A program made the position numbers and the translations under genes. From IMG/VR virus record IMGVR_UViG_3300020583_000001, positions 1-62,366 of that record: 62,366 bases of DNA. One strand, 5' to 3'. Source of the DNA: a virus. Its lineage: Duplodnaviria > Caudoviricetes. Each line of letters starts with the position of its first letter. Positions within the stretch are counted from its first letter, which is position 1. This document shows, piece by piece, positions 1-62,366 of the stretch. Below the pieces are notes generated by a model. The model did not search any database. It was given only the letters and a program-made list of their open reading frames with translations, and was not told where the DNA came from.

Positions 1-127
1 CGCCGGGTTCCTATGGGACGGGTAAAGAACCCGGCCTAAAGATTGTTTCCTACTCCGAAAAGGGCTCTAAACTCGATAAGTCGGGAGCCATGCGCCACTC
101 GTTTATGGTGGCAGCTACAAGGCCCAG
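1..127. repeat. Terminal direct repeat, left copy (assembly overlap of a circular contig)
   Basis: Identical to 62240-62366; an ORF reads through the junction. Confidence 0.95.
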
Positions 128-656
128 CCGGGAGGCACTGGCGGCCCACAGTGCGACCGGGAAGAATGGCGATGGGTTGAACACCTTTGGCCCGGATTTT
201 GAGGGCACCGCTTGGCTATCGCTTACCCTGCATGAGATGTGGCTGAACCCGGAAGCCTGCGCTCTGGCCTTTACCGAGTCCAGCCGGAACAAGGAAGGGG
301 TGATTCAGGCGGATTATATCGCTGCTGCCATTCAGGAGGGGGAAGCCACCCAGGAGTCGATCTCCAAAGCTCAAGACTATTTCAAATCCATTGCCAGTCA
401 AAAGGTAATCGCTGCCAACACTCCCGACGACAAGATGCAAGAGGCTTACGAGTCCCAGTACGGAAAGGAGTTGATCCAGATCTCGATTAAGGTGGGCCAG
501 TTTGTTACCCTTCAGGATTGGAAGGGTGTACCCCGCGATCTCCACCTTGATCCCCTGCAACTGGTGGGGACGGAGTTTTCGGGAAAAATCGAGACAAAGG
601 AATTTAATGGGAAATCGGGAAGCTTATGCACGGCTGTATACTCGAAGAAAAAATAA
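1..656 (+). CDS. Putative ssDNA-binding protein, 3' part (true start at 62188, across the circular join)
   Basis: Frame is continuous from ATG 62188 (MSFLQQVETN...) into the ATG at 90; lies after RecT/MazG; beta-rich C-terminus LVGTEFSGKIETKEFNGK. Confidence 0.5.
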   Translation, partial: PGSYGTGKEPGLKIVSYSEKGSKLDKSGAMRHSFMVAATRPSREALAAHSATGKNGDGLNTFGPDFEGTAWLSLTLHEMWLNPEACALAFTESSRNKEGVIQADYIAAAIQEGEATQESISKAQDYFKSIASQKVIAANTPDDKMQEAYESQYGKELIQISIKVGQFVTLQDWKGVPRDLHLDPLQLVGTEFSGKIETKEFNGKSGSLCTAVYSKKK

Positions 657-678
657 CAATCATTCACGGGAGGTCAAA

Positions 679-876
679 ATGACTTGGTGGCAGGAGTTCA
701 AAAAACGCTTTGGTAAAAAGCCTCCCGTGATAAACACACAGTGGGGGACAGTGACAGAGGGAGCGCGTAAGCAGGCGGCGCTTAACCTGCGAGACGATCC
801 CTACAAACTTAAAACAGTGATCGAAATGGTGGGAGAAAAAGAAGCGAGAAGAAGATACCCGGAGTCGTTTGAATGA
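679..876 (+). CDS. Hypothetical protein
   Basis: GGAGG RBS before ATG 679; stop overlaps the next start (ATGA). Confidence 0.75.
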   Translation: MTWWQEFKKRFGKKPPVINTQWGTVTEGARKQAALNLRDDPYKLKTVIEMVGEKEARRRYPESFE

Positions 877-1331
877 GCACCTTGATTGAGCGGCCACCAC
901 TTCGATACGACTGGGAAACTCCCCCTAAGTTGTTTAATGCGCTTGATGCAGAGTTCCACTTCACGCTTGACGTTTGTGCTGACATGCACAATGCAAAGCT
1001 CGCCAACTATTACTCTCCTACAGAGAACGGACTGCTTCAGGCTTGGGCTGGAACGTGTTGGATGAATCCTCCCTATGGGCGTGGCATGATCGGGCCGTGG
1101 ATAAAGAAGGCTTATGATTCCGCGTGTAGTGGAGACGCTACGGTGGTGTGTCTGATTCCTGCACGACCCGGAAATGATTGGTGGAAATGGGTGATCAAAG
1201 CTGAGGTAAGGTTTCTGCGCAATCGAGTCAAGTTTGTTGGCGCGAAAACTGGAGCTAAGTTCGATTGTGTTGTAGCAATATTTCATGCTCATCTAGACCC
1301 CAGCGGAATTATGAAGGTGTGGAAGCCTTGA
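873..1331 (+). CDS. dam: Phage DNA N6-adenine methyltransferase (Dam_phage type)
   Basis: Motifs WETP, FTLDVCA, WMNPPY and VCLIPAR. Confidence 0.92.
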   Translation: MSTLIERPPLRYDWETPPKLFNALDAEFHFTLDVCADMHNAKLANYYSPTENGLLQAWAGTCWMNPPYGRGMIGPWIKKAYDSACSGDATVVCLIPARPGNDWWKWVIKAEVRFLRNRVKFVGAKTGAKFDCVVAIFHAHLDPSGIMKVWKP

Positions 1332-1383
1332 GAATAAAGCCTGACTAGTATTGGAGCGAGATGAAGGAGGTGCCTTGTGCGGC

Positions 1384-2469
1384 TTATGCAATGGCGGGGT
1401 GAAGTGATGATTGCTGGCGTGAACGCTCGGATGCGTCGGCTGCTCGGATTTGATATAGGCCACTCGCGCCAATGTCATGCGACCGAGATGGATCGACAAA
1501 ACACGCTTCCTGCCAAGGACACGGCACCCATCCATCACACTGCCCCCTTGCCATCGGTTCCTCCATTGGCTCCCTTCGTTCCTCCATCATGCGTTGCATA
1601 CGAGTCGCAAGCCTCTCTAGTTGGCCTAGCGTATCCCGGCGTACTGCCTCGCTGGGTTGAGCGATGGGTATGTGATGAAGAAGGGTCGGCGTGACCCCAT
1701 CGGAATCCATCAGGTCCACCCATGTCTCAGGATCGGGATTGGGCTGGTCGGCATAGTAGATCGGTATCCACTGTTCAGACAAGGAGGTCGCATGGCCTTT
1801 ACTGTTTTTCCTGACAAACTTATATCTATGGGCAATTGCCGGGTGTTTATACGCCCGGACCCAGGCCGACGTTCGGCGACCATTACGCTGCTGTCCGATG
1901 TTTATGACGTGGAGAGTGAGCGGCGCATCGCAGACGGCGATATCCCCGAACACGTACCAGCCGTGCGCCTCGCGTGCGAGGGTATCGTTATCAAATCGGT
2001 CAACTGTGATCCAGCGATGGAGAAGGCCGGAGTCGTCGGCCCAAGCGAGGGGGGACCATTCTAATGGACTGGAATCTTCTATGTTGGATATTGGGATTGA
2101 TGGCTGTCGCGTCATTGTCAGCAGTGTTAGCCGAGATATGGCTGTCAAGATGGTGCTCAACATGCCAGCGTAATCATTCGCCACGACCCACGAATCCTGA
2201 CCCTCCGACAGATCCAAGCCGGGATTCGCCGCCGCCGACAGAAACCGAGTCCGCGCTGCCTGAATCTCCGTCTCAGGAGACGCGCCGTTGGAGATAGCAA
2301 AGATGGCTTGCCGCAAGCACTGGTCGAAAAGACGCTTCGGGCGATAGCGAATGACCCTCCAAGATTGCTCCAGCAGCCATCGCCTGGGGCAACCCTGAAA
2401 GGTAGAGAGGGAGTAAGCATCAATGATCGAAGCTGAATTTATCTTCTGTGTGATTGGTGGGCTCGTCAT
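1384..2469 (-). CDS. PD-(D/E)XK/Cas4-AddB-like nuclease-fold protein, apparently with a degenerate active site
   Basis: N-terminal YSLSTFQGCPRRW and C-terminal C-x5-CPW-x3-C cluster; no recognisable D...D/ExK motif. Confidence 0.65.
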   Translation of the reverse strand: MTSPPITQKINSASIIDAYSLSTFQGCPRRWLLEQSWRVIRYRPKRLFDQCLRQAIFAISNGASPETEIQAARTRFLSAAANPGLDLSEGQDSWVVANDYAGMLSTILTAISRLTLLTMTRQPSIPISNIEDSSPLEWSPLAWADDSGLLHRWITVDRFDNDTLAREAHGWYVFGDIAVCDAPLTLHVINIGQQRNGRRTSAWVRAYKHPAIAHRYKFVRKNSKGHATSLSEQWIPIYYADQPNPDPETWVDLMDSDGVTPTLLHHIPIAQPSEAVRRDTLGQLERLATRMQRMMEERREPMEEPMARGQCDGWVPCPWQEACFVDPSRSHDIGASGLYQIRAADASERSRQQSSLHPAIA

Positions 2470-2478
2470 GTTCGTCCT

Positions 2479-2488
2479 AGCCTACCAC
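2479..2488 (-). promoter_or_regulatory. Putative extended -10 promoter GTGGTAGGCT
   Basis: TGnTAnnnT pattern; identical 10-mer at 16791-16800, both directly after a stop codon. Confidence 0.45.
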
Positions 2489-2492
2489 GAAG

Positions 2493-4424
2493 TCACTGGC
2501 TTGGAGGCGGAGGGAAAGAACTCCCGGCAGGCAACTCCTGCCTTGGCTGCGAGGCGATCCATTCCCGCACCTTCTTATTGGAGAGCAACAAATGCTCGGC
2601 CAAGCGCGGCGGGAACAAATCCCACCACCCGTAAGGACGACCAGCGACGGACTCCAGCTTCCGTAGCCTGACCTCTCGCGGATCTACTGGAGGGATATCC
2701 TTGGGAGCATTCAACGTCGGCAGTGTTGGCTTATCCGGCAGCTTTGGTGGCTTAACCTCTCCCAACTCCGGCGGCTCAGGGAACTTAGGCGGAGCTGGCA
2801 TTTCAAACTTCCCTGGCTTGGCCGACACTTTGATCTTAGGTAACGCTTCCGCTTGCGCGTTCATTCGTCGTAGCGCCAGCGCGGTATGAGGTGACACTCC
2901 AGCGTCACGATACTTGGCCATCGTCTGGAGAAGTCGGTCGCCCGCCTTGCCTAGCACCTGCGAGGATATATCTGCTGCATCCTTGGCATTGCGAATCTTA
3001 GCTAGCGGGCTATCCTTGCCCTCCCAGTCATCGTAATAACGGCTCTGATCCGCCTTGAGCGATGAGTATTCATCTCCGATCCCATGCCGCTTTGCTGTGG
3101 CTTGCAACGCTGCGTCCTGCGCTTCGTGAACGTGCTTTAGCGCTTGATAAATATTCCCCGGCAAGTCTCCCTGTGCGAGTCGATCACCTACAGCCGAATA
3201 ATGCACTCGCGCTGTCTGCCACGGAATCGAGGCTCCTGGCGCGGCCTGTAATCCTTCAGCGTCATCTACTGAATCCTTAATCCCGATCTCAGTGAGAAGA
3301 TCGTTGAACACTTTAACGCTGCCAGGAGCGCCGCGTAGGTCATTCTTGATCGCCTTCTGTACTGCGTTGTGGACCGTGGTGGCGTCAGTCGGAGTCTCCT
3401 CGCCGATCTTGTCACGGATCGCGTCCCACCGGGCATCCAGCTTTCCCTTGACCACACGCTGGCCCTTATCCACGTTATCCTTGACCATCTTGGTATAGGC
3501 TTCCTGCCCACGGCCCAGCGCCTCACGCTTATTCTTGATGGCCTCAGCATCTTGCGCGGATTTCTCAGCCGCGTAAGCTTTGTCCACCCAGTCCTTTTGC
3601 GCGTCTGCAACCTTCTTGGCATGAGCCGACTTCTGTCCAGCGGTCGCCTGCTCATGTGCGGCGACTTCCTGATCGTACTTGGCCTTGGCGTCCTTTAACT
3701 TCTCTTGATGTGTATCTAACAATTCCTGCGTCTTGCGCTCATTCTCGACCAAGTCCTGCGCGTGACGCTGGTTGATAGTGTCGGCCTTGGCGGTAAATCC
3801 CGCCTGTTGCGTCTCTACCTTATGCGCCCGTGCTCGTTCTGCCTCAGCAACCGGGATCTTTCCTGCCCCAGCGACATCCTGTGCCAGTGCGCGAGTAGCT
3901 CCGCCTACGCGATCCATAGTCTTGCCTACTGTTCCCTCAGCAATCTTCCCTGGCGTTTCTCCCCCGGCTTCATCTCCGGCTAGGAATGTAGCAGCATCGG
4001 CGGATATCTTAGCCGGATCTTCTCCTTGGCTCATGCGATAGGCAATCCCCGGCGTAGTCATGCTGAGGATTCCCTTGCCCGCGTTGGCGATGCCCTCTTC
4101 CTCAGCCTCAAACGGAGCCAGCAGCATCTTGCCATAGCGGCCTTGGGCCTTAGCTTCCTTAACTTTCTTGGAAGCACTGTCGAGTATCTGCGCAGGGAAG
4201 TTAGCCATCGCTCCGAGATCGGTGCCAAGGTTCTCGCTGAAGCGCGACATGAACGACTTCTGGGGGGCGGGAGTTGTGGCGGCTGGGGATTGGCTTATCG
4301 TAGATAGTAGCTTCCCTTGCATATCGTCCGACACGCCATAATGTTTTAGCACCAACTTCTGTGCATCCGGCGACATCTTCCTGAACTCTTGATCGTCCAG
4401 CGTCTCTGTCAGGGATTGTGGCAT
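2493..4424 (-). CDS. Putative internal virion/DNA ejection protein
   Basis: 643 aa, helical, Ala/Lys-rich; last of three ejection-type genes at the end of a podovirus-like structural arm. Confidence 0.55.
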   Translation of the reverse strand: MPQSLTETLDDQEFRKMSPDAQKLVLKHYGVSDDMQGKLLSTISQSPAATTPAPQKSFMSRFSENLGTDLGAMANFPAQILDSASKKVKEAKAQGRYGKMLLAPFEAEEEGIANAGKGILSMTTPGIAYRMSQGEDPAKISADAATFLAGDEAGGETPGKIAEGTVGKTMDRVGGATRALAQDVAGAGKIPVAEAERARAHKVETQQAGFTAKADTINQRHAQDLVENERKTQELLDTHQEKLKDAKAKYDQEVAAHEQATAGQKSAHAKKVADAQKDWVDKAYAAEKSAQDAEAIKNKREALGRGQEAYTKMVKDNVDKGQRVVKGKLDARWDAIRDKIGEETPTDATTVHNAVQKAIKNDLRGAPGSVKVFNDLLTEIGIKDSVDDAEGLQAAPGASIPWQTARVHYSAVGDRLAQGDLPGNIYQALKHVHEAQDAALQATAKRHGIGDEYSSLKADQSRYYDDWEGKDSPLAKIRNAKDAADISSQVLGKAGDRLLQTMAKYRDAGVSPHTALALRRMNAQAEALPKIKVSAKPGKFEMPAPPKFPEPPELGEVKPPKLPDKPTLPTLNAPKDIPPVDPREVRLRKLESVAGRPYGWWDLFPPRLAEHLLLSNKKVREWIASQPRQELPAGSSFPPPPSQ

Positions 4425-4429
4425 GGGAT

Positions 4430-6079
4430 TTAGTGTGCGGCAGCGTGTTTGGCCAAGTAGGCGGCGGCTTCCTCGTCTGCGGTCTGCGGAGGCTTGGGCA
4501 TGTGCGAATCGCCGTAGCCGACCGCCGCGCCTTTCTTGCCATACTTATAAGCATCGTCCATGACATCCTTGAGCCGTGCCTTGATCGTTTCCAGTTTTTC
4601 CTTCATCAGCTTCGGCGAATCTACCCACGGATTAGGTGTGTGCTCTAGCGCCTTCTTTAACGCCAGCACGGATCGACTGGTCCCTTTGAGCACTGACGCG
4701 GCCTCGACTACCGAGCCAAGCGACAGTCCAGCGATATCCTTGCCCAGTGATCCTTCTGGGGATGCGATGCCAATGGCGTACTTAGCCCGTGGCCCCAGCA
4801 GGTATCCAGAGGAGTTATTATTCCCCAGCTTGAGATCGTTGATATCCTTCAGCAGCCCGTCGATCTGATCCATGACCGGGCTTGCGGCGATGATCGTCTT
4901 CTGTGCTTCGGGGATCAGCGTCACCGGAGCATTGCGCCCTTGGTCTTTGAGATATTTTTCAACCGCTGGCTTGTCCTTGGACGATGGCACCACGCCATTC
5001 TGCTCCCAGTCATCGGCCATCGCAGCTACGCGGCCCCCGCCACCTCCCTTGGCTGTCGATGGCCCTCTGCCAGACTTCGCGGTGGGCGGAGCAGGCATCC
5101 CACTCTTACCTCTCGGTGGAACCTTCTGTGTCGTCCGCGAGGATGTAGTCGTTCCTGTATCAGGATTGTAGGTGCTGGAGCTACTGCTGACCGTCGGCAG
5201 CGTCCCTGGAAGTATCTGCCCTGCATTCTCAACCGGCTCGCCATTCTGATCGAATACCTGTCCAGTCGTCAAATCCTGCGTGCCAAATAGCCGCTTGGTG
5301 GGATCATTCGGATCGCTATAGGTGACCGGATGTGGCTTGACCCGTGCCTGCGCGGCCTTAACCGAATATTCTCCTCGGACCTTCTCCTCTTCCTGCTTCC
5401 GCTGGGATGCGTCATCGAGATCGGATTGCGCGACCTGATGCGCCGACTCAGCCTGTGACCGCGCCAGCGACGTCCCTGGATCTTGCCCTGCTGGAGTGTA
5501 TCCCGGTGGTGGAGGCATTTGCGTCCCAGATGCGTCAGGCGAGGCGTTCGGCGGTACGGGCATCCCTGAGCCTCCCTTAGCCCCTTCTCCTCCAGCAGGA
5601 GCAGCGTTCTGCGGCGGCTGAGGCATCCCTGTCGCTGGTTGCTGACCCTGCCCACCTTGTCCCGGCTGTGGTGGGTTTCCGCCCGCTCGATGGTGTACGA
5701 GCTTATCGGTGAACTGTCCTAGCTTGCCGATGATCGACTTGTTCTCTTTGCTTACTCCCGCCGCCTTCTGCCATGCGTCGAATGCTGCTTTGCGCTGGAG
5801 TTCTAACTTCTGCCCTTCCGGCGTCAGCGTGCCATCCTTGCCCATATACTTGCCGGTAGTATCCCCGGCGAGCACCTGTGACAACTCTCCATAGCTGCGG
5901 TGATTACGATCCGCTTCGGCGACTCGCTTGGCGTGGGCGTCTTCCAACTGCTGCCGGACCATCGGCATTCCGCCGCCAGTAAGATTGACGAGGAATCCCT
6001 TGAGCTTGTCGCCTTCAGAGCCGGAGCCCACGCCAGCAACAGGCGTATCTGTCGGAGGTGGTGGCATGGAAGTTCCCAT
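4430..6079 (-). CDS. Putative internal virion/DNA ejection protein, Pro/Gly-rich
   Basis: 549 aa, largely disordered, repeated MPxPP motifs; position in the ejection cluster. Confidence 0.55.
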   Translation of the reverse strand: MGTSMPPPPTDTPVAGVGSGSEGDKLKGFLVNLTGGGMPMVRQQLEDAHAKRVAEADRNHRSYGELSQVLAGDTTGKYMGKDGTLTPEGQKLELQRKAAFDAWQKAAGVSKENKSIIGKLGQFTDKLVHHRAGGNPPQPGQGGQGQQPATGMPQPPQNAAPAGGEGAKGGSGMPVPPNASPDASGTQMPPPPGYTPAGQDPGTSLARSQAESAHQVAQSDLDDASQRKQEEEKVRGEYSVKAAQARVKPHPVTYSDPNDPTKRLFGTQDLTTGQVFDQNGEPVENAGQILPGTLPTVSSSSSTYNPDTGTTTSSRTTQKVPPRGKSGMPAPPTAKSGRGPSTAKGGGGGRVAAMADDWEQNGVVPSSKDKPAVEKYLKDQGRNAPVTLIPEAQKTIIAASPVMDQIDGLLKDINDLKLGNNNSSGYLLGPRAKYAIGIASPEGSLGKDIAGLSLGSVVEAASVLKGTSRSVLALKKALEHTPNPWVDSPKLMKEKLETIKARLKDVMDDAYKYGKKGAAVGYGDSHMPKPPQTADEEAAAYLAKHAAAH

Positions 6080-6708
6080 TACATTGACGCTCCCAGGTCG
6101 AGTAATGTACTGACAGTTGTGGCGGCGTTATTGGCGTTCTGATTATGCAGATCATTCGACTCCGCCCGCGAATCTCCCGCCAACGATGTCAGCGACTTGG
6201 CCGCTCCAGTCCCAATCCCAAGCAGGTTCAAGGCCGCGCTCAGTTGCGAATCCCCCACCTTACTCGTTGTTCCGGCAACCTGTGTGGCCCCTTGCGCCGC
6301 TGTGGACTTCGCCTGATTTACCGCCGTATCGACCGCTGCGTTCTTATTCGTATCAATCTGCTGGCCGACCGCGTTTACTCCCCCGCCGCGAGCCGTCCCT
6401 GAATTAGCAATCTGTTTCTTCTGCGCATCGGCCCCGGCGTTCGCTGCGTTGACCGTTGGCGCTACTGCGCTGAGAGTCTGCTGCCGATTACCGCTCAAGA
6501 GGTCGGAGTAATACTTCGCTGGCGACGACAACTGCGAGAGGGCATCCTTTTGTGTTGCCTGTCCCGCCGTGTATCCAGCTTCAGCATTGGGCAGCGCGAA
6601 GTTGAACACATTGTTGAGATCGCCGAATCCCTGGAGTTGATTCTTGCGATCAGTCTTCGCCCCACTTCCCGAGAACAGGCTGAATATCGCGCTCAGTGGT
6701 GATCCCAT
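6079..6708 (-). CDS. Putative DNA pilot/ejection protein (P22 gp7-like composition)
   Basis: 209 aa, rich in Gly/Ala/Gln/Asn, short hydrophobic N-terminus, ARGGG motif. Confidence 0.55.
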   Translation of the reverse strand: MGSPLSAIFSLFSGSGAKTDRKNQLQGFGDLNNVFNFALPNAEAGYTAGQATQKDALSQLSSPAKYYSDLLSGNRQQTLSAVAPTVNAANAGADAQKKQIANSGTARGGGVNAVGQQIDTNKNAAVDTAVNQAKSTAAQGATQVAGTTSKVGDSQLSAALNLLGIGTGAAKSLTSLAGDSRAESNDLHNQNANNAATTVSTLLDLGASM

Positions 6709-9065
6709 TTGTCTCCTATCTTAGCACTGGGGTAAAGGATCGTAGCCATAAACGCTGCGGAAGTGGGAACGCCGAAGGGTGGCGGTATTGGATCGTTCGC
6801 ATAACAACTGGTTTCATTGAAACTCAATACACCGCCAGTTCCATCCGGCACCCCGCCCATTACATGCAGAAAGCATTCCATTGCCGGGATTGCATTGGCG
6901 TGTCCTCCGAAAGTTGCCACCAGACTTCCGCCGCCCGGAGTGCAGTCCGAGTTAGAACTTGCTTGGGCATAGGAATAAGTCCCACCATTGCAGCGCCCGA
7001 GATTTCCGCTCGCCACGTCTGGTCCGGTAATCGGCCATCCCGCACAATATCCGGTTGTGGGATTTTTACCGAACGGCAGATTGCTATGACCGCATCCCGT
7101 ACCAACGCTTCCGCCAGTGAAATAAAAAGAAGATGGCATGGCGGACTGTCCTGCGCCCGTATCCCCAAGCGTCGGCACGGCGGTCGCAAAACTTACCGAA
7201 CCATTGCAAATCGAACAGGACCACAAGGAAGATGGAATTTCTGTCGTGCTGCCGCAAGTCGTTCCCCATCCCGTATCCGACGAGCTGCCGCACCACCGTA
7301 CCGTAGCCGTCGTACAGACTGGAGAACCGGAAGTGGGACACCCCGCCGTGATCGCGTCCCAATTCCCCCAGCGCATCAGTGTAGCCGGAGTTACGGCGTC
7401 CCAAGAGTTAAGCGTTCCGCATGAATTGTTGGTAGAGCACCAAGTCGTGTTGTAATTCGTGTTGCAGGAAAAGCCATTGTTGGAACTGAAGCCGCTGTTG
7501 TAGATCGATTGCGTTCCTGCCCCAGAAGTGCAGGCCGAAGCATTTGTCTGATAGACTCCGATCTGATTTCTGCCAGGGTCGCCCATAACGTTTCCTATTA
7601 CATTCTCGTAGCGCGAACTGGCGTAAAGAGCAATCGCGATGGTAGAGACCGTGCAGGTTGAACCGCCGCAGGAGTTTTGATTGCCGGGAAAAAGATTGCG
7701 AAACAACGTCTCCAAGTGATGCGTGCCGTGAACCGCGTCGGAGACGTAACCCAGCGAACTATTGCCTTCGTGCAGGTTGAAGTAATTACCGCCTGCGTGT
7801 GAGTAGTCCCCAGCGGCAAAGGCCGTGGCAAAGAACACGCTGCCAATTGTGTAGTTGTAGGCGATGACATTGCCGCCTGCGGAGCCATTGTTATTCGGGC
7901 AAGAGTCGGTGACTTGCTGGCAGATGTTGTTCACGAACACGCTGTCGGCCACACTGTTGAATTCTGTGGCGTAGCTCACGGCAGCGTGCGACTGGCCTTG
8001 ATAAAAATAGTTGTTCTCGTCCACGTTGTGCGAGACGATGATGTTGCTGATGTGCGCCCGCGACGGATAGACTCCCTTGATTCCCTTGACCCAGCATTTG
8101 TAGCAGTTGCTTACTTCGAGGATATTTGCTCCGGTTGCGCTCGTAGCATCAATCGACATATCCTCAATGCCGCGCTGGGTGGCAAACGAGGTTGCATACC
8201 AGACTTGCGGACTTTGCCCGCTGCGCCAGTTTGGCATGTATAGGCCGGGAGAGATAGTGATACATGGAGCCGTGAATGTGCAGGAACCGCCGCTAGTAGC
8301 TATATTTGTGACGGTGACGATCTGCTCTTGCCCTCGCGTGCAGGTTGATGTCGTGGGATTCCCCGAGTTGAGGCAAGGCCCATCGGTCCTCTGAAATCCT
8401 CCCTGGTAAGCGGTCGCGGTTGATGTGCCCCCGATGCAGGACGAGTAATAAGTAATCGAAGTGGCGCTCGCCGGAGGGCCGTTGCAGTTGAAGACAGAGC
8501 CTGGATCGGTGCCTTCATCCAGTTGATCGAGCACAAGCATTGAACCAACTGTTAGATTCGAGAGACTGCCGACTGCCGGAGTGGTTGAGCCGCAGTTGGC
8601 GATTGTGATGACCGTCGTGCCTGCCGTATATCCAGCGATCCAGTCGCACACATTGTCGGGATTGGAACTGGCGTTAGTCGTCGAACCTTGAATGCAGACC
8701 GCTGCGTAGTTATAGAGGCAGGCATTGTGCCCGGTCATCACGAGGAACGTCTGATTCGCTCCCCCGCCCCGCACCACTACATTGTCATGGCTGATGTTGA
8801 AGCCGCTCGTCAGGTTAAATGTTCCGTTTCCCAGGAGAACATATTGATTGTTGGAGCAGCCAGCCGTCGCGCTCGTTATCGTTGCTCCGCTGCCCGAGTA
8901 TGGCGCGATGGTCGAGCCGCACTGCGTCCATGAAGCATCGGGCGGTGTGATGCCAGGGAATCCAGCCTGTGTCCAGTCGATAGCACGCGACGGGTCGATG
9001 ATGCCGGACCATGCTTGGCCGAAGCAGGATGCAACCAACAATAGAAATGTGAAGCAGTGCTTCAT
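6693..9065 (-). CDS. Secreted pectate-lyase-like right-handed beta-helix protein, Cys-rich
   Basis: Signal peptide MKHCFTFLLLVASCFG; VVVRGGG, GIEDMSI and CWVKGI beta-helix rungs with Asn ladders. Confidence 0.7.
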   Translation of the reverse strand: MKHCFTFLLLVASCFGQAWSGIIDPSRAIDWTQAGFPGITPPDASWTQCGSTIAPYSGSGATITSATAGCSNNQYVLLGNGTFNLTSGFNISHDNVVVRGGGANQTFLVMTGHNACLYNYAAVCIQGSTTNASSNPDNVCDWIAGYTAGTTVITIANCGSTTPAVGSLSNLTVGSMLVLDQLDEGTDPGSVFNCNGPPASATSITYYSSCIGGTSTATAYQGGFQRTDGPCLNSGNPTTSTCTRGQEQIVTVTNIATSGGSCTFTAPCITISPGLYMPNWRSGQSPQVWYATSFATQRGIEDMSIDATSATGANILEVSNCYKCWVKGIKGVYPSRAHISNIIVSHNVDENNYFYQGQSHAAVSYATEFNSVADSVFVNNICQQVTDSCPNNNGSAGGNVIAYNYTIGSVFFATAFAAGDYSHAGGNYFNLHEGNSSLGYVSDAVHGTHHLETLFRNLFPGNQNSCGGSTCTVSTIAIALYASSRYENVIGNVMGDPGRNQIGVYQTNASACTSGAGTQSIYNSGFSSNNGFSCNTNYNTTWCSTNNSCGTLNSWDAVTPATLMRWGNWDAITAGCPTSGSPVCTTATVRWCGSSSDTGWGTTCGSTTEIPSSLWSCSICNGSVSFATAVPTLGDTGAGQSAMPSSFYFTGGSVGTGCGHSNLPFGKNPTTGYCAGWPITGPDVASGNLGRCNGGTYSYAQASSNSDCTPGGGSLVATFGGHANAIPAMECFLHVMGGVPDGTGGVLSFNETSCYANDPIPPPFGVPTSAAFMATILYPSAKIGDKWDHH

Positions 9066-10879
9066 GGAGTTATGGTCGGAGGGCAGATTCCGCCGTTAAT
9101 CATGTCGTAGCAGAATGCCCACTTGTCGTAATAAAATTTTCTTCCGCTAACTGTGGTCGGTGACGGAATTCCAATACGAGCCGCTTCCGGCAAGTCAGCG
9201 CTGGCCGATCCGTAGAAAGTTGCCAGTACGGTTCCTGTGTCGCTCAAGATTGTCATCGGGCTTGCAGGCTGGACGGTGTAACCGCTGGAATGAGGGTTAA
9301 CCGTCGTAACCGTTATCGTCCCTGACGCCGCCCCGCTGGTACAAGTTGTCGAGGTTGGCTGCACGAATTCAGCCGTCCCCGTACCGGCAATGTAGTAAGG
9401 CGCATTGGGATTAAACGGACAGCCAGACGCAAGCGTAATCGTGTTGGAACCAGCCGATAAAGAGGTTGGAGATGATGGAGATTGCGCTGCAAGCCCTCCG
9501 TTGACCTGCATGTTGAACTTTACCCATGTGCCTGAAGTGTAGGTCAAAGGCGCGGCCACGCCGGGATTCAGACCGTTCAAACAGCTTCCGGCTCCAGCGG
9601 TTGCGCACTCCAGCAATAAAGTAGAGCCATTGGCGATAAGTTGGATGTTGGGCGAGTCTCCCGTACCGTTGGTAACTGTAACTAGTGCGTGCTCAGTCAC
9701 CGTATCGGTCGCCAGCACGGTCGAACAGAAATCCATCGAGGTTGTTGTGGTAGATTGGATCATGTAAGGAAATGTGAGGCTCGCTCCGGGTAAATTCCAC
9801 TGCACGGTAGAGTTCTGCGAGCCGCTATTAGCCAGAGAGAATGCCAATCCAAGCGTGCTACTGTTCGGATAAGTTTGTCCACTGTAAAGAAATCGTGGAG
9901 GAGAGTTTAAGAGTGGATGACTGGCGCTGGTGCAGGAGTCTCCCGTGCTGCCTATATATTCAATGGAACTTCCGGTTGCATCCGTCACTGCGAAATTCCC
10001 GCTATTTGAGGCCGTTCCGTCGATGGCTGCGCCGAATAGCGAACTGTGTAGCGTGGTTGCGGTCGGTTCTACGGTGCTGGTTCCACCACTATTGTCCATC
10101 AGCGCCCACTGCGCAGAAGGAAGGACATTGTAGCCCAGCGCGAACTCAAAGACTCCAGGCTGTCCGTTGCCATTGGCATTTGACCATGTAGGCGTGGCTG
10201 GGGATGACGTGATATTGCTCAACCACGACGTTCCCGTGTAGTTATCGGTGGAATTGGTTGTCGAAAAATTCGTGTTCCACGGCGACGATACCGAACTAGT
10301 GTTACCCGATAGACCAATGATGCAGTCATCGGAACCGCTGATATAAATCGGCACTTGAACCAATGATGTGCTGGTATTATCGGCCAGTGAGTATGCGGAG
10401 ATGGCGTCGATGGCTGCCGTCCCAGAAACATCAGGGACGCGAAAGGCAAACAGGTAAGGGGTTGTTGCGCTGGCGCTAAAGTTTACGGTCAGAGTAGCAC
10501 CAGTGATCGCGCTGGCCGAAGTGATGTAATATGCAGATCGAGTTCCGCCCGCGAAACTGCCGCCGATATACTGGTTTTGCCAAAATGGGATTCGGTAGCC
10601 CGTCTGCCCCGTGACGCTCGTGATGTAGACTCCGCCGCCACTGGAGTTCTCTGACATCAGTACAAGAACATGATCGCCAGAAGCAAGGGTGACACTTGTT
10701 ATCCCAGCCGAACTCCCTGTGGAAGCGCTGTTTGAATAACGGACGATGGTCCCACAGGAGCCGATTATTACAACCGAGCCTCCACCTAATCCAGCTTTGC
10801 CGCCAATGCCTGCGTTGCCACCGATGCCTTGGGACCAAGCAAGCGAACAGAGAAACGGAACGAGCCAAAGTGTTTTCAT
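9062..10879 (-). CDS. Secreted Ser/Thr-rich beta-sandwich (lectin-like) protein
   Basis: Start at 10879 is coupled to the upstream stop (TAATG); signal peptide MKTLWLVPFLCSLAWS. Confidence 0.65.
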   Translation of the reverse strand: MKTLWLVPFLCSLAWSQGIGGNAGIGGKAGLGGGSVVIIGSCGTIVRYSNSASTGSSAGITSVTLASGDHVLVLMSENSSGGGVYITSVTGQTGYRIPFWQNQYIGGSFAGGTRSAYYITSASAITGATLTVNFSASATTPYLFAFRVPDVSGTAAIDAISAYSLADNTSTSLVQVPIYISGSDDCIIGLSGNTSSVSSPWNTNFSTTNSTDNYTGTSWLSNITSSPATPTWSNANGNGQPGVFEFALGYNVLPSAQWALMDNSGGTSTVEPTATTLHSSLFGAAIDGTASNSGNFAVTDATGSSIEYIGSTGDSCTSASHPLLNSPPRFLYSGQTYPNSSTLGLAFSLANSGSQNSTVQWNLPGASLTFPYMIQSTTTTSMDFCSTVLATDTVTEHALVTVTNGTGDSPNIQLIANGSTLLLECATAGAGSCLNGLNPGVAAPLTYTSGTWVKFNMQVNGGLAAQSPSSPTSLSAGSNTITLASGCPFNPNAPYYIAGTGTAEFVQPTSTTCTSGAASGTITVTTVNPHSSGYTVQPASPMTILSDTGTVLATFYGSASADLPEAARIGIPSPTTVSGRKFYYDKWAFCYDMINGGICPPTITP

Positions 10880-13800
10880 TATGGTATGGAGTACTGTGCT
10901 GAAACTATAAATTGATCGAGCGTGCAAGTAGCTCCAGCGGTAGAGATATAAATTCCGATGATGTCTCCTGCCGCGAAGGTCAAAGTTTGCGCCGTGCTTG
11001 TTCCCGTCCCCTTGGTCTGCGTCGTGGAACCAGCCGTTACGGTTGATCCCACGTTGCTAGTTCCGTCGAACACGTTGAAGATTGGGACGGTGGTGCATGT
11101 CCCGCCTAACGATGTAACAACTTGCAGGTTTGTAAAGTGTCCAGCCGCGTTTGCGACCGTCGAAGCGAGGACCGCGTTAACGGCTAGCGTACCTAACACG
11201 CCGACTCCAGAACTCAAGGTGCCACTCGTGGCGCTGATCGTCTCCGTCATCGTGCCGGAGGAGTTAGTATACAGTGGGAATCCCGTTGCTGGCGCACCAG
11301 CAAACACGCGCAACTGCGAGGTCACCGAAGTCGGTGCCATCAAGCAAATCGAGGTCGCGGTATTGCATGGTGCAACGGCTGCGGAGGTTGTCCCTTGAGG
11401 AAAGTCAGCAAAGCCTGCCGTGGTCCCGGTGGCGGTAAAAACCGGGGCTGCTAATCCACCTGTGCCTGTATAGGTAGCCGTCGTGCCAGTGTCGGTCAGC
11501 AGCGAATTTGCCAGTAGGGTATTGCCCGAAGCGATAACAGCTTTAGGAATTACATTCGTTGTAGGCGCTGAAGCGAAGTTGGCAAAGATGGAATCTGCTC
11601 CATTTACATATCCGTGAAAATTCTTATTTGTCGTGTCGAAGTCAATTACTCCAGCCGCGCTAGCCGTGTTGGTCGTAGTCTGCGGAACCTTAAAAGCCGC
11701 TGTTCCGGTAGCCGCGCTCAGATCAAAGATCGTGTTAGCGGTTCCACTGAACGTGTGGGTAGCATAAGTAAGGTCTGCCGCACCAGTCAAGGCCGCGCCC
11801 GATCCGCCACTTACTGCCATTTGTCCAGATGTTGCCGATTCAACCGCGCAGGTAGAACCAAGAGTACAGGTCTGACCGTTCACGGTTGTAGCCGAGTTGG
11901 TTAGTGCGCCGTTCGGTATCCCCGTGAAGTTTGTTCCCGTCAGCGTTGGAGCCGTATTGCAGGAAAATCCAGTCGTGGTCGAGAATTGCATGACCCCGGT
12001 GCAGCCAGGGAATGCCGCAAAGGTCGGAAAGTAAATCCGGTCCCAGTTGGTCGCCGCATCGGAGTACACGAAGCTGGCGAAGTTGTTCAGGATCGTGCAA
12101 GTGGAAGCGCCATCGCACAGATCGGAATGGCCCGCGTTTGGCGTGAGTGTGATGGTCGCGCCTTCGGTATTTCTCAGAGCGAAACCGTCGTTATTGGTGA
12201 ATCCCGATGAGGCTAACGATGGCAGCGCCAAGGCGGTTCCTGAAGTCCAAGACAGAAAGTTAAATCGGTCGGTGGCGAGCAATGTAGCTGGATTTGTGGC
12301 ATCAATCGGAACGCCCGCCAACTGCAACACCGGAGCCGTGGCGGCTCCTCCTGACGGAGTGCTCACCATGAATTGAGGCACACCATTCGGAGTAGTCGGC
12401 GGAGTTGTGCTTCCAAGGGTGGAAGTGGTTGCCCAGTAAGCGGGAGCGTATTGAGTTCCCGTTCCCGGCCCGCCAGAACCACAGCCTGAACAGCTCACTA
12501 CCGTCAGCGCTCCCGCAGAGGTCAGCGATGCGTTCGATCCCAAGCTAAGAGTGCTGGCAGTGCTATTGATCGTTACCGCGAACGTGCCCGAGGTCGATCC
12601 ATTCAGATTGAGAGAGTTCGCATTCCACGCTCCGATGGTCCCGTCGAACGCCGTTGGCTGATCATACTCTCCGACCGTGCAGCCCGATGCAGGGCATCCC
12701 GACGCGGACGAGGTGATTGTCTGTCCGGCTGTGCCGTCGTCCTGCACGATCTTGGTGCTGTTGGCGATGACGCTGGCATTGTAGACGTGGCTGCCAGTCT
12801 GTCCTGAGTAGAAGTGGACCGCTGCTGTATTCGCTGCGCCAGCCATGTTGGCTGTCGATACGTTCTGGATGATAACGCCGTTGCCGCCGTTGAGCGAGCC
12901 GACTTCAATCCCGTTGTTGTCGAACTCGCAGTGCGGATTCATCACATGCAGGCGAAGGAACCCGTCATAGAAGCCGCAATCGTGGAATGCCTGAAAGGTG
13001 CCGATGGCCTTGCCGGTGACCGTGCCTTGATCGAAAGGATTGTTTCCAGAGTCGCCCAGGTTGCCTCGGATAATATCGTAAGCCTCTAGTACCCAAGGAT
13101 AACCCTCGGTGTTGGCCGCACTGGCGATATAGCTTGGCCCGGTCGTGCAATCTCCGGTATAAAACTGGTAATGCGCTGGTCCCGCTTCACCCGTGAAATT
13201 GAATGTCCGATCCCACATTCCACACGCGCTGATCGCAGCCGTAGCCGTTTCTCCGGTGCAGCCTGCCGAGCCGGGATTGCAGCCCGCCGATCCGCCGTTG
13301 TTCCAGTTGCCGGAGTTCAGCACCACATGATTGGCAAAATAGCGGTCACGTTCCTGCGTGCCGTTATAAAGAATGCCGATACCAAGCGGCAAGCCTTCGA
13401 GATCGACGCCAAAGTCCTGCAAGACGCTGCCGAAAGAATTGGTCTGATAGGAATCGTTAGTGATCTGTCCCGCCCATGACAGCACCGGGATCGCGGTTGG
13501 ATGGTAAATTTTATAAACCAGTCCGGCGGTCGCAGTTGGGCATACCACGCCGGGATTGTTTCCCTCCGTTCCCCAGTTGCCAGAGATAGTAATCGAAGTG
13601 GTCGAGGTGAACCCGGTAATGAGCGCGGAGCAGGCATTGGTTGCGTTGGGGCAAGTGGCGGTAAGGCTGCTGGAAGTCGCACAACTCGTCAGGTAGCCGC
13701 CGACCATTCCACTGGTGAAGGTTGTGCCGGAGCCAGTGACGATAGGATTGTTTCCCGCTGCAACACTGATGGTTCCGGTTGAATAAGGAGATGCGTCAAG

Positions 13801-16257
13801 GAACGGCCCGCCAACAGCTCGTGTGGTTGTGGTGGGATATTGCGTGTAAGCGCTGGGGCCACAAGTAGCCGCCGGAGTCTGCGGTGAGTAGCAGACGATC
13901 AGCCACGTTCCCACCGGCCCCTTGGATGCGCCGCTAGTCACGCCGATCCATTGCCGCGCACCGGCAGGCGTGGTCCACGGGGCGCTGGTCACGATCCAGT
14001 AGTTACCCCAATAGATTGTTTCCTCAAATCCCGAGCCTAGCCCCGCACTGATGTCGGAATCGGAGAATACGCATTGTTGCTGCGAGCCTCCGCCCAGACA
14101 ATAAGTGCTGCCAGTGGATGCGAACGCGCCGGGGTTGCGGGTATCAATGATATATCCAGGACCAAGGTTACCCATCAAGGTGCTTAGAGCAAGCGCGAAA
14201 TCGGCGGTCGCAACCGGGACGGTTCCGCACAATGCCACCGTGCAATCACGGATATCGAAGATCGGCTTGGTCTGCGCGATGGGAGCCGCGCCTACCGTAG
14301 GACTGGGAACGAAGAGGCTGCCAGCAGGGACGGTTAGTGCTGCGAGATTGGTTCCAGTTGTGAAATAGGGAAATTGATTCGCGGTCGGGGGGCCGCTGCT
14401 GGTTACCGTGCCGCTGCCGCTCGGCGCGTTCCATGTTCCGTCTCCACGCAGAAACGTTGTGCTAGATGGTGTTCCACTGGCATTGATATCGGCTACGGTC
14501 ACTAAAGCTGTGCAAACACTGGATAGATTTTTGCTGGCATCGGTGCAGATGGGAAGTGAGGCTGTCAGGCCGCTGTCATTGAAAAGCGGCGCTGCTACTG
14601 AAGTCCCGGCAGTGGCCGCACCCCCGATGCTGAAGGCGTGCGTGACTAAATTGTCTACAAAGAAATTGGCGGCACCATTGGCGGTATAGGTTGCCGCTGA
14701 TCCGTTGTACGACCATGCGGCGGTTCCATATAAGCGGTTGCCCACATCGTAAACGTCATCTACGATGGCGAACGTTCCAGCATCATGTTCCGATGCCATC
14801 ATGTTAACCGTAAGCGCAGTCAGAACATTGCTGCTTCCGCCGATAACGTCGATTCCATACTGGGTCTGCTCATAATTTAACTGCCCAATGTTCATCCCCG
14901 GCGAAATCCCGCTTCCTGTGGGATTATTGATCACGACGCAAACTTCATCGTAACCACAAATAAGGTGTTGCACGGCAGCGTGTTCAACTAACGTCAAAGC
15001 GGTAGTAAAGCCATCAGCCCGCAATGTTCCGATGTCGATCAGGTCGGGATTCCCGGCACCGGGAGCGATCACGCATACACCGCCTGCGGTCGGAACTGCC
15101 ACAGGGACGCTGCCCACATCGCAACTATTGAACCCCGGCATCGAGAGTTGGCCGATGGCTACTGCGTTGATCGCGCTGTAAATTGGATTAACCGTCCTAC
15201 GAAATGCGATTCCATTGACGATCAACTTTACGGCAGTGTAACCACTGTTTCCGCCCGTGGATGATCCAGCGCCCGCGATTAGATCGCAACCCGTGCTAGC
15301 GGTTTGAATCACCGTGCCGCCTTGGGCTGCCCCGTTATCTAAATTTAGCGCGGGCGTGAGGCCTTCGATGTCTACAACTGCGAATGGAGTATCGACGAAA
15401 GTTGCGGTGTTGATTGTTGGAACCAGAATCATCGAGGTTGCGGCATTGGAGGTCTGACAAGCGGTGTTTACATTGAATACCCCGGAGGGTAGAAGAATCT
15501 TTGCTTCGGTCGATATCGTAGCCGTGCTAACTGCCGCTTGCAGTGCAGCGCCATCATCGTGATAAACACCTTTACCTGCAGTGGTTGGCGCAGAACTGCA
15601 AGCCGGGGAGATAGTCAGATTCCCCGTCGCGACCGCTGTGATCTTGCTCACGCAATCACTCGTACTCGACCCCGGACAGTGTTGTGTTCCGGTTGCGCCT
15701 GCACCGACGATACACACTCCCTGATTTACTGCAAAGTCAGTGATCGAGGCGACATTAATCGAAGTTGTGGTACTGGCTGTACCAGAAATAGTAGTGCTAA
15801 GATTCGCGCCGGAAGAAGCGACGAGCGCTGACGATGGAATGGAAACAGTTGGATTGATCGGACCTGAAACTAGGTTCTGCGCCGAAATTGCCGAGATACT
15901 AGAAATGGTTCCCGTTCCGCTAGTTGCGAGGGATGACCCGCTGCCCACCGTCATTGCCGCTCCGGTATTCGTCCCTGAGCCAATCGCACTGAAGGCTGGG
16001 GCGGATGCCGATGATCCGGCAAAGGCCCAAGCGCTGCCGGTGTAGATGCAGGCGACTGCCGTGGTTCCGCCACCTACAGTGCAATCGCTGGCGGTTGAAC
16101 CATCGGATACCGTGGCGAAGGTTCCGCGAGACTTCCCGGTGGGTAGGGTGGCAACCGTGTAAGGAGTGAGTCCGGCGTTGCCGCCGCTGCTGCTCGACTG
16201 TGCGACGGCTATACCTGATAATAGAAGCGCGGCGAGGAATAGCTTTAAGTGTTTCAT
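10879..16257 (-). CDS. Giant tail fibre/tailspike-like protein with a signal peptide
   Basis: 1792 aa; signal peptide MKHLKLFLAALLLSGIAVA; tailspike motif DDGAALQAAV...LLPSG; fibre motifs YTVATLP and SSTTFLRGDGTW. Confidence 0.7.
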   Translation of the reverse strand: MKHLKLFLAALLLSGIAVAQSSSSGGNAGLTPYTVATLPTGKSRGTFATVSDGSTASDCTVGGGTTAVACIYTGSAWAFAGSSASAPAFSAIGSGTNTGAAMTVGSGSSLATSGTGTISSISAISAQNLVSGPINPTVSIPSSALVASSGANLSTTISGTASTTTSINVASITDFAVNQGVCIVGAGATGTQHCPGSSTSDCVSKITAVATGNLTISPACSSAPTTAGKGVYHDDGAALQAAVSTATISTEAKILLPSGVFNVNTACQTSNAATSMILVPTINTATFVDTPFAVVDIEGLTPALNLDNGAAQGGTVIQTASTGCDLIAGAGSSTGGNSGYTAVKLIVNGIAFRRTVNPIYSAINAVAIGQLSMPGFNSCDVGSVPVAVPTAGGVCVIAPGAGNPDLIDIGTLRADGFTTALTLVEHAAVQHLICGYDEVCVVINNPTGSGISPGMNIGQLNYEQTQYGIDVIGGSSNVLTALTVNMMASEHDAGTFAIVDDVYDVGNRLYGTAAWSYNGSAATYTANGAANFFVDNLVTHAFSIGGAATAGTSVAAPLFNDSGLTASLPICTDASKNLSSVCTALVTVADINASGTPSSTTFLRGDGTWNAPSGSGTVTSSGPPTANQFPYFTTGTNLAALTVPAGSLFVPSPTVGAAPIAQTKPIFDIRDCTVALCGTVPVATADFALALSTLMGNLGPGYIIDTRNPGAFASTGSTYCLGGGSQQQCVFSDSDISAGLGSGFEETIYWGNYWIVTSAPWTTPAGARQWIGVTSGASKGPVGTWLIVCYSPQTPAATCGPSAYTQYPTTTTRAVGGPFLDASPYSTGTISVAAGNNPIVTGSGTTFTSGMVGGYLTSCATSSSLTATCPNATNACSALITGFTSTTSITISGNWGTEGNNPGVVCPTATAGLVYKIYHPTAIPVLSWAGQITNDSYQTNSFGSVLQDFGVDLEGLPLGIGILYNGTQERDRYFANHVVLNSGNWNNGGSAGCNPGSAGCTGETATAAISACGMWDRTFNFTGEAGPAHYQFYTGDCTTGPSYIASAANTEGYPWVLEAYDIIRGNLGDSGNNPFDQGTVTGKAIGTFQAFHDCGFYDGFLRLHVMNPHCEFDNNGIEVGSLNGGNGVIIQNVSTANMAGAANTAAVHFYSGQTGSHVYNASVIANSTKIVQDDGTAGQTITSSASGCPASGCTVGEYDQPTAFDGTIGAWNANSLNLNGSTSGTFAVTINSTASTLSLGSNASLTSAGALTVVSCSGCGSGGPGTGTQYAPAYWATTSTLGSTTPPTTPNGVPQFMVSTPSGGAATAPVLQLAGVPIDATNPATLLATDRFNFLSWTSGTALALPSLASSGFTNNDGFALRNTEGATITLTPNAGHSDLCDGASTCTILNNFASFVYSDAATNWDRIYFPTFAAFPGCTGVMQFSTTTGFSCNTAPTLTGTNFTGIPNGALTNSATTVNGQTCTLGSTCAVESATSGQMAVSGGSGAALTGAADLTYATHTFSGTANTIFDLSAATGTAAFKVPQTTTNTASAAGVIDFDTTNKNFHGYVNGADSIFANFASAPTTNVIPKAVIASGNTLLANSLLTDTGTTATYTGTGGLAAPVFTATGTTAGFADFPQGTTSAAVAPCNTATSICLMAPTSVTSQLRVFAGAPATGFPLYTNSSGTMTETISATSGTLSSGVGVLGTLAVNAVLASTVANAAGHFTNLQVVTSLGGTCTTVPIFNVFDGTSNVGSTVTAGSTTQTKGTGTSTAQTLTFAAGDIIGIYISTAGATCTLDQFIVSAQYSIP

Positions 16258-16700
16258 GCGATTATCAGTGTGACCAGAGCGCTGTCTCCAGCCGTATCTG
16301 CGTCAACAAAATATCTGTAAGGAGAGAACACGTTCCGCTCCAGCGGTGCAGACGACAGAAACAGATTCGCGCCAGGGGCGAGAGAGAACACCATCGCGCC
16401 ATAGTCATCGCGGTTACCTGCGCCTTGCACGCCTTTACGGACGATGTAGATATTACCGGTGTTATTCTGCACGCCATGCGATGCCCCAGCCTTGACCGCC
16501 TGGAAGATGATCTGCTGCACTGAGGGGGAATATTCATACTCGCCAGCGGTCCCGGTAGTGGTAGCAGTGTTCGGCGCGTTGACGCTCGCGGAATCGACCA
16601 GCGACATGATCGACACTGGAGTGCCGGGGGTGGCCACGACGATCATACCCAACGGCCAATCAGGTCCAAATTGATCGAGCATTACGGATTGAGTTGGCAA
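16254..16700 (-). CDS. Hypothetical virion-associated beta-rich protein
   Basis: GAGGAGG RBS before TTG 16700; motif NTGNIYI. Confidence 0.7.
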   Translation of the reverse strand: MPTQSVMLDQFGPDWPLGMIVVATPGTPVSIMSLVDSASVNAPNTATTTGTAGEYEYSPSVQQIIFQAVKAGASHGVQNNTGNIYIVRKGVQGAGNRDDYGAMVFSLAPGANLFLSSAPLERNVFSPYRYFVDADTAGDSALVTLIIA

Positions 16701-16712
16701 TTTATCCTCCTC

Positions 16713-16748
16713 AAATAACAAAGGCTCATGGACGAATCCATGAGCCTT
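16713..16748 (-). terminator. Intrinsic terminator/attenuator hairpin
   Basis: Perfect 12-bp stem AAGGCTCATGGA-TTCG-TCCATGAGCCTT followed by TGTTATTT. Confidence 0.75.
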
Positions 16749-16790
16749 CTGGTGGGCCTCGCAGCCCCAGCAAGAATCTCTGTCCGTGCC

Positions 16791-16800
16791 AGCCTACCAC
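16791..16800 (-). promoter_or_regulatory. Putative extended -10 promoter GTGGTAGGCT
   Basis: Same 10-mer as 2479-2488; heads a structured leader. Confidence 0.45.
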
Positions 16801-16801
16801 A

Positions 16802-17089
16802 TTACACAGGTATCACCCAAGTGATATCGCCACTTTTACTATCGTAAGTGAGGACAGGTATCTTAGATAGCGTTGCCACACTTGCGCCGGATGTTGGTGG
16901 GATTCCACGGACGTTTAGGCCCGCTATCTTGGTAGTTGATGGCCCCCCAGCAGCGGGCGTAGCAGGCTTATCCTCCGCTGGTTTAGCCGCTCGTGTCTGG
17001 TCCTCCATCTTGTAAATCTTGTCGTACAGCAATCGCAGGTCTTCGTCCAAACGCTTGCCGTGGCCTTGGGGATAGTAACGCTCGGTCAT
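16802..17089 (-). CDS. Hypothetical protein
   Basis: 95-aa ORF coupled to the upstream gene (ATGA). Confidence 0.7.
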   Translation of the reverse strand: MTERYYPQGHGKRLDEDLRLLYDKIYKMEDQTRAAKPAEDKPATPAAGGPSTTKIAGLNVRGIPPTSGASVATLSKIPVLTYDSKSGDITWVIPV

Positions 17090-17880
17090 CGCGGCACCAT
17101 CGGATAGGAGTCATCCGGCAGGAAATAAACATTCCCGTGCTCATCCCAGTGTCCCGGCAGCACTCCGCCGTGCGCCAGGATTCGCATCCCGGCTTCTCGC
17201 ACCTTGCGGCAGAAGTAGATATCGTCGGTCATCTGGTAGTAAGGAGGATTCGACACTGGCGACAACAGATTGTGCTCCCGCGCCTGCTCTGTCGATTCGA
17301 TATCCACGAACCACGGCTTGGGAATACGGGCGAACGCCGAGGCGCGGATCATCATGCAGCCGGTGGCAATGCGCTCGCACTCGAACACATCGCCTTTCTT
17401 CCATTTCCAGAATGATCCCACCGATTCCCCTTGGAATACGAGCGGCGCGGAGGGATTGGTCTTGGTACCGTAAATTCCAGCACAGACTGCTACATCGTCA
17501 TCGGATGAATCCATCACCTGCAACAATTTATAGAGAGTGTCCGGTGGCGGCGGGTTGTCGTCATCGAGGAATAGCACGTAGCGAGTATTATAGCTTAGAG
17601 CTTGTTCGACCAGCTCGTTCCGCGCCCGGTCGCGCTTGGCTCCTTTGATCGTCAGGTATATCTGATTGGTATTGGGTGGGCATTGCAGGAGTGCGAGCGC
17701 AATCCCCCATTCCGGCGGGCAGTAGCGCCCTGACGATGGGATGCAGATGGCAACCGTGACCGTTCGCGGAACCGCTCCAGTCAGCGTCCACAGCACCGTT
17801 GCAAGCGGCTTATCCGCACTGCCATCCCTCGCACAGCCTTGCAGCATTACCTCTCCAATATCCATCAACTTGATCGTCAT
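17086..17880 (-). CDS. Glycosyltransferase family 2 (GT-A fold)
   Basis: ARNELV, VLFLDDD (DXD), ATGCMMIR and DDIYFC motifs. Confidence 0.85.
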   Translation of the reverse strand: MTIKLMDIGEVMLQGCARDGSADKPLATVLWTLTGAVPRTVTVAICIPSSGRYCPPEWGIALALLQCPPNTNQIYLTIKGAKRDRARNELVEQALSYNTRYVLFLDDDNPPPPDTLYKLLQVMDSSDDDVAVCAGIYGTKTNPSAPLVFQGESVGSFWKWKKGDVFECERIATGCMMIRASAFARIPKPWFVDIESTEQAREHNLLSPVSNPPYYQMTDDIYFCRKVREAGMRILAHGGVLPGHWDEHGNVYFLPDDSYPMVPR

Positions 17881-19826
17881 TCCTCCCCCACAATCACAAT
17901 CGGATTGAACACCGGCGATGGTATGGTCGGCTGGTTATCCACGTTGGTCACTTGTCCTGTCCCCTCGCCATTCACTATCAGAAAATCGCTGAAGCTGGAG
18001 CTGTCATAAATATACGCTGAATTATTATTGTTCCCTTGTGTGCTCAGATTCTCGCCGAACACCACCGAATCGGTGATTGACGTTGACTGCCCGGTAGCAG
18101 GCGCGGCGGTAAAGCTGGCTTGGTCAATGTAGTAGGTAATATTCCCGCCGGGACCGCTCGACCACAGATCCACCTGAAACTGAATCCCACACTCTCCGGT
18201 TGTGTATCCCGGCCCTGATGGCTGCTGCACTGGCACTCCCGGCGTTCCGCTGTACCAGTAGGTCGTCCCGTTAATAATCACGTAATCAAAATACATATGC
18301 TTGGTATCCCCGGCGATGCGGTGCGCCGACTGTTGCACATGCGTCCAGTTGCCAAGCGTGAATCCCACCGTCGCCTTGGTATCGATCCAGTGACCGTGCT
18401 GCTGATCCCATATCTGCCACTTGCCGCTGGCCTCGTTCCATTGCGTACCGAACATGTACTCTACGTTATCGGCGGAGGAGAACAGGAACATGTCGATCTC
18501 ATAAGAGCCGACTAGTCCTTTGCTGTCCGTGGGAATCCAGACATGGAAGTCGTTGGTGAAATTGGTGGCGGCGTTGTTGTATCCAGCGATCAGCACCCAC
18601 AGGATATTCGTATTCGGCGGTCCCGTCATCGAGAACTGCATGGACGCGCCATCGAGCGACGGGGTGGAATGGCCTGTAGTCTGGGAGTTATATGTCGGAC
18701 GCCCCGAGCCGCCGGGATTGCACGAAGGGAGATAGCAGGGAGCCTTCCAGCGCGGATTGGTCTTCCCTCCCGGCACGATGTCATCCAGGTTATTAACCGT
18801 GGTGGTGGCGGTCAGGCTATTGTAGAAATTGCTGTAAGCCTTCCCGGCGGTCGTTAGCGTTCCCGAGGAAAGTTGCAGGCCGTCTACTGAATCAACCGTA
18901 GCGTACCAATAGATTCTCGCAACCAGTGGATAAAGTGCAGTGTACCAGCTGGTAACAACACTGTTGGGATCGCCGGGAAGGGTGTTCCAGCCCAGTTCCG
19001 TCAGCCACAGAGTTTTCCCTATGTTGGCTCCGGTGAGAATCCCCGTGAACAGGTTGTATTGCAGCAAGGCGTCTCCGTTGGCCTCGCCATAAATATGAAA
19101 AGCCAGCACCTCCGCTGCCGCAATCGCTCCCGGTGCCTGCGCCATGTACGCCTGATACACCGACAGGTGCGTTCCCGAGTTGCCTACGCCCGTACTCGGA
19201 CCCTGCATCACGCTACTGGACGCTGAATTATAAGCAGCAGAAGTCAGTCCCACGGTGGAGAGGGCATGGGCTACGGTTTCTCCGGTAGCGGTGATGCTGC
19301 CTCGGCCCAGAATAATCGCCCGTGCGTCTTCGGACAGCCGCAGCATTTGTGCGTTCGTGCCCACCCATGCGTACTGTCCCGCGCCGCTATTCCGGGTGAA
19401 CTCATTCCACGGGCACCACCCCGACACAAGAATATCCGACTGGGTGTTGAAGTATTGCGCGACCGCCTTGCACCATTCTCGCCAGATCAGGTTCGCGCCG
19501 GTGCCATCGGAGTTGAGGTCGGTGGGTGGCGCACAGTATCCATCCCCTCCGGCTTGATTATCGCAGCCGGTGTTGGATGGCTGGCTGCTGGCCCATTGCG
19601 GCGTTCCGCCTAGTTCGTAGATAACGTCGTGAACTCCAGCGGTGCGTATTTTATTCAACCAGAACGCGAAGTTGGTGAATGAATAGACGCCTGAAGAGGG
19701 ATTGCACAATTGCCAGCGGCAGGTGTTGTCCCAGAATCTATACGTCGAGAAAGGGACGTTGACTGGATAGGTACTGCCGCTGTCGCCGACGATGTTCAGG
19801 CCGAAGAAGCTGGATTTGATGGCCAT
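17877..19826 (-). CDS. Clan GH-A glycoside hydrolase (GH39/GH5-like) fused to a ConA-like domain
   Basis: YRFWD, GTPQWAS, acid/base WNE, FHIY and nucleophile WLTELGW; ATG at 19826 preferred. Confidence 0.75.
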   Translation of the reverse strand: MAIKSSFFGLNIVGDSGSTYPVNVPFSTYRFWDNTCRWQLCNPSSGVYSFTNFAFWLNKIRTAGVHDVIYELGGTPQWASSQPSNTGCDNQAGGDGYCAPPTDLNSDGTGANLIWREWCKAVAQYFNTQSDILVSGWCPWNEFTRNSGAGQYAWVGTNAQMLRLSEDARAIILGRGSITATGETVAHALSTVGLTSAAYNSASSSVMQGPSTGVGNSGTHLSVYQAYMAQAPGAIAAAEVLAFHIYGEANGDALLQYNLFTGILTGANIGKTLWLTELGWNTLPGDPNSVVTSWYTALYPLVARIYWYATVDSVDGLQLSSGTLTTAGKAYSNFYNSLTATTTVNNLDDIVPGGKTNPRWKAPCYLPSCNPGGSGRPTYNSQTTGHSTPSLDGASMQFSMTGPPNTNILWVLIAGYNNAATNFTNDFHVWIPTDSKGLVGSYEIDMFLFSSADNVEYMFGTQWNEASGKWQIWDQQHGHWIDTKATVGFTLGNWTHVQQSAHRIAGDTKHMYFDYVIINGTTYWYSGTPGVPVQQPSGPGYTTGECGIQFQVDLWSSGPGGNITYYIDQASFTAAPATGQSTSITDSVVFGENLSTQGNNNNSAYIYDSSSFSDFLIVNGEGTGQVTNVDNQPTIPSPVFNPIVIVGEE

Positions 19827-19831
19827 TGGAT

Positions 19832-20335
19832 TCAGTAGTTGATCGTCCACACAAGCTGGAGAGTTTGGCCGTTGGAGTTGAGTGTCACGGTCGGTGCCAG
19901 TCCTGTTTCGAGCGCCAAGGTGCCGCCGCTGGCATAAGTATTATTGAACAGTCCCGCCATGCCGATTATCACCGGAGGAGCAGGCGTAGTGCCATCGTAA
20001 GTCCAGGTGTAGGAGAATTGCGACTGGCTGCTTCCGGTGACGTGCGATGGAGAAAGCGCGGCGGTGCGGATGAGCGTGGTTCCAGTGGCGATCTCTCCCG
20101 GCATCACCGTGTCGGTCGCGCTCGGGGTAGTGTTGGTGCTGAGTCCGATGTAGCCTGCGCCCTTGACCGATGGTGATGTGCTGAATAACTGCGCGTTCCA
20201 GAAATCCGCACCTGCGTTGGTCCGCAGGTTGTGTTGTTCGGAACGGAATCGCAATCGCCCGTCAGCGTCACGAACCTCGATCACCACATCGGAATGGATT
20301 CCCACGCGGTCGCTAAATCGTCGCCTTATCTCCAC
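19832..20335 (-). CDS. Tail fibre base/anchor-type structural protein
   Basis: GGGAGG RBS before GTG 20335; motifs HNLRTNAG, YIGLS and AGLFN typical of fibre base domains. Confidence 0.65.
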   Translation of the reverse strand: MEIRRRFSDRVGIHSDVVIEVRDADGRLRFRSEQHNLRTNAGADFWNAQLFSTSPSVKGAGYIGLSTNTTPSATDTVMPGEIATGTTLIRTAALSPSHVTGSSQSQFSYTWTYDGTTPAPPVIIGMAGLFNNTYASGGTLALETGLAPTVTLNSNGQTLQLVWTINY

Positions 20336-23300
20336 GATTGCCTCCCAAGGAGCGGTAGTTTGTATAAGCGCCGTCGCGTCCCCAGTTGCCAACGAGGACT
20401 TCAAAATCCTGTAAGAATAATTGAAATGGAGCAGTTGATGTCGCCAAAAAGAAGTATAACTGACCTTTGTTAGCCGTCAGCACTTGCAGCAACTTCTGAT
20501 ATTGCCCGCCGGTCGCTGGCAACACAACTGGCGCGGGTGACTGCCCATCAAAGCTGGTGATGACGAGGGTGATCGGCGTCGTGGCGGCGTAGGCTCCGAC
20601 TATCCGCTGGATGTGCGAGTAGCCCTTGAAGCCGAAGCTGGTTCCCTGCGTCTGCCATACCTCGCCCAGTTCAGGCGTGGCCTCGGCGATCCATTGCACG
20701 TCAAATAATCGCCAGGGAACGGTGTCCTGCGGCTCGATGCGAACCAGATGTGCAATGAACGGCGTGTTGAAGCTGTAGGAGAGAGTGCTCTCGCCGTCTT
20801 GCTCGACCACCGGCGTGAACGCATGAAGGGTAAGGGTATCCGCGTCACGGACTAGCAAGGACTTGTTGTTTCCGAAGGTATCCGCGTGCAACAGAAATCC
20901 CTGTACGAATCCGGCCCCTCCTCCAGGCTGCACCGGCATCCAGTCACTATAGCGATCCGCGATGGCTTCGGGCTTGGGAATGAAGCTCGGTTGCCAGCCA
21001 TGAATGAGCGAGGCGGCGGACTGAACAGTAAAGTCGTCCGTCCACTGCACCATCAGGCCCATGAAATTAGCGAGTAAGCCGCCGCCGAGTGAGGCCAGCG
21101 CATATTGCCGCGTAGTGGATTGCGGGACTGCGCTCGGAGATGCCACCGCCGACCCATTAGACATCGGCGTGATGAACATGGTAGGGCTATTCGGCGTGGT
21201 ATCAAGATAGATATCCCCCCATTGCTCGTTGGCGCGGAGATCGCCGCCGTCGTACTCGAAGCTGGCCACGGTCACCGGGATCGGCGCGGACAGGTCGTTA
21301 GTGGAATCCTGCTGCGCGGTTACAATGCCGTTGATGAGCCCATAGGTCAGCATGGGATAGAGTGCCGAACTCGACAGTACTGTGCCTTCCTGTTGCTCGG
21401 GATGGTAGACGACGGACGCAGGTGTGGCATAGATGTCGAGTTGCCACGCCTTGCGGCGGCGGTCATAGACGAGGGTGTGATAAGTGGCGCTCGAATCCTG
21501 ATAGGTGGCATAGAGGAAGCCATTGCCGGTTTCGAGACGAAAGGTTCCAGCGCGGGTGTAATCAGGCGGGAGGAACGTCACCGGTCCATAGGTGACAGGT
21601 TGCCCCGGCACGCCTTCGTGGGGGAACAGGTTGTAGAGATCGCCGTCGGTCAGTGAGCCTTCGGCGGTATCGTAGATCCCGTCCTTGGCCCACCATGAGA
21701 TGGATGCGCCATCGTTGCACTTGCCGTAGGGAGCTGCCAGCCCACGGGAGACAGATTGCTGCACGACGGAGTAGCGTTCAAGCCCGTCGGATTGAAAATA
21801 CATCCGCCACCAGCGCTCGGTAGACGCCACGTAAGACACTCCGTCCATGATCTCTCCGCCCATCAGCGGCTCAGTCGGAGGAGTTATTTCCTGGTTATAG
21901 GTGTCGGGGGCGGAGTCGGGGGCGTTGGATTTGCATTCGTAGACTTGGCCGGGACGGAGAGAGTCACCGCAGGCGAAGACAGTTCCGTTAGCGTCTGGTC
22001 CCCACATGTAAGGGAGGCGTTGCTGGGCGATGGCGGGTTCATAGATGGAGAGTGGAAGATTAGTCCCGGCCCCAGCATTCTCAACAAAGCGGAACATATA
22101 AGTGGTTCCCGAGACGAGAACTGGACGGGTATAGAGAGTATAGACATTCGTTCCCCCAATCTTAACAAGGTTGCCAGGGAGATATCTGAGCGCATTTGTC
22201 GGAGATGGAATTGTAACCAGCGCCAGCGTCCCAGTCACAGTCGTAGCGGTGACATTGAGCGGGATGTCAATCGACGGCCACGGCTGGTAATTGTCAAACT
22301 CCAGCGGCTCCCCAGCGGCGGCGGTGAAGTCGGAATAATTATCAAAGAACGTCGCTGGACTTCCATTGGTAAGGCTGATCTGCCCGATCTTACGCCATGA
22401 GGTTATGGTCCCACCGTAGCGGAAGATATCCAGGGTGTCGATCTGCGAGTCGTAGACGGTGGACGGAGTAAACACCAGCACCAGTTGCCGCCGGGGATTG
22501 ACGCCGTAGCGAGTCGCCGGGGATGGATTCCCTTTCGCTCCGGTAACGCTGGACCGTGGCCGCACCCGATAGAGATAAGGCGCACCGCTTGCTCCCACAT
22601 CCGGCGAGAATCCACCTTTATACGTCACCGAGTTGAAGGCTACGTTCACGACTCCCGAAGCGTTGATGAGTATCTGCACCTTGCTGAGTGTCGCCAGCGT
22701 CTTCGTCTGATCGTTGCCTACGCGGGTCAGCTCGTTGATGGCGAATTTAATCTCGCTCCATTGTGTGGTTCCAGTGGCGGACTGGGCGCTCGATGCCGTC
22801 GGCCCCTGATTGGCGCTCTCTGCTGTAACTTCTTCGTCAATAGCAGCGCGTTGCGCGACCAGTTGCGCCACTCCTAATTGAGTGAGGCCGTTCTGGACGC
22901 CGAGTGCAATATCGTTGGGACGGATGGTGTAGTAGTAGAAATTCTCAGTGAAACTGCCGTCGCCGACATCGAGCAGAATCTTGGCTTCGATCAGGTTGGC
23001 GAGGTTATCAATGTTAAGCGACAGGTGGATGTAGTCTTCCGGTTGCGCTGACGCGAAGGGATTGAGCGTATCTGGATAGGATGCCGTGCCAATTCCCGTA
23101 GCCACCGCAAACAGGTTGTCCGACGAGGTGATGCTGTTGCCAACGGCGACCGTGGGATGGAAAATCTGGATCGCCGGAACGCCGCGCAGGAACTCAGATG
23201 AGGTATGAGTGTTAACCGTAGAAGTCGTGAAACATACCGTCCCGTTCGGCCCGGTTTCCACGTCAAGCACGTAGCACACTTCCGAACCGATCTGCACCAA

Positions 23301-24812
23301 GGCACCACGGCGCAACGAGTTGACATAGGCCAGCTCGTTTACCGAGGCATCGTCGATCCCCGGCCCTGACCCCAATGACGATGGCACCACAACGCATTGC
23401 CCGGTTGTTCCGCTTAGATAAGTAATCCCTGAAATCGCCAGCGCTTGCGAGAGTGGAGGGAATACGTCCTCAACCGTATAAGGACCGTTCCCTCCAATCA
23501 CCAGAGCCATGTCCCGCTGATAGGCTCCGATCCCGGTAGCCTGCTGGAATATCTGGCCGTTGTTGAGCGCGACCAGGGTTTGCTCGTTCTGCCACTGCAT
23601 GAAGTCGATCTCGATGGGATAGGCTCCAGAAGCAGGGAAGTTGACGACGAAGGTTTCGGCGTACTGCGATCCCGGCGCGGATAGATTGGTGCCACCGAGG
23701 ACTGAAGATGATCCCGGCGCGAACGCATATCCACTGACTGCGGTCTGGGTGTGATTAAAGAAGTGATCGTTGAACGGCCCGCTGACCAAGGTCGCGCCTT
23801 GGATAGCGAATATGATTCCGTCGTCGTGATTGATATTTATCGTGTAGTTGCCGGGAGCAGGCACGAACAAAGTAGCGAGCACCACCATGTCGTAATCCTG
23901 GGTCGCGCCACTCCACGGCTGAGTATAGCCTGTGATCGCTCCAACGGGACTAACTGTCGCCCACTCTATCGGCTGCACATTGGGATCAGTGGTCCCATTG
24001 TACTGTGGAGGATTGAACATGATGGAGGAGCCGGATGCGGAGGCGGTTGCGGAGGAGGTGGACAGAGGATAGTAACGCCCAAACGCACCTTGCTCATAGG
24101 ACAACCGGGGCCAGAAGTAAGCGTTTACCGCGCCGGATAGGTAGACTCCAGCCGCCAGTCCCGCACCACCCGCTACCTGAATCGTCGTCATGCCTGTAGT
24201 GCTGGGATCGTGAAACACTCCCTGCACAGTGTCGGTGATACGAGCGCCATTCGAGAGGCCGGATGCAGTGCCACCAAGGGCGACCGTGCCAATCCCCGCT
24301 GGGAGGCTCATAAATGCGATGTTGAATTCGTTGATCCCGGTGATTGGCGCGATCTGGGGCTCGGCGATCCCTGCGTTCTGTTGGATCACCGTCGGGCTGG
24401 GCGAGGAGAATTTCTGATAGTCCGTCGAGGTTGCCACGTACATGTACGGCGTTGGGGATTCATCGGGGCGGAACGGGATCATGGCCGCGCCGGGAGAGAT
24501 GCCACCGCCCTGCATCGCTCCGACTTGAGCTCCGGTGTCGAGGAAGAGAGTGTCGTTGGCGTTGCGCGTCAGGAACCTTGGCTTGTTGTCAGTGTTGAGA
24601 GTCGAGTAGGCGCGGAGGTCGGTGATGTTCGATCCGTTGGTCGAGAAGAGTTGGACCATGCCGGGACGGGTACGCATGGACGAATCTGAGACGGAACGGA
24701 CGTTGACTAGAGCGGCGTATTTGTTCGGCGGGATGTTATCGGGAACGGAGTTGGTCTTGAGCCCGCCGTTGACATAGCGGAAGCCTTCCGATGGCCGCTT
24801 GTAGTCGCTCAC
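20313..24812 (-). CDS. Large tail protein (podovirus nozzle/stabilisation, P22 gp10-like) with a PA14 insertion
   Basis: 1499 aa; N-terminal GGL...NV...RPG pattern; PA14 signature VPAPGNYTININHDDG; follows the adaptor. Confidence 0.65.
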   Translation of the reverse strand: MSDYKRPSEGFRYVNGGLKTNSVPDNIPPNKYAALVNVRSVSDSSMRTRPGMVQLFSTNGSNITDLRAYSTLNTDNKPRFLTRNANDTLFLDTGAQVGAMQGGGISPGAAMIPFRPDESPTPYMYVATSTDYQKFSSPSPTVIQQNAGIAEPQIAPITGINEFNIAFMSLPAGIGTVALGGTASGLSNGARITDTVQGVFHDPSTTGMTTIQVAGGAGLAAGVYLSGAVNAYFWPRLSYEQGAFGRYYPLSTSSATASASGSSIMFNPPQYNGTTDPNVQPIEWATVSPVGAITGYTQPWSGATQDYDMVVLATLFVPAPGNYTININHDDGIIFAIQGATLVSGPFNDHFFNHTQTAVSGYAFAPGSSSVLGGTNLSAPGSQYAETFVVNFPASGAYPIEIDFMQWQNEQTLVALNNGQIFQQATGIGAYQRDMALVIGGNGPYTVEDVFPPLSQALAISGITYLSGTTGQCVVVPSSLGSGPGIDDASVNELAYVNSLRRGALVQIGSEVCYVLDVETGPNGTVCFTTSTVNTHTSSEFLRGVPAIQIFHPTVAVGNSITSSDNLFAVATGIGTASYPDTLNPFASAQPEDYIHLSLNIDNLANLIEAKILLDVGDGSFTENFYYYTIRPNDIALGVQNGLTQLGVAQLVAQRAAIDEEVTAESANQGPTASSAQSATGTTQWSEIKFAINELTRVGNDQTKTLATLSKVQILINASGVVNVAFNSVTYKGGFSPDVGASGAPYLYRVRPRSSVTGAKGNPSPATRYGVNPRRQLVLVFTPSTVYDSQIDTLDIFRYGGTITSWRKIGQISLTNGSPATFFDNYSDFTAAAGEPLEFDNYQPWPSIDIPLNVTATTVTGTLALVTIPSPTNALRYLPGNLVKIGGTNVYTLYTRPVLVSGTTYMFRFVENAGAGTNLPLSIYEPAIAQQRLPYMWGPDANGTVFACGDSLRPGQVYECKSNAPDSAPDTYNQEITPPTEPLMGGEIMDGVSYVASTERWWRMYFQSDGLERYSVVQQSVSRGLAAPYGKCNDGASISWWAKDGIYDTAEGSLTDGDLYNLFPHEGVPGQPVTYGPVTFLPPDYTRAGTFRLETGNGFLYATYQDSSATYHTLVYDRRRKAWQLDIYATPASVVYHPEQQEGTVLSSSALYPMLTYGLINGIVTAQQDSTNDLSAPIPVTVASFEYDGGDLRANEQWGDIYLDTTPNSPTMFITPMSNGSAVASPSAVPQSTTRQYALASLGGGLLANFMGLMVQWTDDFTVQSAASLIHGWQPSFIPKPEAIADRYSDWMPVQPGGGAGFVQGFLLHADTFGNNKSLLVRDADTLTLHAFTPVVEQDGESTLSYSFNTPFIAHLVRIEPQDTVPWRLFDVQWIAEATPELGEVWQTQGTSFGFKGYSHIQRIVGAYAATTPITLVITSFDGQSPAPVVLPATGGQYQKLLQVLTANKGQLYFFLATSTAPFQLFLQDFEVLVGNWGRDGAYTNYRSLGGNRGDKATI

Positions 24813-26455
24813 TGACTTCCTCCCGCCGCTGGATCGCTGTCAGGAGTATAACGTGGATTCATGTTAGCTTCGTTCTGCGACATCCCGTAGAGAATCTTTG
24901 TGAACTCACCTTGCTCGGCCAGTTTGGAGGAATATAACGCTGCCATCTGCATAAAGCGTTGCAATAGCGATTCCGTCATCGTAAATTCCTCGCCGCCCAT
25001 CTTAAAGGCCGCGAGGTGCTGAGCGTAGTCAATTATAACGTCGTACACGTCCTGCGTCAGTTGCAGGCAGTCCGTCAGGTTCACTGGGATGGGAGCGTTC
25101 TCCACCACGGTCGTCGTGATCGAATATGGACCCGCATCGGGTGGCGGCGACAACGCAACCAGATTCAATCCTGCCGTCAGTCCCTCCTGCGGCGACCCCT
25201 GCGCCGATCCCTGCCAGAGAGGGTTATAGAGGTCGGCGGATTTGACGGCATCCACTTGAAGAGGGATGTTATTGCTGCGAAGGGCGAGGACTGCTGAAGC
25301 CGCCGCCAGAAGTTGCAGACCTTGCTTATAACGGCCTTCGCAATACTTGGCGCGAAGCAGATCCTTGGCATTCGATTCCCTCCCCAAGAGATCCGCCAGC
25401 GCTCCCCATTTCACTATCCACGCCCAGTCGTCAGGGATGCTCAAGGTGGATGGGCAGGCGACTCCTTCATTAACCGAATAGCCGCTCTCGATAGTCAGCA
25501 GATCGTACTGACCGGGGACTGGCGGCGTATCCACGTCGAACGACAGCAATGGCTGTGTGCTTACGAGATAAAGTTGCGGTGTCCCTTGCGGCTGGGTGGT
25601 CGAGTAAGGCTCGTAAGCATTCATCCCCCAAGTGTCGTCTTGGAACATCAGTGACATCGCGCCTTGTTCGGGAAAAAAGGCTACGCGGCGGAGGTCCAGC
25701 ACCGATGCGGATAAGAGGGTGCGACCGGGATCGGCGGGGGCTTGGCGGTGGGTGTAAGTGCAGCCGGTGACGCCCAGAGTTTCATCGCGGCGGCGGGTGA
25801 TCGCTGATTCGATGTCGGAGACGTTGAACTGGAGTGAGCCAGTCCACAAGCCAAGGCCGGTCACAGGCTCCAGCAGATGATATTCCATGACGGTTGCCAG
25901 CGTAGCGATGGTTTGGTTCAGTGAGCGCAGAGTATTCGGCGCGATGGTCGAGTCGGTGATGTCGTAGAAGGTGACACCCTGCTGCGACTGAAAGGTGAAG
26001 TCGCCACGCCAGTACGAGGTCAGTGCATTCCACGTTTGCATCGCCTCTTGGATATAGATGATAAGTTCCGGTTGCGACCAGAACTGCATCGTTGGGTCAT
26101 AAAGCCGGTCGGCAAGCGCAGCCAGAGCGTCAGAGAGGGCGAAGGCGCATAGCGTGGCCGCGACGATATCCACCACGCCAAGATTGACCTGAATCCCATA
26201 GAGATTGCCGTTGGGAGAATAAACCAGCAACTCCGATTGAGCGCAGATAGTATTGACCGAGGTCTGCTGAAGCACCCCGGTCGTAGTGATTGTTAACCGC
26301 CATGTCACCGCCTGCGAGACATCGTTGAGAAATATCCCGGTTACCGCTGCAACATTGGATACCTTGGAGTATTGAATTACCGGATCATTCGTGACTGTAA
26401 CCTGCCACGCTTGTCCGCTAGGATCGAGGAGATAGATAAGGGGAACAGTTTCCAC
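24809..26455 (-). CDS. Head-tail adaptor-like structural protein with three N-terminal beta repeats
   Basis: LADRLYD...FWSQPELIIYIQEA adaptor-like helix; duplicated connector-like domains. Confidence 0.55.
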   Translation of the reverse strand: METVPLIYLLDPSGQAWQVTVTNDPVIQYSKVSNVAAVTGIFLNDVSQAVTWRLTITTTGVLQQTSVNTICAQSELLVYSPNGNLYGIQVNLGVVDIVAATLCAFALSDALAALADRLYDPTMQFWSQPELIIYIQEAMQTWNALTSYWRGDFTFQSQQGVTFYDITDSTIAPNTLRSLNQTIATLATVMEYHLLEPVTGLGLWTGSLQFNVSDIESAITRRRDETLGVTGCTYTHRQAPADPGRTLLSASVLDLRRVAFFPEQGAMSLMFQDDTWGMNAYEPYSTTQPQGTPQLYLVSTQPLLSFDVDTPPVPGQYDLLTIESGYSVNEGVACPSTLSIPDDWAWIVKWGALADLLGRESNAKDLLRAKYCEGRYKQGLQLLAAASAVLALRSNNIPLQVDAVKSADLYNPLWQGSAQGSPQEGLTAGLNLVALSPPPDAGPYSITTTVVENAPIPVNLTDCLQLTQDVYDVIIDYAQHLAAFKMGGEEFTMTESLLQRFMQMAALYSSKLAEQGEFTKILYGMSQNEANMNPRYTPDSDPAAGGSQ

Positions 26456-26461
26456 AAGTTG

Positions 26462-27652
26462 CTAAGTCCTCCCTCGGCATTCATAGTCCACAGTGATGGA
26501 CACTGAGGATGAATCGGTCAGGGTCAGCGTGGTAGTGTTCAGGGTGCTAATCCAGATGCGTCCGACTGGATCAGCCAGCGGGGTGATAGTGCAGATTGGA
26601 GCGGTAGCATAAGTCCCGGTGAAAGTGTAAGAGTTAGAAGTGGTGGAAGCTGAGAACGTAAGTTGCCCCGCTGCGTCTGTATTAGACGAGGTGCCTGTTC
26701 GCGTGCCGCTATTGGTCACGTTATTGCCTAAAAACACAGGAGCGTTGTTGACATAGAGGCCATAATTAGTGGCATGGCCGGAGTATGAAGTCTGGGCGTC
26801 AATATAGACCCCATAGAATGATGCGCTGGTGTTATTGCCGAGTCCCTGATCTCCCACATACATTCCCATCAGCGTGCCAACGCACAACGGACCACCGCAG
26901 ATAGACTCTCCGGTCTGCGGCTCTATATAGACTCCGTATTCGTTGGTCACGGGATCGGACACCGCTGATCCTGAAGGCACTACGTCCAGCACCATCGCTT
27001 GGGTTACCGTCCCTCCGAGACTGGTCATCTCATTGGTAGCTTGCCCTGAGAACGCCGCTACTTTAGAGACTGTGGCAGTTCCAGAAATAGCGCCTCCCGG
27101 CCACGCCTCGGACTGAACTCCGATGATCGCGTTGGCGGTTCCACCGTTGGCCATAGTTTGCAGGGTGAAGTTGGATATCCCAGCTATAGTTCCAGCGGCA
27201 CCGGCGTTGCTGGTAGTGTGATTCTCGACGAACACAGCAGCGTTCGCTCCATATCCTCCGGTAGGAGTGCCAGTACGAGAAAAGCTAATATTGAGATTAT
27301 TGATGCCGCTGGCTACGGCGGGATATGAGAGATAGAAGGGCTCAGTGGTATCCGCTACCTGCGTTCCATTATCGGAAACCGACGAATCTTGTACGGTGGT
27401 GGGAGTTACGAACACCGGAAGGTAGGGGCTGGCGCAGGTGTCCCCACTGGCGCAAGTGATACCACTGCCACTACTGGTTGGGCAAGGAGCGCTGGTAGTG
27501 GTTACGAAGCCGAATATGGAATCGGCCTGGACACAGTTGCCGGAGGTCCAGTTGGAATTGTAAGCGCCGCCGTGGATAGTGGCGTTAGTATTGATGACTT
27601 GGGCGGAGCAGCCAACGGTCAGGAGGACGAGTGCCAGCCATAGCCATCTCAT
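26462..27652 (-). CDS. Secreted (possibly lipidated) fibre-like protein
   Basis: Signal peptide MRWLWLALVLLTVGCSA; YGVYI beta repeats; C-terminal FTGTYATAPICTIT fibre-tip motif. Confidence 0.65.
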   Translation of the reverse strand: MRWLWLALVLLTVGCSAQVINTNATIHGGAYNSNWTSGNCVQADSIFGFVTTTSAPCPTSSGSGITCASGDTCASPYLPVFVTPTTVQDSSVSDNGTQVADTTEPFYLSYPAVASGINNLNISFSRTGTPTGGYGANAAVFVENHTTSNAGAAGTIAGISNFTLQTMANGGTANAIIGVQSEAWPGGAISGTATVSKVAAFSGQATNEMTSLGGTVTQAMVLDVVPSGSAVSDPVTNEYGVYIEPQTGESICGGPLCVGTLMGMYVGDQGLGNNTSASFYGVYIDAQTSYSGHATNYGLYVNNAPVFLGNNVTNSGTRTGTSSNTDAAGQLTFSASTTSNSYTFTGTYATAPICTITPLADPVGRIWISTLNTTTLTLTDSSSVSITVDYECRGRT

Positions 27653-27804
27653 TTGCTGCCTCCCTTGCGCTTGGACTTCTTCTTCGACTTCTGTTTATTT
27701 TCAGTTGCGTAAAATACTCTCTTGGCCGTCTCGGGATCGTAGGTCTTTTTCATTGACGACATCACTTCGTCGCCGTGACCTTTGTAATGTTCCGAGACTG
27801 GCAT
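27649..27804 (-). CDS. Small basic protein (51 aa)
   Basis: Translated by hand: MPVSEHYKGHGDEVMSSMKKTY...VFYATENK...KRKGGSK; coupled to the next gene. Confidence 0.7.
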   Translation of the reverse strand: MPVSEHYKGHGDEVMSSMKKTYDPETAKRVFYATENKQKSKKKSKRKGGSK

Positions 27805-27805
27805 C

Positions 27806-27958
27806 CTACTTCTCCTCTGGCTCCGACTCCCTCCCCGTCTCGGAATCGTGCCGCTCGGTGTGAGTCTTGGTAAGACCGAGAGTGGGACGCTCGGCGATGT
27901 CCTTGACGTTCATACCGTCGCGCTCGCAGGACCAGGGGTAGCCTTCTTTGTTCGCCAT
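27806..27958 (-). CDS. Small hypothetical protein (50 aa)
   Basis: AGGAGG RBS; MANKEGYPWSCERDG... Confidence 0.6.
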   Translation of the reverse strand: MANKEGYPWSCERDGMNVKDIAERPTLGLTKTHTERHDSETGRESEPEEK

Positions 27959-27968
27959 TGCCGACCTC

Positions 27969-28310
27969 CTATGTTATGGGTGTGATGGGTTGAAGTTTCG
28001 TCGGATCAACGCTCACAATGGTCGCCTGCTGCGATAGTGCTGCCGTCAGCGCGTCATCGAGCAAGGTGATATCCGCAAGCGCTTCCGCTGGCAGCCCTGC
28101 TGTGTTCTTCAACTGAGCGATCACTGCTTGCAGGGATGCGATTACGAGCGTTGAGGTGCTGGCTTGGGACGAAGTACCCACACCGTTCTTTAGGAGCACG
28201 CCGAGCACCGAGGAGATGCTGCCGACAGCGGTGCCAATCGTGCCGGGGATTCCCTTAATGCTCCCGATAGCGGTAGCAACTAAACTAGCTATTAAAAGCG
28301 CGAGGGACAT
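27969..28310 (-). CDS. Hydrophobic membrane-associated protein of the lysis region
   Basis: AAGGAGG RBS before ATG 28310; amphipathic/hydrophobic helices. Confidence 0.6.
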   Translation of the reverse strand: MSLALLIASLVATAIGSIKGIPGTIGTAVGSISSVLGVLLKNGVGTSSQASTSTLVIASLQAVIAQLKNTAGLPAEALADITLLDDALTAALSQQATIVSVDPTKLQPITPIT

Positions 28311-28311
28311 A

Positions 28312-28683
28312 TCACTTTCCTCCTTGGATTTGCGTGGCCAGCGCTGCGATGTCTGCCACAATCTGGTTAATAGCCGCAGTAAGAGCAGCGGTGTTTGATG
28401 TGGCTCCCGAATGATAGACTTGCCATGCGGCTTGGGCGAGGTCATAGTCCTGGATGGATTGGTTGAGAACGGTTTTCTGAGTGGCGGTCAGCGTCACCTT
28501 GCCAGACGCTATATCCGCCTTGATCGCATTAATCCCCGCCTGCGCATCCATGAGCGTCTGGTAGCTCATTTGGTCAAACGAGTTAATAGCGCCGGGAATT
28601 GGTGCGGTAGCAGCTTTGTTGGCGCATCCCAGTCCAGCTAACGACAAGGCAAGCGCGAGCGCAACTACGAGCGATCTCTTCAT
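28312..28683 (-). CDS. Lipoprotein (possible spanin-like component)
   Basis: Type II signal peptide with lipobox GLGC; helical body. Confidence 0.7.
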   Translation of the reverse strand: MKRSLVVALALALSLAGLGCANKAATAPIPGAINSFDQMSYQTLMDAQAGINAIKADIASGKVTLTATQKTVLNQSIQDYDLAQAAWQVYHSGATSNTAALTAAINQIVADIAALATQIQGGK

Positions 28684-28696
28684 GTGGTGCCTCCAG

Positions 28697-28984
28697 TTAA
28701 GAAGTGCTTACAGCATCCAGCCAGAATGTCGTTCCGGTTTCGGCAGTCGTCGGCGTTCCCGAGAGAGTAACGTTGCCAGAAGCGTCCACCGCTGCGGTCA
28801 GTCCTGCTGGGATCTGCGCCGGGGACGCTGGATCGGTCGAAACGGTGAACGGCCCGGTGCCTTGAGCCGTGCCCACTGGAACCGCGTTGACGGGCACGCC
28901 GACTGTTTCAGCTGGCAGGGTTACAGGCACGACAGTCACTCCGGGGTTGATGGTTAAGGTAACTTGAAACTGTGTGGTTGGCAT
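28697..28984 (-). CDS. Stand-alone Ig-like domain protein
   Basis: GGGGAGG RBS; TLP.ETVGVP, GTGPFT and PAGLT...LSGTPT are putative-Ig (He_PIG-like) motifs. Confidence 0.7.
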   Translation of the reverse strand: MPTTQFQVTLTINPGVTVVPVTLPAETVGVPVNAVPVGTAQGTGPFTVSTDPASPAQIPAGLTAAVDASGNVTLSGTPTTAETGTTFWLDAVSTS

Positions 28985-29030
28985 ACAATCCTCCCCTAGA
29001 AAGATGTTGATGATGATAGGTTGACAGCGT

Positions 29031-29444
29031 TTACGCATTGAGAAAACTTCCAAAACTGAATTGCGGATCGACTCCCAACTCTCTCGTAACGTTATTCACC
29101 CAGTTCACCGAGTCTCCCGCCCACTTCTGCCCCAACTCCTGCCACGTCATCTCAGGCGAATATACACTGGATTTTCCCAGAGCGATACGATTAAGTTTGT
29201 CGTATAGCCATTGCCAGCCCACCTCGGCAGAGGGAAAGTGGGTGACGTTTGAGCCCGAGTGCTGCTCGCCACCAAAGGTAATGTAGCCATCGCTAATATC
29301 GCCGGGGTTATTGAGACGAAAAGGATTGGAATCGGGCTGATCGTAACCCTCGGCGACGGCTACCGCATGAGCAATCTCCCACAGCTTGGCGTTCGGATTA
29401 TCAGGCGTAGCGGTCGGCCACGTAGATCGGTCAGCGGTAATCAT
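29031..29444 (-). CDS. Lysozyme-like endolysin (NNPG family)
   Basis: AVAEG, RLNNPGDI, FPSAEVG and WVNNV motifs. Confidence 0.7.
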   Translation of the reverse strand: MITADRSTWPTATPDNPNAKLWEIAHAVAVAEGYDQPDSNPFRLNNPGDISDGYITFGGEQHSGSNVTHFPSAEVGWQWLYDKLNRIALGKSSVYSPEMTWQELGQKWAGDSVNWVNNVTRELGVDPQFSFGSFLNA

Positions 29445-29644
29445 CCCTTCGTATCCCTCTCCGATGGATCAAGGAAATGTAGCGCTAAGAATCCAATCAC
29501 CGCTGCTAGCAACCCACGCGGGAAGTGATTCTCGATGAAGAAGGTGAGGGTCATACCTCCGGTCGGACGCTTCCACAGACCGATAGTCTCCAGTATGAAG
29601 AACGCAGCCAGCCAAACGATCCAAGCGTATCCTTCCCAGTTCAT
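29441..29644 (-). CDS. Small two-TM membrane protein (holin candidate)
   Basis: Two hydrophobic segments; adjacent to the endolysin. Confidence 0.55.
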   Translation of the reverse strand: MNWEGYAWIVWLAAFFILETIGLWKRPTGGMTLTFFIENHFPRGLLAAVIGFLALHFLDPSERDTKG

Positions 29645-30381
29645 GCGAGACTCAGATTGTTGACCGCTACCGAAAGCGGAAGTCCGTTCCCGGTGTCAGC
29701 GGAGCAATAAATTTGCACCTGGATCAACATTTGATTCCTTGTCCAGTTAGTCGGCAAAGCCTTGAAGTTCTGACCGATGGGATAAGTGTTCGTCCCGGCC
29801 TGCACGCTCACGATGCCGAAGGTTTCATTGCTGAAATCGAACTCCATAACCGTGGCACGATGAACCCAGACTCCAGCGGGAAACGCTGTTGGGTTGAACT
29901 TCGTAGCTTCCCATTCCCCCTTGGGACCGGACACCACCAGTGTGTTAGGTGGGGCCACGTCAGGATACTTCCAGACGCAAGCCGTGCTGCAATTCTCCCC
30001 AAATCCATTAGCGTCTGTTAGCCGCCCGTCGAACTCGTCCATCCCGTCTGGCCCGGAGATATACATATAGTCGCAGGAAAGCGTATGCTGTCCACTCTGC
30101 CAGCCAGTGGTTGGAACGCTTAGATACCACAACCCGGTCGCCTTATAAGGTCCGGTGATCGAGAATAACTGGGAGCCGTCCTTCTGCTGCGAGGTGACAT
30201 GAGAACGAGTAGCGACTCCACCGATTCCGTTGGTGCCGCCGTCATGGTAGCCCCAGCTCCCCTGCTGAAGCTGCTGGCCCGCATTCCAGTTGAACTGGAT
30301 GGGTGGAGTGGATGCCAGCGTCACTTGCTTGCCAGCGTTTACTGCCGCTATGGCTGTAGCGAGATCATTTGTATCTGTCAT
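29641..30381 (-). CDS. ConA-like beta-sandwich protein, paralogous to the C-terminal domain of 17877-19826
   Basis: Colinear motifs FSITGP...LW, WVH and IQVQI. Confidence 0.6.
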   Translation of the reverse strand: MTDTNDLATAIAAVNAGKQVTLASTPPIQFNWNAGQQLQQGSWGYHDGGTNGIGGVATRSHVTSQQKDGSQLFSITGPYKATGLWYLSVPTTGWQSGQHTLSCDYMYISGPDGMDEFDGRLTDANGFGENCSTACVWKYPDVAPPNTLVVSGPKGEWEATKFNPTAFPAGVWVHRATVMEFDFSNETFGIVSVQAGTNTYPIGQNFKALPTNWTRNQMLIQVQIYCSADTGNGLPLSVAVNNLSLA

Positions 30382-30514
30382 TTTCCAACTCCTTTAACTT
30401 TTGTTCCAAATCCGCAATCCGCTGCTTGATCGCCCAACTGATGACGGTATCGTACTGGCCGGGGCTGATCCGGCGTAGGCGTTCGAGTTCCTCTTTAATC
30501 TCATCAACACTCAC
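30365..30514 (-). CDS. Small coiled-coil protein (49 aa)
   Basis: Translated by hand: MSVDEIKEELERLRRISPGQY...; GTGA coupling fills the gap. Confidence 0.55.
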   Translation of the reverse strand: MSVDEIKEELERLRRISPGQYDTVISWAIKQRIADLEQKLKELENDRYK

Positions 30515-30744
30515 GGCAGCGGTGTTTGCGGAACTCCGGGTACAGTTACTGAATGCGAATCACGTTCCTGCTGCCGTCCTTCCGCGTGCGCGGCTTTGAC
30601 CAGCTGATCCAATCGGCTGTTAATGCTAAGGTGAACCTCGTTGATCTTCCCCCGGTTGATCCACCCCAGCACAACACCGCCCATTGCCACCACGCTGGGT
30701 GGGGTAGCGGCAATAATAGCGATCTTGACGGCTTCAGAGATCAT
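30511..30744 (-). CDS. Single-TM membrane protein (holin-like)
   Basis: TM segment followed by INEVHLSINSRLDQL coiled coil. Confidence 0.6.
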   Translation of the reverse strand: MISEAVKIAIIAATPPSVVAMGGVVLGWINRGKINEVHLSINSRLDQLVKAAHAEGRQQERDSHSVTVPGVPQTPLP

Positions 30745-30956
30745 CGCGGTGGTAAGTCGCCGTTATAGGGAGCCAGTATCCAGTTAGTCGCCTGCTCTTG
30801 CTCTGGCGTTGGCGTAAACGGGCCCAGATCGGTTTCCGCTACCAGATGCAGAGTCCCGTCGGTCCACTTCACGACCGCTTCCGGTGACGGCATGTTGCCT
30901 TGATAGGTACATTGATTGCCCATCATTATTCCAGCTTTAGCTTGTTTCCAAGTCAT
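30741..30956 (-). CDS. Hypothetical protein, weakly DUF2829/Tad2-like
   Basis: MTWKQA start and PFTPT.E...ATNW end resemble the M.F..A...W.P...D..A.DW pattern of that family. Confidence 0.45.
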   Translation of the reverse strand: MTWKQAKAGIMMGNQCTYQGNMPSPEAVVKWTDGTLHLVAETDLGPFTPTPEQEQATNWILAPYNGDLPPR

Positions 30957-31579
30957 TGGACCTCCTTATAGTCCGCGTGTGGCCCGGTGAAAGTGTTGCA
31001 CTCCCCATCCGGCCCCTCACTAATTTCAAATGCTACCTTGTAAGTATGCCCAGCATCGAAATCAGGGTCGATCTCGGGTGGTGGACAAACGGCAAACTTA
31101 CGAAGTTCATTATCCAAAGGCTTGTCATCCATCGTGAAGAACTTGGCTCGCACGAGACGCGGTTTAACCTTCTCGAATACTCTCATCTTGTACGGCCCGC
31201 GCTCGTTGTCGTAGCGGTGCGCCTCTCGCATATCCGTCTGCCAGATTCCCACCGAGAACAAGGTCATTGCTGTGATGAGAAATCCAAAGGTAACGCTAGT
31301 CGAGATCGCCTGGATCGCGGGGACGCGGGAGCATTCCATAGAGGTAGAATATCCCCCTGACCCACTCTCTAAATCGGTTCTGATCTTCTTCAAACTGCTC
31401 CCGGTCTGCGAGGAATTTATCCATCCGAGCAACTTCCCGATGGATTGCAAATTTAACCATCCAACAAAAAGCAGCAAACACGCCAGCGCCGACAGCCCCC
31501 ATAACAGCGATGAGAAGACTGATTTGCTCACGATCAGAGAGTTCATAAAGTGCAAGCGTGAAAGCAGCCACATCTTCAA
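30953..31579 (-). CDS. Membrane-anchored hypothetical protein (start uncertain, possibly near 31340)
   Basis: C-terminal half is protein-like (TM plus soluble domain); N-terminal half overlaps ORF 31296-31571. Confidence 0.5.
   Translation of the reverse strand: MKMWLLSRLHFMNSLIVSKSVFSSLLWGLSALACLLLFVGWLNLQSIGKLLGWINSSQTGSSLKKIRTDLESGSGGYSTSMECSRVPAIQAISTSVTFGFLITAMTLFSVGIWQTDMREAHRYDNERGPYKMRVFEKVKPRLVRAKFFTMDDKPLDNELRKFAVCPPPEIDPDFDAGHTYKVAFEISEGPDGECNTFTGPHADYKEVQ
31296..31571 (-). CDS. Single-TM protein with coiled coil (holin/antiholin-like)
   Basis: AGGAG RBS 8 nt before GTG; TM segment then charged helix. Confidence 0.55.
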   Translation of the reverse strand: MAAFTLALYELSDREQISLLIAVMGAVGAGVFAAFCWMVKFAIHREVARMDKFLADREQFEEDQNRFREWVRGIFYLYGMLPRPRDPGDLD

Positions 31580-31582
31580 CTC

Positions 31583-31894
31583 CTAAGTCGTTTTAGTCGC
31601 TTCCGTCTCCGCTGCTGCCACCTTATGCGCTTCAACCTGTGCTATCGCTGCCGGATCGGGTGGCTTACCAAAGTAAGTTTGCGTGCCCGAGGTTGGATCG
31701 TTTAACCGCAGACTGGGGAATAGCCTTGGTAATGCGGCCCCGATGCTGGTCGAGAATGCAAATGCCCACTTGTAGAATCCGTTACTGTTGTTGTTCGGGC
31801 TGGGGAGCGCCGATACAAAGTTGGAAAATAGAAAGTAAGCTCCCAGCGCGACGATGGTCTGGTGAGCCACGATGAAAGCCCAGAGGGCGGTCAT
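31583..31894 (-). CDS. Membrane protein (holin-like)
   Basis: ATG 31894 coupled to the upstream stop; hydrophobic helices, VSALPSP...FYKW motif. Confidence 0.65.
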   Translation of the reverse strand: MTALWAFIVAHQTIVALGAYFLFSNFVSALPSPNNNSNGFYKWAFAFSTSIGAALPRLFPSLRLNDPTSGTQTYFGKPPDPAAIAQVEAHKVAAAETEATKTT

Positions 31895-32067
31895 CGCAGT
31901 GGATGGCCCCCGTAGCCAAGACCGCCAAGCAACACGCTTAGGTAATAGCAAGCCAGAGATGCCCAGCCCAGATGCCAGCGAAAGTTAGGTGCAGGAGCGT
32001 ATGGCCCTACGAACACCGCGATCACAGCAAGTACGAACGCAAATACCAGCAGAATCGTGCTAATCAT
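31891..32067 (-). CDS. Small two-TM membrane protein (58 aa)
   Basis: AAGGAGG RBS; MISTILLVFAFVLAVIAVF...HLGWASLACYYLS. Confidence 0.75.
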   Translation of the reverse strand: MISTILLVFAFVLAVIAVFVGPYAPAPNFRWHLGWASLACYYLSVLLGGLGYGGHPLR

Positions 32068-32076
32068 GGTTCCTCC

Positions 32077-33396
32077 TTATTGCAGTGTTAACAACAAGTA
32101 ATACAAATATACGACCAATGTCCCGTTACCCAAAGTCATATTCGACCCGCCCGACGCGCCGATGGTATAAGGCTGATTATTAAGCAGAGTCAGGGCTCCA
32201 TGCGCGGCAGCGATGGCCAGCGATGCGATCTGCGATACCGTCTGATCGAGGAATCCGGTTTCAGCAAAGGTGATCTTGAACGCGGTGCCAGCGTTGTTCC
32301 AGTCGAGGATCAAAGAATCGCCGTTGATCGTGTACGCGGTCGTGTTGTAATCGTAGCCAAGCGAGATGGCAACCGGGTAGATGGCAAAGCCTGCGCCAGG
32401 AGCGGCGACCAGTGTAATCGGCGTGCCATGTAATGCCAGGAGTTGCGCCGAGGTTAGCGTCGTGTAAACGGTGATGATCGGCGACAGGCCAGCTTGGTTG
32501 ACGAACTGCGTGGTAGCGATCTTGGTGGATACGTCACCGATGGACGGCGTGGGAGCGGTTGGCGTGCCGGTAAGCGCAGGGGAAGCTAAAGGAGCAGCGC
32601 CGGTAACTTGGGCTACAGTGTAATCGCCGCTCACCGGGACTACCGCCCCCGAGCGAGTGTTCCATGTGGTAACGCCGGTCGATGGCAGCGCGGCCTGCAC
32701 GAACGCCGTGGTGGCAAGCTGGGTCGTGTTGGTGCCAAACGATGCCGTGGGACCAGCCGGGACTCCAGTGAAGGTCGGAGTAGCGAGCGGTGCCGCTCCG
32801 GTGACTTGGGAGACGGTATAGTCGCCGGTAGTCGGTACGACGGCACCAGTGCGGGAGTTGAAGCTGGTCACGCCGGTGGAGGGGATAGCCGCTTGTACGA
32901 ACGCGGTCGTGGCGATCTGCGTGGAGGTAGTGCCAAAGGTAGCAGTCGGCGCGGTGGGAACGCCGGTCAGTGCCGGAGATGCGAGAGGAGCCGCGCCGGT
33001 TATCTGAGCGACTGCGTAGTCTCCGGTCTGGGCGATGACCGTGCCCGTGCGACCGAAGACCGAGTTGACCGTGCCTGCGCCACCTGCGGGATCGTTCAGC
33101 AGGATATCGGAGATGGTAATCGGAGAGGCAGGACCGGAGCCAGCGTTGTTTGAAAGGATCACGTCGTAGCGATTGTTAGCGGCGTAGAAGGTGAATTGAC
33201 CGTTCGAGTTCGCGGTGAAGGGATTGGCGAGAGGGGTGATGCCGTTGTCGGAGTAGATGGTAGCAAGGCCAGCGCCGTGCAAATTTACAGTGACAAGACA
33301 CAACGGGTAGGAGCCCTCGACGACCGTCGTCGAAGATAGTCCCGAGGTGACTACCTGCACATCTCCTTGTTGGGCAAATCCCGTGTACGATTGCAT
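32077..33396 (-). CDS. Tail/head fibre protein with three 66-aa repeats
   Basis: N-terminal virion-binding domain ATIYSD...LANPFTANSNGQFTFYA; APLASPALTG.PTAPT...IATTAFV repeats; TGATG coupling. Confidence 0.85.
   Translation of the reverse strand: MQSYTGFAQQGDVQVVTSGLSSTTVVEGSYPLCLVTVNLHGAGLATIYSDNGITPLANPFTANSNGQFTFYAANNRYDVILSNNAGSGPASPITISDILLNDPAGGAGTVNSVFGRTGTVIAQTGDYAVAQITGAAPLASPALTGVPTAPTATFGTTSTQIATTAFVQAAIPSTGVTSFNSRTGAVVPTTGDYTVSQVTGAAPLATPTFTGVPAGPTASFGTNTTQLATTAFVQAALPSTGVTTWNTRSGAVVPVSGDYTVAQVTGAAPLASPALTGTPTAPTPSIGDVSTKIATTQFVNQAGLSPIITVYTTLTSAQLLALHGTPITLVAAPGAGFAIYPVAISLGYDYNTTAYTINGDSLILDWNNAGTAFKITFAETGFLDQTVSQIASLAIAAAHGALTLLNNQPYTIGASGGSNMTLGNGTLVVYLYYLLLTLQ
32495..33072 (-). 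repeat. Three intragenic repeats with a 198-bp period
   Basis: Equivalent Val codons at 33069, 32871 and 32673. Confidence 0.85.
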
Positions 33397-34412
33397 CAGG
33401 ATTGCACTCCAGCGAATCCGGGGGAGGCCACGCCGCCCTGCGTATTGTAAAATGCCAGCCACTTCGCGTAGTTCGAGCGAGTGCGCGTCGAGAACCAGTT
33501 GTCTACGCGATCACGATCCATCTGTCGATACTTCCTAAACAGCGTGTCGTACTCCTTGTTCGCCGCTCCCATCAGGAACTTGAAGTCCGGCCCTTGGTTA
33601 CGCGGCGTCGTGTCCTTGTTCGCCTCGGCCCATTCATAGGCATAGTATTTAGCACGAGCGATCACCACGTCTTGGCCAATCACATAGGGCAAAGTATCCG
33701 TCGGCTTGGCAAGGTCTGGTCCGAAGCGAATCCCGTAAAGTTGATAGTTCACATTGAACGTCGGAATCCCCCACAGGAAATACATCAGCGAGCCGTAGGT
33801 TGGCGAGGCTGGGTTCTGGTCGTCCTGATAAGGGATCACATCCGAGGGTATGCCGTACCACGTCCGCTGCGGGTCTTGCACGTCAATGTCGCGCATCTGA
33901 TAGCGCTCGGTGTAGAGGTCTATGAAGTTTTGCATGTCGCGGACGCTGATCCATGTGCGAAAGTCCTTGATCGGAGAATTCTGGACTATGGGAACGTAAT
34001 AGCACTGAAAGATGGAGAACTGGGCTCCAGTGAGCGAAGGCTCTCCATACCAGCGGTCGAGGGTCGCTACGCCAGTGCCAGAGTTCCATCCCCAGATGTT
34101 GTAGATGCCACCGCTGGCAATGCGGAACTGGCGCTGAGTGATGAGGGAATAGGGCTGAGAGGCTGCGAGGGCGTTAATGGCGGCGGTAGCGGTGGCATCA
34201 AACGTGACAGTCGAGGAGCCTTGGACGGTGGTAACAGTGCCGGTTGAGGCGACCTGTGGAGGAGCGATCCATTGGCCCTCGAATAGTTGGAAGGACCAGA
34301 GGTTCTGGCGGCGGAGGTCGGCATAGGCGCGGTTGATCAGGGTCTTTGTGTAGGACATCGCCATCTTTGGCACTACACCGCGCAACTCGGTTTGAAGGTC
34401 AAGCAAGGCCAT
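33396..34412 (-). CDS. Head-tail adaptor/connector protein
   Basis: LQTELR...LINRAY...WSF adaptor-type N-terminus; first gene after the capsid terminator. Confidence 0.65.
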   Translation of the reverse strand: MALLDLQTELRGVVPKMAMSYTKTLINRAYADLRRQNLWSFQLFEGQWIAPPQVASTGTVTTVQGSSTVTFDATATAAINALAASQPYSLITQRQFRIASGGIYNIWGWNSGTGVATLDRWYGEPSLTGAQFSIFQCYYVPIVQNSPIKDFRTWISVRDMQNFIDLYTERYQMRDIDVQDPQRTWYGIPSDVIPYQDDQNPASPTYGSLMYFLWGIPTFNVNYQLYGIRFGPDLAKPTDTLPYVIGQDVVIARAKYYAYEWAEANKDTTPRNQGPDFKFLMGAANKEYDTLFRKYRQMDRDRVDNWFSTRTRSNYAKWLAFYNTQGGVASPGFAGVQS

Positions 34413-34426
34413 AGCTGATCCCTGTT

Positions 34427-34451
34427 AAAAAGGCGCGACCGAAGCCGCGCC
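34427..34451 (-). terminator. Intrinsic terminator after the capsid genes
   Basis: GGCGCGGC-TTCG-GTCGCGCC-TTTTT. Confidence 0.85.
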
Positions 34452-34475
34452 ATCAAGTTTACTCCTCCCCGAACA

Positions 34476-34853
34476 TCACACGCAGTCAAGTGTCAGGCGA
34501 ACGTACTCCGCTGACAGGTTGGTCGCCGCGCTAGCTTCAGTTGAGATCGCGCCGAACGCAGCGGAGGTCGTGTACCATTGCACGGTGAATTTGGCGACGG
34601 CTGATCCTGGCTGGGTCTGCGTAGCCGTGTTGAGCTTAATGTTGACGATGTAGTTGCCGGAGTTGGAGTAACCGGACCACGACGCGCCTGCGGATTCGAA
34701 TCCCCCCACACCTACGTCGGAGGCGTTGACCACATCACCTACGCCTGTTGCGGCAACGTATTGAACGTAGGAGGTAGGACCGTAGTGGTCCACCTTCATC
34801 TGGATCTTCGCGCCGACCGCTTGCGGGTATCCGTAGACTATCGTGTTCGCCAT
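34476..34853 (-). CDS. Putative head decoration/fibre protein
   Basis: AAGGAG RBS; C-terminal EASAATNLS motif; follows the capsid genes. Confidence 0.6.
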   Translation of the reverse strand: MANTIVYGYPQAVGAKIQMKVDHYGPTSYVQYVAATGVGDVVNASDVGVGGFESAGASWSGYSNSGNYIVNIKLNTATQTQPGSAVAKFTVQWYTTSAAFGAISTEASAATNLSAEYVRLTLDCV

Positions 34854-34862
34854 TGCGTCTCC

Positions 34863-35519
34863 TTAAATCCGGCTTAGGCCACGGGTAATTGCCACCTTGA
34901 CAACGGTTGAAGTGGTAACAGTAGCGAGCGAGATGCCAATGACCGATCCGGTTATCAGCGCGGTCATCGCGGTGCCGGAGGTAAGGTTGTCAGCCGTCGA
35001 GGCTACCACCGCCGATGCCTTGGCGATAACCGTGCCGCCGGAGGTAACCGCCGAGACGGTTGAGTCAAAGAGAACTCCCGCCACGCCCATGACCTGAATC
35101 CAGCCGAGGTTGCCAGCAGTGATGACGTTGATGAACACTCCGAGGACTTGCGTCGGGACTAGGGTGGTCGGAGTTGCAGTCGAGGTTACTTGATATTGAG
35201 TCGAGGGACCGCCGGATGCCGCTGTCGAACCCACGGACGCGCCAGTGAAATAGGCCAGAGTGCCGACCGCCGGCGTGCCTCCCGTCGAGAGCGTGTTGAC
35301 GTACATGTAGACGCCGCCGTAGAGAGTGCCAATGGCGGTGTCAGAGAGCGCGTAGGCAGTCGTGTCATCGAGGATGATGCGGTCGCCGGGTATGTTCTGC
35401 TGGTACTGCGAGAACCCCGTAGGCATGGATGTCAACTGCCCGCCCTGCAACGAATCGTTGACATCGTTGAGGTACTTGGCCGAGAGGTAAAACGGCGGCT
35501 TTACGAAAGTGTCTGCCAT
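34863..35519 (-). CDS. Putative capsid cement/decoration protein
   Basis: YMYV and GWIQVMG motifs; directly downstream of the major capsid gene. Confidence 0.65.
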   Translation of the reverse strand: MADTFVKPPFYLSAKYLNDVNDSLQGGQLTSMPTGFSQYQQNIPGDRIILDDTTAYALSDTAIGTLYGGVYMYVNTLSTGGTPAVGTLAYFTGASVGSTAASGGPSTQYQVTSTATPTTLVPTQVLGVFINVITAGNLGWIQVMGVAGVLFDSTVSAVTSGGTVIAKASAVVASTADNLTSGTAMTALITGSVIGISLATVTTSTVVKVAITRGLSRI

Positions 35520-35528
35520 AGCGTCTCC

Positions 35529-36662
35529 TTAGAATCCAGCTCCGTAAAAGTGCATGTTGTCTCTCGGTGAGAGGCAATAAACGTTCAGCGCGATCTTGAA
35601 GAATCCGACGACCAGATCAGCGTTGGTTTGCGACCGCACCCACGGCGTAAAGTTGAAGTTGTATTCTGGGTCGGTAGTCGGGCGTACCTTCCAGCCTTGG
35701 GAGCGAAGCACAAAGATCGGCTCGCCGGGATTGATGGTCTTGTTAGCTGGGAGATTCGAGATCGACGAGATGCCCGAGGTTGCCGAAGTGAAGGTAGCAG
35801 GCTTTACGGCGGTGGTCTGTGACAGCCCGGTCGGGAGTAGCTGGCCGTACTTCGTCGAGGGGCAGAGCTTATCCACGAAGAACATGGTGGACATAACACG
35901 GAATCCACTCATGCCCATCTTCACGTCCTGCTCCTCGCCGTAGCGCTGCTTGGGATCGAGGCGTTCGAGAGCGTAGGCGTAGGCAGCTTTGTTCATCACG
36001 CCGAAGTCAGGCGGCTGCACGCAATTGAGGATACCTTCGACCAAGGGCTTGTAGGCGAGCTGGCCCGTGTTGCCGTTCTGGTCGCCCAACCAGATGGGAA
36101 TCGAGTTGAGGGTATTGCCGACTGCTCCGTTGCGGGTCTGACCGCCATAGGTGGTGAAGATGTTACCGTCCCAGGAATTGGTCACGCCGTCGTTCATGGC
36201 TTCAGCGAAGCCGTTGATGTAGACGATACGGTTCGAGCCGGAGATGTTCTGGCCGTGATGAAAGATGTCGATACCGAGATCGGTATTCGCCGCTTGTACC
36301 GCGTTGGTCATGTAGGCGTCGATGATCTTCACTTTGCCAGCGGGGCCAGCGTTGATGACGCCGACTTGAAAGAGGTTGACGCCGATCTGCTCCAGGTATT
36401 CCTTGGGCTGGAAGGCGGTCGCGGCAAGGATCTGCACTTGGGACACGTTCACGTCGGTGCCAGGAGCGATAGCGCCGCCGTTCACGCGGTTGTACTGGAA
36501 CGGATTCTGCATGGCAGTGCCGCCCGCGTAGTCGTCGAGAGCACCGGCGAGGCGGAGCTTGCGCAAAGTTGTTGAGTCAACAAAGAAGTTATCTATCACG
36601 ACGTCGTCGCGAAGATCGGCTAGTGTAGTTGCACTTATTTGATCAAAACTCGGATCAGCCAC
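35529..36662 (-). CDS. Major capsid protein
   Basis: 377 aa; ISATTL...VIDNFF...L N-terminus; strong RBS; after portal and scaffold. Confidence 0.88.
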   Translation of the reverse strand: MADPSFDQISATTLADLRDDVVIDNFFVDSTTLRKLRLAGALDDYAGGTAMQNPFQYNRVNGGAIAPGTDVNVSQVQILAATAFQPKEYLEQIGVNLFQVGVINAGPAGKVKIIDAYMTNAVQAANTDLGIDIFHHGQNISGSNRIVYINGFAEAMNDGVTNSWDGNIFTTYGGQTRNGAVGNTLNSIPIWLGDQNGNTGQLAYKPLVEGILNCVQPPDFGVMNKAAYAYALERLDPKQRYGEEQDVKMGMSGFRVMSTMFFVDKLCPSTKYGQLLPTGLSQTTAVKPATFTSATSGISSISNLPANKTINPGEPIFVLRSQGWKVRPTTDPEYNFNFTPWVRSQTNADLVVGFFKIALNVYCLSPRDNMHFYGAGF

Positions 36663-36673
36663 GGTTTTTCTCC

Positions 36674-37174
36674 TTAGTCAACTCTCGGCCCTTTGGCGTT
36701 GAGCTTCTTTACTTGAGAATGTATCGCATCACGATATTCGTGATCTGCTTCTGAAAGTCTAGTGCCTCTACCATGCGGCGTAGTGTCGATGTGTTCTTGG
36801 AGTTCCATTAACAATTTTGCTTGCGCTGACTTCAGCAGGAACCACGGCAAGCAATTGTGTAGAATCCAGCAAGCTCGTTGCGCCGTACAACTCCAAGCGT
36901 AAGAGGTCTTCCAGTTGGGATTGTCAAAGGTACGCGGAACAATGTGTCCACCGAATGTCTCTTGCAACCACAATGGAAGAATTTCGTTCGTGTTAATTAC
37001 CACGATCCGCACTTGAACCTTACGAGTCTTCTTGTAAGGGTTGATCTGAATGCAACCTTCACCGTCGATGAAAGCTGCCATCCGCACCCAGTCATAGACC
37101 GTAGGTTTTAGGCCATGGAACTCCTCGGCCTTCCACTGACCACGCTTACCTGCCGACTTGTAAATGTCACTCAT
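36674..37174 (-). CDS. Free-standing LAGLIDADG homing endonuclease
   Basis: MAAFIDGEGCI motif; LQETFGG and LPWFLLKSAQA. Confidence 0.9.
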   Translation of the reverse strand: MSDIYKSAGKRGQWKAEEFHGLKPTVYDWVRMAAFIDGEGCIQINPYKKTRKVQVRIVVINTNEILPLWLQETFGGHIVPRTFDNPNWKTSYAWSCTAQRACWILHNCLPWFLLKSAQAKLLMELQEHIDTTPHGRGTRLSEADHEYRDAIHSQVKKLNAKGPRVD

Positions 37175-37998
37175 GCGTTGCCCGTCATATCGGGATGTGC
37201 TGCCAGAACTTTGTTGATGCGCGAATTAACCTTTTCCGAGTCCGAACGGTTCCACGGAATCTGAGCGTCGGACGCGGATGGAACTTTGCCGGTGAACGGA
37301 TTCGAGGATAGAGCGCCGAAGCCGAGGGCTGGATTGACTGCCGAGGCCGGATGTTCCTGCTTCCACTTGGCTACGGCAGCATCAGCGATCTGCTTCTCGT
37401 AGGCCGCTTTTTCAGTAGCGGCACGTTCCGAGCGCTTCTGATCCACGTTGAACTTGGTCTTCCAGTAGGATTCCACGTCTTGGTTCGCCGCTGCCGCTTC
37501 GGCCTTCAGCGTGCGCCATGAAACAGGGGGAAGGCCGAGAGCGGTGTGTTCCTGTGCGAGGTCGGCGACCAGGGTGATGGAGTCGGCGGCTTTGATAGCG
37601 AGTTCGTTGAACTGCTCGCGGGGGACAAACTTCGTAGGATCGAAATTCACTTCGCCTCTCTTTGCTGCCTCCTCAGCTGCTTTCTTGGCAGCATCATCCT
37701 GCGCGGCCACTTCGATGAGGCCCGCTTCCTGCAACGCCTTCAGGCGAGCGCGTTCTCCGGTCAGGGTAGCTTCACTGACTTTGAGCTTGGATTCTACTTC
37801 GGAGACGTAGGGGAGGGCTTGCTCGTTGTACCATTTCTGGTAGGACTCGGCCTGTTGCTTTGCCTTAATCTCAGACTCCTTGGCGGCAGCGAGATCGGCT
37901 TGCTGCTTGGCAAACACTTTCTCGGCGAGTGGAGTCGCCAGAACTTTAATGTCATCTTCAGTCGCGCCGTTAGATTTCAGGTACTCAGCGTAAGTCAT
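37171..37998 (-). CDS. Capsid scaffolding protein
   Basis: Charged coiled-coil protein between portal and major capsid. Confidence 0.7.
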   Translation of the reverse strand: MTYAEYLKSNGATEDDIKVLATPLAEKVFAKQQADLAAAKESEIKAKQQAESYQKWYNEQALPYVSEVESKLKVSEATLTGERARLKALQEAGLIEVAAQDDAAKKAAEEAAKRGEVNFDPTKFVPREQFNELAIKAADSITLVADLAQEHTALGLPPVSWRTLKAEAAAANQDVESYWKTKFNVDQKRSERAATEKAAYEKQIADAAVAKWKQEHPASAVNPALGFGALSSNPFTGKVPSASDAQIPWNRSDSEKVNSRINKVLAAHPDMTGNA

Positions 37999-38010
37999 GG
38001 TGTCTCCTTG

Positions 38011-38400
38011 TTACGGTTTCGGTGCCACGGGCGGCGTCGGTGGAACTGGAGCCGGTGATGGCGCAGGCGTCGGCACGGGATTGGTTTTCGGTACATTCCC
38101 CTTGACCACGCCCATCGCCAACTGCACCTGCTTGACGGCTTCGGCGATATAGGTGGAAGTTTCAGGGAAGCGCTTGGCAATCGCCCGCAAGCTGCCCATT
38201 GCGCCAGCGAAGGTATGGATCGCAGAGGTAAGATTCTCCGACTTCTCGCTGAGCGCGGCGTTTGCGGCAACAGCGTTATCGAGCGCCTTGAGCTCGGCGT
38301 TGGCAGCGGAGCAGAAAGCGTCGTTGGCCAGCAAAGGTTGAAGATCAGCGGCACTGGTGCCTGCGTTCGCGGATACTAAAGATTGCACAGTGGTTGGCAT
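38011..38400 (-). CDS. Hypothetical head-region protein
   Basis: AAGGAG RBS; helical with a Pro-rich tail. Confidence 0.7.
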   Translation of the reverse strand: MPTTVQSLVSANAGTSAADLQPLLANDAFCSAANAELKALDNAVAANAALSEKSENLTSAIHTFAGAMGSLRAIAKRFPETSTYIAEAVKQVQLAMGVVKGNVPKTNPVPTPAPSPAPVPPTPPVAPKP

Positions 38401-38411
38401 ATAAATTCTCC

Positions 38412-38690
38412 TTAACCGTTCGTCGGTGGCGCGGCGGGCTCGCTTGGTTGCGCCCCTTTCATCATCGCCATTTGAACTTCGCGCATTAAATTATTGATTT
38501 CTGAGATAGGTTTCGACGCTGCCGGGAATGCCTGCGCGATGTTGCGTAATCCCTGCACCACTTGAATCACCATCTTCGATCCCTGCTCCAGCTTGGGATT
38601 CGGAGCGGGAGATGACGGGGATGCCGAGGGAGTGGTGGGTGCCTGCGCTCCGCCGGGAGGTGGTGGCATCGTGGGTGAGGCTGCGGCCAT
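38412..38690 (-). CDS. Hypothetical head-region protein
   Basis: Pro-rich ends; helical core similar to 38011-38400. Confidence 0.7.
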   Translation of the reverse strand: MAAASPTMPPPPGGAQAPTTPSASPSSPAPNPKLEQGSKMVIQVVQGLRNIAQAFPAASKPISEINNLMREVQMAMMKGAQPSEPAAPPTNG

Positions 38691-38691
38691 A

Positions 38692-38895
38692 TTAAACTTT
38701 GGCCCTCGCCATCTTGCGTGCCTTGCCCTTGCCCAGCATCGAACCGCGCAGTCCCTTGCCGCCGGACTTGCCGAACGGTTTCTTCTGGCTCGACTTGGTG
38801 CTGCTCATGCCGTGATCCTGCATGTCGGTCTTGAGGGAGAAGCCATGTCCACCCTTGCCGCCCATGCGAGCTCCGGTTGATCGTCCGTATGCCAT
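38692..38895 (-). CDS. Small Lys/Gly-rich basic protein
   Basis: GGAGG RBS; very basic, low complexity. Confidence 0.7.
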   Translation of the reverse strand: MAYGRSTGARMGGKGGHGFSLKTDMQDHGMSSTKSSQKKPFGKSGGKGLRGSMLGKGKARKMARAKV

Positions 38896-38910
38896 CTGGA
38901 ATCCTCCGCG

Positions 38911-38950
38911 TAAAAGAGGGGACGGTTCTTCCTGTCAGGAGCCGTCCCTT
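38911..38950 (-). terminator. Terminator-like hairpin
   Basis: GGGACGG...CCGTCCC stem with inner TCCT-GAC-AGGA, followed by CTCTTTTA. Confidence 0.55.
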
Positions 38951-39012
38951 ACCTCGGTTGATCCGATCTCGGAGACGCGGCATTATCCGCATCGTTTCCG
39001 GGTCGGGGACGC

Positions 39013-39081
39013 TTACTTTTTCTTGCCTCCCTTGTGCCGACGTTTGTTGGCGACAGGGCCGAAGCCAGTCTCGATGCTCAT
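39013..39081 (-). CDS. 22-aa basic micro-peptide MSIETGFGPVANKRRHKGGKKK
   Basis: AAAGGAGG RBS 8 nt upstream of the ATG. Confidence 0.65.
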   Translation of the reverse strand: MSIETGFGPVANKRRHKGGKKK

Positions 39082-39118
39082 AGTGTTGTCCTCCTTTCTA
39101 AGAATGCGATGCAAAATG

Positions 39119-39147
39119 AAAAAGCTCCAGGGAGTGAACCCGGAGCC
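39119..39147 (-). terminator. Intrinsic terminator/attenuator
   Basis: GCTCCGGG-TTCACT-CCCTGGAGC-TTTTT. Confidence 0.75.
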
Positions 39148-39200
39148 CTTTGGTTACGTCTTAACGACGACCTTGGAATCTCTTCGCTAGTGCGAGTGGA

Positions 39201-39229
39201 GCATAATCACGATTCTACTGTCAAGCAAT
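39201..39229 (-). promoter_or_regulatory. Putative sigma70-like promoter for the capsid genes
   Basis: TTGCTT-17 nt-TATGCT; a TTGACA hexamer overlaps the -35. Confidence 0.45.
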
Positions 39230-39237
39230 TTCGTAAA

Positions 39238-39444
39238 TTACGTCAGCGATATCCGCGTGGATTCCTTTACCTGCACATTCGCAATCGTTCCCTGCGACAT
39301 GTTGATTAAGACTTGCCCGGTCATGTGCTCGCCGCAGAGATTGTCAATGATGCCTGCTATCGTCTCTACCGATGGACGGGAGACAGTGAAGGTGCGCTCG
39401 CGGATCAGGTGGTGATGCTCGGTGCGTTGGATGGATGTATTCAC
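39238..39444 (-). CDS. Small YezD/DUF2292-like protein (candidate antiterminator)
   Basis: Helix then TGQVLINMSQGTIANVQVKESTRI three-strand pattern. Confidence 0.5.
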   Translation of the reverse strand: MNTSIQRTEHHHLIRERTFTVSRPSVETIAGIIDNLCGEHMTGQVLINMSQGTIANVQVKESTRISLT

Positions 39445-41510
39445 TGAATATTCTGACCCCCGCCTTCTGATTGAGTAATAGTCGAGGAGCCATCGGAACG
39501 CTGCTTTAGCGCCGGAGCCTGATTGCCGGATGGCGGCCTGCCTTCAGGCCCACTCTTGCCGGGAGCAGGCGCACCGGGCTGCGATGGCATGGCATCGATA
39601 CCGATAGCCTTCATCCGCGCCGCGAACTCTAAGTCTTCTTCCTGCTCCTCGCGCCACTTCTCCATCACGGTGCTACCTTTTATTTGACCGTAATTTGGAA
39701 TATTCCAACTCTCGGCCAGTGTCTGCGAATCTATCTTCACGCCCGCTTTTTTGAGTTGCACAAGTCCCAGCTGCATTTTTAGCTGAGTGATTTCATGCGC
39801 CGAATGCGGTGTCACCATATATTTCAGGTTGCCCGCGAACATCCGCGCCCGCTTGATCTGGTCGAAGGCGGATTTCACAGGCGCGTCGGCGGTGCCCGGA
39901 TTCTCTCCCGGCATGTGCGATGGCACAAGTCGAGAAGGATCGTAGTCGAAAGTTTCACGGGTGATATTGTCTTCGCCGATATATTGCATGACGCGGGCGG
40001 TAGGGAGATATTGCAGAATCAGATATTTCGTCTGATCCGCCATCTCACGAATGGGAGGCTCCATCGAACGGGACATGTCCTCGATGATAGGGCCTAGAGC
40101 TTCCAGTAATTTCTCCAAGTCGTCGCCTGCCATGCGGGCTTTGGCGAGTGCGAGTGCATCTTTGATCGCGTGCTGCGAGTCCATCGAAGTCTGGAGGTAT
40201 TCGAGCCACTGGAAGTCGGTGGCATCGAGTTTGATGACCTCGGGAGGGATTGGCATCTGAAATGGCTTGTCAACTTGGGAGCCGTCGTAGCCGCAGCGAG
40301 CGCGGGGCTGCATCGGGTCGAATGCTTTGGCCTCGCGGCTGGAAACGGAATTGATGTCGTAGGCCAGCGGCATGTCAAGCTGCACTCGCTTTTTGTCTGC
40401 CATGCCACGCTCTTGTTCCGTAATCGTCTGTTGGAGGTCGTAGCCATCGCGCACCATCGAGAATCCCAGAGGCTCCCACGGCCAGTGATCGGTAGAGAAC
40501 GGGATGAGGTCCGAGCGTCCATGCCAGTTGAAAGAGGGGCCGTCGTAGATGATGACGCCCTCGCTACTGATGATGAGACGGCGATAAGGATATAGCCGAG
40601 CGTCATTATCGTCGGCCTTGCGCATTCCACCATTGCCGTCGGGGATCTCCATGCCGATGAATGGAACTTCGTAGTACCACGTCGAGCCAAACTCGCCCAT
40701 TGGGATCATCTGCTGGGTGGTGTTACGGGTGAGGTCGATGATCGTGGTGTAGCGGATCGGGATCATCAGGTCGGGCATGTTACTGGGACCACTGGAGGTG
40801 GATTTGCCAAAGACGCGCTTCCAGATGTTGCCCTGCGCGGATTTGCGGATTTCGTTCGAGTACCAGTAGAGAGATGAGGTCGGCTTCAGAAGATGCTGCT
40901 TCGTGGGGAACAGCGCGTGCGCCATGAAGATCGGCATCTCGTCCAGCAGGGTCATGGCATAGGCTTTTTGAAAATTACCTGACGGAGGCAACTGAGTCGG
41001 TAACACACAGGGAGCGCCATAGCTAAGAAGCTGGATAGAACCTTCCCCGCTAACCAGATCGCGGGAGTAAATCGGACGTATCCATCCAGTGCATGTGGCT
41101 GCGGCATATTGCAATGCCTCCTTGATCGAGCGGTCAAAGTCGTTCTCCAGAAAGATGGCGCGGGTCAGGAGGTTCATTTGATTGGCCTGCGCCGCGAAGG
41201 CGGGATTGTTTGAAGAGTAGCCCCACAGTGGGCGGAGTTTAGAAAGGACGCCGACAATCTCTCTAATATTCCGCTTCAGGTGATTAGTGTTGAGTTGCGA
41301 GCGGTATTGGGGAATATCCGCCGACATGATCTTGCCGGAGATCACGTCAAGGGATTTGCGCCAGTCGGAGGTACCGCGCTGCGTCTTGAGCCATGCGGTC
41401 CCAGTCTCCTGACATTCTTGAATCCAACCGAGCTTGATGTCGTCCTTGGAGGCAGCAGGAGGGGCTTGCCACTGGCGATAGGGTACGTCGTAGCCGTCGT
41501 CACCGGGCAT
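39441..41510 (-). CDS. Portal protein
   Basis: 689 aa after TerL; P22/T7-like portal layout with a disordered Pro/Gly/Gln tail. Confidence 0.85.
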   Translation of the reverse strand: MPGDDGYDVPYRQWQAPPAASKDDIKLGWIQECQETGTAWLKTQRGTSDWRKSLDVISGKIMSADIPQYRSQLNTNHLKRNIREIVGVLSKLRPLWGYSSNNPAFAAQANQMNLLTRAIFLENDFDRSIKEALQYAAATCTGWIRPIYSRDLVSGEGSIQLLSYGAPCVLPTQLPPSGNFQKAYAMTLLDEMPIFMAHALFPTKQHLLKPTSSLYWYSNEIRKSAQGNIWKRVFGKSTSSGPSNMPDLMIPIRYTTIIDLTRNTTQQMIPMGEFGSTWYYEVPFIGMEIPDGNGGMRKADDNDARLYPYRRLIISSEGVIIYDGPSFNWHGRSDLIPFSTDHWPWEPLGFSMVRDGYDLQQTITEQERGMADKKRVQLDMPLAYDINSVSSREAKAFDPMQPRARCGYDGSQVDKPFQMPIPPEVIKLDATDFQWLEYLQTSMDSQHAIKDALALAKARMAGDDLEKLLEALGPIIEDMSRSMEPPIREMADQTKYLILQYLPTARVMQYIGEDNITRETFDYDPSRLVPSHMPGENPGTADAPVKSAFDQIKRARMFAGNLKYMVTPHSAHEITQLKMQLGLVQLKKAGVKIDSQTLAESWNIPNYGQIKGSTVMEKWREEQEEDLEFAARMKAIGIDAMPSQPGAPAPGKSGPEGRPPSGNQAPALKQRSDGSSTITQSEGGGQNIQ

Positions 41511-41730
41511 TGACAGTGCGCCTCCCGCAGATTTCCTCGTACATGATGATTCCGTTTACCGGATCGACGTGGCCAATGAGAGTGAGACGTTCGAGCACTC
41601 TCCGTCCTTCGGTAGCATACACATTACCATGTTCGTCTTCTACTTCCTCACTCAGTTCAATGATCGGCGGTGCTTCTTCGTAGTCGCAGAGGGAGATTCC
41701 GCCGGAGGAGAAGACGAAGCAGAGTCTCAC
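41500..41730 (-). CDS. Hypothetical protein
   Basis: Coupled ORF in the operon. Confidence 0.65.
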   Translation of the reverse strand: MRLCFVFSSGGISLCDYEEAPPIIELSEEVEDEHGNVYATEGRRVLERLTLIGHVDPVNGIIMYEEICGRRTVNAR

Positions 41731-42152
41731 AAAGATTCACCGAGAGTTTCTTCCACGTTGCGGGCACGATCATTCTCTCTTAATTCGAGGTAAGCCCGGT
41801 CACAGATGAACCGCGAGCGATATTTGGCACGCTTCTCCTCTTTCAACTGGATATAGGCGCGGATGAACTCGCGCTCGTACTCGGAGGTGCAGGATGATCG
41901 CAGGGTGGCGTGGAGAGAGTCGATCACCCACTTGCGTGATGCCGCCCAGGTTTGTTCGTCGTGCTCCCACTCCGCGTGCTGGCGCTCGTAGGTCTGCTGC
42001 TGCAATCGCTTCTGTAAGGCGTCCACTTCGGCGAGAGTATTCGCTTCGCGGCGGTCATAGCCAGCGGGACAGAAGGTGAAGTAGCATTCGTCGTTCGGAG
42101 GGATTTGGATGTCACCTTGCGCGTTCTCGAAGAAGTAGAGCTTTATCGCCAT
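41727..42152 (-). CDS. Hypothetical protein
   Basis: 141-aa ORF between TerL and portal. Confidence 0.75.
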   Translation of the reverse strand: MAIKLYFFENAQGDIQIPPNDECYFTFCPAGYDRREANTLAEVDALQKRLQQQTYERQHAEWEHDEQTWAASRKWVIDSLHATLRSSCTSEYEREFIRAYIQLKEEKRAKYRSRFICDRAYLELRENDRARNVEETLGESL

Positions 42153-44401
42153 CGGTCCAGCTCGGCTGTGGATGAGTAAATGATATCGCTCATAGATATA
42201 GCACGATTCCCGTCACGCTTGGTAGAGAAAACATTCCCGGCGTACTTTTCAACGTTGATCGGCGGCAGGGCTTGCTGGTCGGCGGCACCGAATCGCTTCT
42301 TCGAGCGTTCGGTCATCGACTTGAGATCGTTGACAATGATTTCTGAGATCGCCGCCGCGAATAAGCCGTCGTCGTGCTCGCCTTCCTCGTGCTCCTTCTT
42401 TTCCTTGCCGGAAGCAGTGTAGTGAACCTCGAAGTGTTTGCACTCGTCGATCAGCCACGGGGAGTTGATAACGTACCATCCGTTCTGGACGGAGTGAACA
42501 AAGGAATCGACGAGTATGGGACGCGACCAGACGTTGGTATACCAGCCGATCTTCTTCGACTTCTGCTTCTTAAGATCTTTTCCGTCGTAGCGGATGAAGG
42601 AGGGGAAGCGGGTGTATCCCATCTTGCGCATCTGCACCTGGGCCACGTCTCCCACCGAGGCGATTTGCTCGACGCCGACGATGGGATTGCGGTGCGGAGT
42701 CGAGTCTTCCATGTAGCGGGAGTAGTAGGCGGCAATGCACATGATGAAGGCGTAAGCTTCTACGTGGGATACATAAGCTGATCGAAACTCGGCAACCTGG
42801 ATATCCGGTTGACCACGGCGGGATGCCGGTGCGGTGACACAGATAACGGTGGAATCTTCTCCCATACCGTTAGAAGTATCGACCCCAATACTGTAGTCGA
42901 TCCCCGGAGCCGGAGGGCAGAACACCATGAGCTTGCCATTCGCATACTCGCGGAATGCATCAGGTTTAGTCTTGAGCGAATTAACATACTGCATGTCGTG
43001 ATGCAGAGGGATGAGTTCCCATCGGTAACTGTCACCTCGATTGGAATTGAAGGTGACGATTTCGCGTTGCCGTGGCTTATCAGAAGTTCCATAGTCGATG
43101 TCCTCCGTTGGCGGCTCATGGTGGTCCTCGATGGACTGGCCGGAGATGCCGAACGCCTGGAATGTCTGCTGGGCTGCGTTCTCGACCTCAACCATCACGT
43201 CATGGCCGAACACCGATTCCTGCGACCGCTGCAAGGCTTCGATGTCATCCCCGGCCATCTCCTGAAACCAGATCCCTTCCATGCCCTTGGCTTTGTGTTC
43301 TTCGTGGCCGACCTCCCAGAACCATTGCTGTTCAAGAGGCATCGTCCATCGCGGGCCTAACTGTTTCGACAGGAGTGGAGTGTTGGCGATGTAGGCTTCG
43401 ACGCGGGCGACGTGCTCTTGCGTATCGGGGAGGCGGTGCTCGTAGAACGCTTCCGGGACGGGCCGCATTTTTAGCCACGCGGGCTTCGGGTAGAGGTCGC
43501 GCCCGATGACCCAGGGGAAGAAGATCGGGCAGAGGCGGCAGGTGCGCGAGGCCCAGTTGGCTTTCGAGTAGTGCCAGGTTTCTGCCCACCAGCCTTCATC
43601 TCCCTCGCCAGTTGATTCCAGGATTCCAAAGATGCTTGGAGATGCGTGTACAGCCTTAAACAGTGAAGCCTCGATTTGTTCCTTTGCGTTTGTAAACGAG
43701 GCGCATTCAGAAAGGTGATAGAGGGTGGGCGTAGAGCCTCGTGCAATTCCAGACATCTGGTTGCCATGCTGCACATACACTCCACTGTTAAGTTGTCCAA
43801 ACGTGAGTTCTCCATTTTCCGTCTCCACACGCGAGGTGTACTGAGGCCGCAACCATATCGGAAGCATGTCGTAGCCCATCAGTAATTTCTTACCCATCAT
43901 CTTCGACTTCTGCCGATCCGCCGAGGCGATGATGGCGTTGACGCCGTTTGAGAAAATGATGCGGAACATTATCAGGAGTTCGACCAACGTGGTCATTCCC
44001 AATTGTCTTGCTTTCAAAATTTGGATTTCGATTGCAGCGTCTAAATTCTCTAGATCAGAGATCACGTTAAAGAGAATTAGTTGCGCGAGGCGAAAGGTAA
44101 ACCTACGAATCACGCCCTCTTCATCAGTAACGTATCCGTATCGTGTAACGGCATAAGCGTGGTCCGACATCACGAGGAGTTGTTCGTTGAGCATCCACTG
44201 CGCTTCTTCGGCAGTAAGATTCTGTGTGGCAATAGGAAGGCCAGTTTGGCCATAGATATACTTTCCGCCTTTACGCAGACGTTCCTCGAAATCATCAACC
44301 TCCCAGACTTCGTGGTGAGTCAGGCGAATGGGATTACCGAGATCGCGCTGGTAAGATTCAGCGAGTGCTATTCGTCGCTCCACGTGTCTTGTGCAGTAAA
44401 T
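42143..44401 (-). CDS. terL: Terminase large subunit (start ATT 44401 or GTG 44383)
   Basis: Walker A ILKARQLGMTT, Walker B YHLSE, coupling motif ESTG, nuclease IGVDTS...DS and HDD. Confidence 0.95.
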   Translation of the reverse strand: MYCTRHVERRIALAESYQRDLGNPIRLTHHEVWEVDDFEERLRKGGKYIYGQTGLPIATQNLTAEEAQWMLNEQLLVMSDHAYAVTRYGYVTDEEGVIRRFTFRLAQLILFNVISDLENLDAAIEIQILKARQLGMTTLVELLIMFRIIFSNGVNAIIASADRQKSKMMGKKLLMGYDMLPIWLRPQYTSRVETENGELTFGQLNSGVYVQHGNQMSGIARGSTPTLYHLSECASFTNAKEQIEASLFKAVHASPSIFGILESTGEGDEGWWAETWHYSKANWASRTCRLCPIFFPWVIGRDLYPKPAWLKMRPVPEAFYEHRLPDTQEHVARVEAYIANTPLLSKQLGPRWTMPLEQQWFWEVGHEEHKAKGMEGIWFQEMAGDDIEALQRSQESVFGHDVMVEVENAAQQTFQAFGISGQSIEDHHEPPTEDIDYGTSDKPRQREIVTFNSNRGDSYRWELIPLHHDMQYVNSLKTKPDAFREYANGKLMVFCPPAPGIDYSIGVDTSNGMGEDSTVICVTAPASRRGQPDIQVAEFRSAYVSHVEAYAFIMCIAAYYSRYMEDSTPHRNPIVGVEQIASVGDVAQVQMRKMGYTRFPSFIRYDGKDLKKQKSKKIGWYTNVWSRPILVDSFVHSVQNGWYVINSPWLIDECKHFEVHYTASGKEKKEHEEGEHDDGLFAAAISEIIVNDLKSMTERSKKRFGAADQQALPPINVEKYAGNVFSTKRDGNRAISMSDIIYSSTAELDRWR

Positions 44402-45069
44402 GAGTCCTCCTCGGATTCCACGTACTCAGATTCGGCAACTCGGCCCATGTCAAGTGGTACTACTTCTTTAGCGTCGGGTAATAACTGCTGCGTCTTTGGC
44501 GTAAGGTTGAAGCGGTTAACAAGGCCACGAATAGTATTCTCTGGCGACGGCGCTACCACGGTCGCAGATTGCGCAGCGGCGTTAGCGTTCGCATTCGCGT
44601 TCACGTTGACGCTGACCTGTGATCCTTTCGGCAGCGGCAGGAATCCCATGTGCTTCATGTTCAGCGTCACATGGTCGATGTCGCCTTCGAGCGCCAACTC
44701 CGAAGACTTGGCAACGATTGCTGGATGGACCGTGGCTGCCTTGATCGACCCCTCGAATTGACTTTTCTCCAGAGCCGCTTGGGAGAGAGCGAAACGGAAT
44801 TGTTCCGAGGTCACCTTAGCCGCCACGCAGAACGCTTCGAGCGAAAGGGTGCGCCGAACAATCGCTGGGAGCATGATGTCGTCGTAGACTTCGATAAAGC
44901 GGCGGGCGGTAATTGAAGAGGAGGAGCGGAGATGTTCGAGGACGGAGGACTTGCCGCCGAAAGCTTTGACGGTGTAAGAGAGGCGAGGGAATTGAGCGAC
45001 TTCGTTCGGATCAACGCCGATGGTTTTGTAGCAGAGGGCGCGAGTTTCGGCGGCGGTTCTCAAGGGCAT
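44368..45069 (-). CDS. terS: Putative terminase small subunit
   Basis: Directly upstream of and overlapping TerL; helical with an acidic tail. Confidence 0.55.
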   Translation of the reverse strand: MPLRTAAETRALCYKTIGVDPNEVAQFPRLSYTVKAFGGKSSVLEHLRSSSSITARRFIEVYDDIMLPAIVRRTLSLEAFCVAAKVTSEQFRFALSQAALEKSQFEGSIKAATVHPAIVAKSSELALEGDIDHVTLNMKHMGFLPLPKGSQVSVNVNANANANAAAQSATVVAPSPENTIRGLVNRFNLTPKTQQLLPDAKEVVPLDMGRVAESEYVESEEDSFTAQDTWSDE

Positions 45070-45079
45070 ACTTACCTGA

Positions 45080-45316
45080 TTACCAGTACAGTTTCTCTAA
45101 AAGATATCGACCTCGGTGACTTCCATTGTGACCAGTGCGACGATCGCAGGTCAGATTAACATCTATTGTCTGCCCACTCTCATCCGTATTAGTCTTGTAG
45201 AACTTTGTGCGACCGCAACGGTTGGCTAATGTGGCCCGCAAGGAAGGTTTAAGAGGCTGAGGCTGATACATCCCTTTGCATAAATCGCACGGATCTTCTG
45301 GTCCACAATAACTCAC
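45080..45316 (-). CDS. Small Cys/His-rich hypothetical protein
   Basis: CxxC and C...GH.G.H motifs; coupled. Confidence 0.65.
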   Translation of the reverse strand: MSYCGPEDPCDLCKGMYQPQPLKPSLRATLANRCGRTKFYKTNTDESGQTIDVNLTCDRRTGHNGSHRGRYLLEKLYW

Positions 45317-45546
45317 AACTCACCTTCCTCGGCGTCGTCCAACTGAGGATGCGCTTCATCATACGCCCGGTTCCAGTCCGCGACCGATGCAACTTCGACC
45401 ACGGCTTTCTTGATGTCGCGGCGGGCAGGGGTGCGCTGGCGTTCGATGGCGACGAGTTGCTGCAAAGAGCCTGCGATAGACTCGGAAGCGCTGACCAGTT
45501 TCTTCAGCCATACAACGCCACGAGCGACTTGCCATGCGAGGATCAT
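45313..45546 (-). CDS. Hypothetical protein
   Basis: Coupled ORF. Confidence 0.65.
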   Translation of the reverse strand: MILAWQVARGVVWLKKLVSASESIAGSLQQLVAIERQRTPARRDIKKAVVEVASVADWNRAYDEAHPQLDDAEEGEL

Positions 45547-45785
45547 AAGGGGTGAGTCCCCTTAGTCAATGAGGGAAAAAGAGACACAATTTTGTTATGG
45601 CATTGAGCACACATTTCTGCTGACCTGGCTGGCATTACTAATATATCGGTTACTTTGTTAATCGGCTGTCGCAGATTAATATCTCGTTGCTCTAGATTGA
45701 GACTAATTTCAACTATCTTCATCAAGAATATTTTTTCTTCATTGGAGATACAACGTCCGCAAGAGTCGCATGTAGTATTTCTCAC
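45543..45785 (-). CDS. Zinc-ribbon-type hypothetical protein
   Basis: CDSCG...EMCAQC; lower GC than its neighbours. Confidence 0.7.
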   Translation of the reverse strand: MRNTTCDSCGRCISNEEKIFLMKIVEISLNLEQRDINLRQPINKVTDILVMPARSAEMCAQCHNKIVSLFPSLTKGTHPL

Positions 45786-46324
45786 AGCAGATTATCTCCC
45801 GAGTCGAACGCTTTCTTCACCATCCGCGTCAGGTCGTGATCCTCGGGTGGTACCACCACATCCTGCACTGTTTCCTTGGGATATAAAACGCCTTCCTCGA
45901 CCGAGATCGCATTCCCGCCCGTGTCCCGACCCTGGCGCACGACGGAGATGGGAAGGCCGTGCTCGATGCGGGCGACGTTCGGCGAGTCGATGGTGCGGTC
46001 ACGCTGGGTGGCGGAGACGTAGGCGTCCTCGGAGATCGGCTTCGAGAGCGGAGGATGGGATTCGAGTGCCGACAGTTCCGGTTGCGCCTCCACCTGATTG
46101 TCCGACGCCGGATGCGAGCGAATGACCGAGGTGGATTCCTTGAACGCCGGATTGTCAAGGTGGAGGATGACGCGGAGTTCGTAGCTCACGCGACCATAGG
46201 CGACACGGGAGGTCATCATGCAGTCGCGGGAGAGGACATCGTGGACATCGGCTTCGATGATCTTCTGGAGTTCATCCCCGCGTAGGGGACGGTTTGAGAC
46301 TAGCTCTTGCCTAGCGGGTGACAT
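45782..46324 (-). CDS. Hypothetical protein
   Basis: 180 aa; GGAG RBS. Confidence 0.75.
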   Translation of the reverse strand: MSPARQELVSNRPLRGDELQKIIEADVHDVLSRDCMMTSRVAYGRVSYELRVILHLDNPAFKESTSVIRSHPASDNQVEAQPELSALESHPPLSKPISEDAYVSATQRDRTIDSPNVARIEHGLPISVVRQGRDTGGNAISVEEGVLYPKETVQDVVVPPEDHDLTRMVKKAFDSGDNLL

Positions 46325-46598
46325 TATTTTGTTCTCCTATCCGTGTTGGATCAAGGTTCTCCAAATCCCAAATAAATTGGGTATATGCTTCCGACTTCAT
46401 ATAATCCTTCAAAGTTTGGTCAGGAGATTTTAGTGGAGCATCCAGCCAACGATCCAGCGCCACTTGTGCGCTTACAGAGTCAGCTTGCATCTCAGCAAAA
46501 TCTACTCCATCGGGAATCCTGCATCCACGAGCCAGCCACATCCCGTTTGGTAATTTAGTAATGGATTTAGTTTCTTCTTGCCACGATACGTCAGGCAT
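46311..46598 (-). CDS. Hypothetical protein
   Basis: AAGGAGG RBS before ATG 46598. Confidence 0.7.
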   Translation of the reverse strand: MPDVSWQEETKSITKLPNGMWLARGCRIPDGVDFAEMQADSVSAQVALDRWLDAPLKSPDQTLKDYMKSEAYTQFIWDLENLDPTRIGEQNNVTR

Positions 46599-46893
46599 TT
46601 CTGATCCTCCTTGTTCGTTTCTCAAGATACATTCTAACCCTGCGATGCAACTCGCTCAGAGGTTGCCGGGGATCGTCGAGGGACGACCGGCGCACCTGGC
46701 GCATGTCCACTCCCTGTTGCAGGAGCGAGAGTAGCCATCCCTGATGCCATGCCGCGTCCCAGCACGGGTGATCGGGACGGACTTGGGCTTCCAACTTCAA
46801 TTGAGGTTGCCACTCCTGCCAGCGCTGACGGATCTTCATCAGGGTGCGCTCGGGGACGACGATGCGGGAGCGGGGGGAGTTAGCGTCCATCAT
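46591..46893 (-). CDS. Hypothetical protein
   Basis: Coupled ORF. Confidence 0.65.
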   Translation of the reverse strand: MMDANSPRSRIVVPERTLMKIRQRWQEWQPQLKLEAQVRPDHPCWDAAWHQGWLLSLLQQGVDMRQVRRSSLDDPRQPLSELHRRVRMYLEKRTRRIRNA

Positions 46894-47351
46894 TCATCCT
46901 CATCGAACTTCGGCGGCGGGGGCATACCACTCGGCTTGGTCATCACGTTATCGAACTTAATAGACGACTTCAATATTTCAAGATCCTTGGCGGTGAACTT
47001 GGGGCTGAATAGTTCATGTATGAGATTGACCGACTCCGGCCCCAGCTTCCTTGCCGACCTCTCCAGCCGATTCCGCAACGCCTTCCTCGCCCGCTCCTGC
47101 TGCCGCTGCGTCACCCGCGCTCGAATCTTCGCCTGCGCCGCCTTGATATCCTTCTGCGAGGTGAATCGCTTGAAGGGAACGTTCCAGTAGGCGGAGAGGC
47201 AGAAGGGGCAGCATTTTGGCGTGCGGCCCTTGCGTGGGAACCATTCGTGAGCGCAGCGCAGGCATCGCAATTCGCCAACTCGTTCACCGCTCGGTTGGCC
47301 CCCGGTTACAGCAGGTTGGGCGTCGGGCCGTATGTCCCGTCCATTGGGCAT
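46890..47351 (-). CDS. Zinc-ribbon protein (start 47351 or 47417)
   Basis: CLRCAHEW.PR...PKCCPFC.SAYW; GAGGAGG RBS. Confidence 0.7.
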   Translation of the reverse strand: MPNGRDIRPDAQPAVTGGQPSGERVGELRCLRCAHEWFPRKGRTPKCCPFCLSAYWNVPFKRFTSQKDIKAAQAKIRARVTQRQQERARKALRNRLERSARKLGPESVNLIHELFSPKFTAKDLEILKSSIKFDNVMTKPSGMPPPPKFDEDE

Positions 47352-47416
47352 CACCTCCTCGGACTTGTCGGAGAGGATCAGCTCCGACTGATCGACGGCG
47401 TTGGCACTTGGTCGCA

Positions 47417-47686
47417 CTAATTGGCTCGCTCCACATCCGGTTTCTTCAGCACCAGGATATTCGCCATCGCCGTCCCCGGCGCGAACTGGACCGGGATAGT
47501 CGCGGTGATCGTGATTGTCCCATTCAGCGACAGGGGATGGTCATCCGGTCCCATCAGCGTCCCGGCGGGATGCACGTCGGCGACCGTGAAGATGAGCGCA
47601 GCCTCGGAGAGGGCCACCCGAACGAGGTCATCCTTACGGATGGTGTTCCCAATGGCATCAATAGGATAGGATTTGTCGCCGGTCAT
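47417..47686 (-). CDS. Hypothetical SH3-like protein
   Basis: DAIGNTIRKDDLV motif. Confidence 0.65.
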   Translation of the reverse strand: MTGDKSYPIDAIGNTIRKDDLVRVALSEAALIFTVADVHPAGTLMGPDDHPLSLNGTITITATIPVQFAPGTAMANILVLKKPDVERAN

Positions 47687-47904
47687 TGGACCTCTAACTG
47701 ATTCTCAGGAACATTGGCGATTGACTTCTTGGCGAAGAAGCTGGCTTCCTCTAATTTGGTCTTAACAATGGAGAACTCACGCCCATCGGGACATACCTGA
47801 CTGAGTTCCTTGAGCAGTTGGTCGAAGTCTCTGGCTATCTTTACAGCCAACTCAATCCCCTGAGCGTTGAGCTTGTGGAATGGAAACAAAGGACTTACTG
47901 GCAT
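47683..47904 (-). CDS. Acb2/Tad1-like hairpin protein (putative immune-signal sponge)
   Basis: F.FH...CPDGREFSIVKTKLEEASFFAKKSIA matches the RE.S.A.TKLEEA..W hairpin signature. Confidence 0.7.
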   Translation of the reverse strand: MPVSPLFPFHKLNAQGIELAVKIARDFDQLLKELSQVCPDGREFSIVKTKLEEASFFAKKSIANVPENQLEVQ

Positions 47905-47929
47905 GTTCCATACCCTCCCTAATCCACCT

Positions 47930-47958
47930 ACTATAACCCATACTCGTGAGGATGTCAA
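47930..47958 (-). promoter_or_regulatory. Strong sigma70 promoter of the leftward arm
   Basis: TTGACA-17 nt-TATAGT with an upstream A-tract (UP-like). Confidence 0.85.
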
Positions 47959-48457
47959 CTATTATTTTGCGATGGTGGTTATTTTTTATTTTTGTAAATT
48001 ATTGAGCGGGAAGGAGATGGAGCACGTCTCCGTCGCCCCTCCCCCTCTAGTCTGGACAACTCGCACTGGACCGCCACGGTCGGCAATCGTACCGGCATGA
48101 CGGTAACCGGTTCGATGGTCCCAGGGGGTGCGACCAAGGTATCGTCATCGTCCGTCGCTATCGACCGACCGTGAGCTGGCGTCTCATAATGGGACAAGGG
48201 GCCGGGGTAATCTGATGGGACTGAGACACACGTTTAGGGCCATCTTTCGTTATCCGGTTACTATAGTTGGCATGATACGTGCTAAGAGAAGTCACATCCC
48301 CACGCCATCACCAGCTAATCCATCGGCTATCCATTAGCTGGACGGTAACTAATAGCCGTATACGCATTAGCTGGCGCGTCAGGATTGGGATGCCAAACTA
48401 GGTGAGATCATCATAATAATCATCATAATATTTCCACAGGTCGGTAATTGTTTCCCA

Positions 48458-48485
48458 TTGACAAAGAACTGCAATCTGCTAATCT
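48458..48485 (+). promoter_or_regulatory. sigma70 promoter of the rightward arm
   Basis: TTGACA-16 nt-TAATCT with extended -10 TG. Confidence 0.7.
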
Positions 48486-48491
48486 ATGCAT

Positions 48492-48680
48492 ATGGATGTA
48501 CAAACAAAGAAACGCAAGATGACGATAGCACATGTGGCAATGTCGAATGGGGAGCTGGACGCGATTGACCAGATAGCTAGGGAAGAGAATCGCAGCCGCG
48601 CCAATACGATCCATACGTTGCTTCGTGAGGCTATCGAGTCGCGTCAGGGGCAGCGGGAAGAAAAGGAGCAATCACGGTGA
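48492..48680 (+). CDS. Ribbon-helix-helix (CopG/Arc-like) regulator
   Basis: Strand IAHVAM then ELDAIDQIAREENRSRANTIHTLLREAI. Confidence 0.8.
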   Translation: MDVQTKKRKMTIAHVAMSNGELDAIDQIAREENRSRANTIHTLLREAIESRQGQREEKEQSR

Positions 48681-49075
48681 CAACGAAACGATTCACCAAG
48701 AAGTACGCGGCTGAGGATTACGAACGGCTGTACGATCACGCGGCATTGTTGGACCTGTACCTATTTGACACCCAGACCAAGGCACAGCCGGACGCGACCG
48801 AGTTCTATTCGACAATGAAGAATGGACGGCTGGAATCGGATGTCCGCGTGGAATTGTGGCGCGGTAAGTCCGCTCATGGTGGGTATGTCGTCATCATGGA
48901 GACGTTACCCAATATCTGGTATCTCGATGATGCAATAGCGAAGTACCGGGATAATCACAGTGAGCACACGCTGGGGATTCGGATTTGCTTGGAACGGCTG
49001 ACAGTGAAACGGAACAAGTTGTATGAGGCGAACTTAGGACGGCCACTCATGGCGTCCGAGCAGGTATCGGCATAG
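48677..49075 (+). CDS. Hypothetical protein
   Basis: AAGGAG RBS; GTGA coupling. Confidence 0.7.
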   Translation: MTTKRFTKKYAAEDYERLYDHAALLDLYLFDTQTKAQPDATEFYSTMKNGRLESDVRVELWRGKSAHGGYVVIMETLPNIWYLDDAIAKYRDNHSEHTLGIRICLERLTVKRNKLYEANLGRPLMASEQVSA

Positions 49076-49136
49076 TAGATGCCGAAGGATCATCACAAGT
49101 CGCTCTTTGAGCGAAGCGAAAAGGAGGATTGAGGTT

Positions 49137-49478
49137 ATGACAACGAAGCAGGCAATCAGCAGTCCTTATGCGATGCGGCAATGCCGGATCGCTTATGTCG
49201 AAGTCTTAGGCAAGCTATGGATGCCGATGGCAACGGCTGGCACTCGATACGAGCTGTCCGATTACGACCTTGAGAACATCGGCGAGTTCACGCGAGAGAA
49301 CGTAGACGATTGGCTGGGAACGCACGCGGGAGACTTTAGCAGCGTCAAGGATTTTGCTGCGGTCTGCGGTGAGACGGTGATTCCGTGGTCATCGGAAGAT
49401 AATGAATTGGAGTTCTCGGATTGCATGTATCCCTCTGAGGACTTTGCGCCCGGAGAATGGAAGGCTCAATATGACTAA
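49137..49478 (+). CDS. Hypothetical acidic protein
   Basis: GAGG RBS; acidic C-terminal half. Confidence 0.75.
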   Translation: MTTKQAISSPYAMRQCRIAYVEVLGKLWMPMATAGTRYELSDYDLENIGEFTRENVDDWLGTHAGDFSSVKDFAAVCGETVIPWSSEDNELEFSDCMYPSEDFAPGEWKAQYD

Positions 49479-49656
49479 GAAGCATTTCATTGCATTAGCG
49501 GACAAGATTAGAGAGGCATCACACTATCGTATTGGTGCCTTCAGTGATCACCAAATAGATACTCTAGCCGACTTCTGCCAATCGCAGAATGCACACTTTA
49601 ATCGCTCACGCTGGATTGGCTACATCAAAGGCGGGAAGGTGAAGCAGGCCACGTAG
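49471..49656 (+). CDS. Hypothetical protein (MTKKHF...LADF...N..FNRSRW phage family)
   Basis: Recurrent small early-phage protein pattern. Confidence 0.75.
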   Translation: MTKKHFIALADKIREASHYRIGAFSDHQIDTLADFCQSQNAHFNRSRWIGYIKGGKVKQAT

Positions 49657-49736
49657 TCGTCCGAAGCAGCCCTCCCCCGGCGCTGCATTCGCTCAGATTG
49701 AGCGAAGCGAAACTTTGGAATGGAGGATTTGGGAAT

Positions 49737-49964
49737 ATGAAAGTACCAGCGTTATACGAACTGGAACCAATGGGAGTAGGTGGTGCACTTGAAGCCAATG
49801 GCCGCATCTACTTTTTCTGTCCTGCCACGGACTGTCGTGACAAGTTTGCCCCGTCTTTGGGAGATCCCAAGCTTGTAGGCTGGGGCTGGGATGAGGATCA
49901 TATTGAAGGAACTGTCTGCGATTTCTGTGGCGCAGTATTAGAGCCAGACGAGGCAACCGCATGA
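49737..49964 (+). CDS. Small Cys-containing hypothetical protein
   Basis: FFC...C and CDFCG motifs. Confidence 0.65.
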   Translation: MKVPALYELEPMGVGGALEANGRIYFFCPATDCRDKFAPSLGDPKLVGWGWDEDHIEGTVCDFCGAVLEPDEATA

Positions 49965-50269
49965 CAGCCGCCGCCACTTCGTTAAAACTGGCCATTGCTC
50001 CTCCTCGACTGCGGGGAGTATCCATCAACAAGGAACTGACCGACCGCGAGCAAGAGGTCGCTGCGCTGGCAGCGTCCGGCATGGTATCGAAGGAGATCGC
50101 TGAGGCGCTGGGGATTTCCCGGCCCACGGTCGATACTCATCGGGTGAATATCTACCGCAAGCTGGGGAATCATCGGAGGCCGGGGAATATCACGGACTTG
50201 GTTATGTATGCCTTGGCTAGGGGACTTGTGTCGAATCGCTATCAGTCGGAGGGTTTCTATGGAAGCTGA
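49961..50269 (+). CDS. LuxR-type HTH transcriptional regulator
   Basis: LTDREQEV...G...KEIAEALGISRPTVDTHRVNIYRKLG. Confidence 0.92.
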   Translation: MTAAATSLKLAIAPPRLRGVSINKELTDREQEVAALAASGMVSKEIAEALGISRPTVDTHRVNIYRKLGNHRRPGNITDLVMYALARGLVSNRYQSEGFYGS

Positions 50270-50516
50270 TGAGATAACACTGAAACTGTTCTACAATCGG
50301 CGCGGATTCTATATCTACGCTTCTAACTTATTCGTCAAAGATAAATTGATCGGCTCTTATGCTCATGGGCCGCATGTTGACGGATTGATTGGCCACATTG
50401 ACGAATTATTGAGCGAACGTGACGCTGCTGGAAACTTGGTAGCGTCGGAGCCGTCGCAGACTGAGCGAAGCGAAGCGGAATCCGAGCAGGAAATGGAGAG
50501 GAGGTTGCGGGGATGA
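50259..50516 (+). CDS. Hypothetical protein
   Basis: GGAGG RBS. Confidence 0.65.
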   Translation: MEADEITLKLFYNRRGFYIYASNLFVKDKLIGSYAHGPHVDGLIGHIDELLSERDAAGNLVASEPSQTERSEAESEQEMERRLRG

Positions 50517-50746
50517 CCGACACGCGCAAGTTGGCTAGGCATATAGTAGACGATTTCACTTATGAACTACACCATTCGGTGACCGACCCAGTATTAGACT
50601 TTACCCGCGTGTCGTCGAAGGAGATCGTTAAGCTGATAGATCACATTCAGGAGGTGATTGAGCGGGCTGCGTGCTCTTGTGGCTCGCGTGTGCTGGCACC
50701 TAGGTATCATAAGGACGATTGTCCTATGAAGGGAGTAACGCGATGA
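50513..50746 (+). CDS. Hypothetical protein
   Basis: Coupled; C-terminal CSCG...H...CP. Confidence 0.65.
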   Translation: MTDTRKLARHIVDDFTYELHHSVTDPVLDFTRVSSKEIVKLIDHIQEVIERAACSCGSRVLAPRYHKDDCPMKGVTR

Positions 50747-50967
50747 CCCATCCCAGGCTGATGCAGAACTTTGTTTCATATTGCGAACGCAGTGAGCACG
50801 ATCAAGTCCGCGAGCAGGAGGACTATGCCTATGATGATCGCCAGGAATTCATCTGGACTGTGACCCATTCCTGGCTGTCGCTGGCTTACCGGATCGTGGG
50901 ACTAACGATCATGGCCGGGTGCGCGGCGCTGGTGGGATGGGGATTATCGTGGATGGTGGGACGATGA
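50743..50967 (+). CDS. Hypothetical membrane protein
   Basis: C-terminal TM segment. Confidence 0.6.
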   Translation: MTHPRLMQNFVSYCERSEHDQVREQEDYAYDDRQEFIWTVTHSWLSLAYRIVGLTIMAGCAALVGWGLSWMVGR

Positions 50968-51143
50968 AAGAAAAATGGCCTAGTGTTTCTGGGCGGTCCG
51001 ATGTTCACATGGACGTTCATCCGCAAAAGTTTCGGAAGGTAAAGCCGTTTATCTGTCCAGGTTGTGCGCTGCGGAGAGAGACCCGATGCTCCACATGTCG
51101 GCATTGCGCTCGCTGCTGCTACTTGATGCAGGAGACGATATGA
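50964..51143 (+). CDS. Small Cys-rich protein
   Basis: CPGC, CSTC and CARCC motifs; coupled. Confidence 0.55.
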   Translation: MKEKWPSVSGRSDVHMDVHPQKFRKVKPFICPGCALRRETRCSTCRHCARCCYLMQETI

Positions 51144-51260
51144 TTCGCCGTTCGCGAGCATCTAGAGCTGTCAAGCAATTTATATTTCCTTTGCTGTCAA
51201 TACGGATATTTGCGTAAGTCGTTTAAAGTTGATGGATCCTGCTAATCCGTGTTTCATGCG

Positions 51261-51269
51261 TGATACAAT
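51261..51269 (+). promoter_or_regulatory. Putative extended -10 promoter
   Basis: TGaTACAAT in an AT-rich gap ahead of an AGGAGG RBS. Confidence 0.55.
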
Positions 51270-51287
51270 AGACGCAGGAGGAAACAA

Positions 51288-51464
51288 ATGATCTATCGAG
51301 TCTATTTCCAATATGAAGCCGACGGAGCGAGTGGGCCGGAGTATTTCTGGAAGTTCTCCGCTAACAGCAAGCGAGTGGCGCGACAGAGGGCCATTCGAGA
51401 ATACCGCGCCGAGGGCAGGCCAATAGTCGTCCTCGAAGTGATCCCGGAGGCCCGCTATGCGTGA
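51288..51464 (+). CDS. Small hypothetical protein (58 aa)
   Basis: AGGAGG RBS; MIYRVYFQYEADG... Confidence 0.7.
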   Translation: MIYRVYFQYEADGASGPEYFWKFSANSKRVARQRAIREYRAEGRPIVVLEVIPEARYA

Positions 51465-51786
51465 TATGAGCGAGAAACAATTCCAAGACGCATTGAGACG
51501 CCACGGCATGAAGAACGCCGGGTTCATGGGTTACGTGGAGATGGGCATCGAAGGCCATCGCTTATCGGTGTGTCGATACAACGCCGGGAACAATCGCCGT
51601 GCGCAGCTCGCCTATTTACTACGGAAACAGCAGGAAGAAGAGGAGCGCATAGAGGCGCTGACACAAGTCACGCCCAAATTAACATCAGGGCCAATAGTGG
51701 ATGCTGCCGCGAAGGAACGCAATGCGGCCAAAATGCGAGAAGTAAGTTCAACACTCAACCAGTTTTTCTTTGGAACACGCCGATGA
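51457..51786 (+). CDS. Hypothetical protein
   Basis: GGAGG RBS. Confidence 0.7.
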   Translation: MRDMSEKQFQDALRRHGMKNAGFMGYVEMGIEGHRLSVCRYNAGNNRRAQLAYLLRKQQEEEERIEALTQVTPKLTSGPIVDAAAKERNAAKMREVSSTLNQFFFGTRR

Positions 51787-51959
51787 AACTCGGAACCGTA
51801 CTCCGTAAATGGCGGCTGATGTCGGAGCTAGACCTCCGCTCAGCCGCCGCTGAGATGAACCTTGATGCCGCAACCCTGATGCGAATCGAACAGGGCCGGA
51901 TGCCGAGCGGCGAGACATTGCGTTCAATCCTTCGCTGGCTGATGGAGGATTCCAAGTGA
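51783..51959 (+). CDS. XRE/Cro-type HTH regulator
   Basis: LGTVLRKWR...LRSAA...ATLMRIEQGRMPS. Confidence 0.85.
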   Translation: MKLGTVLRKWRLMSELDLRSAAAEMNLDAATLMRIEQGRMPSGETLRSILRWLMEDSK

Positions 51960-52010
51960 CCCATTGCGACTCCGTAACGGAGACGACTTATGAGGGAGAA
52001 AACGGATTTT

Positions 52011-52913
52011 ATGACTGAATCTACACGCAAACAGGAAGCCGCTGCACTGCAAGAAGAGTTGTGTGCCCGATGTAAACATGCACGCAAATACCATCATCCG
52101 TACTGTCACGCGAATTGCGGTGGATGCCAAGAATTCATTGAACAGATATCGCGGGATTGGATGCGGAAAGCTGCCAATGAATACTTTGGGCCTCGCCCTA
52201 CTTCCACCGAACTGTCCCCCGATTTTTTCCGCCGATGGGATGGGTCTGTTGACCGCTTAACTACCATCATCGCCAAGCACGCTCCCGAGCGCGAAACGGT
52301 TGCGCCCCAACCAAGATGGGAGCGCCAACAAGCGTGTCCCGAGTGCGATGGAGACGGATGCAATATGTGTGCGCCGGAAGGACTGCGGGAGAGGTTTGAG
52401 AACTTGGCGTGCGAATATTTCAAGTGCACTTTGTTCAGCAGTTTCATGGCTAAAGATGTTGCGCTTGAGAATTACTTGCAGCCAGAGGTACAGGCCGCGT
52501 GGAAATTCTTTCAGGCAGGTTCCGCCAGCGCGTCTCCGCCCCAACAAGTTAACGATCATTTACTGAATCTATTGGCGGTAATTCATCGTGACGGAGGCCA
52601 TTATGTTGCAGAACACGGCTTGAAGAAAGCCGTCAAAGATGCGCTAAAACTTTCATCCAAACGAATCTCTTTAACGGAGAGCGCGGCTCCGCCCGAGCAG
52701 GCCGCATGGATCAGCGTCAAGGATAGGTTGCCCAGCATTGAAGATGGACACGTAGCGGTTATGCTGCGTGGCGAGAAGAAGGCCCACGCCGCGAGAATAG
52801 TAAAAGACAGCGCGGATTCTCCGTATCAATGGCTTTGGGATAATGACGTTCTCTACGAGATAGACGATACAGAGTTGTGGCAACCGCTCCCCGCTCCCCC
52901 GGAGGCGAAGTAA
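52011..52913 (+). CDS. Mosaic hypothetical protein with a C-terminal DUF551-like domain
   Basis: WISVKDRLP...WQPLPAPP. Confidence 0.75.
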   Translation: MTESTRKQEAAALQEELCARCKHARKYHHPYCHANCGGCQEFIEQISRDWMRKAANEYFGPRPTSTELSPDFFRRWDGSVDRLTTIIAKHAPERETVAPQPRWERQQACPECDGDGCNMCAPEGLRERFENLACEYFKCTLFSSFMAKDVALENYLQPEVQAAWKFFQAGSASASPPQQVNDHLLNLLAVIHRDGGHYVAEHGLKKAVKDALKLSSKRISLTESAAPPEQAAWISVKDRLPSIEDGHVAVMLRGEKKAHAARIVKDSADSPYQWLWDNDVLYEIDDTELWQPLPAPPEAK

Positions 52914-52915
52914 AC

Positions 52916-53128
52916 ATGGCCGACCCAATGGAATTTACGGTGCAGGAATCAACCTTGCAAAAGATATGCAGCCTCATGTTCTGGTCGCACCGTGTAGCAT
53001 CTGCGGCAACGGATGTAGCTATCGCCGAATCGGTGAACAGTAATCCAGTGCATGAATTAGTCGAGGCGTTGGAACGCACGCGGAAGGTAACAACGGACTG
53101 GCTCGATGAAATTCGGAGAGGTGCCTAA
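52916..53128 (+). CDS. Hypothetical protein
   Basis: ORF in the operon; TAATG coupling. Confidence 0.6.
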   Translation: MADPMEFTVQESTLQKICSLMFWSHRVASAATDVAIAESVNSNPVHELVEALERTRKVTTDWLDEIRRGA

Positions 53129-53397
53129 TGGCCGATCCCAGAGAGATTGCAGAGTTAATTCATAAGCATACGTGTCGTTGCGTGACTTGCGCTGAGGCTA
53201 TCGAAGAAGTTGAGCAGGCGATCCGCATGACCATCGAGGCCACGCAAGGCGATCTTATGTGCATGGAATGCTATCGTAGTTGGGGAACAGAAGAGTGTCA
53301 CCATAATCCCATTAGTATCGGCAAGTTAGTGGTTAAGTATCGAGACGTTGCGGAGATTTGCAACCAGCTGCGGCAGAAGTTGGAGAAAAAAGCATGA
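53128..53397 (+). CDS. Hypothetical protein
   Basis: Coupled ORF. Confidence 0.65.
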   Translation: MADPREIAELIHKHTCRCVTCAEAIEEVEQAIRMTIEATQGDLMCMECYRSWGTEECHHNPISIGKLVVKYRDVAEICNQLRQKLEKKA

Positions 53398-53846
53398 CCG
53401 GACCCACAAAACAGGAAATATTCGGCTGTATCGGATTGAAATGTGCAGACCCAAAATGTCCATTGCATAACGGCAGCGGTATTGAATATCTCCCGGCATT
53501 GCAGGACGAGCTAGAAAGAAAGCAGCGTGAAAGCATGAACGCAACCGAGAAGGCGCGACAGTGGCTTTGTAATGGTGGTGGTGGATTTGAGGGCGGCGAA
53601 GACGGGATTCGTGCTTGCACCATGCCAGCAGAAAGCGCGATTGAGTGGATGGACGAGTACGGAGATTACCGCGCCCGTGCCGCCGAACTCGCAGCCTATG
53701 AAGAGTGCTGCAAAGCAGTCGAAGGGGAAACACTTCCGAAGATCACCTACAAAAGTGACCGAGATTACAATATTGCAATTGCTGAAGCAGTGCGGGCAAT
53801 TCGCAGTCTCCCCAGGTTTCAGGAGTTGCAGAAATCTAAATCTTGA
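53394..53846 (+). CDS. Hypothetical protein
   Basis: GGAG RBS; ATGA coupling. Confidence 0.65.
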   Translation: MTGPTKQEIFGCIGLKCADPKCPLHNGSGIEYLPALQDELERKQRESMNATEKARQWLCNGGGGFEGGEDGIRACTMPAESAIEWMDEYGDYRARAAELAAYEECCKAVEGETLPKITYKSDRDYNIAIAEAVRAIRSLPRFQELQKSKS

Positions 53847-53922
53847 TCGTCTATGAATTTGCGCACGAAATAGTACACAATGGGCCCCTGCCTATCAAAC
53901 AGGGAGAAGGTGGTGGTGAGAG

Positions 53923-54168
53923 ATGAGGAGAGATTTTGGCGAGATGTTGGATGATTTACGTTGCGGAGCGCCCGACGAAGACGAGGAAGTGAGTGTTTGC
54001 ACTCGGCCAGAACCGCACATCTGCCAGGTCAACGGTCCGTGCAACGGATGGCCAAAGCCAGGTTCTGGCTGTGGAGATTTCCAAGGTCCGTGTCCGAGAT
54101 GTGGCCAGCCAATCTATGAACTTAGCGGCGATCCCTATGCGCATGTTGGGTGCAAACGAAATGAATGA
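53923..54168 (+). CDS. Small Cys-rich hypothetical protein
   Basis: CTRPEPH...GPCNGWP and CPRCG motifs. Confidence 0.65.
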   Translation: MRRDFGEMLDDLRCGAPDEDEEVSVCTRPEPHICQVNGPCNGWPKPGSGCGDFQGPCPRCGQPIYELSGDPYAHVGCKRNE

Positions 54169-54397
54169 CATCCGTAAGTGTCCGTTACACGGCGACATGT
54201 ACTTAACTGAAACCTTTGATGGCACGGGGAAAAAGGTAACAATCTTGGAGTGCCCACAGTGCGACCATCAGCAGCGCGTGCTTACCGCTGACGATATTGA
54301 GCGCATCGGGGAGAAGGCCGCCAAGGCTGGTGCCGTCATCCGTGGCGCGGGAACCAAAGATATTCCGCAAGTCTCGCCCACCGTACTACGGAGCTAA
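54161..54397 (+). CDS. Zinc-ribbon hypothetical protein
   Basis: CPLHG...ECPQCDH. Confidence 0.65.
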   Translation: MNDIRKCPLHGDMYLTETFDGTGKKVTILECPQCDHQQRVLTADDIERIGEKAAKAGAVIRGAGTKDIPQVSPTVLRS

Positions 54398-54531
54398 TCA
54401 CGCTCTGTAAGTCGCGGTTTCAATTTGTCGATGTGCATCAGAAGGAAGTTTGATGACTCTCTCCGCACTCCAATACGCTGCACCGCTCCCGATTCAGACG
54501 GTCGGGGAGCTGATCCTGGGATTTGCGGCAA
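54394..54531 (-). CDS. Small hypothetical protein (45 aa)
   Basis: AAGGGAG RBS before TTG; MPQIPGSAPR...; fills the gap. Confidence 0.4.
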   Translation of the reverse strand: MPQIPGSAPRPSESGAVQRIGVRRESSNFLLMHIDKLKPRLTERD

Positions 54532-54549
54532 AACGAACACTCCCTTTTA

Positions 54550-54756
54550 GCGGACATTAAAAATAGGCATGTCCGCACCTATTTTCGGACATCATGCGGA
54601 CACGATTTTAACGTGTCCGCTTTTCTAGGTAAATAACTGAATACATGGGTATTTTGTAAGCGGACATGGGTTAGGACGTATTTCGGATGGATCAGCCAGC
54701 GGACGGACATCATGGGGTTTCTGGAAGAAACCCATGTCCGGCTGTCCTGTCCGCTG
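54550..54756. repeat. Iteron-like cluster (GCGGACAT/ATGTCCGC), putative replication origin
   Basis: About ten CGGACA-type copies in both orientations around an AT-rich stretch, next to the helicase gene. Confidence 0.7.
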
Positions 54757-55122
54757 GTTCATCATCCATTGGTAAATCTGTAAAAATATCTCCGGCTCGA
54801 CCTCATCGCACTTGATCCTGTTGGCACGTTGCGAGATAACCGCGATATTGTTTGGAAAGTAACCTCGTCTCGGGTCGATCCTGTCAATGGTTGGGGTATC
54901 TGGACTGGGGCCGCAGTTGCCAATATCTCTATCAAAATAAAACGGTTCTCCGGTAATCGGGCAACAGTTGTCTTTGGGCCATATCTGCTTAATGAACTCA
55001 GGAGTGATGGAACAAGCGATCCCTTCCTTATGAGCGCGGCTTTCGACATTGCGGCACATCAATTTCTCGATTGGCCAAGTTTTCCTTCGTTGCTCATAAA
55101 TTTGCTTCCCGGTTCGCCTCAT
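54625..55122 (-). CDS. His-Me (HNH-like) homing endonuclease
   Basis: CPITG...PTIDRIDPRRGYFPNNIAVISQRANRIK. Confidence 0.85.
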   Translation of the reverse strand: MRRTGKQIYEQRRKTWPIEKLMCRNVESRAHKEGIACSITPEFIKQIWPKDNCCPITGEPFYFDRDIGNCGPSPDTPTIDRIDPRRGYFPNNIAVISQRANRIKCDEVEPEIFLQIYQWMMNQRTGQPDMGFFQKPHDVRPLADPSEIRPNPCPLTKYPCIQLFT

Positions 55123-56066
55123 TGAAAAACATCCTTTCTGAGCCGTCGAGCATGACGGTCGGAAATATCAAAAGCTGCCGCCAGATCCGCCGTAGGTTCG
55201 TTTGGGTGAGCTTTGATGTGAGAGATGATTTCGTCGCGGGTATGGGCAATCTCGTAGCGGAACTTGATGGCATCCAGCTTCAAATCGGACACCAATCTGA
55301 GCTTAAAATTGCTCTCTTCTGCGTCTGCTCCGATCTTGGAGTCAACATCAATAGAGACTTTAGTTCCCTCCCGGCTGGTGTACTTTTGGTAGTGGCAAGA
55401 AGTTTGGAAATTAGCAGTTTGAGTGATCGTACCGGCGGCTCGCTTGCTTTTTTTGTCCCACGGAGAGTGGGTAATGACTGTCAAGGGCGACCAGTGAGCT
55501 GAGATATCGACCATCAGGGCGTTGACTGCCGCCATCTCGTCCTGCTCCTTCCAAGAGCGTCCCCCGAGAAGCCCCTGTAATGTACTTAAAACGGTAAAAT
55601 CCGGCTGGTAGGTTTCTATAGCCTGTTTCAGCTTGTCCCCGGTCTTAACGATATCGAAGGGTCCGGTTACCCCAAGGGTAAAGCAGCCGATATCCTTCAC
55701 GTCTGACGCCTTGATCGACATCCCCCGAGCCAGTTGCTGGATGCGCTGCCTGAGCAGCCATTCCGGGTCTTCCGTCTCGATATAGAGGGTCTTTTTGACC
55801 CCGGTAACCGGGAAGTGACCCCAAACCTGGTTGCCCATTGGCGCGTCTATGGCAGCCTGTAGCCATGTAAAAGACTTCATGCCGTGGGGATGGGCGGAAA
55901 TCAGCGTACCGCAGCCTTGGGCCACCAGATTACGAATACGCCAGGGAGCTTCTTTTATGGTCGGAGTTTCAAGAACTTCTTTGAGGTTTAAGAACTTCCA
56001 TGCGGCAGGCAACGATCCGTTGCCATCAATCTTCGATTGAGCGAAGCAAAACGGGCTATCTGACAC
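55119..56066 (-). CDS. AAA_25/RepA-family replicative helicase with a C-terminal HTH
   Basis: AGGAG RBS before GTG 56066; W.I.NL, Walker A-like AHPHGMKS, LYIETED, VLSTL and VITHS. Confidence 0.8.
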   Translation of the reverse strand: MSDSPFCFAQSKIDGNGSLPAAWKFLNLKEVLETPTIKEAPWRIRNLVAQGCGTLISAHPHGMKSFTWLQAAIDAPMGNQVWGHFPVTGVKKTLYIETEDPEWLLRQRIQQLARGMSIKASDVKDIGCFTLGVTGPFDIVKTGDKLKQAIETYQPDFTVLSTLQGLLGGRSWKEQDEMAAVNALMVDISAHWSPLTVITHSPWDKKSKRAAGTITQTANFQTSCHYQKYTSREGTKVSIDVDSKIGADAEESNFKLRLVSDLKLDAIKFRYEIAHTRDEIISHIKAHPNEPTADLAAAFDISDRHARRLRKDVFQ

Positions 56067-56229
56067 AAGGGCTCCTCTGCGACAAGGAACAGGCCGGAGG
56101 CCGCAGGCTCCGGCCCATAGTTTAACCACTGACCATTCTCAGGCCAGCCCCACTATGGCACACAGACGGCTCCTTGTCTACGGTAACAAGATATATTTTA
56201 TGATTAAAGATTTCCACAGAAGATTTAGC

Positions 56230-56258
56230 TTGACAAGATTTAGTAAACGGATTATCTT
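56230..56258 (+). promoter_or_regulatory. sigma70 promoter
   Basis: TTGACA-17 nt-TATCTT. Confidence 0.75.
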
Positions 56259-56268
56259 CGCAATCGTT

Positions 56269-56583
56269 ATGAAACGTTATCTTAGCCAACGGGAAGTAGA
56301 CAGATGCGAACAAGCGAAAGAGCCAGCTTGCAAATGTCGTTGCGGCGGCAAGAAACATGGCGCAAAGCGAGTCGCAGCAGGAGGAGATTATTCAACTCTG
56401 CCCATGGACGATCCGCACTATCGCCCGCCGATGACCAAGAAAGAAGCCATCAAGATTCTCCGCCACGCCGAGACTCACGTTATTTGCTCTGATCTTTACC
56501 AGTATGATCAGGCGTACCGCGAAACTCGCAACATCCTGTATAACGCCACATTGGAACTAGTAAACGGCGTTAAACCACTATGA
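56269..56583 (+). CDS. Cys-rich hypothetical protein
   Basis: C..A...C.C.CGG..HG motif; ATG 10 nt after the -10 box. Confidence 0.7.
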   Translation: MKRYLSQREVDRCEQAKEPACKCRCGGKKHGAKRVAAGGDYSTLPMDDPHYRPPMTKKEAIKILRHAETHVICSDLYQYDQAYRETRNILYNATLELVNGVKPL

Positions 56584-56735
56584 ACCCCAAGACCCGACGC
56601 TGCCGCCGCAAGCTATGTCCGACCGGATACTTTGTTCCCAAGGACAGACGGCAGCGTTATTGTGACCGTAAGTGCAAGAATGCAGCCGCTCAGGAGCGGT
56701 TGAGAGAGAGGGCTAAGAATCATGCCAAAGCCTAA
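56580..56735 (+). CDS. Small zinc-finger protein (CGNR-like, 51 aa)
   Basis: Translated by hand: RCRRKLC...F.P...QRYCDRKC; ATGA coupling. Confidence 0.65.
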   Translation: MNPKTRRCRRKLCPTGYFVPKDRRQRYCDRKCKNAAAQERLRERAKNHAKA

Positions 56736-56964
56736 GTTTATCGAACTCAAATTCGCCGACAATGGCAACTATCCCCGGCATTCCCTGACCGGGTACTTTG
56801 TGATCTCGGAAAGTCGCAACAACGGAATGGTAGAACTGTTTCTGCGGCTACCGGATGCTGATGCGGGACTGCCAGCGGCCAAGAAGAAAAAGACCAGCAA
56901 GCGGGTGTCTAAGCCGATTGGTCACATGCCATCAACTCCGATCGCAGTGGAAGGTGATTTATGA
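56722..56964 (+). CDS. Hypothetical protein
   Basis: ORF in the operon. Confidence 0.65.
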   Translation: MPKPKFIELKFADNGNYPRHSLTGYFVISESRNNGMVELFLRLPDADAGLPAAKKKKTSKRVSKPIGHMPSTPIAVEGDL

Positions 56965-57317
56965 CCCCTACCCAATTCCAATCCTTCGTCAATCAGAACG
57001 ACCGCTCGCTGCTGGCTCTGCGCCGGGAGATCTCCCAGAGCCAGGATCTCGATGCCGCTACCCAACTGGCTCTTGAAGCCATTCTCATCAAGATGAGGGT
57101 AGCGTTTTTGGAATACGGTAAGCAAATCTTAGCCGTCTCCCTGTGGTCGAACTTGACCGAGGGAGCGGATCAAAGAACTAATTACCTGCGTAAGGTGGGC
57201 GGAGAGGTAACCATGACAGGAGACGACTTCGATCACTACTTTAATTATCAAGAGACAGCAGTCGATCTCTACTACCAGAACCAAGAATGGTTGGGGGAGG
57301 CGTTTCATGGGATGTGA
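56961..57317 (+). CDS. Hypothetical protein
   Basis: Coupled ORF. Confidence 0.7.
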   Translation: MTPTQFQSFVNQNDRSLLALRREISQSQDLDAATQLALEAILIKMRVAFLEYGKQILAVSLWSNLTEGADQRTNYLRKVGGEVTMTGDDFDHYFNYQETAVDLYYQNQEWLGEAFHGM

Positions 57318-57750
57318 TATTCATGCCCACATGGAAGTGAAGATCAACGGCCAGTGGCATCATGCCCATATGCCTCCGATACGTCGCTCTTACGATCTGT
57401 TCGCAAGGATGGCAGGCGTTCGCAATGCAAACAAGGGACCGGGATACATCGAACCCATAGCGCAACCTCGCGGCTTGCCGGAAGACGCCACGTTTATCAC
57501 CAATTTTCATTCTGACTACATGGGCAGCGATGGTCACTCTCACTCGTGGCTCAACTGCGAAGAACTATCCAGTCTGATCGAGTGGTACGATGCCAAGCGC
57601 AAAGAACGCGAACCCGGAAAGTACGTTTCTCCGTGGGAATATGAAACACTTGGCTACCTGTTTGGGAATGGCTGGGATGTGAAGAAGTATCCGTCTGACT
57701 TTCCGGCTGGAGTCGAAGACACGCGTATTGTTTTCTGGTTCGATAACTAA
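57307..57750 (+). CDS. Conserved phage protein (MGCDIH...RIVFWFDN family)
   Basis: MGCDIH, R.Y.LF..MAGVRN, PRGLPED, HSHSWL and FWFDN. Confidence 0.85.
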   Translation: MGCDIHAHMEVKINGQWHHAHMPPIRRSYDLFARMAGVRNANKGPGYIEPIAQPRGLPEDATFITNFHSDYMGSDGHSHSWLNCEELSSLIEWYDAKRKEREPGKYVSPWEYETLGYLFGNGWDVKKYPSDFPAGVEDTRIVFWFDN

Positions 57751-58047
57751 ATGACCTCTCGCTCCCAAACCGCTGCCAAGGTTGCCTTGGACAAGGAGAA
57801 GCACCCAGAAAGATTCTGCCCAGTCAAGCGGTGCTTGTGGAGAACTGGCGGTGGGTTCTGTCCGAGGCATCAACCAACAGGTAAATGCTACGAATTGGCA
57901 CTGGCTTTTCTTGGAGATCATCCAGCCATTAATACGGATCAAATGGCTGATGAACTGGCGATGGAGATTCAGGAGTGTATTGAGTGTTTCATCGCTGGCA
58001 AGGAAAAGGCTTCTCTACTTGAATGGTGCAGAAAGGCGCAGATATGA
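57751..58047 (+). CDS. Hypothetical protein
   Basis: Cys motif N-terminus; adjacent ORF. Confidence 0.65.
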   Translation: MTSRSQTAAKVALDKEKHPERFCPVKRCLWRTGGGFCPRHQPTGKCYELALAFLGDHPAINTDQMADELAMEIQECIECFIAGKEKASLLEWCRKAQI

Positions 58048-58238
58048 CAGCCGAAGAAATCAGGAGAAGAGAAAAAAGTGGGCCGTGTAATACGTCGGAA
58101 GATTGGATCGGACATGCACTGTGGGAAGTGGCTGCACAACTGGCAGAAATGAATGAGCATCTCGGTTCACAGCAAGGACGCTTTGATAAGTTTCTTGAGC
58201 GATTAAATTATGCGCTCATGGTGGATGTTTGCAAATGA
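58044..58238 (+). CDS. Hypothetical protein
   Basis: LWEVAAQLAEMNE motif; coupled. Confidence 0.65.
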   Translation: MTAEEIRRREKSGPCNTSEDWIGHALWEVAAQLAEMNEHLGSQQGRFDKFLERLNYALMVDVCK

Positions 58239-58456
58239 TCTGCAAGATTTGCCATACCGAATGCTACCGCCAGTCGGAAACCGATCCGCAAGAATCTTGT
58301 CTCTGCGGAGAGATGGCTTGGGGATCGCTCTGGAATTGGGACAATAATCATCGTATATATGTCTACTGGATGTGGCTTAGATATCGGATATCAGAAGTGT
58401 TCTTTGCAGTCGGGAACTGGCTCATTAAAGACAACAGGTGGACTATCAAGCCATGA
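58235..58456 (+). CDS. Hypothetical protein
   Basis: Coupled ORF. Confidence 0.55.
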   Translation: MICKICHTECYRQSETDPQESCLCGEMAWGSLWNWDNNHRIYVYWMWLRYRISEVFFAVGNWLIKDNRWTIKP

Positions 58457-58941
58457 CCGTCACCTTCGTAATCCCGCAGCAACCTCGGGGAAAGTCGAGG
58501 CACGCAACTGTCGTCACCTTACGCTGTGGAAAGTGTCAGCGGCAAACGGTCGGCCAGCGCTCGGAATGCCCAAACTGTGGGAACAAGGATCTCTACTTCA
58601 TGTACTCGCATGAGTATACCGACAAGGACCAGCGGGAGTACGAAAGATTCGCCGCTATGTGTGCTCAGCAAGGAATGACCAATTGCACCTGCGGCAAGTT
58701 TGTGGGAGCGGTCAGCGTCCATTGCGACTTCTGGTTCGGGATTCCCAAGTCAAGGCTGAAGAAGCTGAAAGACGGCGACTGGCATCTGCAAAGACCGGAC
58801 GTGGACAACTGCAAAAAGTCAGTGCTGGATGCTTGTAATTTATTAGTGTGGGCCGACGACTGCACCATTGCCCAGATATCGGCTACTAAGAGATGGACTA
58901 CGGGAACGCCCCGTACCGAGGTAAGAGTGGAGAGCTTATGA
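58453..58941 (+). CDS. rusA: RusA-family Holliday junction resolvase with a zinc-ribbon insertion
   Basis: P.GKSR, RPDVDNCKKSVLDA and WADDCTI; inserted CGKC...CPNCG. Confidence 0.9.
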   Translation: MTVTFVIPQQPRGKSRHATVVTLRCGKCQRQTVGQRSECPNCGNKDLYFMYSHEYTDKDQREYERFAAMCAQQGMTNCTCGKFVGAVSVHCDFWFGIPKSRLKKLKDGDWHLQRPDVDNCKKSVLDACNLLVWADDCTIAQISATKRWTTGTPRTEVRVESL

Positions 58942-59450
58942 AGCCATCACGTAGCTTAGAATTACTTCGTTTATTAGTCTCCAACTCGAATCTTCGTACA
59001 GGTGTTGAAAAAAGATTCTGGACCCACGTTGAAAAGACCTCTACTTGTTGGAATTGGACTGGCACATTGAATCAGAAAGGTGGATACGCCATGTACCCAA
59101 TTCTAAGACACAACATCGTGGCCAGTAGAGTAGCTTGGGTATTAGACTCTGGTTGCGTCCCAAGCCACGATATTTGTCATACCTGCGATAATCCACGTTG
59201 CGTCAACCCTGAACATCTTTTTGATGGAACCGAACAAGATAACGCGAATGATATGGTAAAAAAAGGTCGTCAGGCAAGGTGGGAAGGGGCCGGAAATTCT
59301 GTTCTAACAATCGAACAAGTACGGCAAATCAGGGCCGAGTACCAAAAAGGTAAACCTGGATTTAGCACGGTTGCGCTTGGGAAAAAGTACGGAATAGCGC
59401 CTACCAATATCTGGCAAATTGTCGCTGGCAAGGCTTGGAGGGGAATTTGA
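58938..59450 (+). CDS. HNH homing endonuclease
   Basis: RFW..V...CWNWTG and CHTCDNPRCVNPEHL...N..DM..KGR; C-terminal HTH. Confidence 0.92.
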   Translation: MKPSRSLELLRLLVSNSNLRTGVEKRFWTHVEKTSTCWNWTGTLNQKGGYAMYPILRHNIVASRVAWVLDSGCVPSHDICHTCDNPRCVNPEHLFDGTEQDNANDMVKKGRQARWEGAGNSVLTIEQVRQIRAEYQKGKPGFSTVALGKKYGIAPTNIWQIVAGKAWRGI

Positions 59451-60304
59451 TCTACCTAGACTCGACAGCGTTAAAGGCTTGGTCCGACTGTAGAGAATTT
59501 TATCGCCAGAATCAACTGGTGAATATCGTCAGTATTGCCCCAAACATTCACTACGAACTGGGCAAGGCCGTGCATCTGGCGATAGAAAGATTTTGGGCCG
59601 GAGATTCGTTCGAGAAAGCACTGGCGGCTGCCGGTGATATTACCAATCTGTATCCCGTGAAACTGTTGAGTTCATCGGATGCCGATACCTGGAAGCGTCT
59701 GGTGGACACGTTGCCAGACATAGTAGCCAAGTATTTTGATTCAGTTGAATATGAGCCCGCTAAGCTCATCAAGTGCGAGTCGGAATGGTCATTGACGTAT
59801 AACGACGAAGTTACTTTGTGTGGTCGTTTGGATCGCTTAATGGTTGGCCCTCGCCTCGTCGATGTTAAAACGGCCAGCGAGATAAACCGAGGAGGCGTAC
59901 CTTGGAAACAGGCGTACCGGGAAGAAAAACTCCTCGATCTCCAATTTCAGCTATACGATTACTGGCTGTGCAAGTCCGGCACTCCACCCATCGAATGCTA
60001 CCTGGAAGTGATTTTGAAGCCATATAAAACGAAGTCTGCCAGATATGAGCGCATTGATCTTCCTGAGGTTATCTCCGATTCATACCGTAAGCGCTTCGAG
60101 CAGCAACTCGCATGGAAGGTTTCCGAGATCACGCATTACATCAAAAATTATTCAGATCAGAAACCGTGGCCACTAGCTGGTGGATTAGCTTGCCAGAATC
60201 GCTACGGAGAGTGTCCCTACGCTGTCGGCTGCCGTTGGGGTTGGACGCCAAAGGTGCTGGAGAAGTTTACTACCCGAACTGAGCATCTTGAGCTAAGAAA
60301 ATGA
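59447..60304 (+). CDS. PD-(D/E)XK exonuclease (Cas4/AddB-like) of the recombination module
   Basis: G.AVH, GRLDRL, LVDVKT and Q..LY motifs; C-terminal Cys cluster. Confidence 0.88.
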   Translation: MIYLDSTALKAWSDCREFYRQNQLVNIVSIAPNIHYELGKAVHLAIERFWAGDSFEKALAAAGDITNLYPVKLLSSSDADTWKRLVDTLPDIVAKYFDSVEYEPAKLIKCESEWSLTYNDEVTLCGRLDRLMVGPRLVDVKTASEINRGGVPWKQAYREEKLLDLQFQLYDYWLCKSGTPPIECYLEVILKPYKTKSARYERIDLPEVISDSYRKRFEQQLAWKVSEITHYIKNYSDQKPWPLAGGLACQNRYGECPYAVGCRWGWTPKVLEKFTTRTEHLELRK

Positions 60305-60534
60305 CTCCTTGGCCCACAAAGCGCCACGTGTTGCTCAAGCTGGTTTTAGAGCTGGAGAAGCAGGTGAAGGAAATCAAGCGAGAGATTCGAGGGCATAAGC
60401 GGGGAGACGGGATGTGTACGGGATGTGGTATCAACCCGGCGGTGGCAAGCGATACCTCGAATTACTGCGCGGGTTGCCGGAAGCTGGCCAAAGATCGGGC
60501 GGAGGCGGCATGGATCAAAAGGAAAATACGCTGA
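60301..60534 (+). CDS. Small zinc-finger protein
   Basis: CTGCG...YCAGC. Confidence 0.7.
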   Translation: MTPWPTKRHVLLKLVLELEKQVKEIKREIRGHKRGDGMCTGCGINPAVASDTSNYCAGCRKLAKDRAEAAWIKRKIR

Positions 60535-60770
60535 CGTGTGCTCTGACTGTGGTCAGGTCTAGAGGCGAGAAGAGACTGGATGGTTCGATCATCAGTTGGC
60601 ACGAGCGCTGCGGCAGGCCAGCCAATCGGATAACCCTCAAGGGTGATCTAACGGAAGCGGAAGCGGTTCTGTGCTACCAGCATCAGGTAGCGGCGGAGGC
60701 GGAAACCAGGCGTCATCAGAAAGGGAAAAAGGCCAAGCCGGTCGATCCACGGCAGACTTCTTTTATTTGA
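60510..60770 (+). CDS. Hypothetical protein
   Basis: GGAGG RBS before ATG 60510; C...CGRPA...LC..H. Confidence 0.65.
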   Translation: MDQKENTLTCALTVVRSRGEKRLDGSIISWHERCGRPANRITLKGDLTEAEAVLCYQHQVAAEAETRRHQKGKKAKPVDPRQTSFI

Positions 60771-60863
60771 GCTATGCGGTAGCGGCATTGCGGATCTTCT
60801 CCAAGTGGTCCGAGAAACTACATGGTTGTAAGTCACCCAATGTGCTGCTACTGGATAACTCAA
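60767..60863 (+). ncRNA. Putative structured RNA unit 1
   Basis: Ends pair: TTGAGCTATGCGGTAGCGGCATTG with CAATGTGCTGCTACTGGATAACTCAA; two apical hairpins. Confidence 0.6.
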
Positions 60864-60864
60864 C

Positions 60865-61087
60865 TGAGTTATGCGGTAGCAAGAGAAGGAAGTTATGGAT
60901 ACCAGACAGCCACTAGCGTTCCCGATAAAACACGTTAAGCGATCCACTAGTGGTTCCACTCACTCGGGAAAAGGAGAAACCGGACATAAGTTGCTGGCCG
61001 GGATGGGGTATGGAGCGCCTCATTACAATCGGACTACAGCCCGACATGAAAGCAAGAGTGAGCCTTCTCCTGCTACTGGATAACTCA
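60865..61087 (+). ncRNA. Putative structured RNA unit 2 (same terminal stem, larger insert)
   Basis: TGAGTTATGCGGTAGCAAGAGAAGG pairs with CCTTCTCCTGCTACTGGATAACTCA. Confidence 0.6.
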
Positions 61088-61104
61088 ATTTAATGAAAGT
61101 GTGA

Positions 61105-61917
61105 ATGAAAATGACAGATAAGAATCCCTTCAAAAGTAAGATAGGCGGTTCTGGCTCCCTCAGCGCTGACTCTGGACGAGGCAGCAATTTGGTAGCCACT
61201 CCCGAGGCAACGACGACGGAACAGGCACAACAAGATGTCCCACTCAAGGCTAGCGAGAAGGTTGCCATCATGCGCTCCTCGCAGGCCGACCAGAAGAAGA
61301 AAGAACAACTCGAACGGCTCTCCTCGATCTCGTCTCTCGACTGGAAAAGCATCCCTCCTCCGATGCTCGCCCAGTTACTGGTCAATATGCCATTCAAGGG
61401 GCAATCGGGAGAGCCGGACTTTTATCTCGAACCCTGGCAGGCAATGGTGTTTGCCATCCGCTGCTATGAGCTTGAACTCAGCCCATTCTCGAACGAGGTC
61501 TGGTTCAACCCCAAGAATAACAAAACCAACGTTTCGTTCGAGGGGAAGCTAAAACTTGCACGCAAGAATGGGCTTAATTTATCCCCTCCGATCTGCGAAA
61601 GAATTCCTGCCGATACCACGAAACCATTGGTAGCCTACAAAGCTACCATTACTACTCCCAGTGGAAAATGCGAGTACACTGCCACCCTGAAAGAGTGGAA
61701 GGTGGGAACCTCTCCGGTATGGAGGGATAAGCCAGAGCACATGCTTCAATTGCGGGCGTCGGAAAAGTGCCTCAGCTTCGCCACTGGGATCGGGACTTCA
61801 GAATTGATGGGAGAAGGCGATTTACAGGTCGGGAAAGAAGCCGAAAAGTTCATGGCAAGTGGTGCTCCGGTAATCGAGTCCACCGAGTTCAAGCCAGCCC
61901 CGATGGAGGAGAAATGA
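61105..61917 (+). CDS. recT: RecT/Bet-family single-strand annealing protein
   Basis: C..LELSPFSNEVWF, EGKLKLA and WRDKPEHML..RA...C motifs. Confidence 0.8.
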   Translation: MKMTDKNPFKSKIGGSGSLSADSGRGSNLVATPEATTTEQAQQDVPLKASEKVAIMRSSQADQKKKEQLERLSSISSLDWKSIPPPMLAQLLVNMPFKGQSGEPDFYLEPWQAMVFAIRCYELELSPFSNEVWFNPKNNKTNVSFEGKLKLARKNGLNLSPPICERIPADTTKPLVAYKATITTPSGKCEYTATLKEWKVGTSPVWRDKPEHMLQLRASEKCLSFATGIGTSELMGEGDLQVGKEAEKFMASGAPVIESTEFKPAPMEEK

Positions 61918-62210
61918 TCCCAAACGTGGAAATAGACAATCTGACCGATGAAGTTGGATCGGAGGTTAAGAGAGCAATGGGATTATTTCCTCCCATTCAC
62001 AATATGCACGAAGGTCTAGGCGTTATCGAAGAGGAGTGGGAAGAGTTCAGGAAAGAAGTATTCCTCTTTAACCTCGCCAAGGGAAGAGACACTAGGCTTG
62101 CGGCTAGAAAAGAGCTTGTTCAACTGGCAGCCATGTGTATTCGGACGATTGTAGATTGCGAAATAAATTACATAAAGGAGAATGAAAATGTCGTTCCTAC
62201 AGCAAGTTGA
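61914..62210 (+). CDS. MazG-like all-alpha NTP pyrophosphatase
   Basis: HEGLGVIEEEWEEF...KELVQLAAMCIR; GGAGG RBS. Confidence 0.75.
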   Translation: MIPNVEIDNLTDEVGSEVKRAMGLFPPIHNMHEGLGVIEEEWEEFRKEVFLFNLAKGRDTRLAARKELVQLAAMCIRTIVDCEINYIKENENVVPTAS

Positions 62211-62366
62211 GACTAATACCCGTGAGCGGATCGCCCTCTCGCCGGGTTCCTATGGGACGGGTAAAGAACCCGGCCTAAAGATTGTTTCCTACTCCGAAAA
62301 GGGCTCTAAACTCGATAAGTCGGGAGCCATGCGCCACTCGTTTATGGTGGCAGCTACAAGGCCCAG
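62188..62366 (+). CDS. 5' part of the putative SSB (continues at the window start to 656)
   Basis: AAGGAG RBS before ATG 62188; frame open to the window end. Confidence 0.75.
   Translation, partial: MSFLQQVETNTRERIALSPGSYGTGKEPGLKIVSYSEKGSKLDKSGAMRHSFMVAATRP
62240..62366. repeat. Terminal direct repeat, right copy
   Basis: Identical to 1-127. Confidence 0.95.

Follow-up and report, generated by a model that had tools for sequence, protein, structure and literature searches.

The window analysed here (the whole stretch of DNA, 62,366 nucleotides) comes from soil and represents the complete genome, 62 kb long, of a podovirus-like phage that infects Terriglobia (Acidobacteria); its record carries direct terminal repeats and is rated complete. 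Distant relatives have been cultured as Tunturi 1 and 2, podoviruses of Acidobacteriaceae whose host is Tunturiibacter (PMC11924767). The major capsid protein of these phages is 31% identical to that of the window, and Tunturi 1 also resembles it in genome size and GC content (63.2 kb, 55%) and in gene order.

Three large ORFs follow one another on the minus strand. They encode proteins of 1792 aa (10879..16257), 605 aa (9062..10879 from its ATG, with 4 relatives; 621 aa if counted from an upstream TTG) and 790 aa (6693..9065). On the same strand, a conserved late gene of 155 aa (16254..16721) lies directly upstream, and a conserved gene of 209 aa (6079..6708), also present in relatives, closes the group and is followed by conserved late genes of 549, 643 and 361 aa. 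Read from the DNA, the 155-aa and 1792-aa ORFs overlap by ATGA, the 1792-aa and 605-aa ORFs by TAATG and the 605-aa and 790-aa ORFs by ATGA, while the 790-aa ORF shares 16 nt with the 209-aa ORF. A preliminary description had called the three genes translationally coupled, and the stop-on-start overlaps at both internal junctions agree with this. It had also placed them, as about 15% of the genome, between tail and ejection genes: they occupy 9565 of 62366 bases (15.3%), with conserved tail-side genes on one side and ejection-type genes on the other. No Shine-Dalgarno-like motif is visible by eye before the three starts, and a promoter consensus scan gave 10 sites where 11.3 were expected, hence no excess. 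The 155-aa gene has a homologue in all 16 related phage records; its product is 31% identical (E 6e-12) to gp33 of Tunturi 1, a "tail fiber protein" in the depositors' annotation. Tunturi 1 gp35-gp38, of which gp36 is annotated "lytic tail protein", are the positional counterparts of the 209-, 549-, 643- and 361-aa genes.

The three proteins are rich in Ser, Thr and Gly (35–39% together), as originally noted, and many of their Cys residues are closely paired. Charged residues (K+R+D+E) make up 6.3–7.6% of them, compared with about 13–30% in most other window ORFs. The 1792-aa protein has 44 Cys, the 605-aa protein 11 (one in the signal peptide) and the 790-aa protein 36 (two in the signal peptide), which leaves an even number in each predicted mature part.

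As first proposed, each of the three ORFs starts with a Sec-type signal peptide whose end is directly followed by a Gln. This was assessed with a crude rule of our own, which requires a positive n-region, a 9-residue hydrophobic window and small residues at -3 and -1, together with reading of the sequences. In the 1792-aa protein the predicted signal peptide covers residues 1–19 (16201..16257, minus strand): M-K-H-L-K is followed by a hydrophobic run and A-V-A before Gln20, with a Ser/Gly linker after it. Those of the other two proteins, likewise on the minus strand, cover residues 1–16 and end in A-W-S before Gln17 in the 605-aa protein (nt 10832-10879) and in C-F-G before Gln17 in the 790-aa protein (nt 9018-9065), where V-A-S-C14 forms a possible lipobox and an alternative cut. 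Applied to the 36 window ORFs of at least 150 aa, the rule flags six: these three, two doubtful cases (an internal start of a glycosyltransferase and a membrane-like 208-aa ORF) and an accessory late ORF of 396 aa (26462..27652, minus strand) with a signal peptide or lipobox-like N-terminus. For the latter, a search of 72 related loci gave no homologue and Pfam no match.

Conservation in related phages, another expectation of that description, is borne out, since signal peptides are found again in homologues of each of the three and in corresponding genes of relatives. The rule flags 97 of the 119 homologues listed for the 790-aa protein, the remainder being mostly start-truncated or obvious misses by eye. 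Among the matches listed, 99 of 119 have the conserved mature motif starting right after the cleavage site; in the family alignment Q17 is nearly invariant and W19 invariant. For relatives of the 1792-aa protein the rule flags 14 of 23, and for full-length proteins that carry its C-terminal module 62 of 91, with eight more recognised by eye. Because the same design recurs with different sequences, the signal peptides are family features and not chance. The number of Cys in the predicted mature part is even in 75 of 97 members of the 790-aa family (binomial p 3e-8). When ORFs of at least 300 aa from the window and five relatives are compared, the 14 with signal peptides have a median Cys content of 2.07% against 1.17% in the 95 others (p 0.0009), and a median of 7.3% charged residues against 23.4% (p 1e-7). 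Sec export of the three proteins is thus well supported by comparison, and export, cleavage and disulfide formation would be expected to occur in the infected cell.

By gene-order comparison, the three genes occupy a slot with exchangeable contents, flanked by two conserved genes. In relatives, both flanking genes delimit this site in 18 cases, of which nine are empty and nine hold cargo that differs from site to site, a variable presence typical of accessory, moron-like genes. Of the 20 cargo proteins that reach 250 aa, 17 are flagged for a signal peptide, and the cargo has no common N-terminal domain beyond signal peptide and linker. Large signal-peptide proteins are nevertheless universal in the clade and not dispensable, since in each of the five complete relatives whose slot is empty they are encoded elsewhere in the late module. 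The class is found in the window phage, in at least 12 related complete genomes and in a cultured isolate.

The best characterised of the three is the 790-aa protein, which has at least 698 homologues, with 242 confirmed places in species genomes, mostly of Acidobacteriota. Cellular homologues align end to end, over 94–97% of the query from residue 17 on, so that no virion-anchor domain has been added; an N-terminal particle-binding domain shared with related phages is not present. At 80 cellular loci kept for analysis no other gene of this phage lies within 10 kb. Wzy or Wzx genes lie within that distance at 60 of them (raw counts), and an asparagine-synthase-like gene is a neighbour at 56; at one locus, in Terracidiphilus gabretensis, the Wzx/Wzy exopolysaccharide cluster was confirmed by Pfam. 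Judged from these alignments, the protein is a full-length copy of a cellular secreted beta-helix family of exopolysaccharide clusters. Its structural model is a beta-helix (pTM 0.85) and matches alginate epimerase/lyase, the AlgE4 module, the Vibrio lyase RbmB, polygalacturonases and phage tailspikes with VIA Z of 20–25. The invariant His, Glu, Asp and Arg columns of the family include H423, E433, D443, H446, H449 and R456. Among the three proteins it alone is predicted to have the right-handed parallel beta-helix body of tailspike depolymerases.

That fold is shared with phage tailspike and capsule depolymerases such as the Klebsiella phage K1 capsule lyase (7w1c), CBA120 TSP2 (6w4q) and LKA1 gp49 (4ru4), to which the model matches with Foldseek E of 1e-10 to 1e-7 and VIA Z of 19–22; sequence identity to solved chains is 7–15%. 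These too are late phage genes subject to modular exchange between phages. The solved tailspike depolymerases are, as far as is known, cytoplasmic proteins with an N-terminal particle-binding domain and no signal peptide, whereas every cassette protein has a signal peptide and nothing is added to the N-terminus of the 790-aa protein. The fold is equally that of secreted lyases and epimerases of bacterial exopolysaccharide loci (Vibrio cholerae RbmB, 9ozl; the A-module of Azotobacter AlgE4, 2pyg; an alginate epimerase/lyase, 8ja4; VIA Z 21–25), although no meaningful sequence relation to enzymes of this type was found. Like them, the cellular homologues have signal peptides and lie in polysaccharide synthesis clusters with Wzx/Wzy; the RbmB gene is part of the Vibrio cholerae matrix locus. 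The window gene differs in belonging to a phage late operon.

The tailspike and fibre motifs that had been read into the 1792-aa protein find no support in Pfam or PHROG, and none of the three proteins matches a family there at E<=0.01. The AlphaFold model of the 1792-aa protein (pLDDT 31.7) gives no usable fold. Relatives, on contigs of 34–130 kb, share differing segments of this protein, and the closest ones keep the signal peptide and a Q-S-S-S-G-G start and then diverge. A module of residues 30–595 (14473..16170, minus strand) is 95% identical in a distant 98-kb phage contig (locus L085), where it stands behind a different signal peptide; portal and major capsid proteins of that contig are only 21% and 28% identical to those of the window. 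The last 353 aa are common to 323 proteins (E<=0.001), mostly behind signal peptides. They include a C-terminal 182-aa domain (10882..11427, minus strand) with two invariant Cys in the alignment (domain residues C111 and C168), for which a homotrimer is predicted: three copies scored 0.90 against 0.00 for the best of three controls, with partner pLDDT of at least 68 and at least 50% of contacts shared between runs. In the calibration, which used two copies, 20 of 30 solved pairs attained this mark, as did 1 of 23 single chains. On these alignments, this trimer prediction and weak language-model leads, the 1792-aa protein is a mosaic and appears fibre-like. The 605-aa protein gave weak leads, a Laminin_G_3 cluster (score 0.76) and a resemblance of residues 41–252 to small viral proteins, and its N-terminal domain is possibly lectin-like.

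A fourth protein, encoded elsewhere on the minus strand (about 32077..33396/33462), bears on how such proteins may be used. It is a signal-peptide-less fibre with tail-fibre repeats (phrog_9625, E 1e-36, and others), and the conserved fibre domain of the clade forms its first ~100 aa. In seven relatives (G002, G003 (L102), G007, G009, G014, G015 and Tunturi 1 gp12) this domain stands directly behind a signal peptide, with 57–59% identity to that of the window over about 100 aa in four of them and 37–45% in three. The form without signal peptide is confined to the window and its two closest relatives, so that the window fibre appears to have lost the signal peptide of its counterparts. In these three phages the protein begins 9 residues ahead of the former cleavage point, and of a Cys pair present in the signal-peptide forms of G007, G009, G014 and G015 the first is missing, which suggests that the same mature fibre is usable by either route. 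A constant N-terminus with a variable remainder is what is expected of a virion-attached receptor binder. None of the three cassette proteins matches this domain.

In Tunturi 1, Sec-type signal peptides stand at the N-termini of gp12, gp13, gp14, gp16 and gp17; the four large ones have 10–32 Cys and the 149-aa gp16 has two. In the depositors' naming, gp14 is a "tail spike protein" and gp17 a "virion structural protein". These genes follow gp11, in the other slot, whereas the slot matching the window's cassette site holds only an acetyltransferase gene. In Tunturi 1, G002, G009 and G015, every fibre or spike candidate seen had a signal peptide, except for the conserved core tail protein of 1200–1400 aa. 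The host does not force export, since the siphovirus Tunturi 4 of a related host has Cys-poor tail-tip proteins without signal peptides. The available text of the Tunturi paper does not mention signal peptides (PMC11924767).

Our preferred reading, on which we would come down about evenly, is that the cassette proteins are free or periplasmic proteins acting on polysaccharide and are not loaded onto virions at lysis. They would be synthesised late, through reinitiation behind the conserved tail-side gene, exported via Sec by the infected Terriglobia cell and folded with disulfides outside the cytoplasm. The 790-aa protein would be a captured host-type secreted beta-helix enzyme of exopolysaccharide gene clusters, the 1792-aa protein a trimeric, mosaic fibre-like protein that binds or cuts glycan, and the 605-aa protein probably a lectin-like partner. 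Building up in the periplasm, they would most likely act free, there and after lysis, and not as particle parts; by cutting or binding the polysaccharide coat and matrix of the host they would let progeny leave the debris and reach neighbouring cells. Of the fates suggested initially, remodelling of the host surface or matrix fits the 790-aa protein, because it corresponds over its whole length to a secreted cellular enzyme family of exopolysaccharide clusters and has no anchor domain. That the window phage has a signal-peptide-less fibre of its own also counts for free proteins. The Sec route ends in the periplasm only, with no sign here of passage through the outer membrane before lysis; this counts against them, as does the profit that a virion crossing the thick polysaccharide coat of a distant cell would draw from carried enzymes.

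Clearly less probable, though still a serious possibility, is that the signal-peptide proteins are true receptor-binding fibres and spikes, which after export fold oxidatively in the periplasm and dock on cytoplasm-built particles only once lysis, with its holin lesions, brings the two compartments together. This joining of the virion survives mainly through another gene, the conserved-N-domain fibre with its receptor-binder pattern, whose signal peptide in the seven relatives, cultured Tunturi 1 included, also speaks against free action. The window form without one would then suggest one mature protein made by either route. The universality of signal-peptide proteins in the clade, the virion-type names of gp14 and gp17, the predicted trimeric tip and receptor-binder-like mosaicism of the 1792-aa protein (95% identical modules in distant phages) and the coupling to a gene called tail fibre protein in Tunturi 1 point the same way. 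Against it, the cassette proteins lack the conserved fibre N-domain, the 790-aa protein shows no modification relative to the cellular enzyme that it copies, the slot is empty at half of the bounded sites and the Tunturi 4 tail tip manages without export. The Tunturi record annotations are predictions, and the available text of the paper reports no proteomics, with no occurrence of "mass spectrometry" or "SDS-PAGE" (PMC11924767). We found in the literature no tailed phage described as assembling in this way. We hold it similarly tentative that Sec-routed fibres and spikes are loaded at lysis across a widespread clade of Terriglobia podoviruses, including Tunturi 1 and 2, with the cassette supplying secondary appendages.

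It is improbable that the exported proteins instead trim or modify the polysaccharide of the infected or lysogenic cell, blocking superinfection or progeny re-adsorption and not aiding spread. Such conversion would suit a family-2 glycosyltransferase (PF00535, E 5.5e-7) encoded in this late block, five genes upstream, the contig of a temperate relative that has an integrase and, adjoining its lysis genes, a signal-peptide 790-aa-type gene, and the polysaccharide clusters of the cellular homologues. Against it, the window ORFs that were scanned yielded no integrase, the terminally repeated record is rated complete, the cassette lies amid late structural genes and is coupled to them, and promoter-like sites show no excess. 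Very unlikely, finally, is that the hydrophobic N-termini are relics or uncleaved anchors of cytoplasmic or membrane-tethered proteins, or that the true starts lie downstream: the missing Shine-Dalgarno-like motifs and the possible lipobox, which would allow tethering, are outweighed by a basic n-region, hydrophobic core, small -3/-1 residues and Gln kept while the letters change across divergent sequences, by starts exactly at the stop-start overlaps, by the conserved mature motif right after the predicted cut, and by the decay expected of relics, which the window fibre's signal peptide appears to have undergone.

Late phage proteins that use host Sec before lysis are known from exported endolysins, namely Lys44 of fOg44, with its Sec signal peptide, and the SAR endolysins (PMC6116005, in the part available). 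Those proteins belong to the lysis cassette and are small hydrolases of the cell wall, unlike the giant fibre- and depolymerase-like proteins here. The carbohydrate-active "auxiliary" genes of soil viruses and prophages are similar in being host-derived polysaccharide enzymes on soil phages, but there a signal peptide is the exception (SignalP signal peptides in 3261 of 64,678 prophage CAZymes, 5%, according to the accessible part of PMC13507307); here every large cassette protein has one, as do fibre-like proteins without CAZy-type annotation. We found no published description of such a signal-peptide fibre/depolymerase cassette in the literature.

According to the textbook view, the cytoplasm is where tailed phages make their fibres and spikes and attach them to the particle. 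The proteins described here form a whole class of large fibre- or depolymerase-like late proteins with export signals, contrary to that textbook route, and the 790-aa family marks a common, uncharacterised secreted component of Acidobacteriota exopolysaccharide loci. Whether they are free enzymes or virion parts can now be answered at the bench, since a phage-host pair for this exists. In the second case particle assembly would span two cell compartments; in the first, phages of a dominant soil phylum would invest heavily in secreted matrix degraders, which would bear on biofilm turnover and soil carbon.

Three minus-strand ORFs of 1792 aa (10879-16257), 605 aa (9062-10879, from its ATG) and 790 aa (6693-9065) follow a conserved 155-aa gene (16254-16721) as a coupled chain. 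The 155-aa and 1792-aa ORFs overlap by ATGA, stop on start, the 1792-aa and 605-aa ORFs by TAATG and the last two again by ATGA. Each protein starts with Met-Lys and a short basic stretch, followed by an uncharged hydrophobic run and small residues at -3 and -1 ahead of Gln. The predicted cuts are A-V-A↓Q20, A-W-S↓Q17 and C-F-G↓Q17 in the order of the chain, and the 790-aa protein could alternatively be cut in lipoprotein fashion at V-A-S↓C14. Ser, Thr and Gly together make up 35-39% of the residues and charged residues 6-8%; there are 44, 11 and 36 Cys, often in close pairs, and their number is even in the predicted mature part of each protein. Our own crude signal-peptide rule (n-region, hydrophobic window, small residues at -3/-1), applied to window ORFs of at least 150 aa, flags six of 36: these three, a 396-aa late ORF and two doubtful cases. 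Since overlaps, N-terminal design, composition and rule agree, the preliminary description of three coupled, Ser/Thr/Gly-rich proteins with closely spaced Cys and putative Sec-type signal peptides is confirmed at the level of the sequence. A hairpin with a 13-bp stem and T-rich tail (16720-16749, minus strand) lies between a 95-aa ORF and the 155-aa ORF, before the chain; a promoter and terminator scan gave nothing above shuffles.

The record represents a whole virus with direct terminal repeats and is rated complete. Terminase, P22-like portal, major head protein and a tail fibre with repeats are all encoded on the minus strand; no tRNA was found in the window and no integrase among the window ORFs scanned. 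The major head protein is 61-99% identical to that of 49 viral-contig loci, many on contigs of 62-66 kb. Among GenBank phages it matches only Tunturi 1 and 2 (31% identity over 99% of its length), described in the passages searched as cultured podoviruses of Tunturiibacter psychrotolerans (Acidobacteriaceae) with genomes of 63.2 kb and 55% GC (PMC11924767). Because these are the sole matches and share their gene order with the window, the host is almost certainly a member of the Terriglobia.

For the 790-aa protein, homologues number at least 698 (E<=0.001); among the matches listed these are 35-60% identical, almost all over 94-97% of the length. In nearly all those listed, the N-terminus is a classical signal peptide with A-x-A at its end and Gln after it; a conserved motif directly follows the cut in 99 of 119, and our rule flags 97 of the 119, the remainder being mostly start-truncated or plain misses. 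In this family W19 is invariant and Q17 nearly so, twelve Cys columns show little or no variation, and 75 of the 97 predicted mature chains hold an even number of Cys (p 3e-8). With one genome per species it occupies 242 confirmed places, mostly in Acidobacteriota and including two cultured strains, and 17 of the 201 genomes sampled from the Acidobacteriaceae-level family contain it. No match to other proteins of the window's phage lies within 10 kb in the 80 cellular loci kept; counted without a random-locus baseline, Wzy- or Wzx-type neighbours are present in 60 of them and an asparagine-synthase-like gene near 56. For the Terracidiphilus gabretensis copy, the surrounding polysaccharide synthesis cluster was confirmed by Pfam. 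AlphaFold predicts a right-handed beta-helix (pTM 0.85, signal peptide disordered) which resembles alginate epimerase/lyases, the Vibrio RbmB lyase, polygalacturonases and phage tailspikes (Z 20-25) as well as phage capsule depolymerases (Foldseek E down to 1e-10). A fragilysin match of the 790-aa profile to the PDB by sequence was at chance level (E 0.04) and was rejected. Relatives of the 790-aa and 1792-aa proteins are absent from GenBank phages (50,697 records, E<=1e-3, low-complexity filter on). The cellular family, its polysaccharide-cluster setting, the signal peptides, the fold and the lack of a GenBank phage relative together argue that the 790-aa gene encodes a secreted glycan enzyme of host type, which was taken up in full, signal peptide included, and gained no particle-binding domain. 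The family also enters temperate phages: in an integrase-bearing viral contig of 56 kb (L002), a 790-aa-type gene with signal peptide is flanked by the gene of a beta-helix fibre on one side and by a lysis block on the other; one product of this block is a lipoprotein whose lipobox is spanin-like.

Relatives of the 1792-aa protein, on contigs of roughly phage size, have different pieces in common with it at 43-96% identity, and 14 of 23 are flagged as carrying a signal peptide. In a 98-kb viral contig (L085), a protein 95% identical to residues 30-595 holds this module behind a different signal peptide and is followed by two further signal-peptide proteins. The core genes of that contig are distant from those of the window (portal 21%, head protein 28% identical), and its upstream 214-aa ORF shows no likeness to the 155-aa gene (E 3.2). 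The last 353 aa match 323 representatives (E<=0.001), always at the C-terminus; among the 91 carriers with Met as first residue and a length of 450 aa or more, 62 are flagged, 8 more have a signal peptide by eye and about 21 are without. Host genomes almost lack this C-terminal module (2 weak matches in 201). Conservation is high over its last 110 residues, where two Cys are invariant, and three copies of the last 182 residues give a predicted trimer scoring 0.90 (best of three controls 0.00; partner pLDDT at least 68, contact agreement at least 50%), a mark that 20 of 30 solved pairs attained, against 1 of 23 single chains, in a calibration on two copies and other alignments. Structure prediction thus favours a trimer for the last 182 residues, but the model of residues 1-1200 (12-row alignment) gave no usable fold (pLDDT 31.7, pTM 0.27). 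The tailspike and fibre motifs reported in the preliminary description find no support in Pfam or PHROGs, neither of which gives a match for this or the other two proteins. With both databases blank and the longer model unusable, the term fibre-like is based on the predicted trimer, on mosaicism and on weak leads from a language model (ESM Atlas, best 0.89, below the 0.9 bar). The 605-aa protein has four relatives, one with a clear signal peptide and two apparently start-truncated, and no match in a viral-contig pattern scan; weak leads (ESM Atlas 0.76, also below the bar) hint at a lectin-like first domain. PDB sequence searches with these two proteins gave no useful match.

The cassette sits in a slot between the 155-aa gene, a homologue of Tunturi 1 gp33 present in all 16 relatives searched, and an equally conserved 209-aa gene (6079-6708). 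In half of the 18 sites that these genes bound in relatives, the two are separated by 395-990 nt, room taken by no more than one or two small genes; the other nine carry one to several large genes as cargo. Signal peptides are flagged in 17 of the 20 cargo proteins that are 250 aa or longer; the giant proteins of the nearest relatives have only the signal peptide and a Gln-Ser-Gly-rich start in common with the 1792-aa protein. All five complete relatives with an empty slot encode large signal-peptide proteins, rich in Cys and poor in charge, at other places, in four cases directly after the homologue of a 338-aa gene. Tunturi 1 carries gp12-gp17 at that position, five of them beginning with a signal peptide. 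Conservation of signal peptides in related phages is thereby borne out. As empty-slot relatives carry them elsewhere, large signal-peptide proteins are universal in the clade, though they move between two slots. The argument that the cargo is dispensable and hence not part of the virion is weakened by the same five relatives.

Three relatives have the 155-aa gene twice: in G011 (L152) and G013 (L153/L154) the first copy heads a signal-peptide block and the second directly precedes the 209-aa homologue, and in G004 (L146/L147), where about 35 kb lie between the copies, such a block is headed by the first copy alone. A gene of ~130 aa, absent from the window, recurs in the relatives' slot with or without cargo (L145 954-1346, L151 948-1364); its Tunturi 1 counterpart, gp34, is annotated as an acetyltransferase. 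The 396-aa ORF (26462-27652, minus) is a fourth late ORF with 9 Cys, 7% charged residues and a signal-peptide or lipobox-like N-terminus; 72 related loci contain no homologue of it, and Pfam gives no match. L085 has a 485-aa signal-peptide protein at the matching place, before the homologue of a 548-aa tail gene. At 17086-19850 (minus) a family-2 glycosyltransferase (PF00535, E 5.5e-7; matches in 5 of 72 related loci) adjoins a 657-aa ORF without signal peptide or Pfam match (1 of 72), which, judged by eye, shows motifs like those of glycoside-hydrolase clan A. A conserved 361-aa gene without Pfam match (1384-2469, minus; matches in 15 related loci) ends the late block; Tunturi 1 gp38, which occupies the corresponding position, is annotated 'exonuclease'.

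The first slot of the window, after the 338-aa gene, holds a fibre without signal peptide (32077-33396, minus), which contains a single Cys as well as classical fibre repeats. Over its first ~100 residues it shares 57-59% identity with the region following the signal peptide in four relatives (G007, G009, G014, G015) and 37-45% with that in G002, L102 and Tunturi 1 gp12. It begins nine residues ahead of the old cleavage point, in a segment ending F-A-Q↓Q, and lacks the first Cys of the pair present in those four relatives; it looks like a derivative of a signal-peptide fibre. Among ORFs of at least 300 aa in the window and five relatives, 14 flagged ORFs are richer in Cys than 95 others (median 2.07% vs 1.17%, p 0.0009) and far poorer in charged residues (7.3% vs 23.4%, p 1e-7). 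Signal peptide and disulfide potential therefore travel together, which is the strongest indirect sign that export is real. The host does not force export, since the tail-tip proteins of the siphovirus Tunturi 4 are Cys-poor and without signal peptide.

We propose that the three proteins would be made late, by reinitiation behind the conserved tail-side gene, exported by Sec, cut before Gln and oxidized in the periplasm. On the simplest reading, the 790-aa enzyme would be a glycanase, free or periplasmic, that acts on exopolysaccharide of the host itself and is then released at lysis. Extending this reading to the whole cassette is about an even call: the members have no anchor domain in common, the slot is often empty and this phage also encodes a separate fibre that lacks a signal peptide. 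The chief alternative, to which we give an appreciable but clearly smaller chance, is that the proteins are appendages which dock on particles when lysis mixes the compartments. Its chief support is the conserved-N-domain fibre of relatives, which carries a signal peptide; moreover, Tunturi 1 and three relatives (G002, G009, G015) show no fibre or spike candidate without one. Surface conversion by the exported proteins is less likely, indeed improbable, and non-functional or anchoring N-termini slightly more improbable still.

Phage depolymerases, free or virion-bound, are well known. In the parts of the sources consulted, Sec-exported phage endolysins are described (PMC6116005), signal peptides are reported on about 5% of prophage CAZymes (PMC13507307) and virion disulfide networks exist in phage Milano (PMC10811340), the title and abstract text of the last making no mention of signal peptides. 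The searched passages of the Tunturi paper (PMC11924767) mention neither signal peptides nor proteomics. The literature searched, mainly titles and abstracts, describes no signal-peptide fibres or spikes in tailed phages, and within it we found no earlier account of systematic signal peptides on the fibre- or spike-like proteins of a tailed-phage clade. The finding is testable with an existing phage-host pair, that of Tunturi.

Follow-up and report, generated by a model that had tools for sequence, protein, structure and literature searches.

In integrons, attC sites are conserved in structure rather than in sequence, each being an imperfect hairpin with a fixed unpaired position, a variable terminal structure and the core sites RYYYAAC and GTTRRRY. 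Imperfect palindromes also occur between cistrons as REP/BIME and MITE-type repeats (e.g., Correia elements), which are sometimes arranged in tandem, can stabilize the upstream mRNA or be cut by RNase III, and are dispersed in tens to hundreds of copies. In phage T7, the RNase III sites of the one genome resemble each other, have an asymmetric internal loop and are found at five to ten junctions. Such signals are intercistronic hairpins of phage operons with about two turns of duplex and a non-canonical site, and are located just upstream of the next ribosome-binding site; the T7 early mRNA is processed at them (PMC3867540). In T4-type phages, the PeSL cassettes (PMC2839356) have a repeated stem-loop that flanks a small orphan sequence, and close phages differ by insertions and deletions bounded by these repeats; each PeSL is a sigma-70 promoter plus a terminator stem-loop, present many times per genome.

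The window, that is, the whole 62,366-nt stretch of DNA analyzed, is a complete 62,366-bp soil phage genome whose closed assembly is marked by a 127-nt terminal repeat. Between its genes for a PD-(D/E)XK exonuclease and a RecT-type protein are two tandem units that are members of an undescribed, structurally conserved family of long imperfect hairpins, and no description of such an element was found among the open-access papers that literature searches listed. Like the T7-type signals, these are intercistronic phage-operon hairpins with about two turns of duplex around a non-canonical site, just upstream of the next ribosome-binding site; unlike them, they occupy one junction per genome and not five to ten, have a single G.G mismatch and a G.U pair in place of an asymmetric internal loop, and have longer stems (33-42 predicted pairs) with a variable apex of up to 170 nt, their cleavage being only predicted. 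With the PeSL cassettes they share the repeated stem-loop around a small orphan sequence and the repeat-bounded indels between close phages, but here there was no promoter-like site, no T-run and a single locus, and the repeat comprises the two arms of one long hairpin. The resemblance to attC is in the conservation of structure, the imperfect hairpin with a fixed non-paired position and a variable terminal part, and the tandem units with different cargo; however, the arms (YTRAGNNRT and AYNNCTYAR) lack both attC core sites, the hairpin-bearing genomes share no integron integrase or other recombinase, no more than two units occur, and a sense-strand bias in G.U pairs suggests RNA. In contrast to the REP/BIME and MITE-type repeats, the element has one locus per genome and none elsewhere. 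The element described here is thus structured, conserved and located between cistrons; its invariant mismatch geometry is unusual, and whole units of it are naturally gained and lost.

The late and structural genes of the window are on the minus strand, and a plus-strand operon extends from about 48.7 kb past the end of the record. The gene order around the units is RusA (PF05866), an HNH endonuclease, the PD-(D/E)XK nuclease, p77, p86, units 1 and 2, a 270-residue protein, p147 and p237. The original prediction, made from the letters of the DNA alone, had placed the units between a PD-(D/E)XK exonuclease and RecT, and both assignments were borne out, the second at the level of the fold. The exonuclease gene (59435..60304, plus strand) matched Pfam PF12705 (E 2.2e-09) and has homologues in 30 relative loci. 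The 270-residue protein (gene at 61105..61917, plus strand) had no Pfam match and a weak PHROG RecT match, but its AlphaFold model (mean pLDDT 73.9) had exactly two Foldseek matches below 0.001, to RecT of phage A118 (7ub2, E 2.6e-05) and to Red-beta (7ujl, E 4.1e-04), both with a probability of 1.00. The model indicates that this protein has the RecT/Red-beta fold of single-strand annealing proteins.

The start of p77 (60301..60534, plus strand), a small ORF with a CxxC...CxxC pattern, overlaps the exonuclease stop (ATGA). The adjoining small ORF, p86 (60510..60770, plus strand), probably starts at an internal ATG at 60510, and its TGA stop forms the first three bases of the 5' arm of unit 1. 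Both ORFs lie between the nuclease and unit 1 in the window, and one relative, L066, has a homologue of p86 (53% identity) ahead of its hairpin; no p77 homologue was found in the relative loci, and p77, p86 and p62 (a possible ORF within unit 2) were absent from the first set of 30 relative loci with both exonuclease and RecT. Neither p237 nor p86 matched a Pfam or PHROG family. An A-rich, purine-rich leader (61089..61104, plus strand) separates the last hairpin from the RecT-type start, and similar leaders follow the hairpins of the relatives on the 3' side. All genes that flank the units are on the plus strand, and neither a promoter-like nor a terminator-like site separates them, the polycistronic transcript that this would give being predicted only. 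The number of promoter-like sites in 59400-62366 was 0, no plus-strand terminator-like site was found in that interval, and there was no integrase among the 28 window ORFs scanned.

Analyses of the two units confirmed the predicted layout of L1-insert-R1-L2-insert-R2, in match counts, pairing and folds alike. Unit 1 (60767..60863, 97 nt) and unit 2 (60864..61088, 225 nt) are both on the plus strand, as are the 5' arms L1, TGAGCTATGCGGTAGC (60768-60783), and L2, TGAGTTATGCGGTAGC (60865-60880), and the 3' arms, GCTACTGGATAACTCA, at 60847-60862 (R1) and 61072-61087 (R2). R1 thus starts one position before the predicted 60848, and the R repeat is in reality 19 identical bases (60845-60863 and 61070-61088). 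When up to three mismatches were permitted, L had 6 matches against 0.76 expected (0/100 shuffles had as many) and R had 4 against 0.26 expected, with no shuffle having as many. This handle was found nowhere else in the 62,366-bp genome, being confined to 60768-61087.

As had been predicted, L pairs with R over 16 positions in both units with the same G.G mismatch (60776/60854 in unit 1 and 60873/61079 in unit 2) and, two positions beyond it, the same G.U pair (60778/60852 in unit 1). Unit 1 has an additional C.A at 60772/60858. The predicted continuation of the stems held fully for unit 2, in which GAGAAGG pairs with CCTTCTC over a perfect 7 bp (60883-60889 with 61063-61069), and in weaker form for unit 1, in which GGCA pairs with TGCT, followed by UU with AA over a bulge. 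The arms of unit 2, which are 28 nt long, 86% complementary and 173 nt apart, represent the longest local inverted repeat of the whole genome. The interiors of the two units are unrelated, as the prediction had stated (local alignment score 14, shuffled mean 14.0). Folding supported the stability of both units, with the joint fold reaching -121 kcal/mol (z -4.85; 0/100 shuffles as good) and unit 1 alone -38.1 kcal/mol (z -4.14), while the interior of unit 2 as a structured RNA was not significant (z -0.46). The predicted stems of the family have 33-42 pairs, and there are 70 in the branched fold of unit 2. Unit 2 also contains p62 (60895..61083, plus strand), a possible 62-codon ORF with a Shine-Dalgarno-like GAGAAGGAAG within the stem and a TAA stop within R2. 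No homologue of p62 beyond itself and no Pfam or PHROG family were found, and its codon statistic was -0.004, compared with -0.20 to +0.25 for other small ORFs.

Searches with the RecT-type protein identified 82 metagenome homologues, and its profile identified 5 viral and 38 metagenome loci, from which the window 16-mers were absent. The order RusA, sometimes HNH, exonuclease, gap, RecT was kept in the 30 loci that had both exonuclease and RecT. Folding of the gaps revealed a long hairpin (z -4.2 to -7.1) in L027, L028, L029, L030 (of which L031 is a duplicate), L032 and L052, with two hairpins in tandem in L032. The remaining gaps between exonuclease and RecT were small-protein coding or unstructured, and in many loci the two genes overlapped. 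A second search, via the exonuclease protein, found two complete phages, G001 (locus L065) and G002 (locus L066), each with one hairpin in the same place; the hairpin arms of L066 are about 85% like the window handle. In total, 9 of 32 relative loci, and the window, have hairpins between exonuclease and RecT. Among the relatives, L027-29 have type A, L030/31 have type B, L032 has both types, and L052, L065 and L066 have one unit each.

Other searches were uninformative. In IMG/VR, the two 16-mers had 7 and 10 exact matches, all of them single and scattered, and no locus had both arms, which is the chance level; the arms of types A and B had no match when scanned for, and a degenerate pattern of the window-type R found G002 alone. 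The 19-mer R matched prokaryote genomes once, within sequence of a Lentisphaeria MAG that resembles a coding region; no L arm is near, and the match is due to chance. The RecT profile found no relative among genome contigs, and thus no clue to the host, blastn of the region against GenBank phages found nothing, and a single-protein RecT search of viral contigs gave no match.

All ten units have a common 22-position helix, predicted and not probed, that consists of a 9-bp base, the G.G mismatch and then 12 pairs. The consensus of the base is 5' YTRAGNNRT paired with 3' AYNNCTYAR, and above the G.G are one pair, then a position that is usually G.U, then ten pairs that covary freely; the apex varies, with a length of about 10 to 170 nt. 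With the ten units anchored on the mismatch, canonical pairs made up 201 of the 210 cells of this core (offsets -9 to -1 and +1 to +12), and outside it pairing fell to 2-5 of ten units at -10 to -12 and to 4-8 of ten beyond +12. Within the base, conserved pairs were T-A at -1 (10/10), A-T at -2 (8/10), G-C at -5 (9/10), A-T at -6 (9/10) and T-A at -8 (8/10). Position +2 was G.U in eight of the ten units, A-U in L066 and G-C in L052, and each of the positions +3 to +12 had 2 to 5 pair types. The prediction had taken the 16-mer handle as the constant part; what is constant across the family is the geometry, the conserved 9-bp base with its G.G, and even the tandem units of L032 differ in their arms.

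The stems are conserved in the relatives with covariation. In alignment A6 (8 units), 91% of cells were paired compared to 74.8% after shuffling (0/500 shuffles as high), 12 of 18 pairs had changed on both sides in a compensatory manner, and sliding the 3' partner by 1-3 columns reduced pairing to 29-57%. An anchored control with seven units gave 142/147 paired cells, and 40-69/147 when slid. The family was recognized by a hairpin search and the geometry was noticed after the first seven loci, so that parts of its description are post hoc; L065 and L066, which came from an independent later search, both have the predicted G.G 9 bp above the base. The MAFFT alignments A2, A3 and A4 had the 3' arms of some units out of register, and the anchored tables and A6 were used in their place. 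Two type A rows of A6 are out of register in the inner helix, which lowered the counts and did not raise them.

The sense strand folded better in all eight units tested, by 0.4 to 20.5 kcal/mol, and the anchored table of ten units had 16 G.U cells and 6 A.C cells. The L066 and window handles differ by three substitutions, all of them exchanges of A-U and G.U on the plus strand that are mismatches on the other strand. These observations favor a folded sense strand, most simply the mRNA. The covariance model built from A6 gave 11 strong matches over 251,916 bases of the window and 45 loci, all on the plus strand and in the exonuclease-RecT gap; it also gave two weak matches, one to the reverse strand of one unit and one a chance match at E 0.83. 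In the window the model found unit 1 alone (62.8 bits, E 1.4e-12), having overlooked unit 2, a long local inverted repeat, owing to its long insert. In whole virus records, it found one match each in G001 and G002 and none in G003-G005. With one locus per genome, the hairpin is not a dispersed repeat and does not behave as a MITE, a match that had been named in advance as evidence against a new element. The distance from the hairpin end to the RecT ribosome-binding site was 10-30 nt. In agreement with the claim that no known RNA family is recognizable here, Rfam 15 gave only a chance snoRNA match inside the RecT gene in 59000-62366 of the window (E <=10) and one chance match, away from the hairpins, in six relative loci (E <=1).

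The hairpin loci formed one group in the RecT tree (87/94), and in the exonuclease tree seven hairpin loci grouped with one hairpin-less locus, L046 (98/99). The RecT tree was built without L052, as the contig of this locus ends within the RecT gene, and both trees without duplicate and fragment-only loci. On these phylogenies, a single origin within one clade, followed by divergence under structural constraint, fits best. The six complete genomes compared had almost nothing in common except RusA, the exonuclease, RecT and p237, and the recombination module, the hairpin included, is a mosaic block. Since the genomes compared share only this module, any partner of the hairpin would be encoded either within it or by the host.

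The region was also compared with contigs from four soil runs. Run X2 was identical to the window over 60513-62202. A 547-nt contig from run X5, with 32 differences in 454 nt (a strain about 93% identical), covers 60393-60846 and resumes at 61072-61145. Exactly 225 nt are skipped (60847..61071, from R1 to just before R2, the joint being 60846 to 61072), which indicates that this related strain has unit 1 only. At the joint, 17 letters fit both sides, so that it may shift up to 17 places further. The deletion rests on one contig with a depth of 3.75; a collapse artifact seems unlikely, as the 19-nt R repeat is shorter than the 31-letter assembly word of Logan. A contig from run X4, read in part, matches from 61072 on and has 255 nt of unlike sequence before that position, which suggests that it has another interior ahead of the same R arm.

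Exonuclease/RecT pairs drive phage recombination and recombineering, and the control of their relative expression is known for few systems. The explanation that we favor, tentatively and in the knowledge that it could well be wrong, is that the element acts in cis as an RNA hairpin between the two cistrons, serving as an RNase III-type processing or stability signal that uncouples the expression of exonuclease and RecT. The hairpin is found in one clade of soil-phage recombination modules (RusA, exonuclease, hairpin, RecT-fold protein and p237), where the sense strand of the operon encodes it between exonuclease and RecT. In the polycistronic mRNA, a host factor specific for double strands, similar to RNase III, would recognize it. 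Cutting or stabilization at the junction might then allow the exonuclease and the annealing protein to be expressed independently and not via translational coupling. Unit 2 would be an additional copy that combines this handle with a foreign interior and that comes and goes as the 19-nt R repeats recombine. The analysis shows the structure of the element, its conservation, fixed position and strand bias, and the unit indel; that it is transcribed, cleaved and affects expression is our inference.

The mRNA processing reading is supported by the sense-strand fold and the constant location between the cistrons, immediately ahead of the ribosome-binding site of RecT, by the overlapping exonuclease and RecT genes, or the small ORFs between them, in the hairpin-less relatives, and by the lack of any dedicated protein common to the hairpin genomes. 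In addition, the mismatch-broken 22-position helix fits RNase III substrates, although cleavage is predicted only. The idealized E. coli substrate comprises two turns, or 22 positions, while the preferences of the host enzyme may differ, and mismatches limit RNase III to one strand, leaving stabilizing 3' hairpins (PMC3867540). The location of the element at the exonuclease-RecT junction, within the only module common to otherwise unrelated soil phages, suggests that the module carries its own signal for control or processing with it. Should RNase III or a binding protein act on the element, it would be a compact natural cistron insulator and a testable example of G.G as a recognition mark.

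Several observations weaken the RNase III reading. A general signal of this type would be expected at several junctions and there is one site here, many relatives have no hairpin at all, and a processing role does not explain the 170-nt interior of unit 2 or its possible ORF. Moreover, the conservation of the base sequence and the invariant G.G exceeds what RNase III is known to require and points to a sequence-specific partner. The single site and this tight conservation keep a protein-bound operator in play, a reading we consider unlikely though deserving of real weight. A module protein would bind the base, the G.G and the A-rich leader and repress translation of the RecT-type protein, the element acting as a translational operator or insulator; the annealing protein itself, the exonuclease, RusA, p237 and p86 are all candidates for the binding. 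Such an arrangement would resemble the autogenous control of T4 gene 32. It would explain the conservation of the base sequence while the upper stem covaries freely, and is consistent with the hairpin ending 10-30 nt ahead of the RecT ribosome-binding site with an A-rich leader, and with the module proteins being all that is common to the hairpin-bearing genomes. The co-occurrence of p86 and the window-type handle in the window and L066 is also in its favor. Against it, p86 is missing from most hairpin-bearing loci, the geometry of the hairpin is unchanged although the adjoining RecT genes have diverged strongly (L065 and L066, 30-40% identity), and an operator does not require tandem units.

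The unit indel, the A and B combinations and the different interiors on a shared handle keep alive a reading in which the units are exchangeable micro-cassettes, with the handle as a recombination site at which units are inserted, deleted or swapped between phages by annealing or recombination, in the manner of PeSL repeats or, more loosely, of attC sites. We likewise think this improbable but not to be set aside lightly; if true, it would be a new way for phages to acquire small sequence pieces. The original prediction had proposed a mini-array of processed small RNAs or excisable cassettes, built from a constant handle with variable cargo, and this is only partly supported. Variable cargo was indeed observed, with four interiors on the same handle (unit 1, unit 2, L066 and, apparently, the run X4 contig, in which the sequence just before R is unlike), although an identical handle is lineage-specific. 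The cassette reading gained support from a strain without exactly one 225-nt period and with its joint inside the handle, and from the occurrence of types A and B in related loci both singly and as a tandem pair. The indel, however, needs no excision machinery, as 19-nt direct repeats beside an exo/RecT system suffice, and a deletion at a 19-nt repeat is an ordinary event. There were never more than two units in the supposed mini-array, and this limit, together with the single locus per genome, also counts against cassettes.

The possible ORF in unit 2 and the adjoining exo/RecT annealing system favor the cassette reading as well, and PeSL repeats are described as mediating such shuffling and forming mini-circles (PMC2839356). 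The trees, by contrast, suggest that the hairpin is inherited in one clade rather than spread sideways, no recombinase is common to the hairpin genomes, the promoter or terminator of the PeSLs is absent, and the G.U bias and mismatch geometry are unnecessary for homology-driven exchange. A related idea, which we regard as distinctly improbable, is that the hairpin serves as a portable socket. One factor would read the base and G.G, the apex would take foreign sequence (170 nt with a possible 62-codon ORF in unit 2), and units would pass between unrelated phages, with or within the module, via annealing at the handle by the module exonuclease and RecT. This would amount to an integrase-free, hairpin-bounded cassette system.

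It is similarly doubtful that the units are stand-alone small RNAs, with stems cut at the base and released hairpins acting in trans, e.g., as decoys or regulators. As with many processed RNAs, the two ends of a unit do form a long stem, the tandem units have variable apices, and the lack of an Rfam match would make them a new class, but the apices, in which any trans function would reside, are the least conserved part, the unit 2 interior has no significant structure (z -0.46), and the fixed position relative to two genes suggests a role in cis.

We give equally little credence to a selfish or neutral palindrome, or to a folded single-stranded DNA or cruciform site (e.g., a RusA target or strand-specific origin) with no mRNA role. 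The arms resemble terminal inverted repeats, whole units are gained and lost, and RusA, a junction resolvase, is encoded two genes upstream. Against this, the element is not dispersed, the handle occurs in other viral contigs only at chance level, no direct repeat that would mark a target-site duplication was found in the flanks of the ten units, and the compensatory changes and sense-strand G.U pairs argue for selection on the folded sense strand. A non-palindromic center of 60-173 nt makes cruciform extrusion unlikely, and a cruciform cut by RusA was rejected on the basis of these long centers and the sense-strand G.U bias.

Tandem intrinsic transcription terminators, which stable hairpins at a gene end might bring to mind, are extremely unlikely, as there is no T-run after any of the ten units, the terminator scan found none here, the stems of 33-42 predicted pairs far exceed those of terminators, the canonical terminator of this phage at 54596-54620 differs (9-bp GC stem plus TTTT), and the essential RecT gene downstream has no promoter-like site of its own.

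A retron, a ribozyme and a tRNA-like element were considered and rejected, as there was no reverse transcriptase and no Rfam match. Stop-codon readthrough or translational bypass was also rejected. In most first units the upstream ORF does end within the stem base, but continued reading would add just 3 to 19 codons, which are not conserved, and in L065 the stop is 3 nt before the base.

The genes for RusA, the exonuclease, the RecT-type annealing protein and the 237-residue protein p237 constitute almost the only block common to the complete genomes (47-62 kb) of six phages, namely the window, where the block occupies 58438-62366 and 1-656, and the whole virus records of five relatives (G001-G005). 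Outside this module, the six genomes were found by tblastn (E 1e-4) to be unrelated to one another. Among soil phages that differ greatly from one another, the recombination module thus behaves as a mosaic unit.

Analyses of the annealing protein (61105-61917, + strand) identified 82 homologues in metagenomes, and no Pfam family to which these proteins belong. Structure comparison of the predicted model indicated a RecT/Red-beta fold, with residues 1-44 being disordered in the model. A short N-terminal motif, PFK.K, was kept in the annealing proteins of L065 and L066 (the loci in G001 and G002, respectively), which are otherwise only 30-40% identical. The p237 ORF crosses the end of the record (62182-62366, continuing at 128-656), and its 237-residue product was obtained after the 127-nt terminal repeat had been taken out. 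P237 is conserved downstream of RecT in all the module-bearing phages and had no Pfam or PHROG family.

The module of the window also contains an HNH endonuclease ORF (58893-59450, PF13392), which overlaps the end of the RusA gene and the start of the exonuclease gene. In relatives the position of the HNH gene varied, as it follows RecT in loci L022, L023, L035 and L039, is located further downstream in L030, or is missing. The gene looks like a mobile, homing-type gene.

Reading of the exonuclease-RecT gap sequences revealed that some relatives without the hairpins encode there a small, cysteine-rich protein that carries a CECPC motif (3703-3896 in locus L024 and 2585-2890 in locus L046). The window's p77, encoded after the exonuclease (60301-60534, + strand), is likewise a CxxC...CxxC protein.

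In the predicted fold of both tandem hairpins, weak pairing between the U-rich 5' flank (60760-60767) and the A-rich leader of RecT (61089-61100) closes a junction around the two hairpins. This flank pairing (offsets -10 to -12, just outside the hairpin base) was not conserved in relatives. Elsewhere in the genome, a canonical intrinsic terminator (a 9-bp GC-rich stem, 7-nt loop and TTTT) is located at a convergent gene junction (54596-54620), which shows that ordinary terminators are used by the phage.
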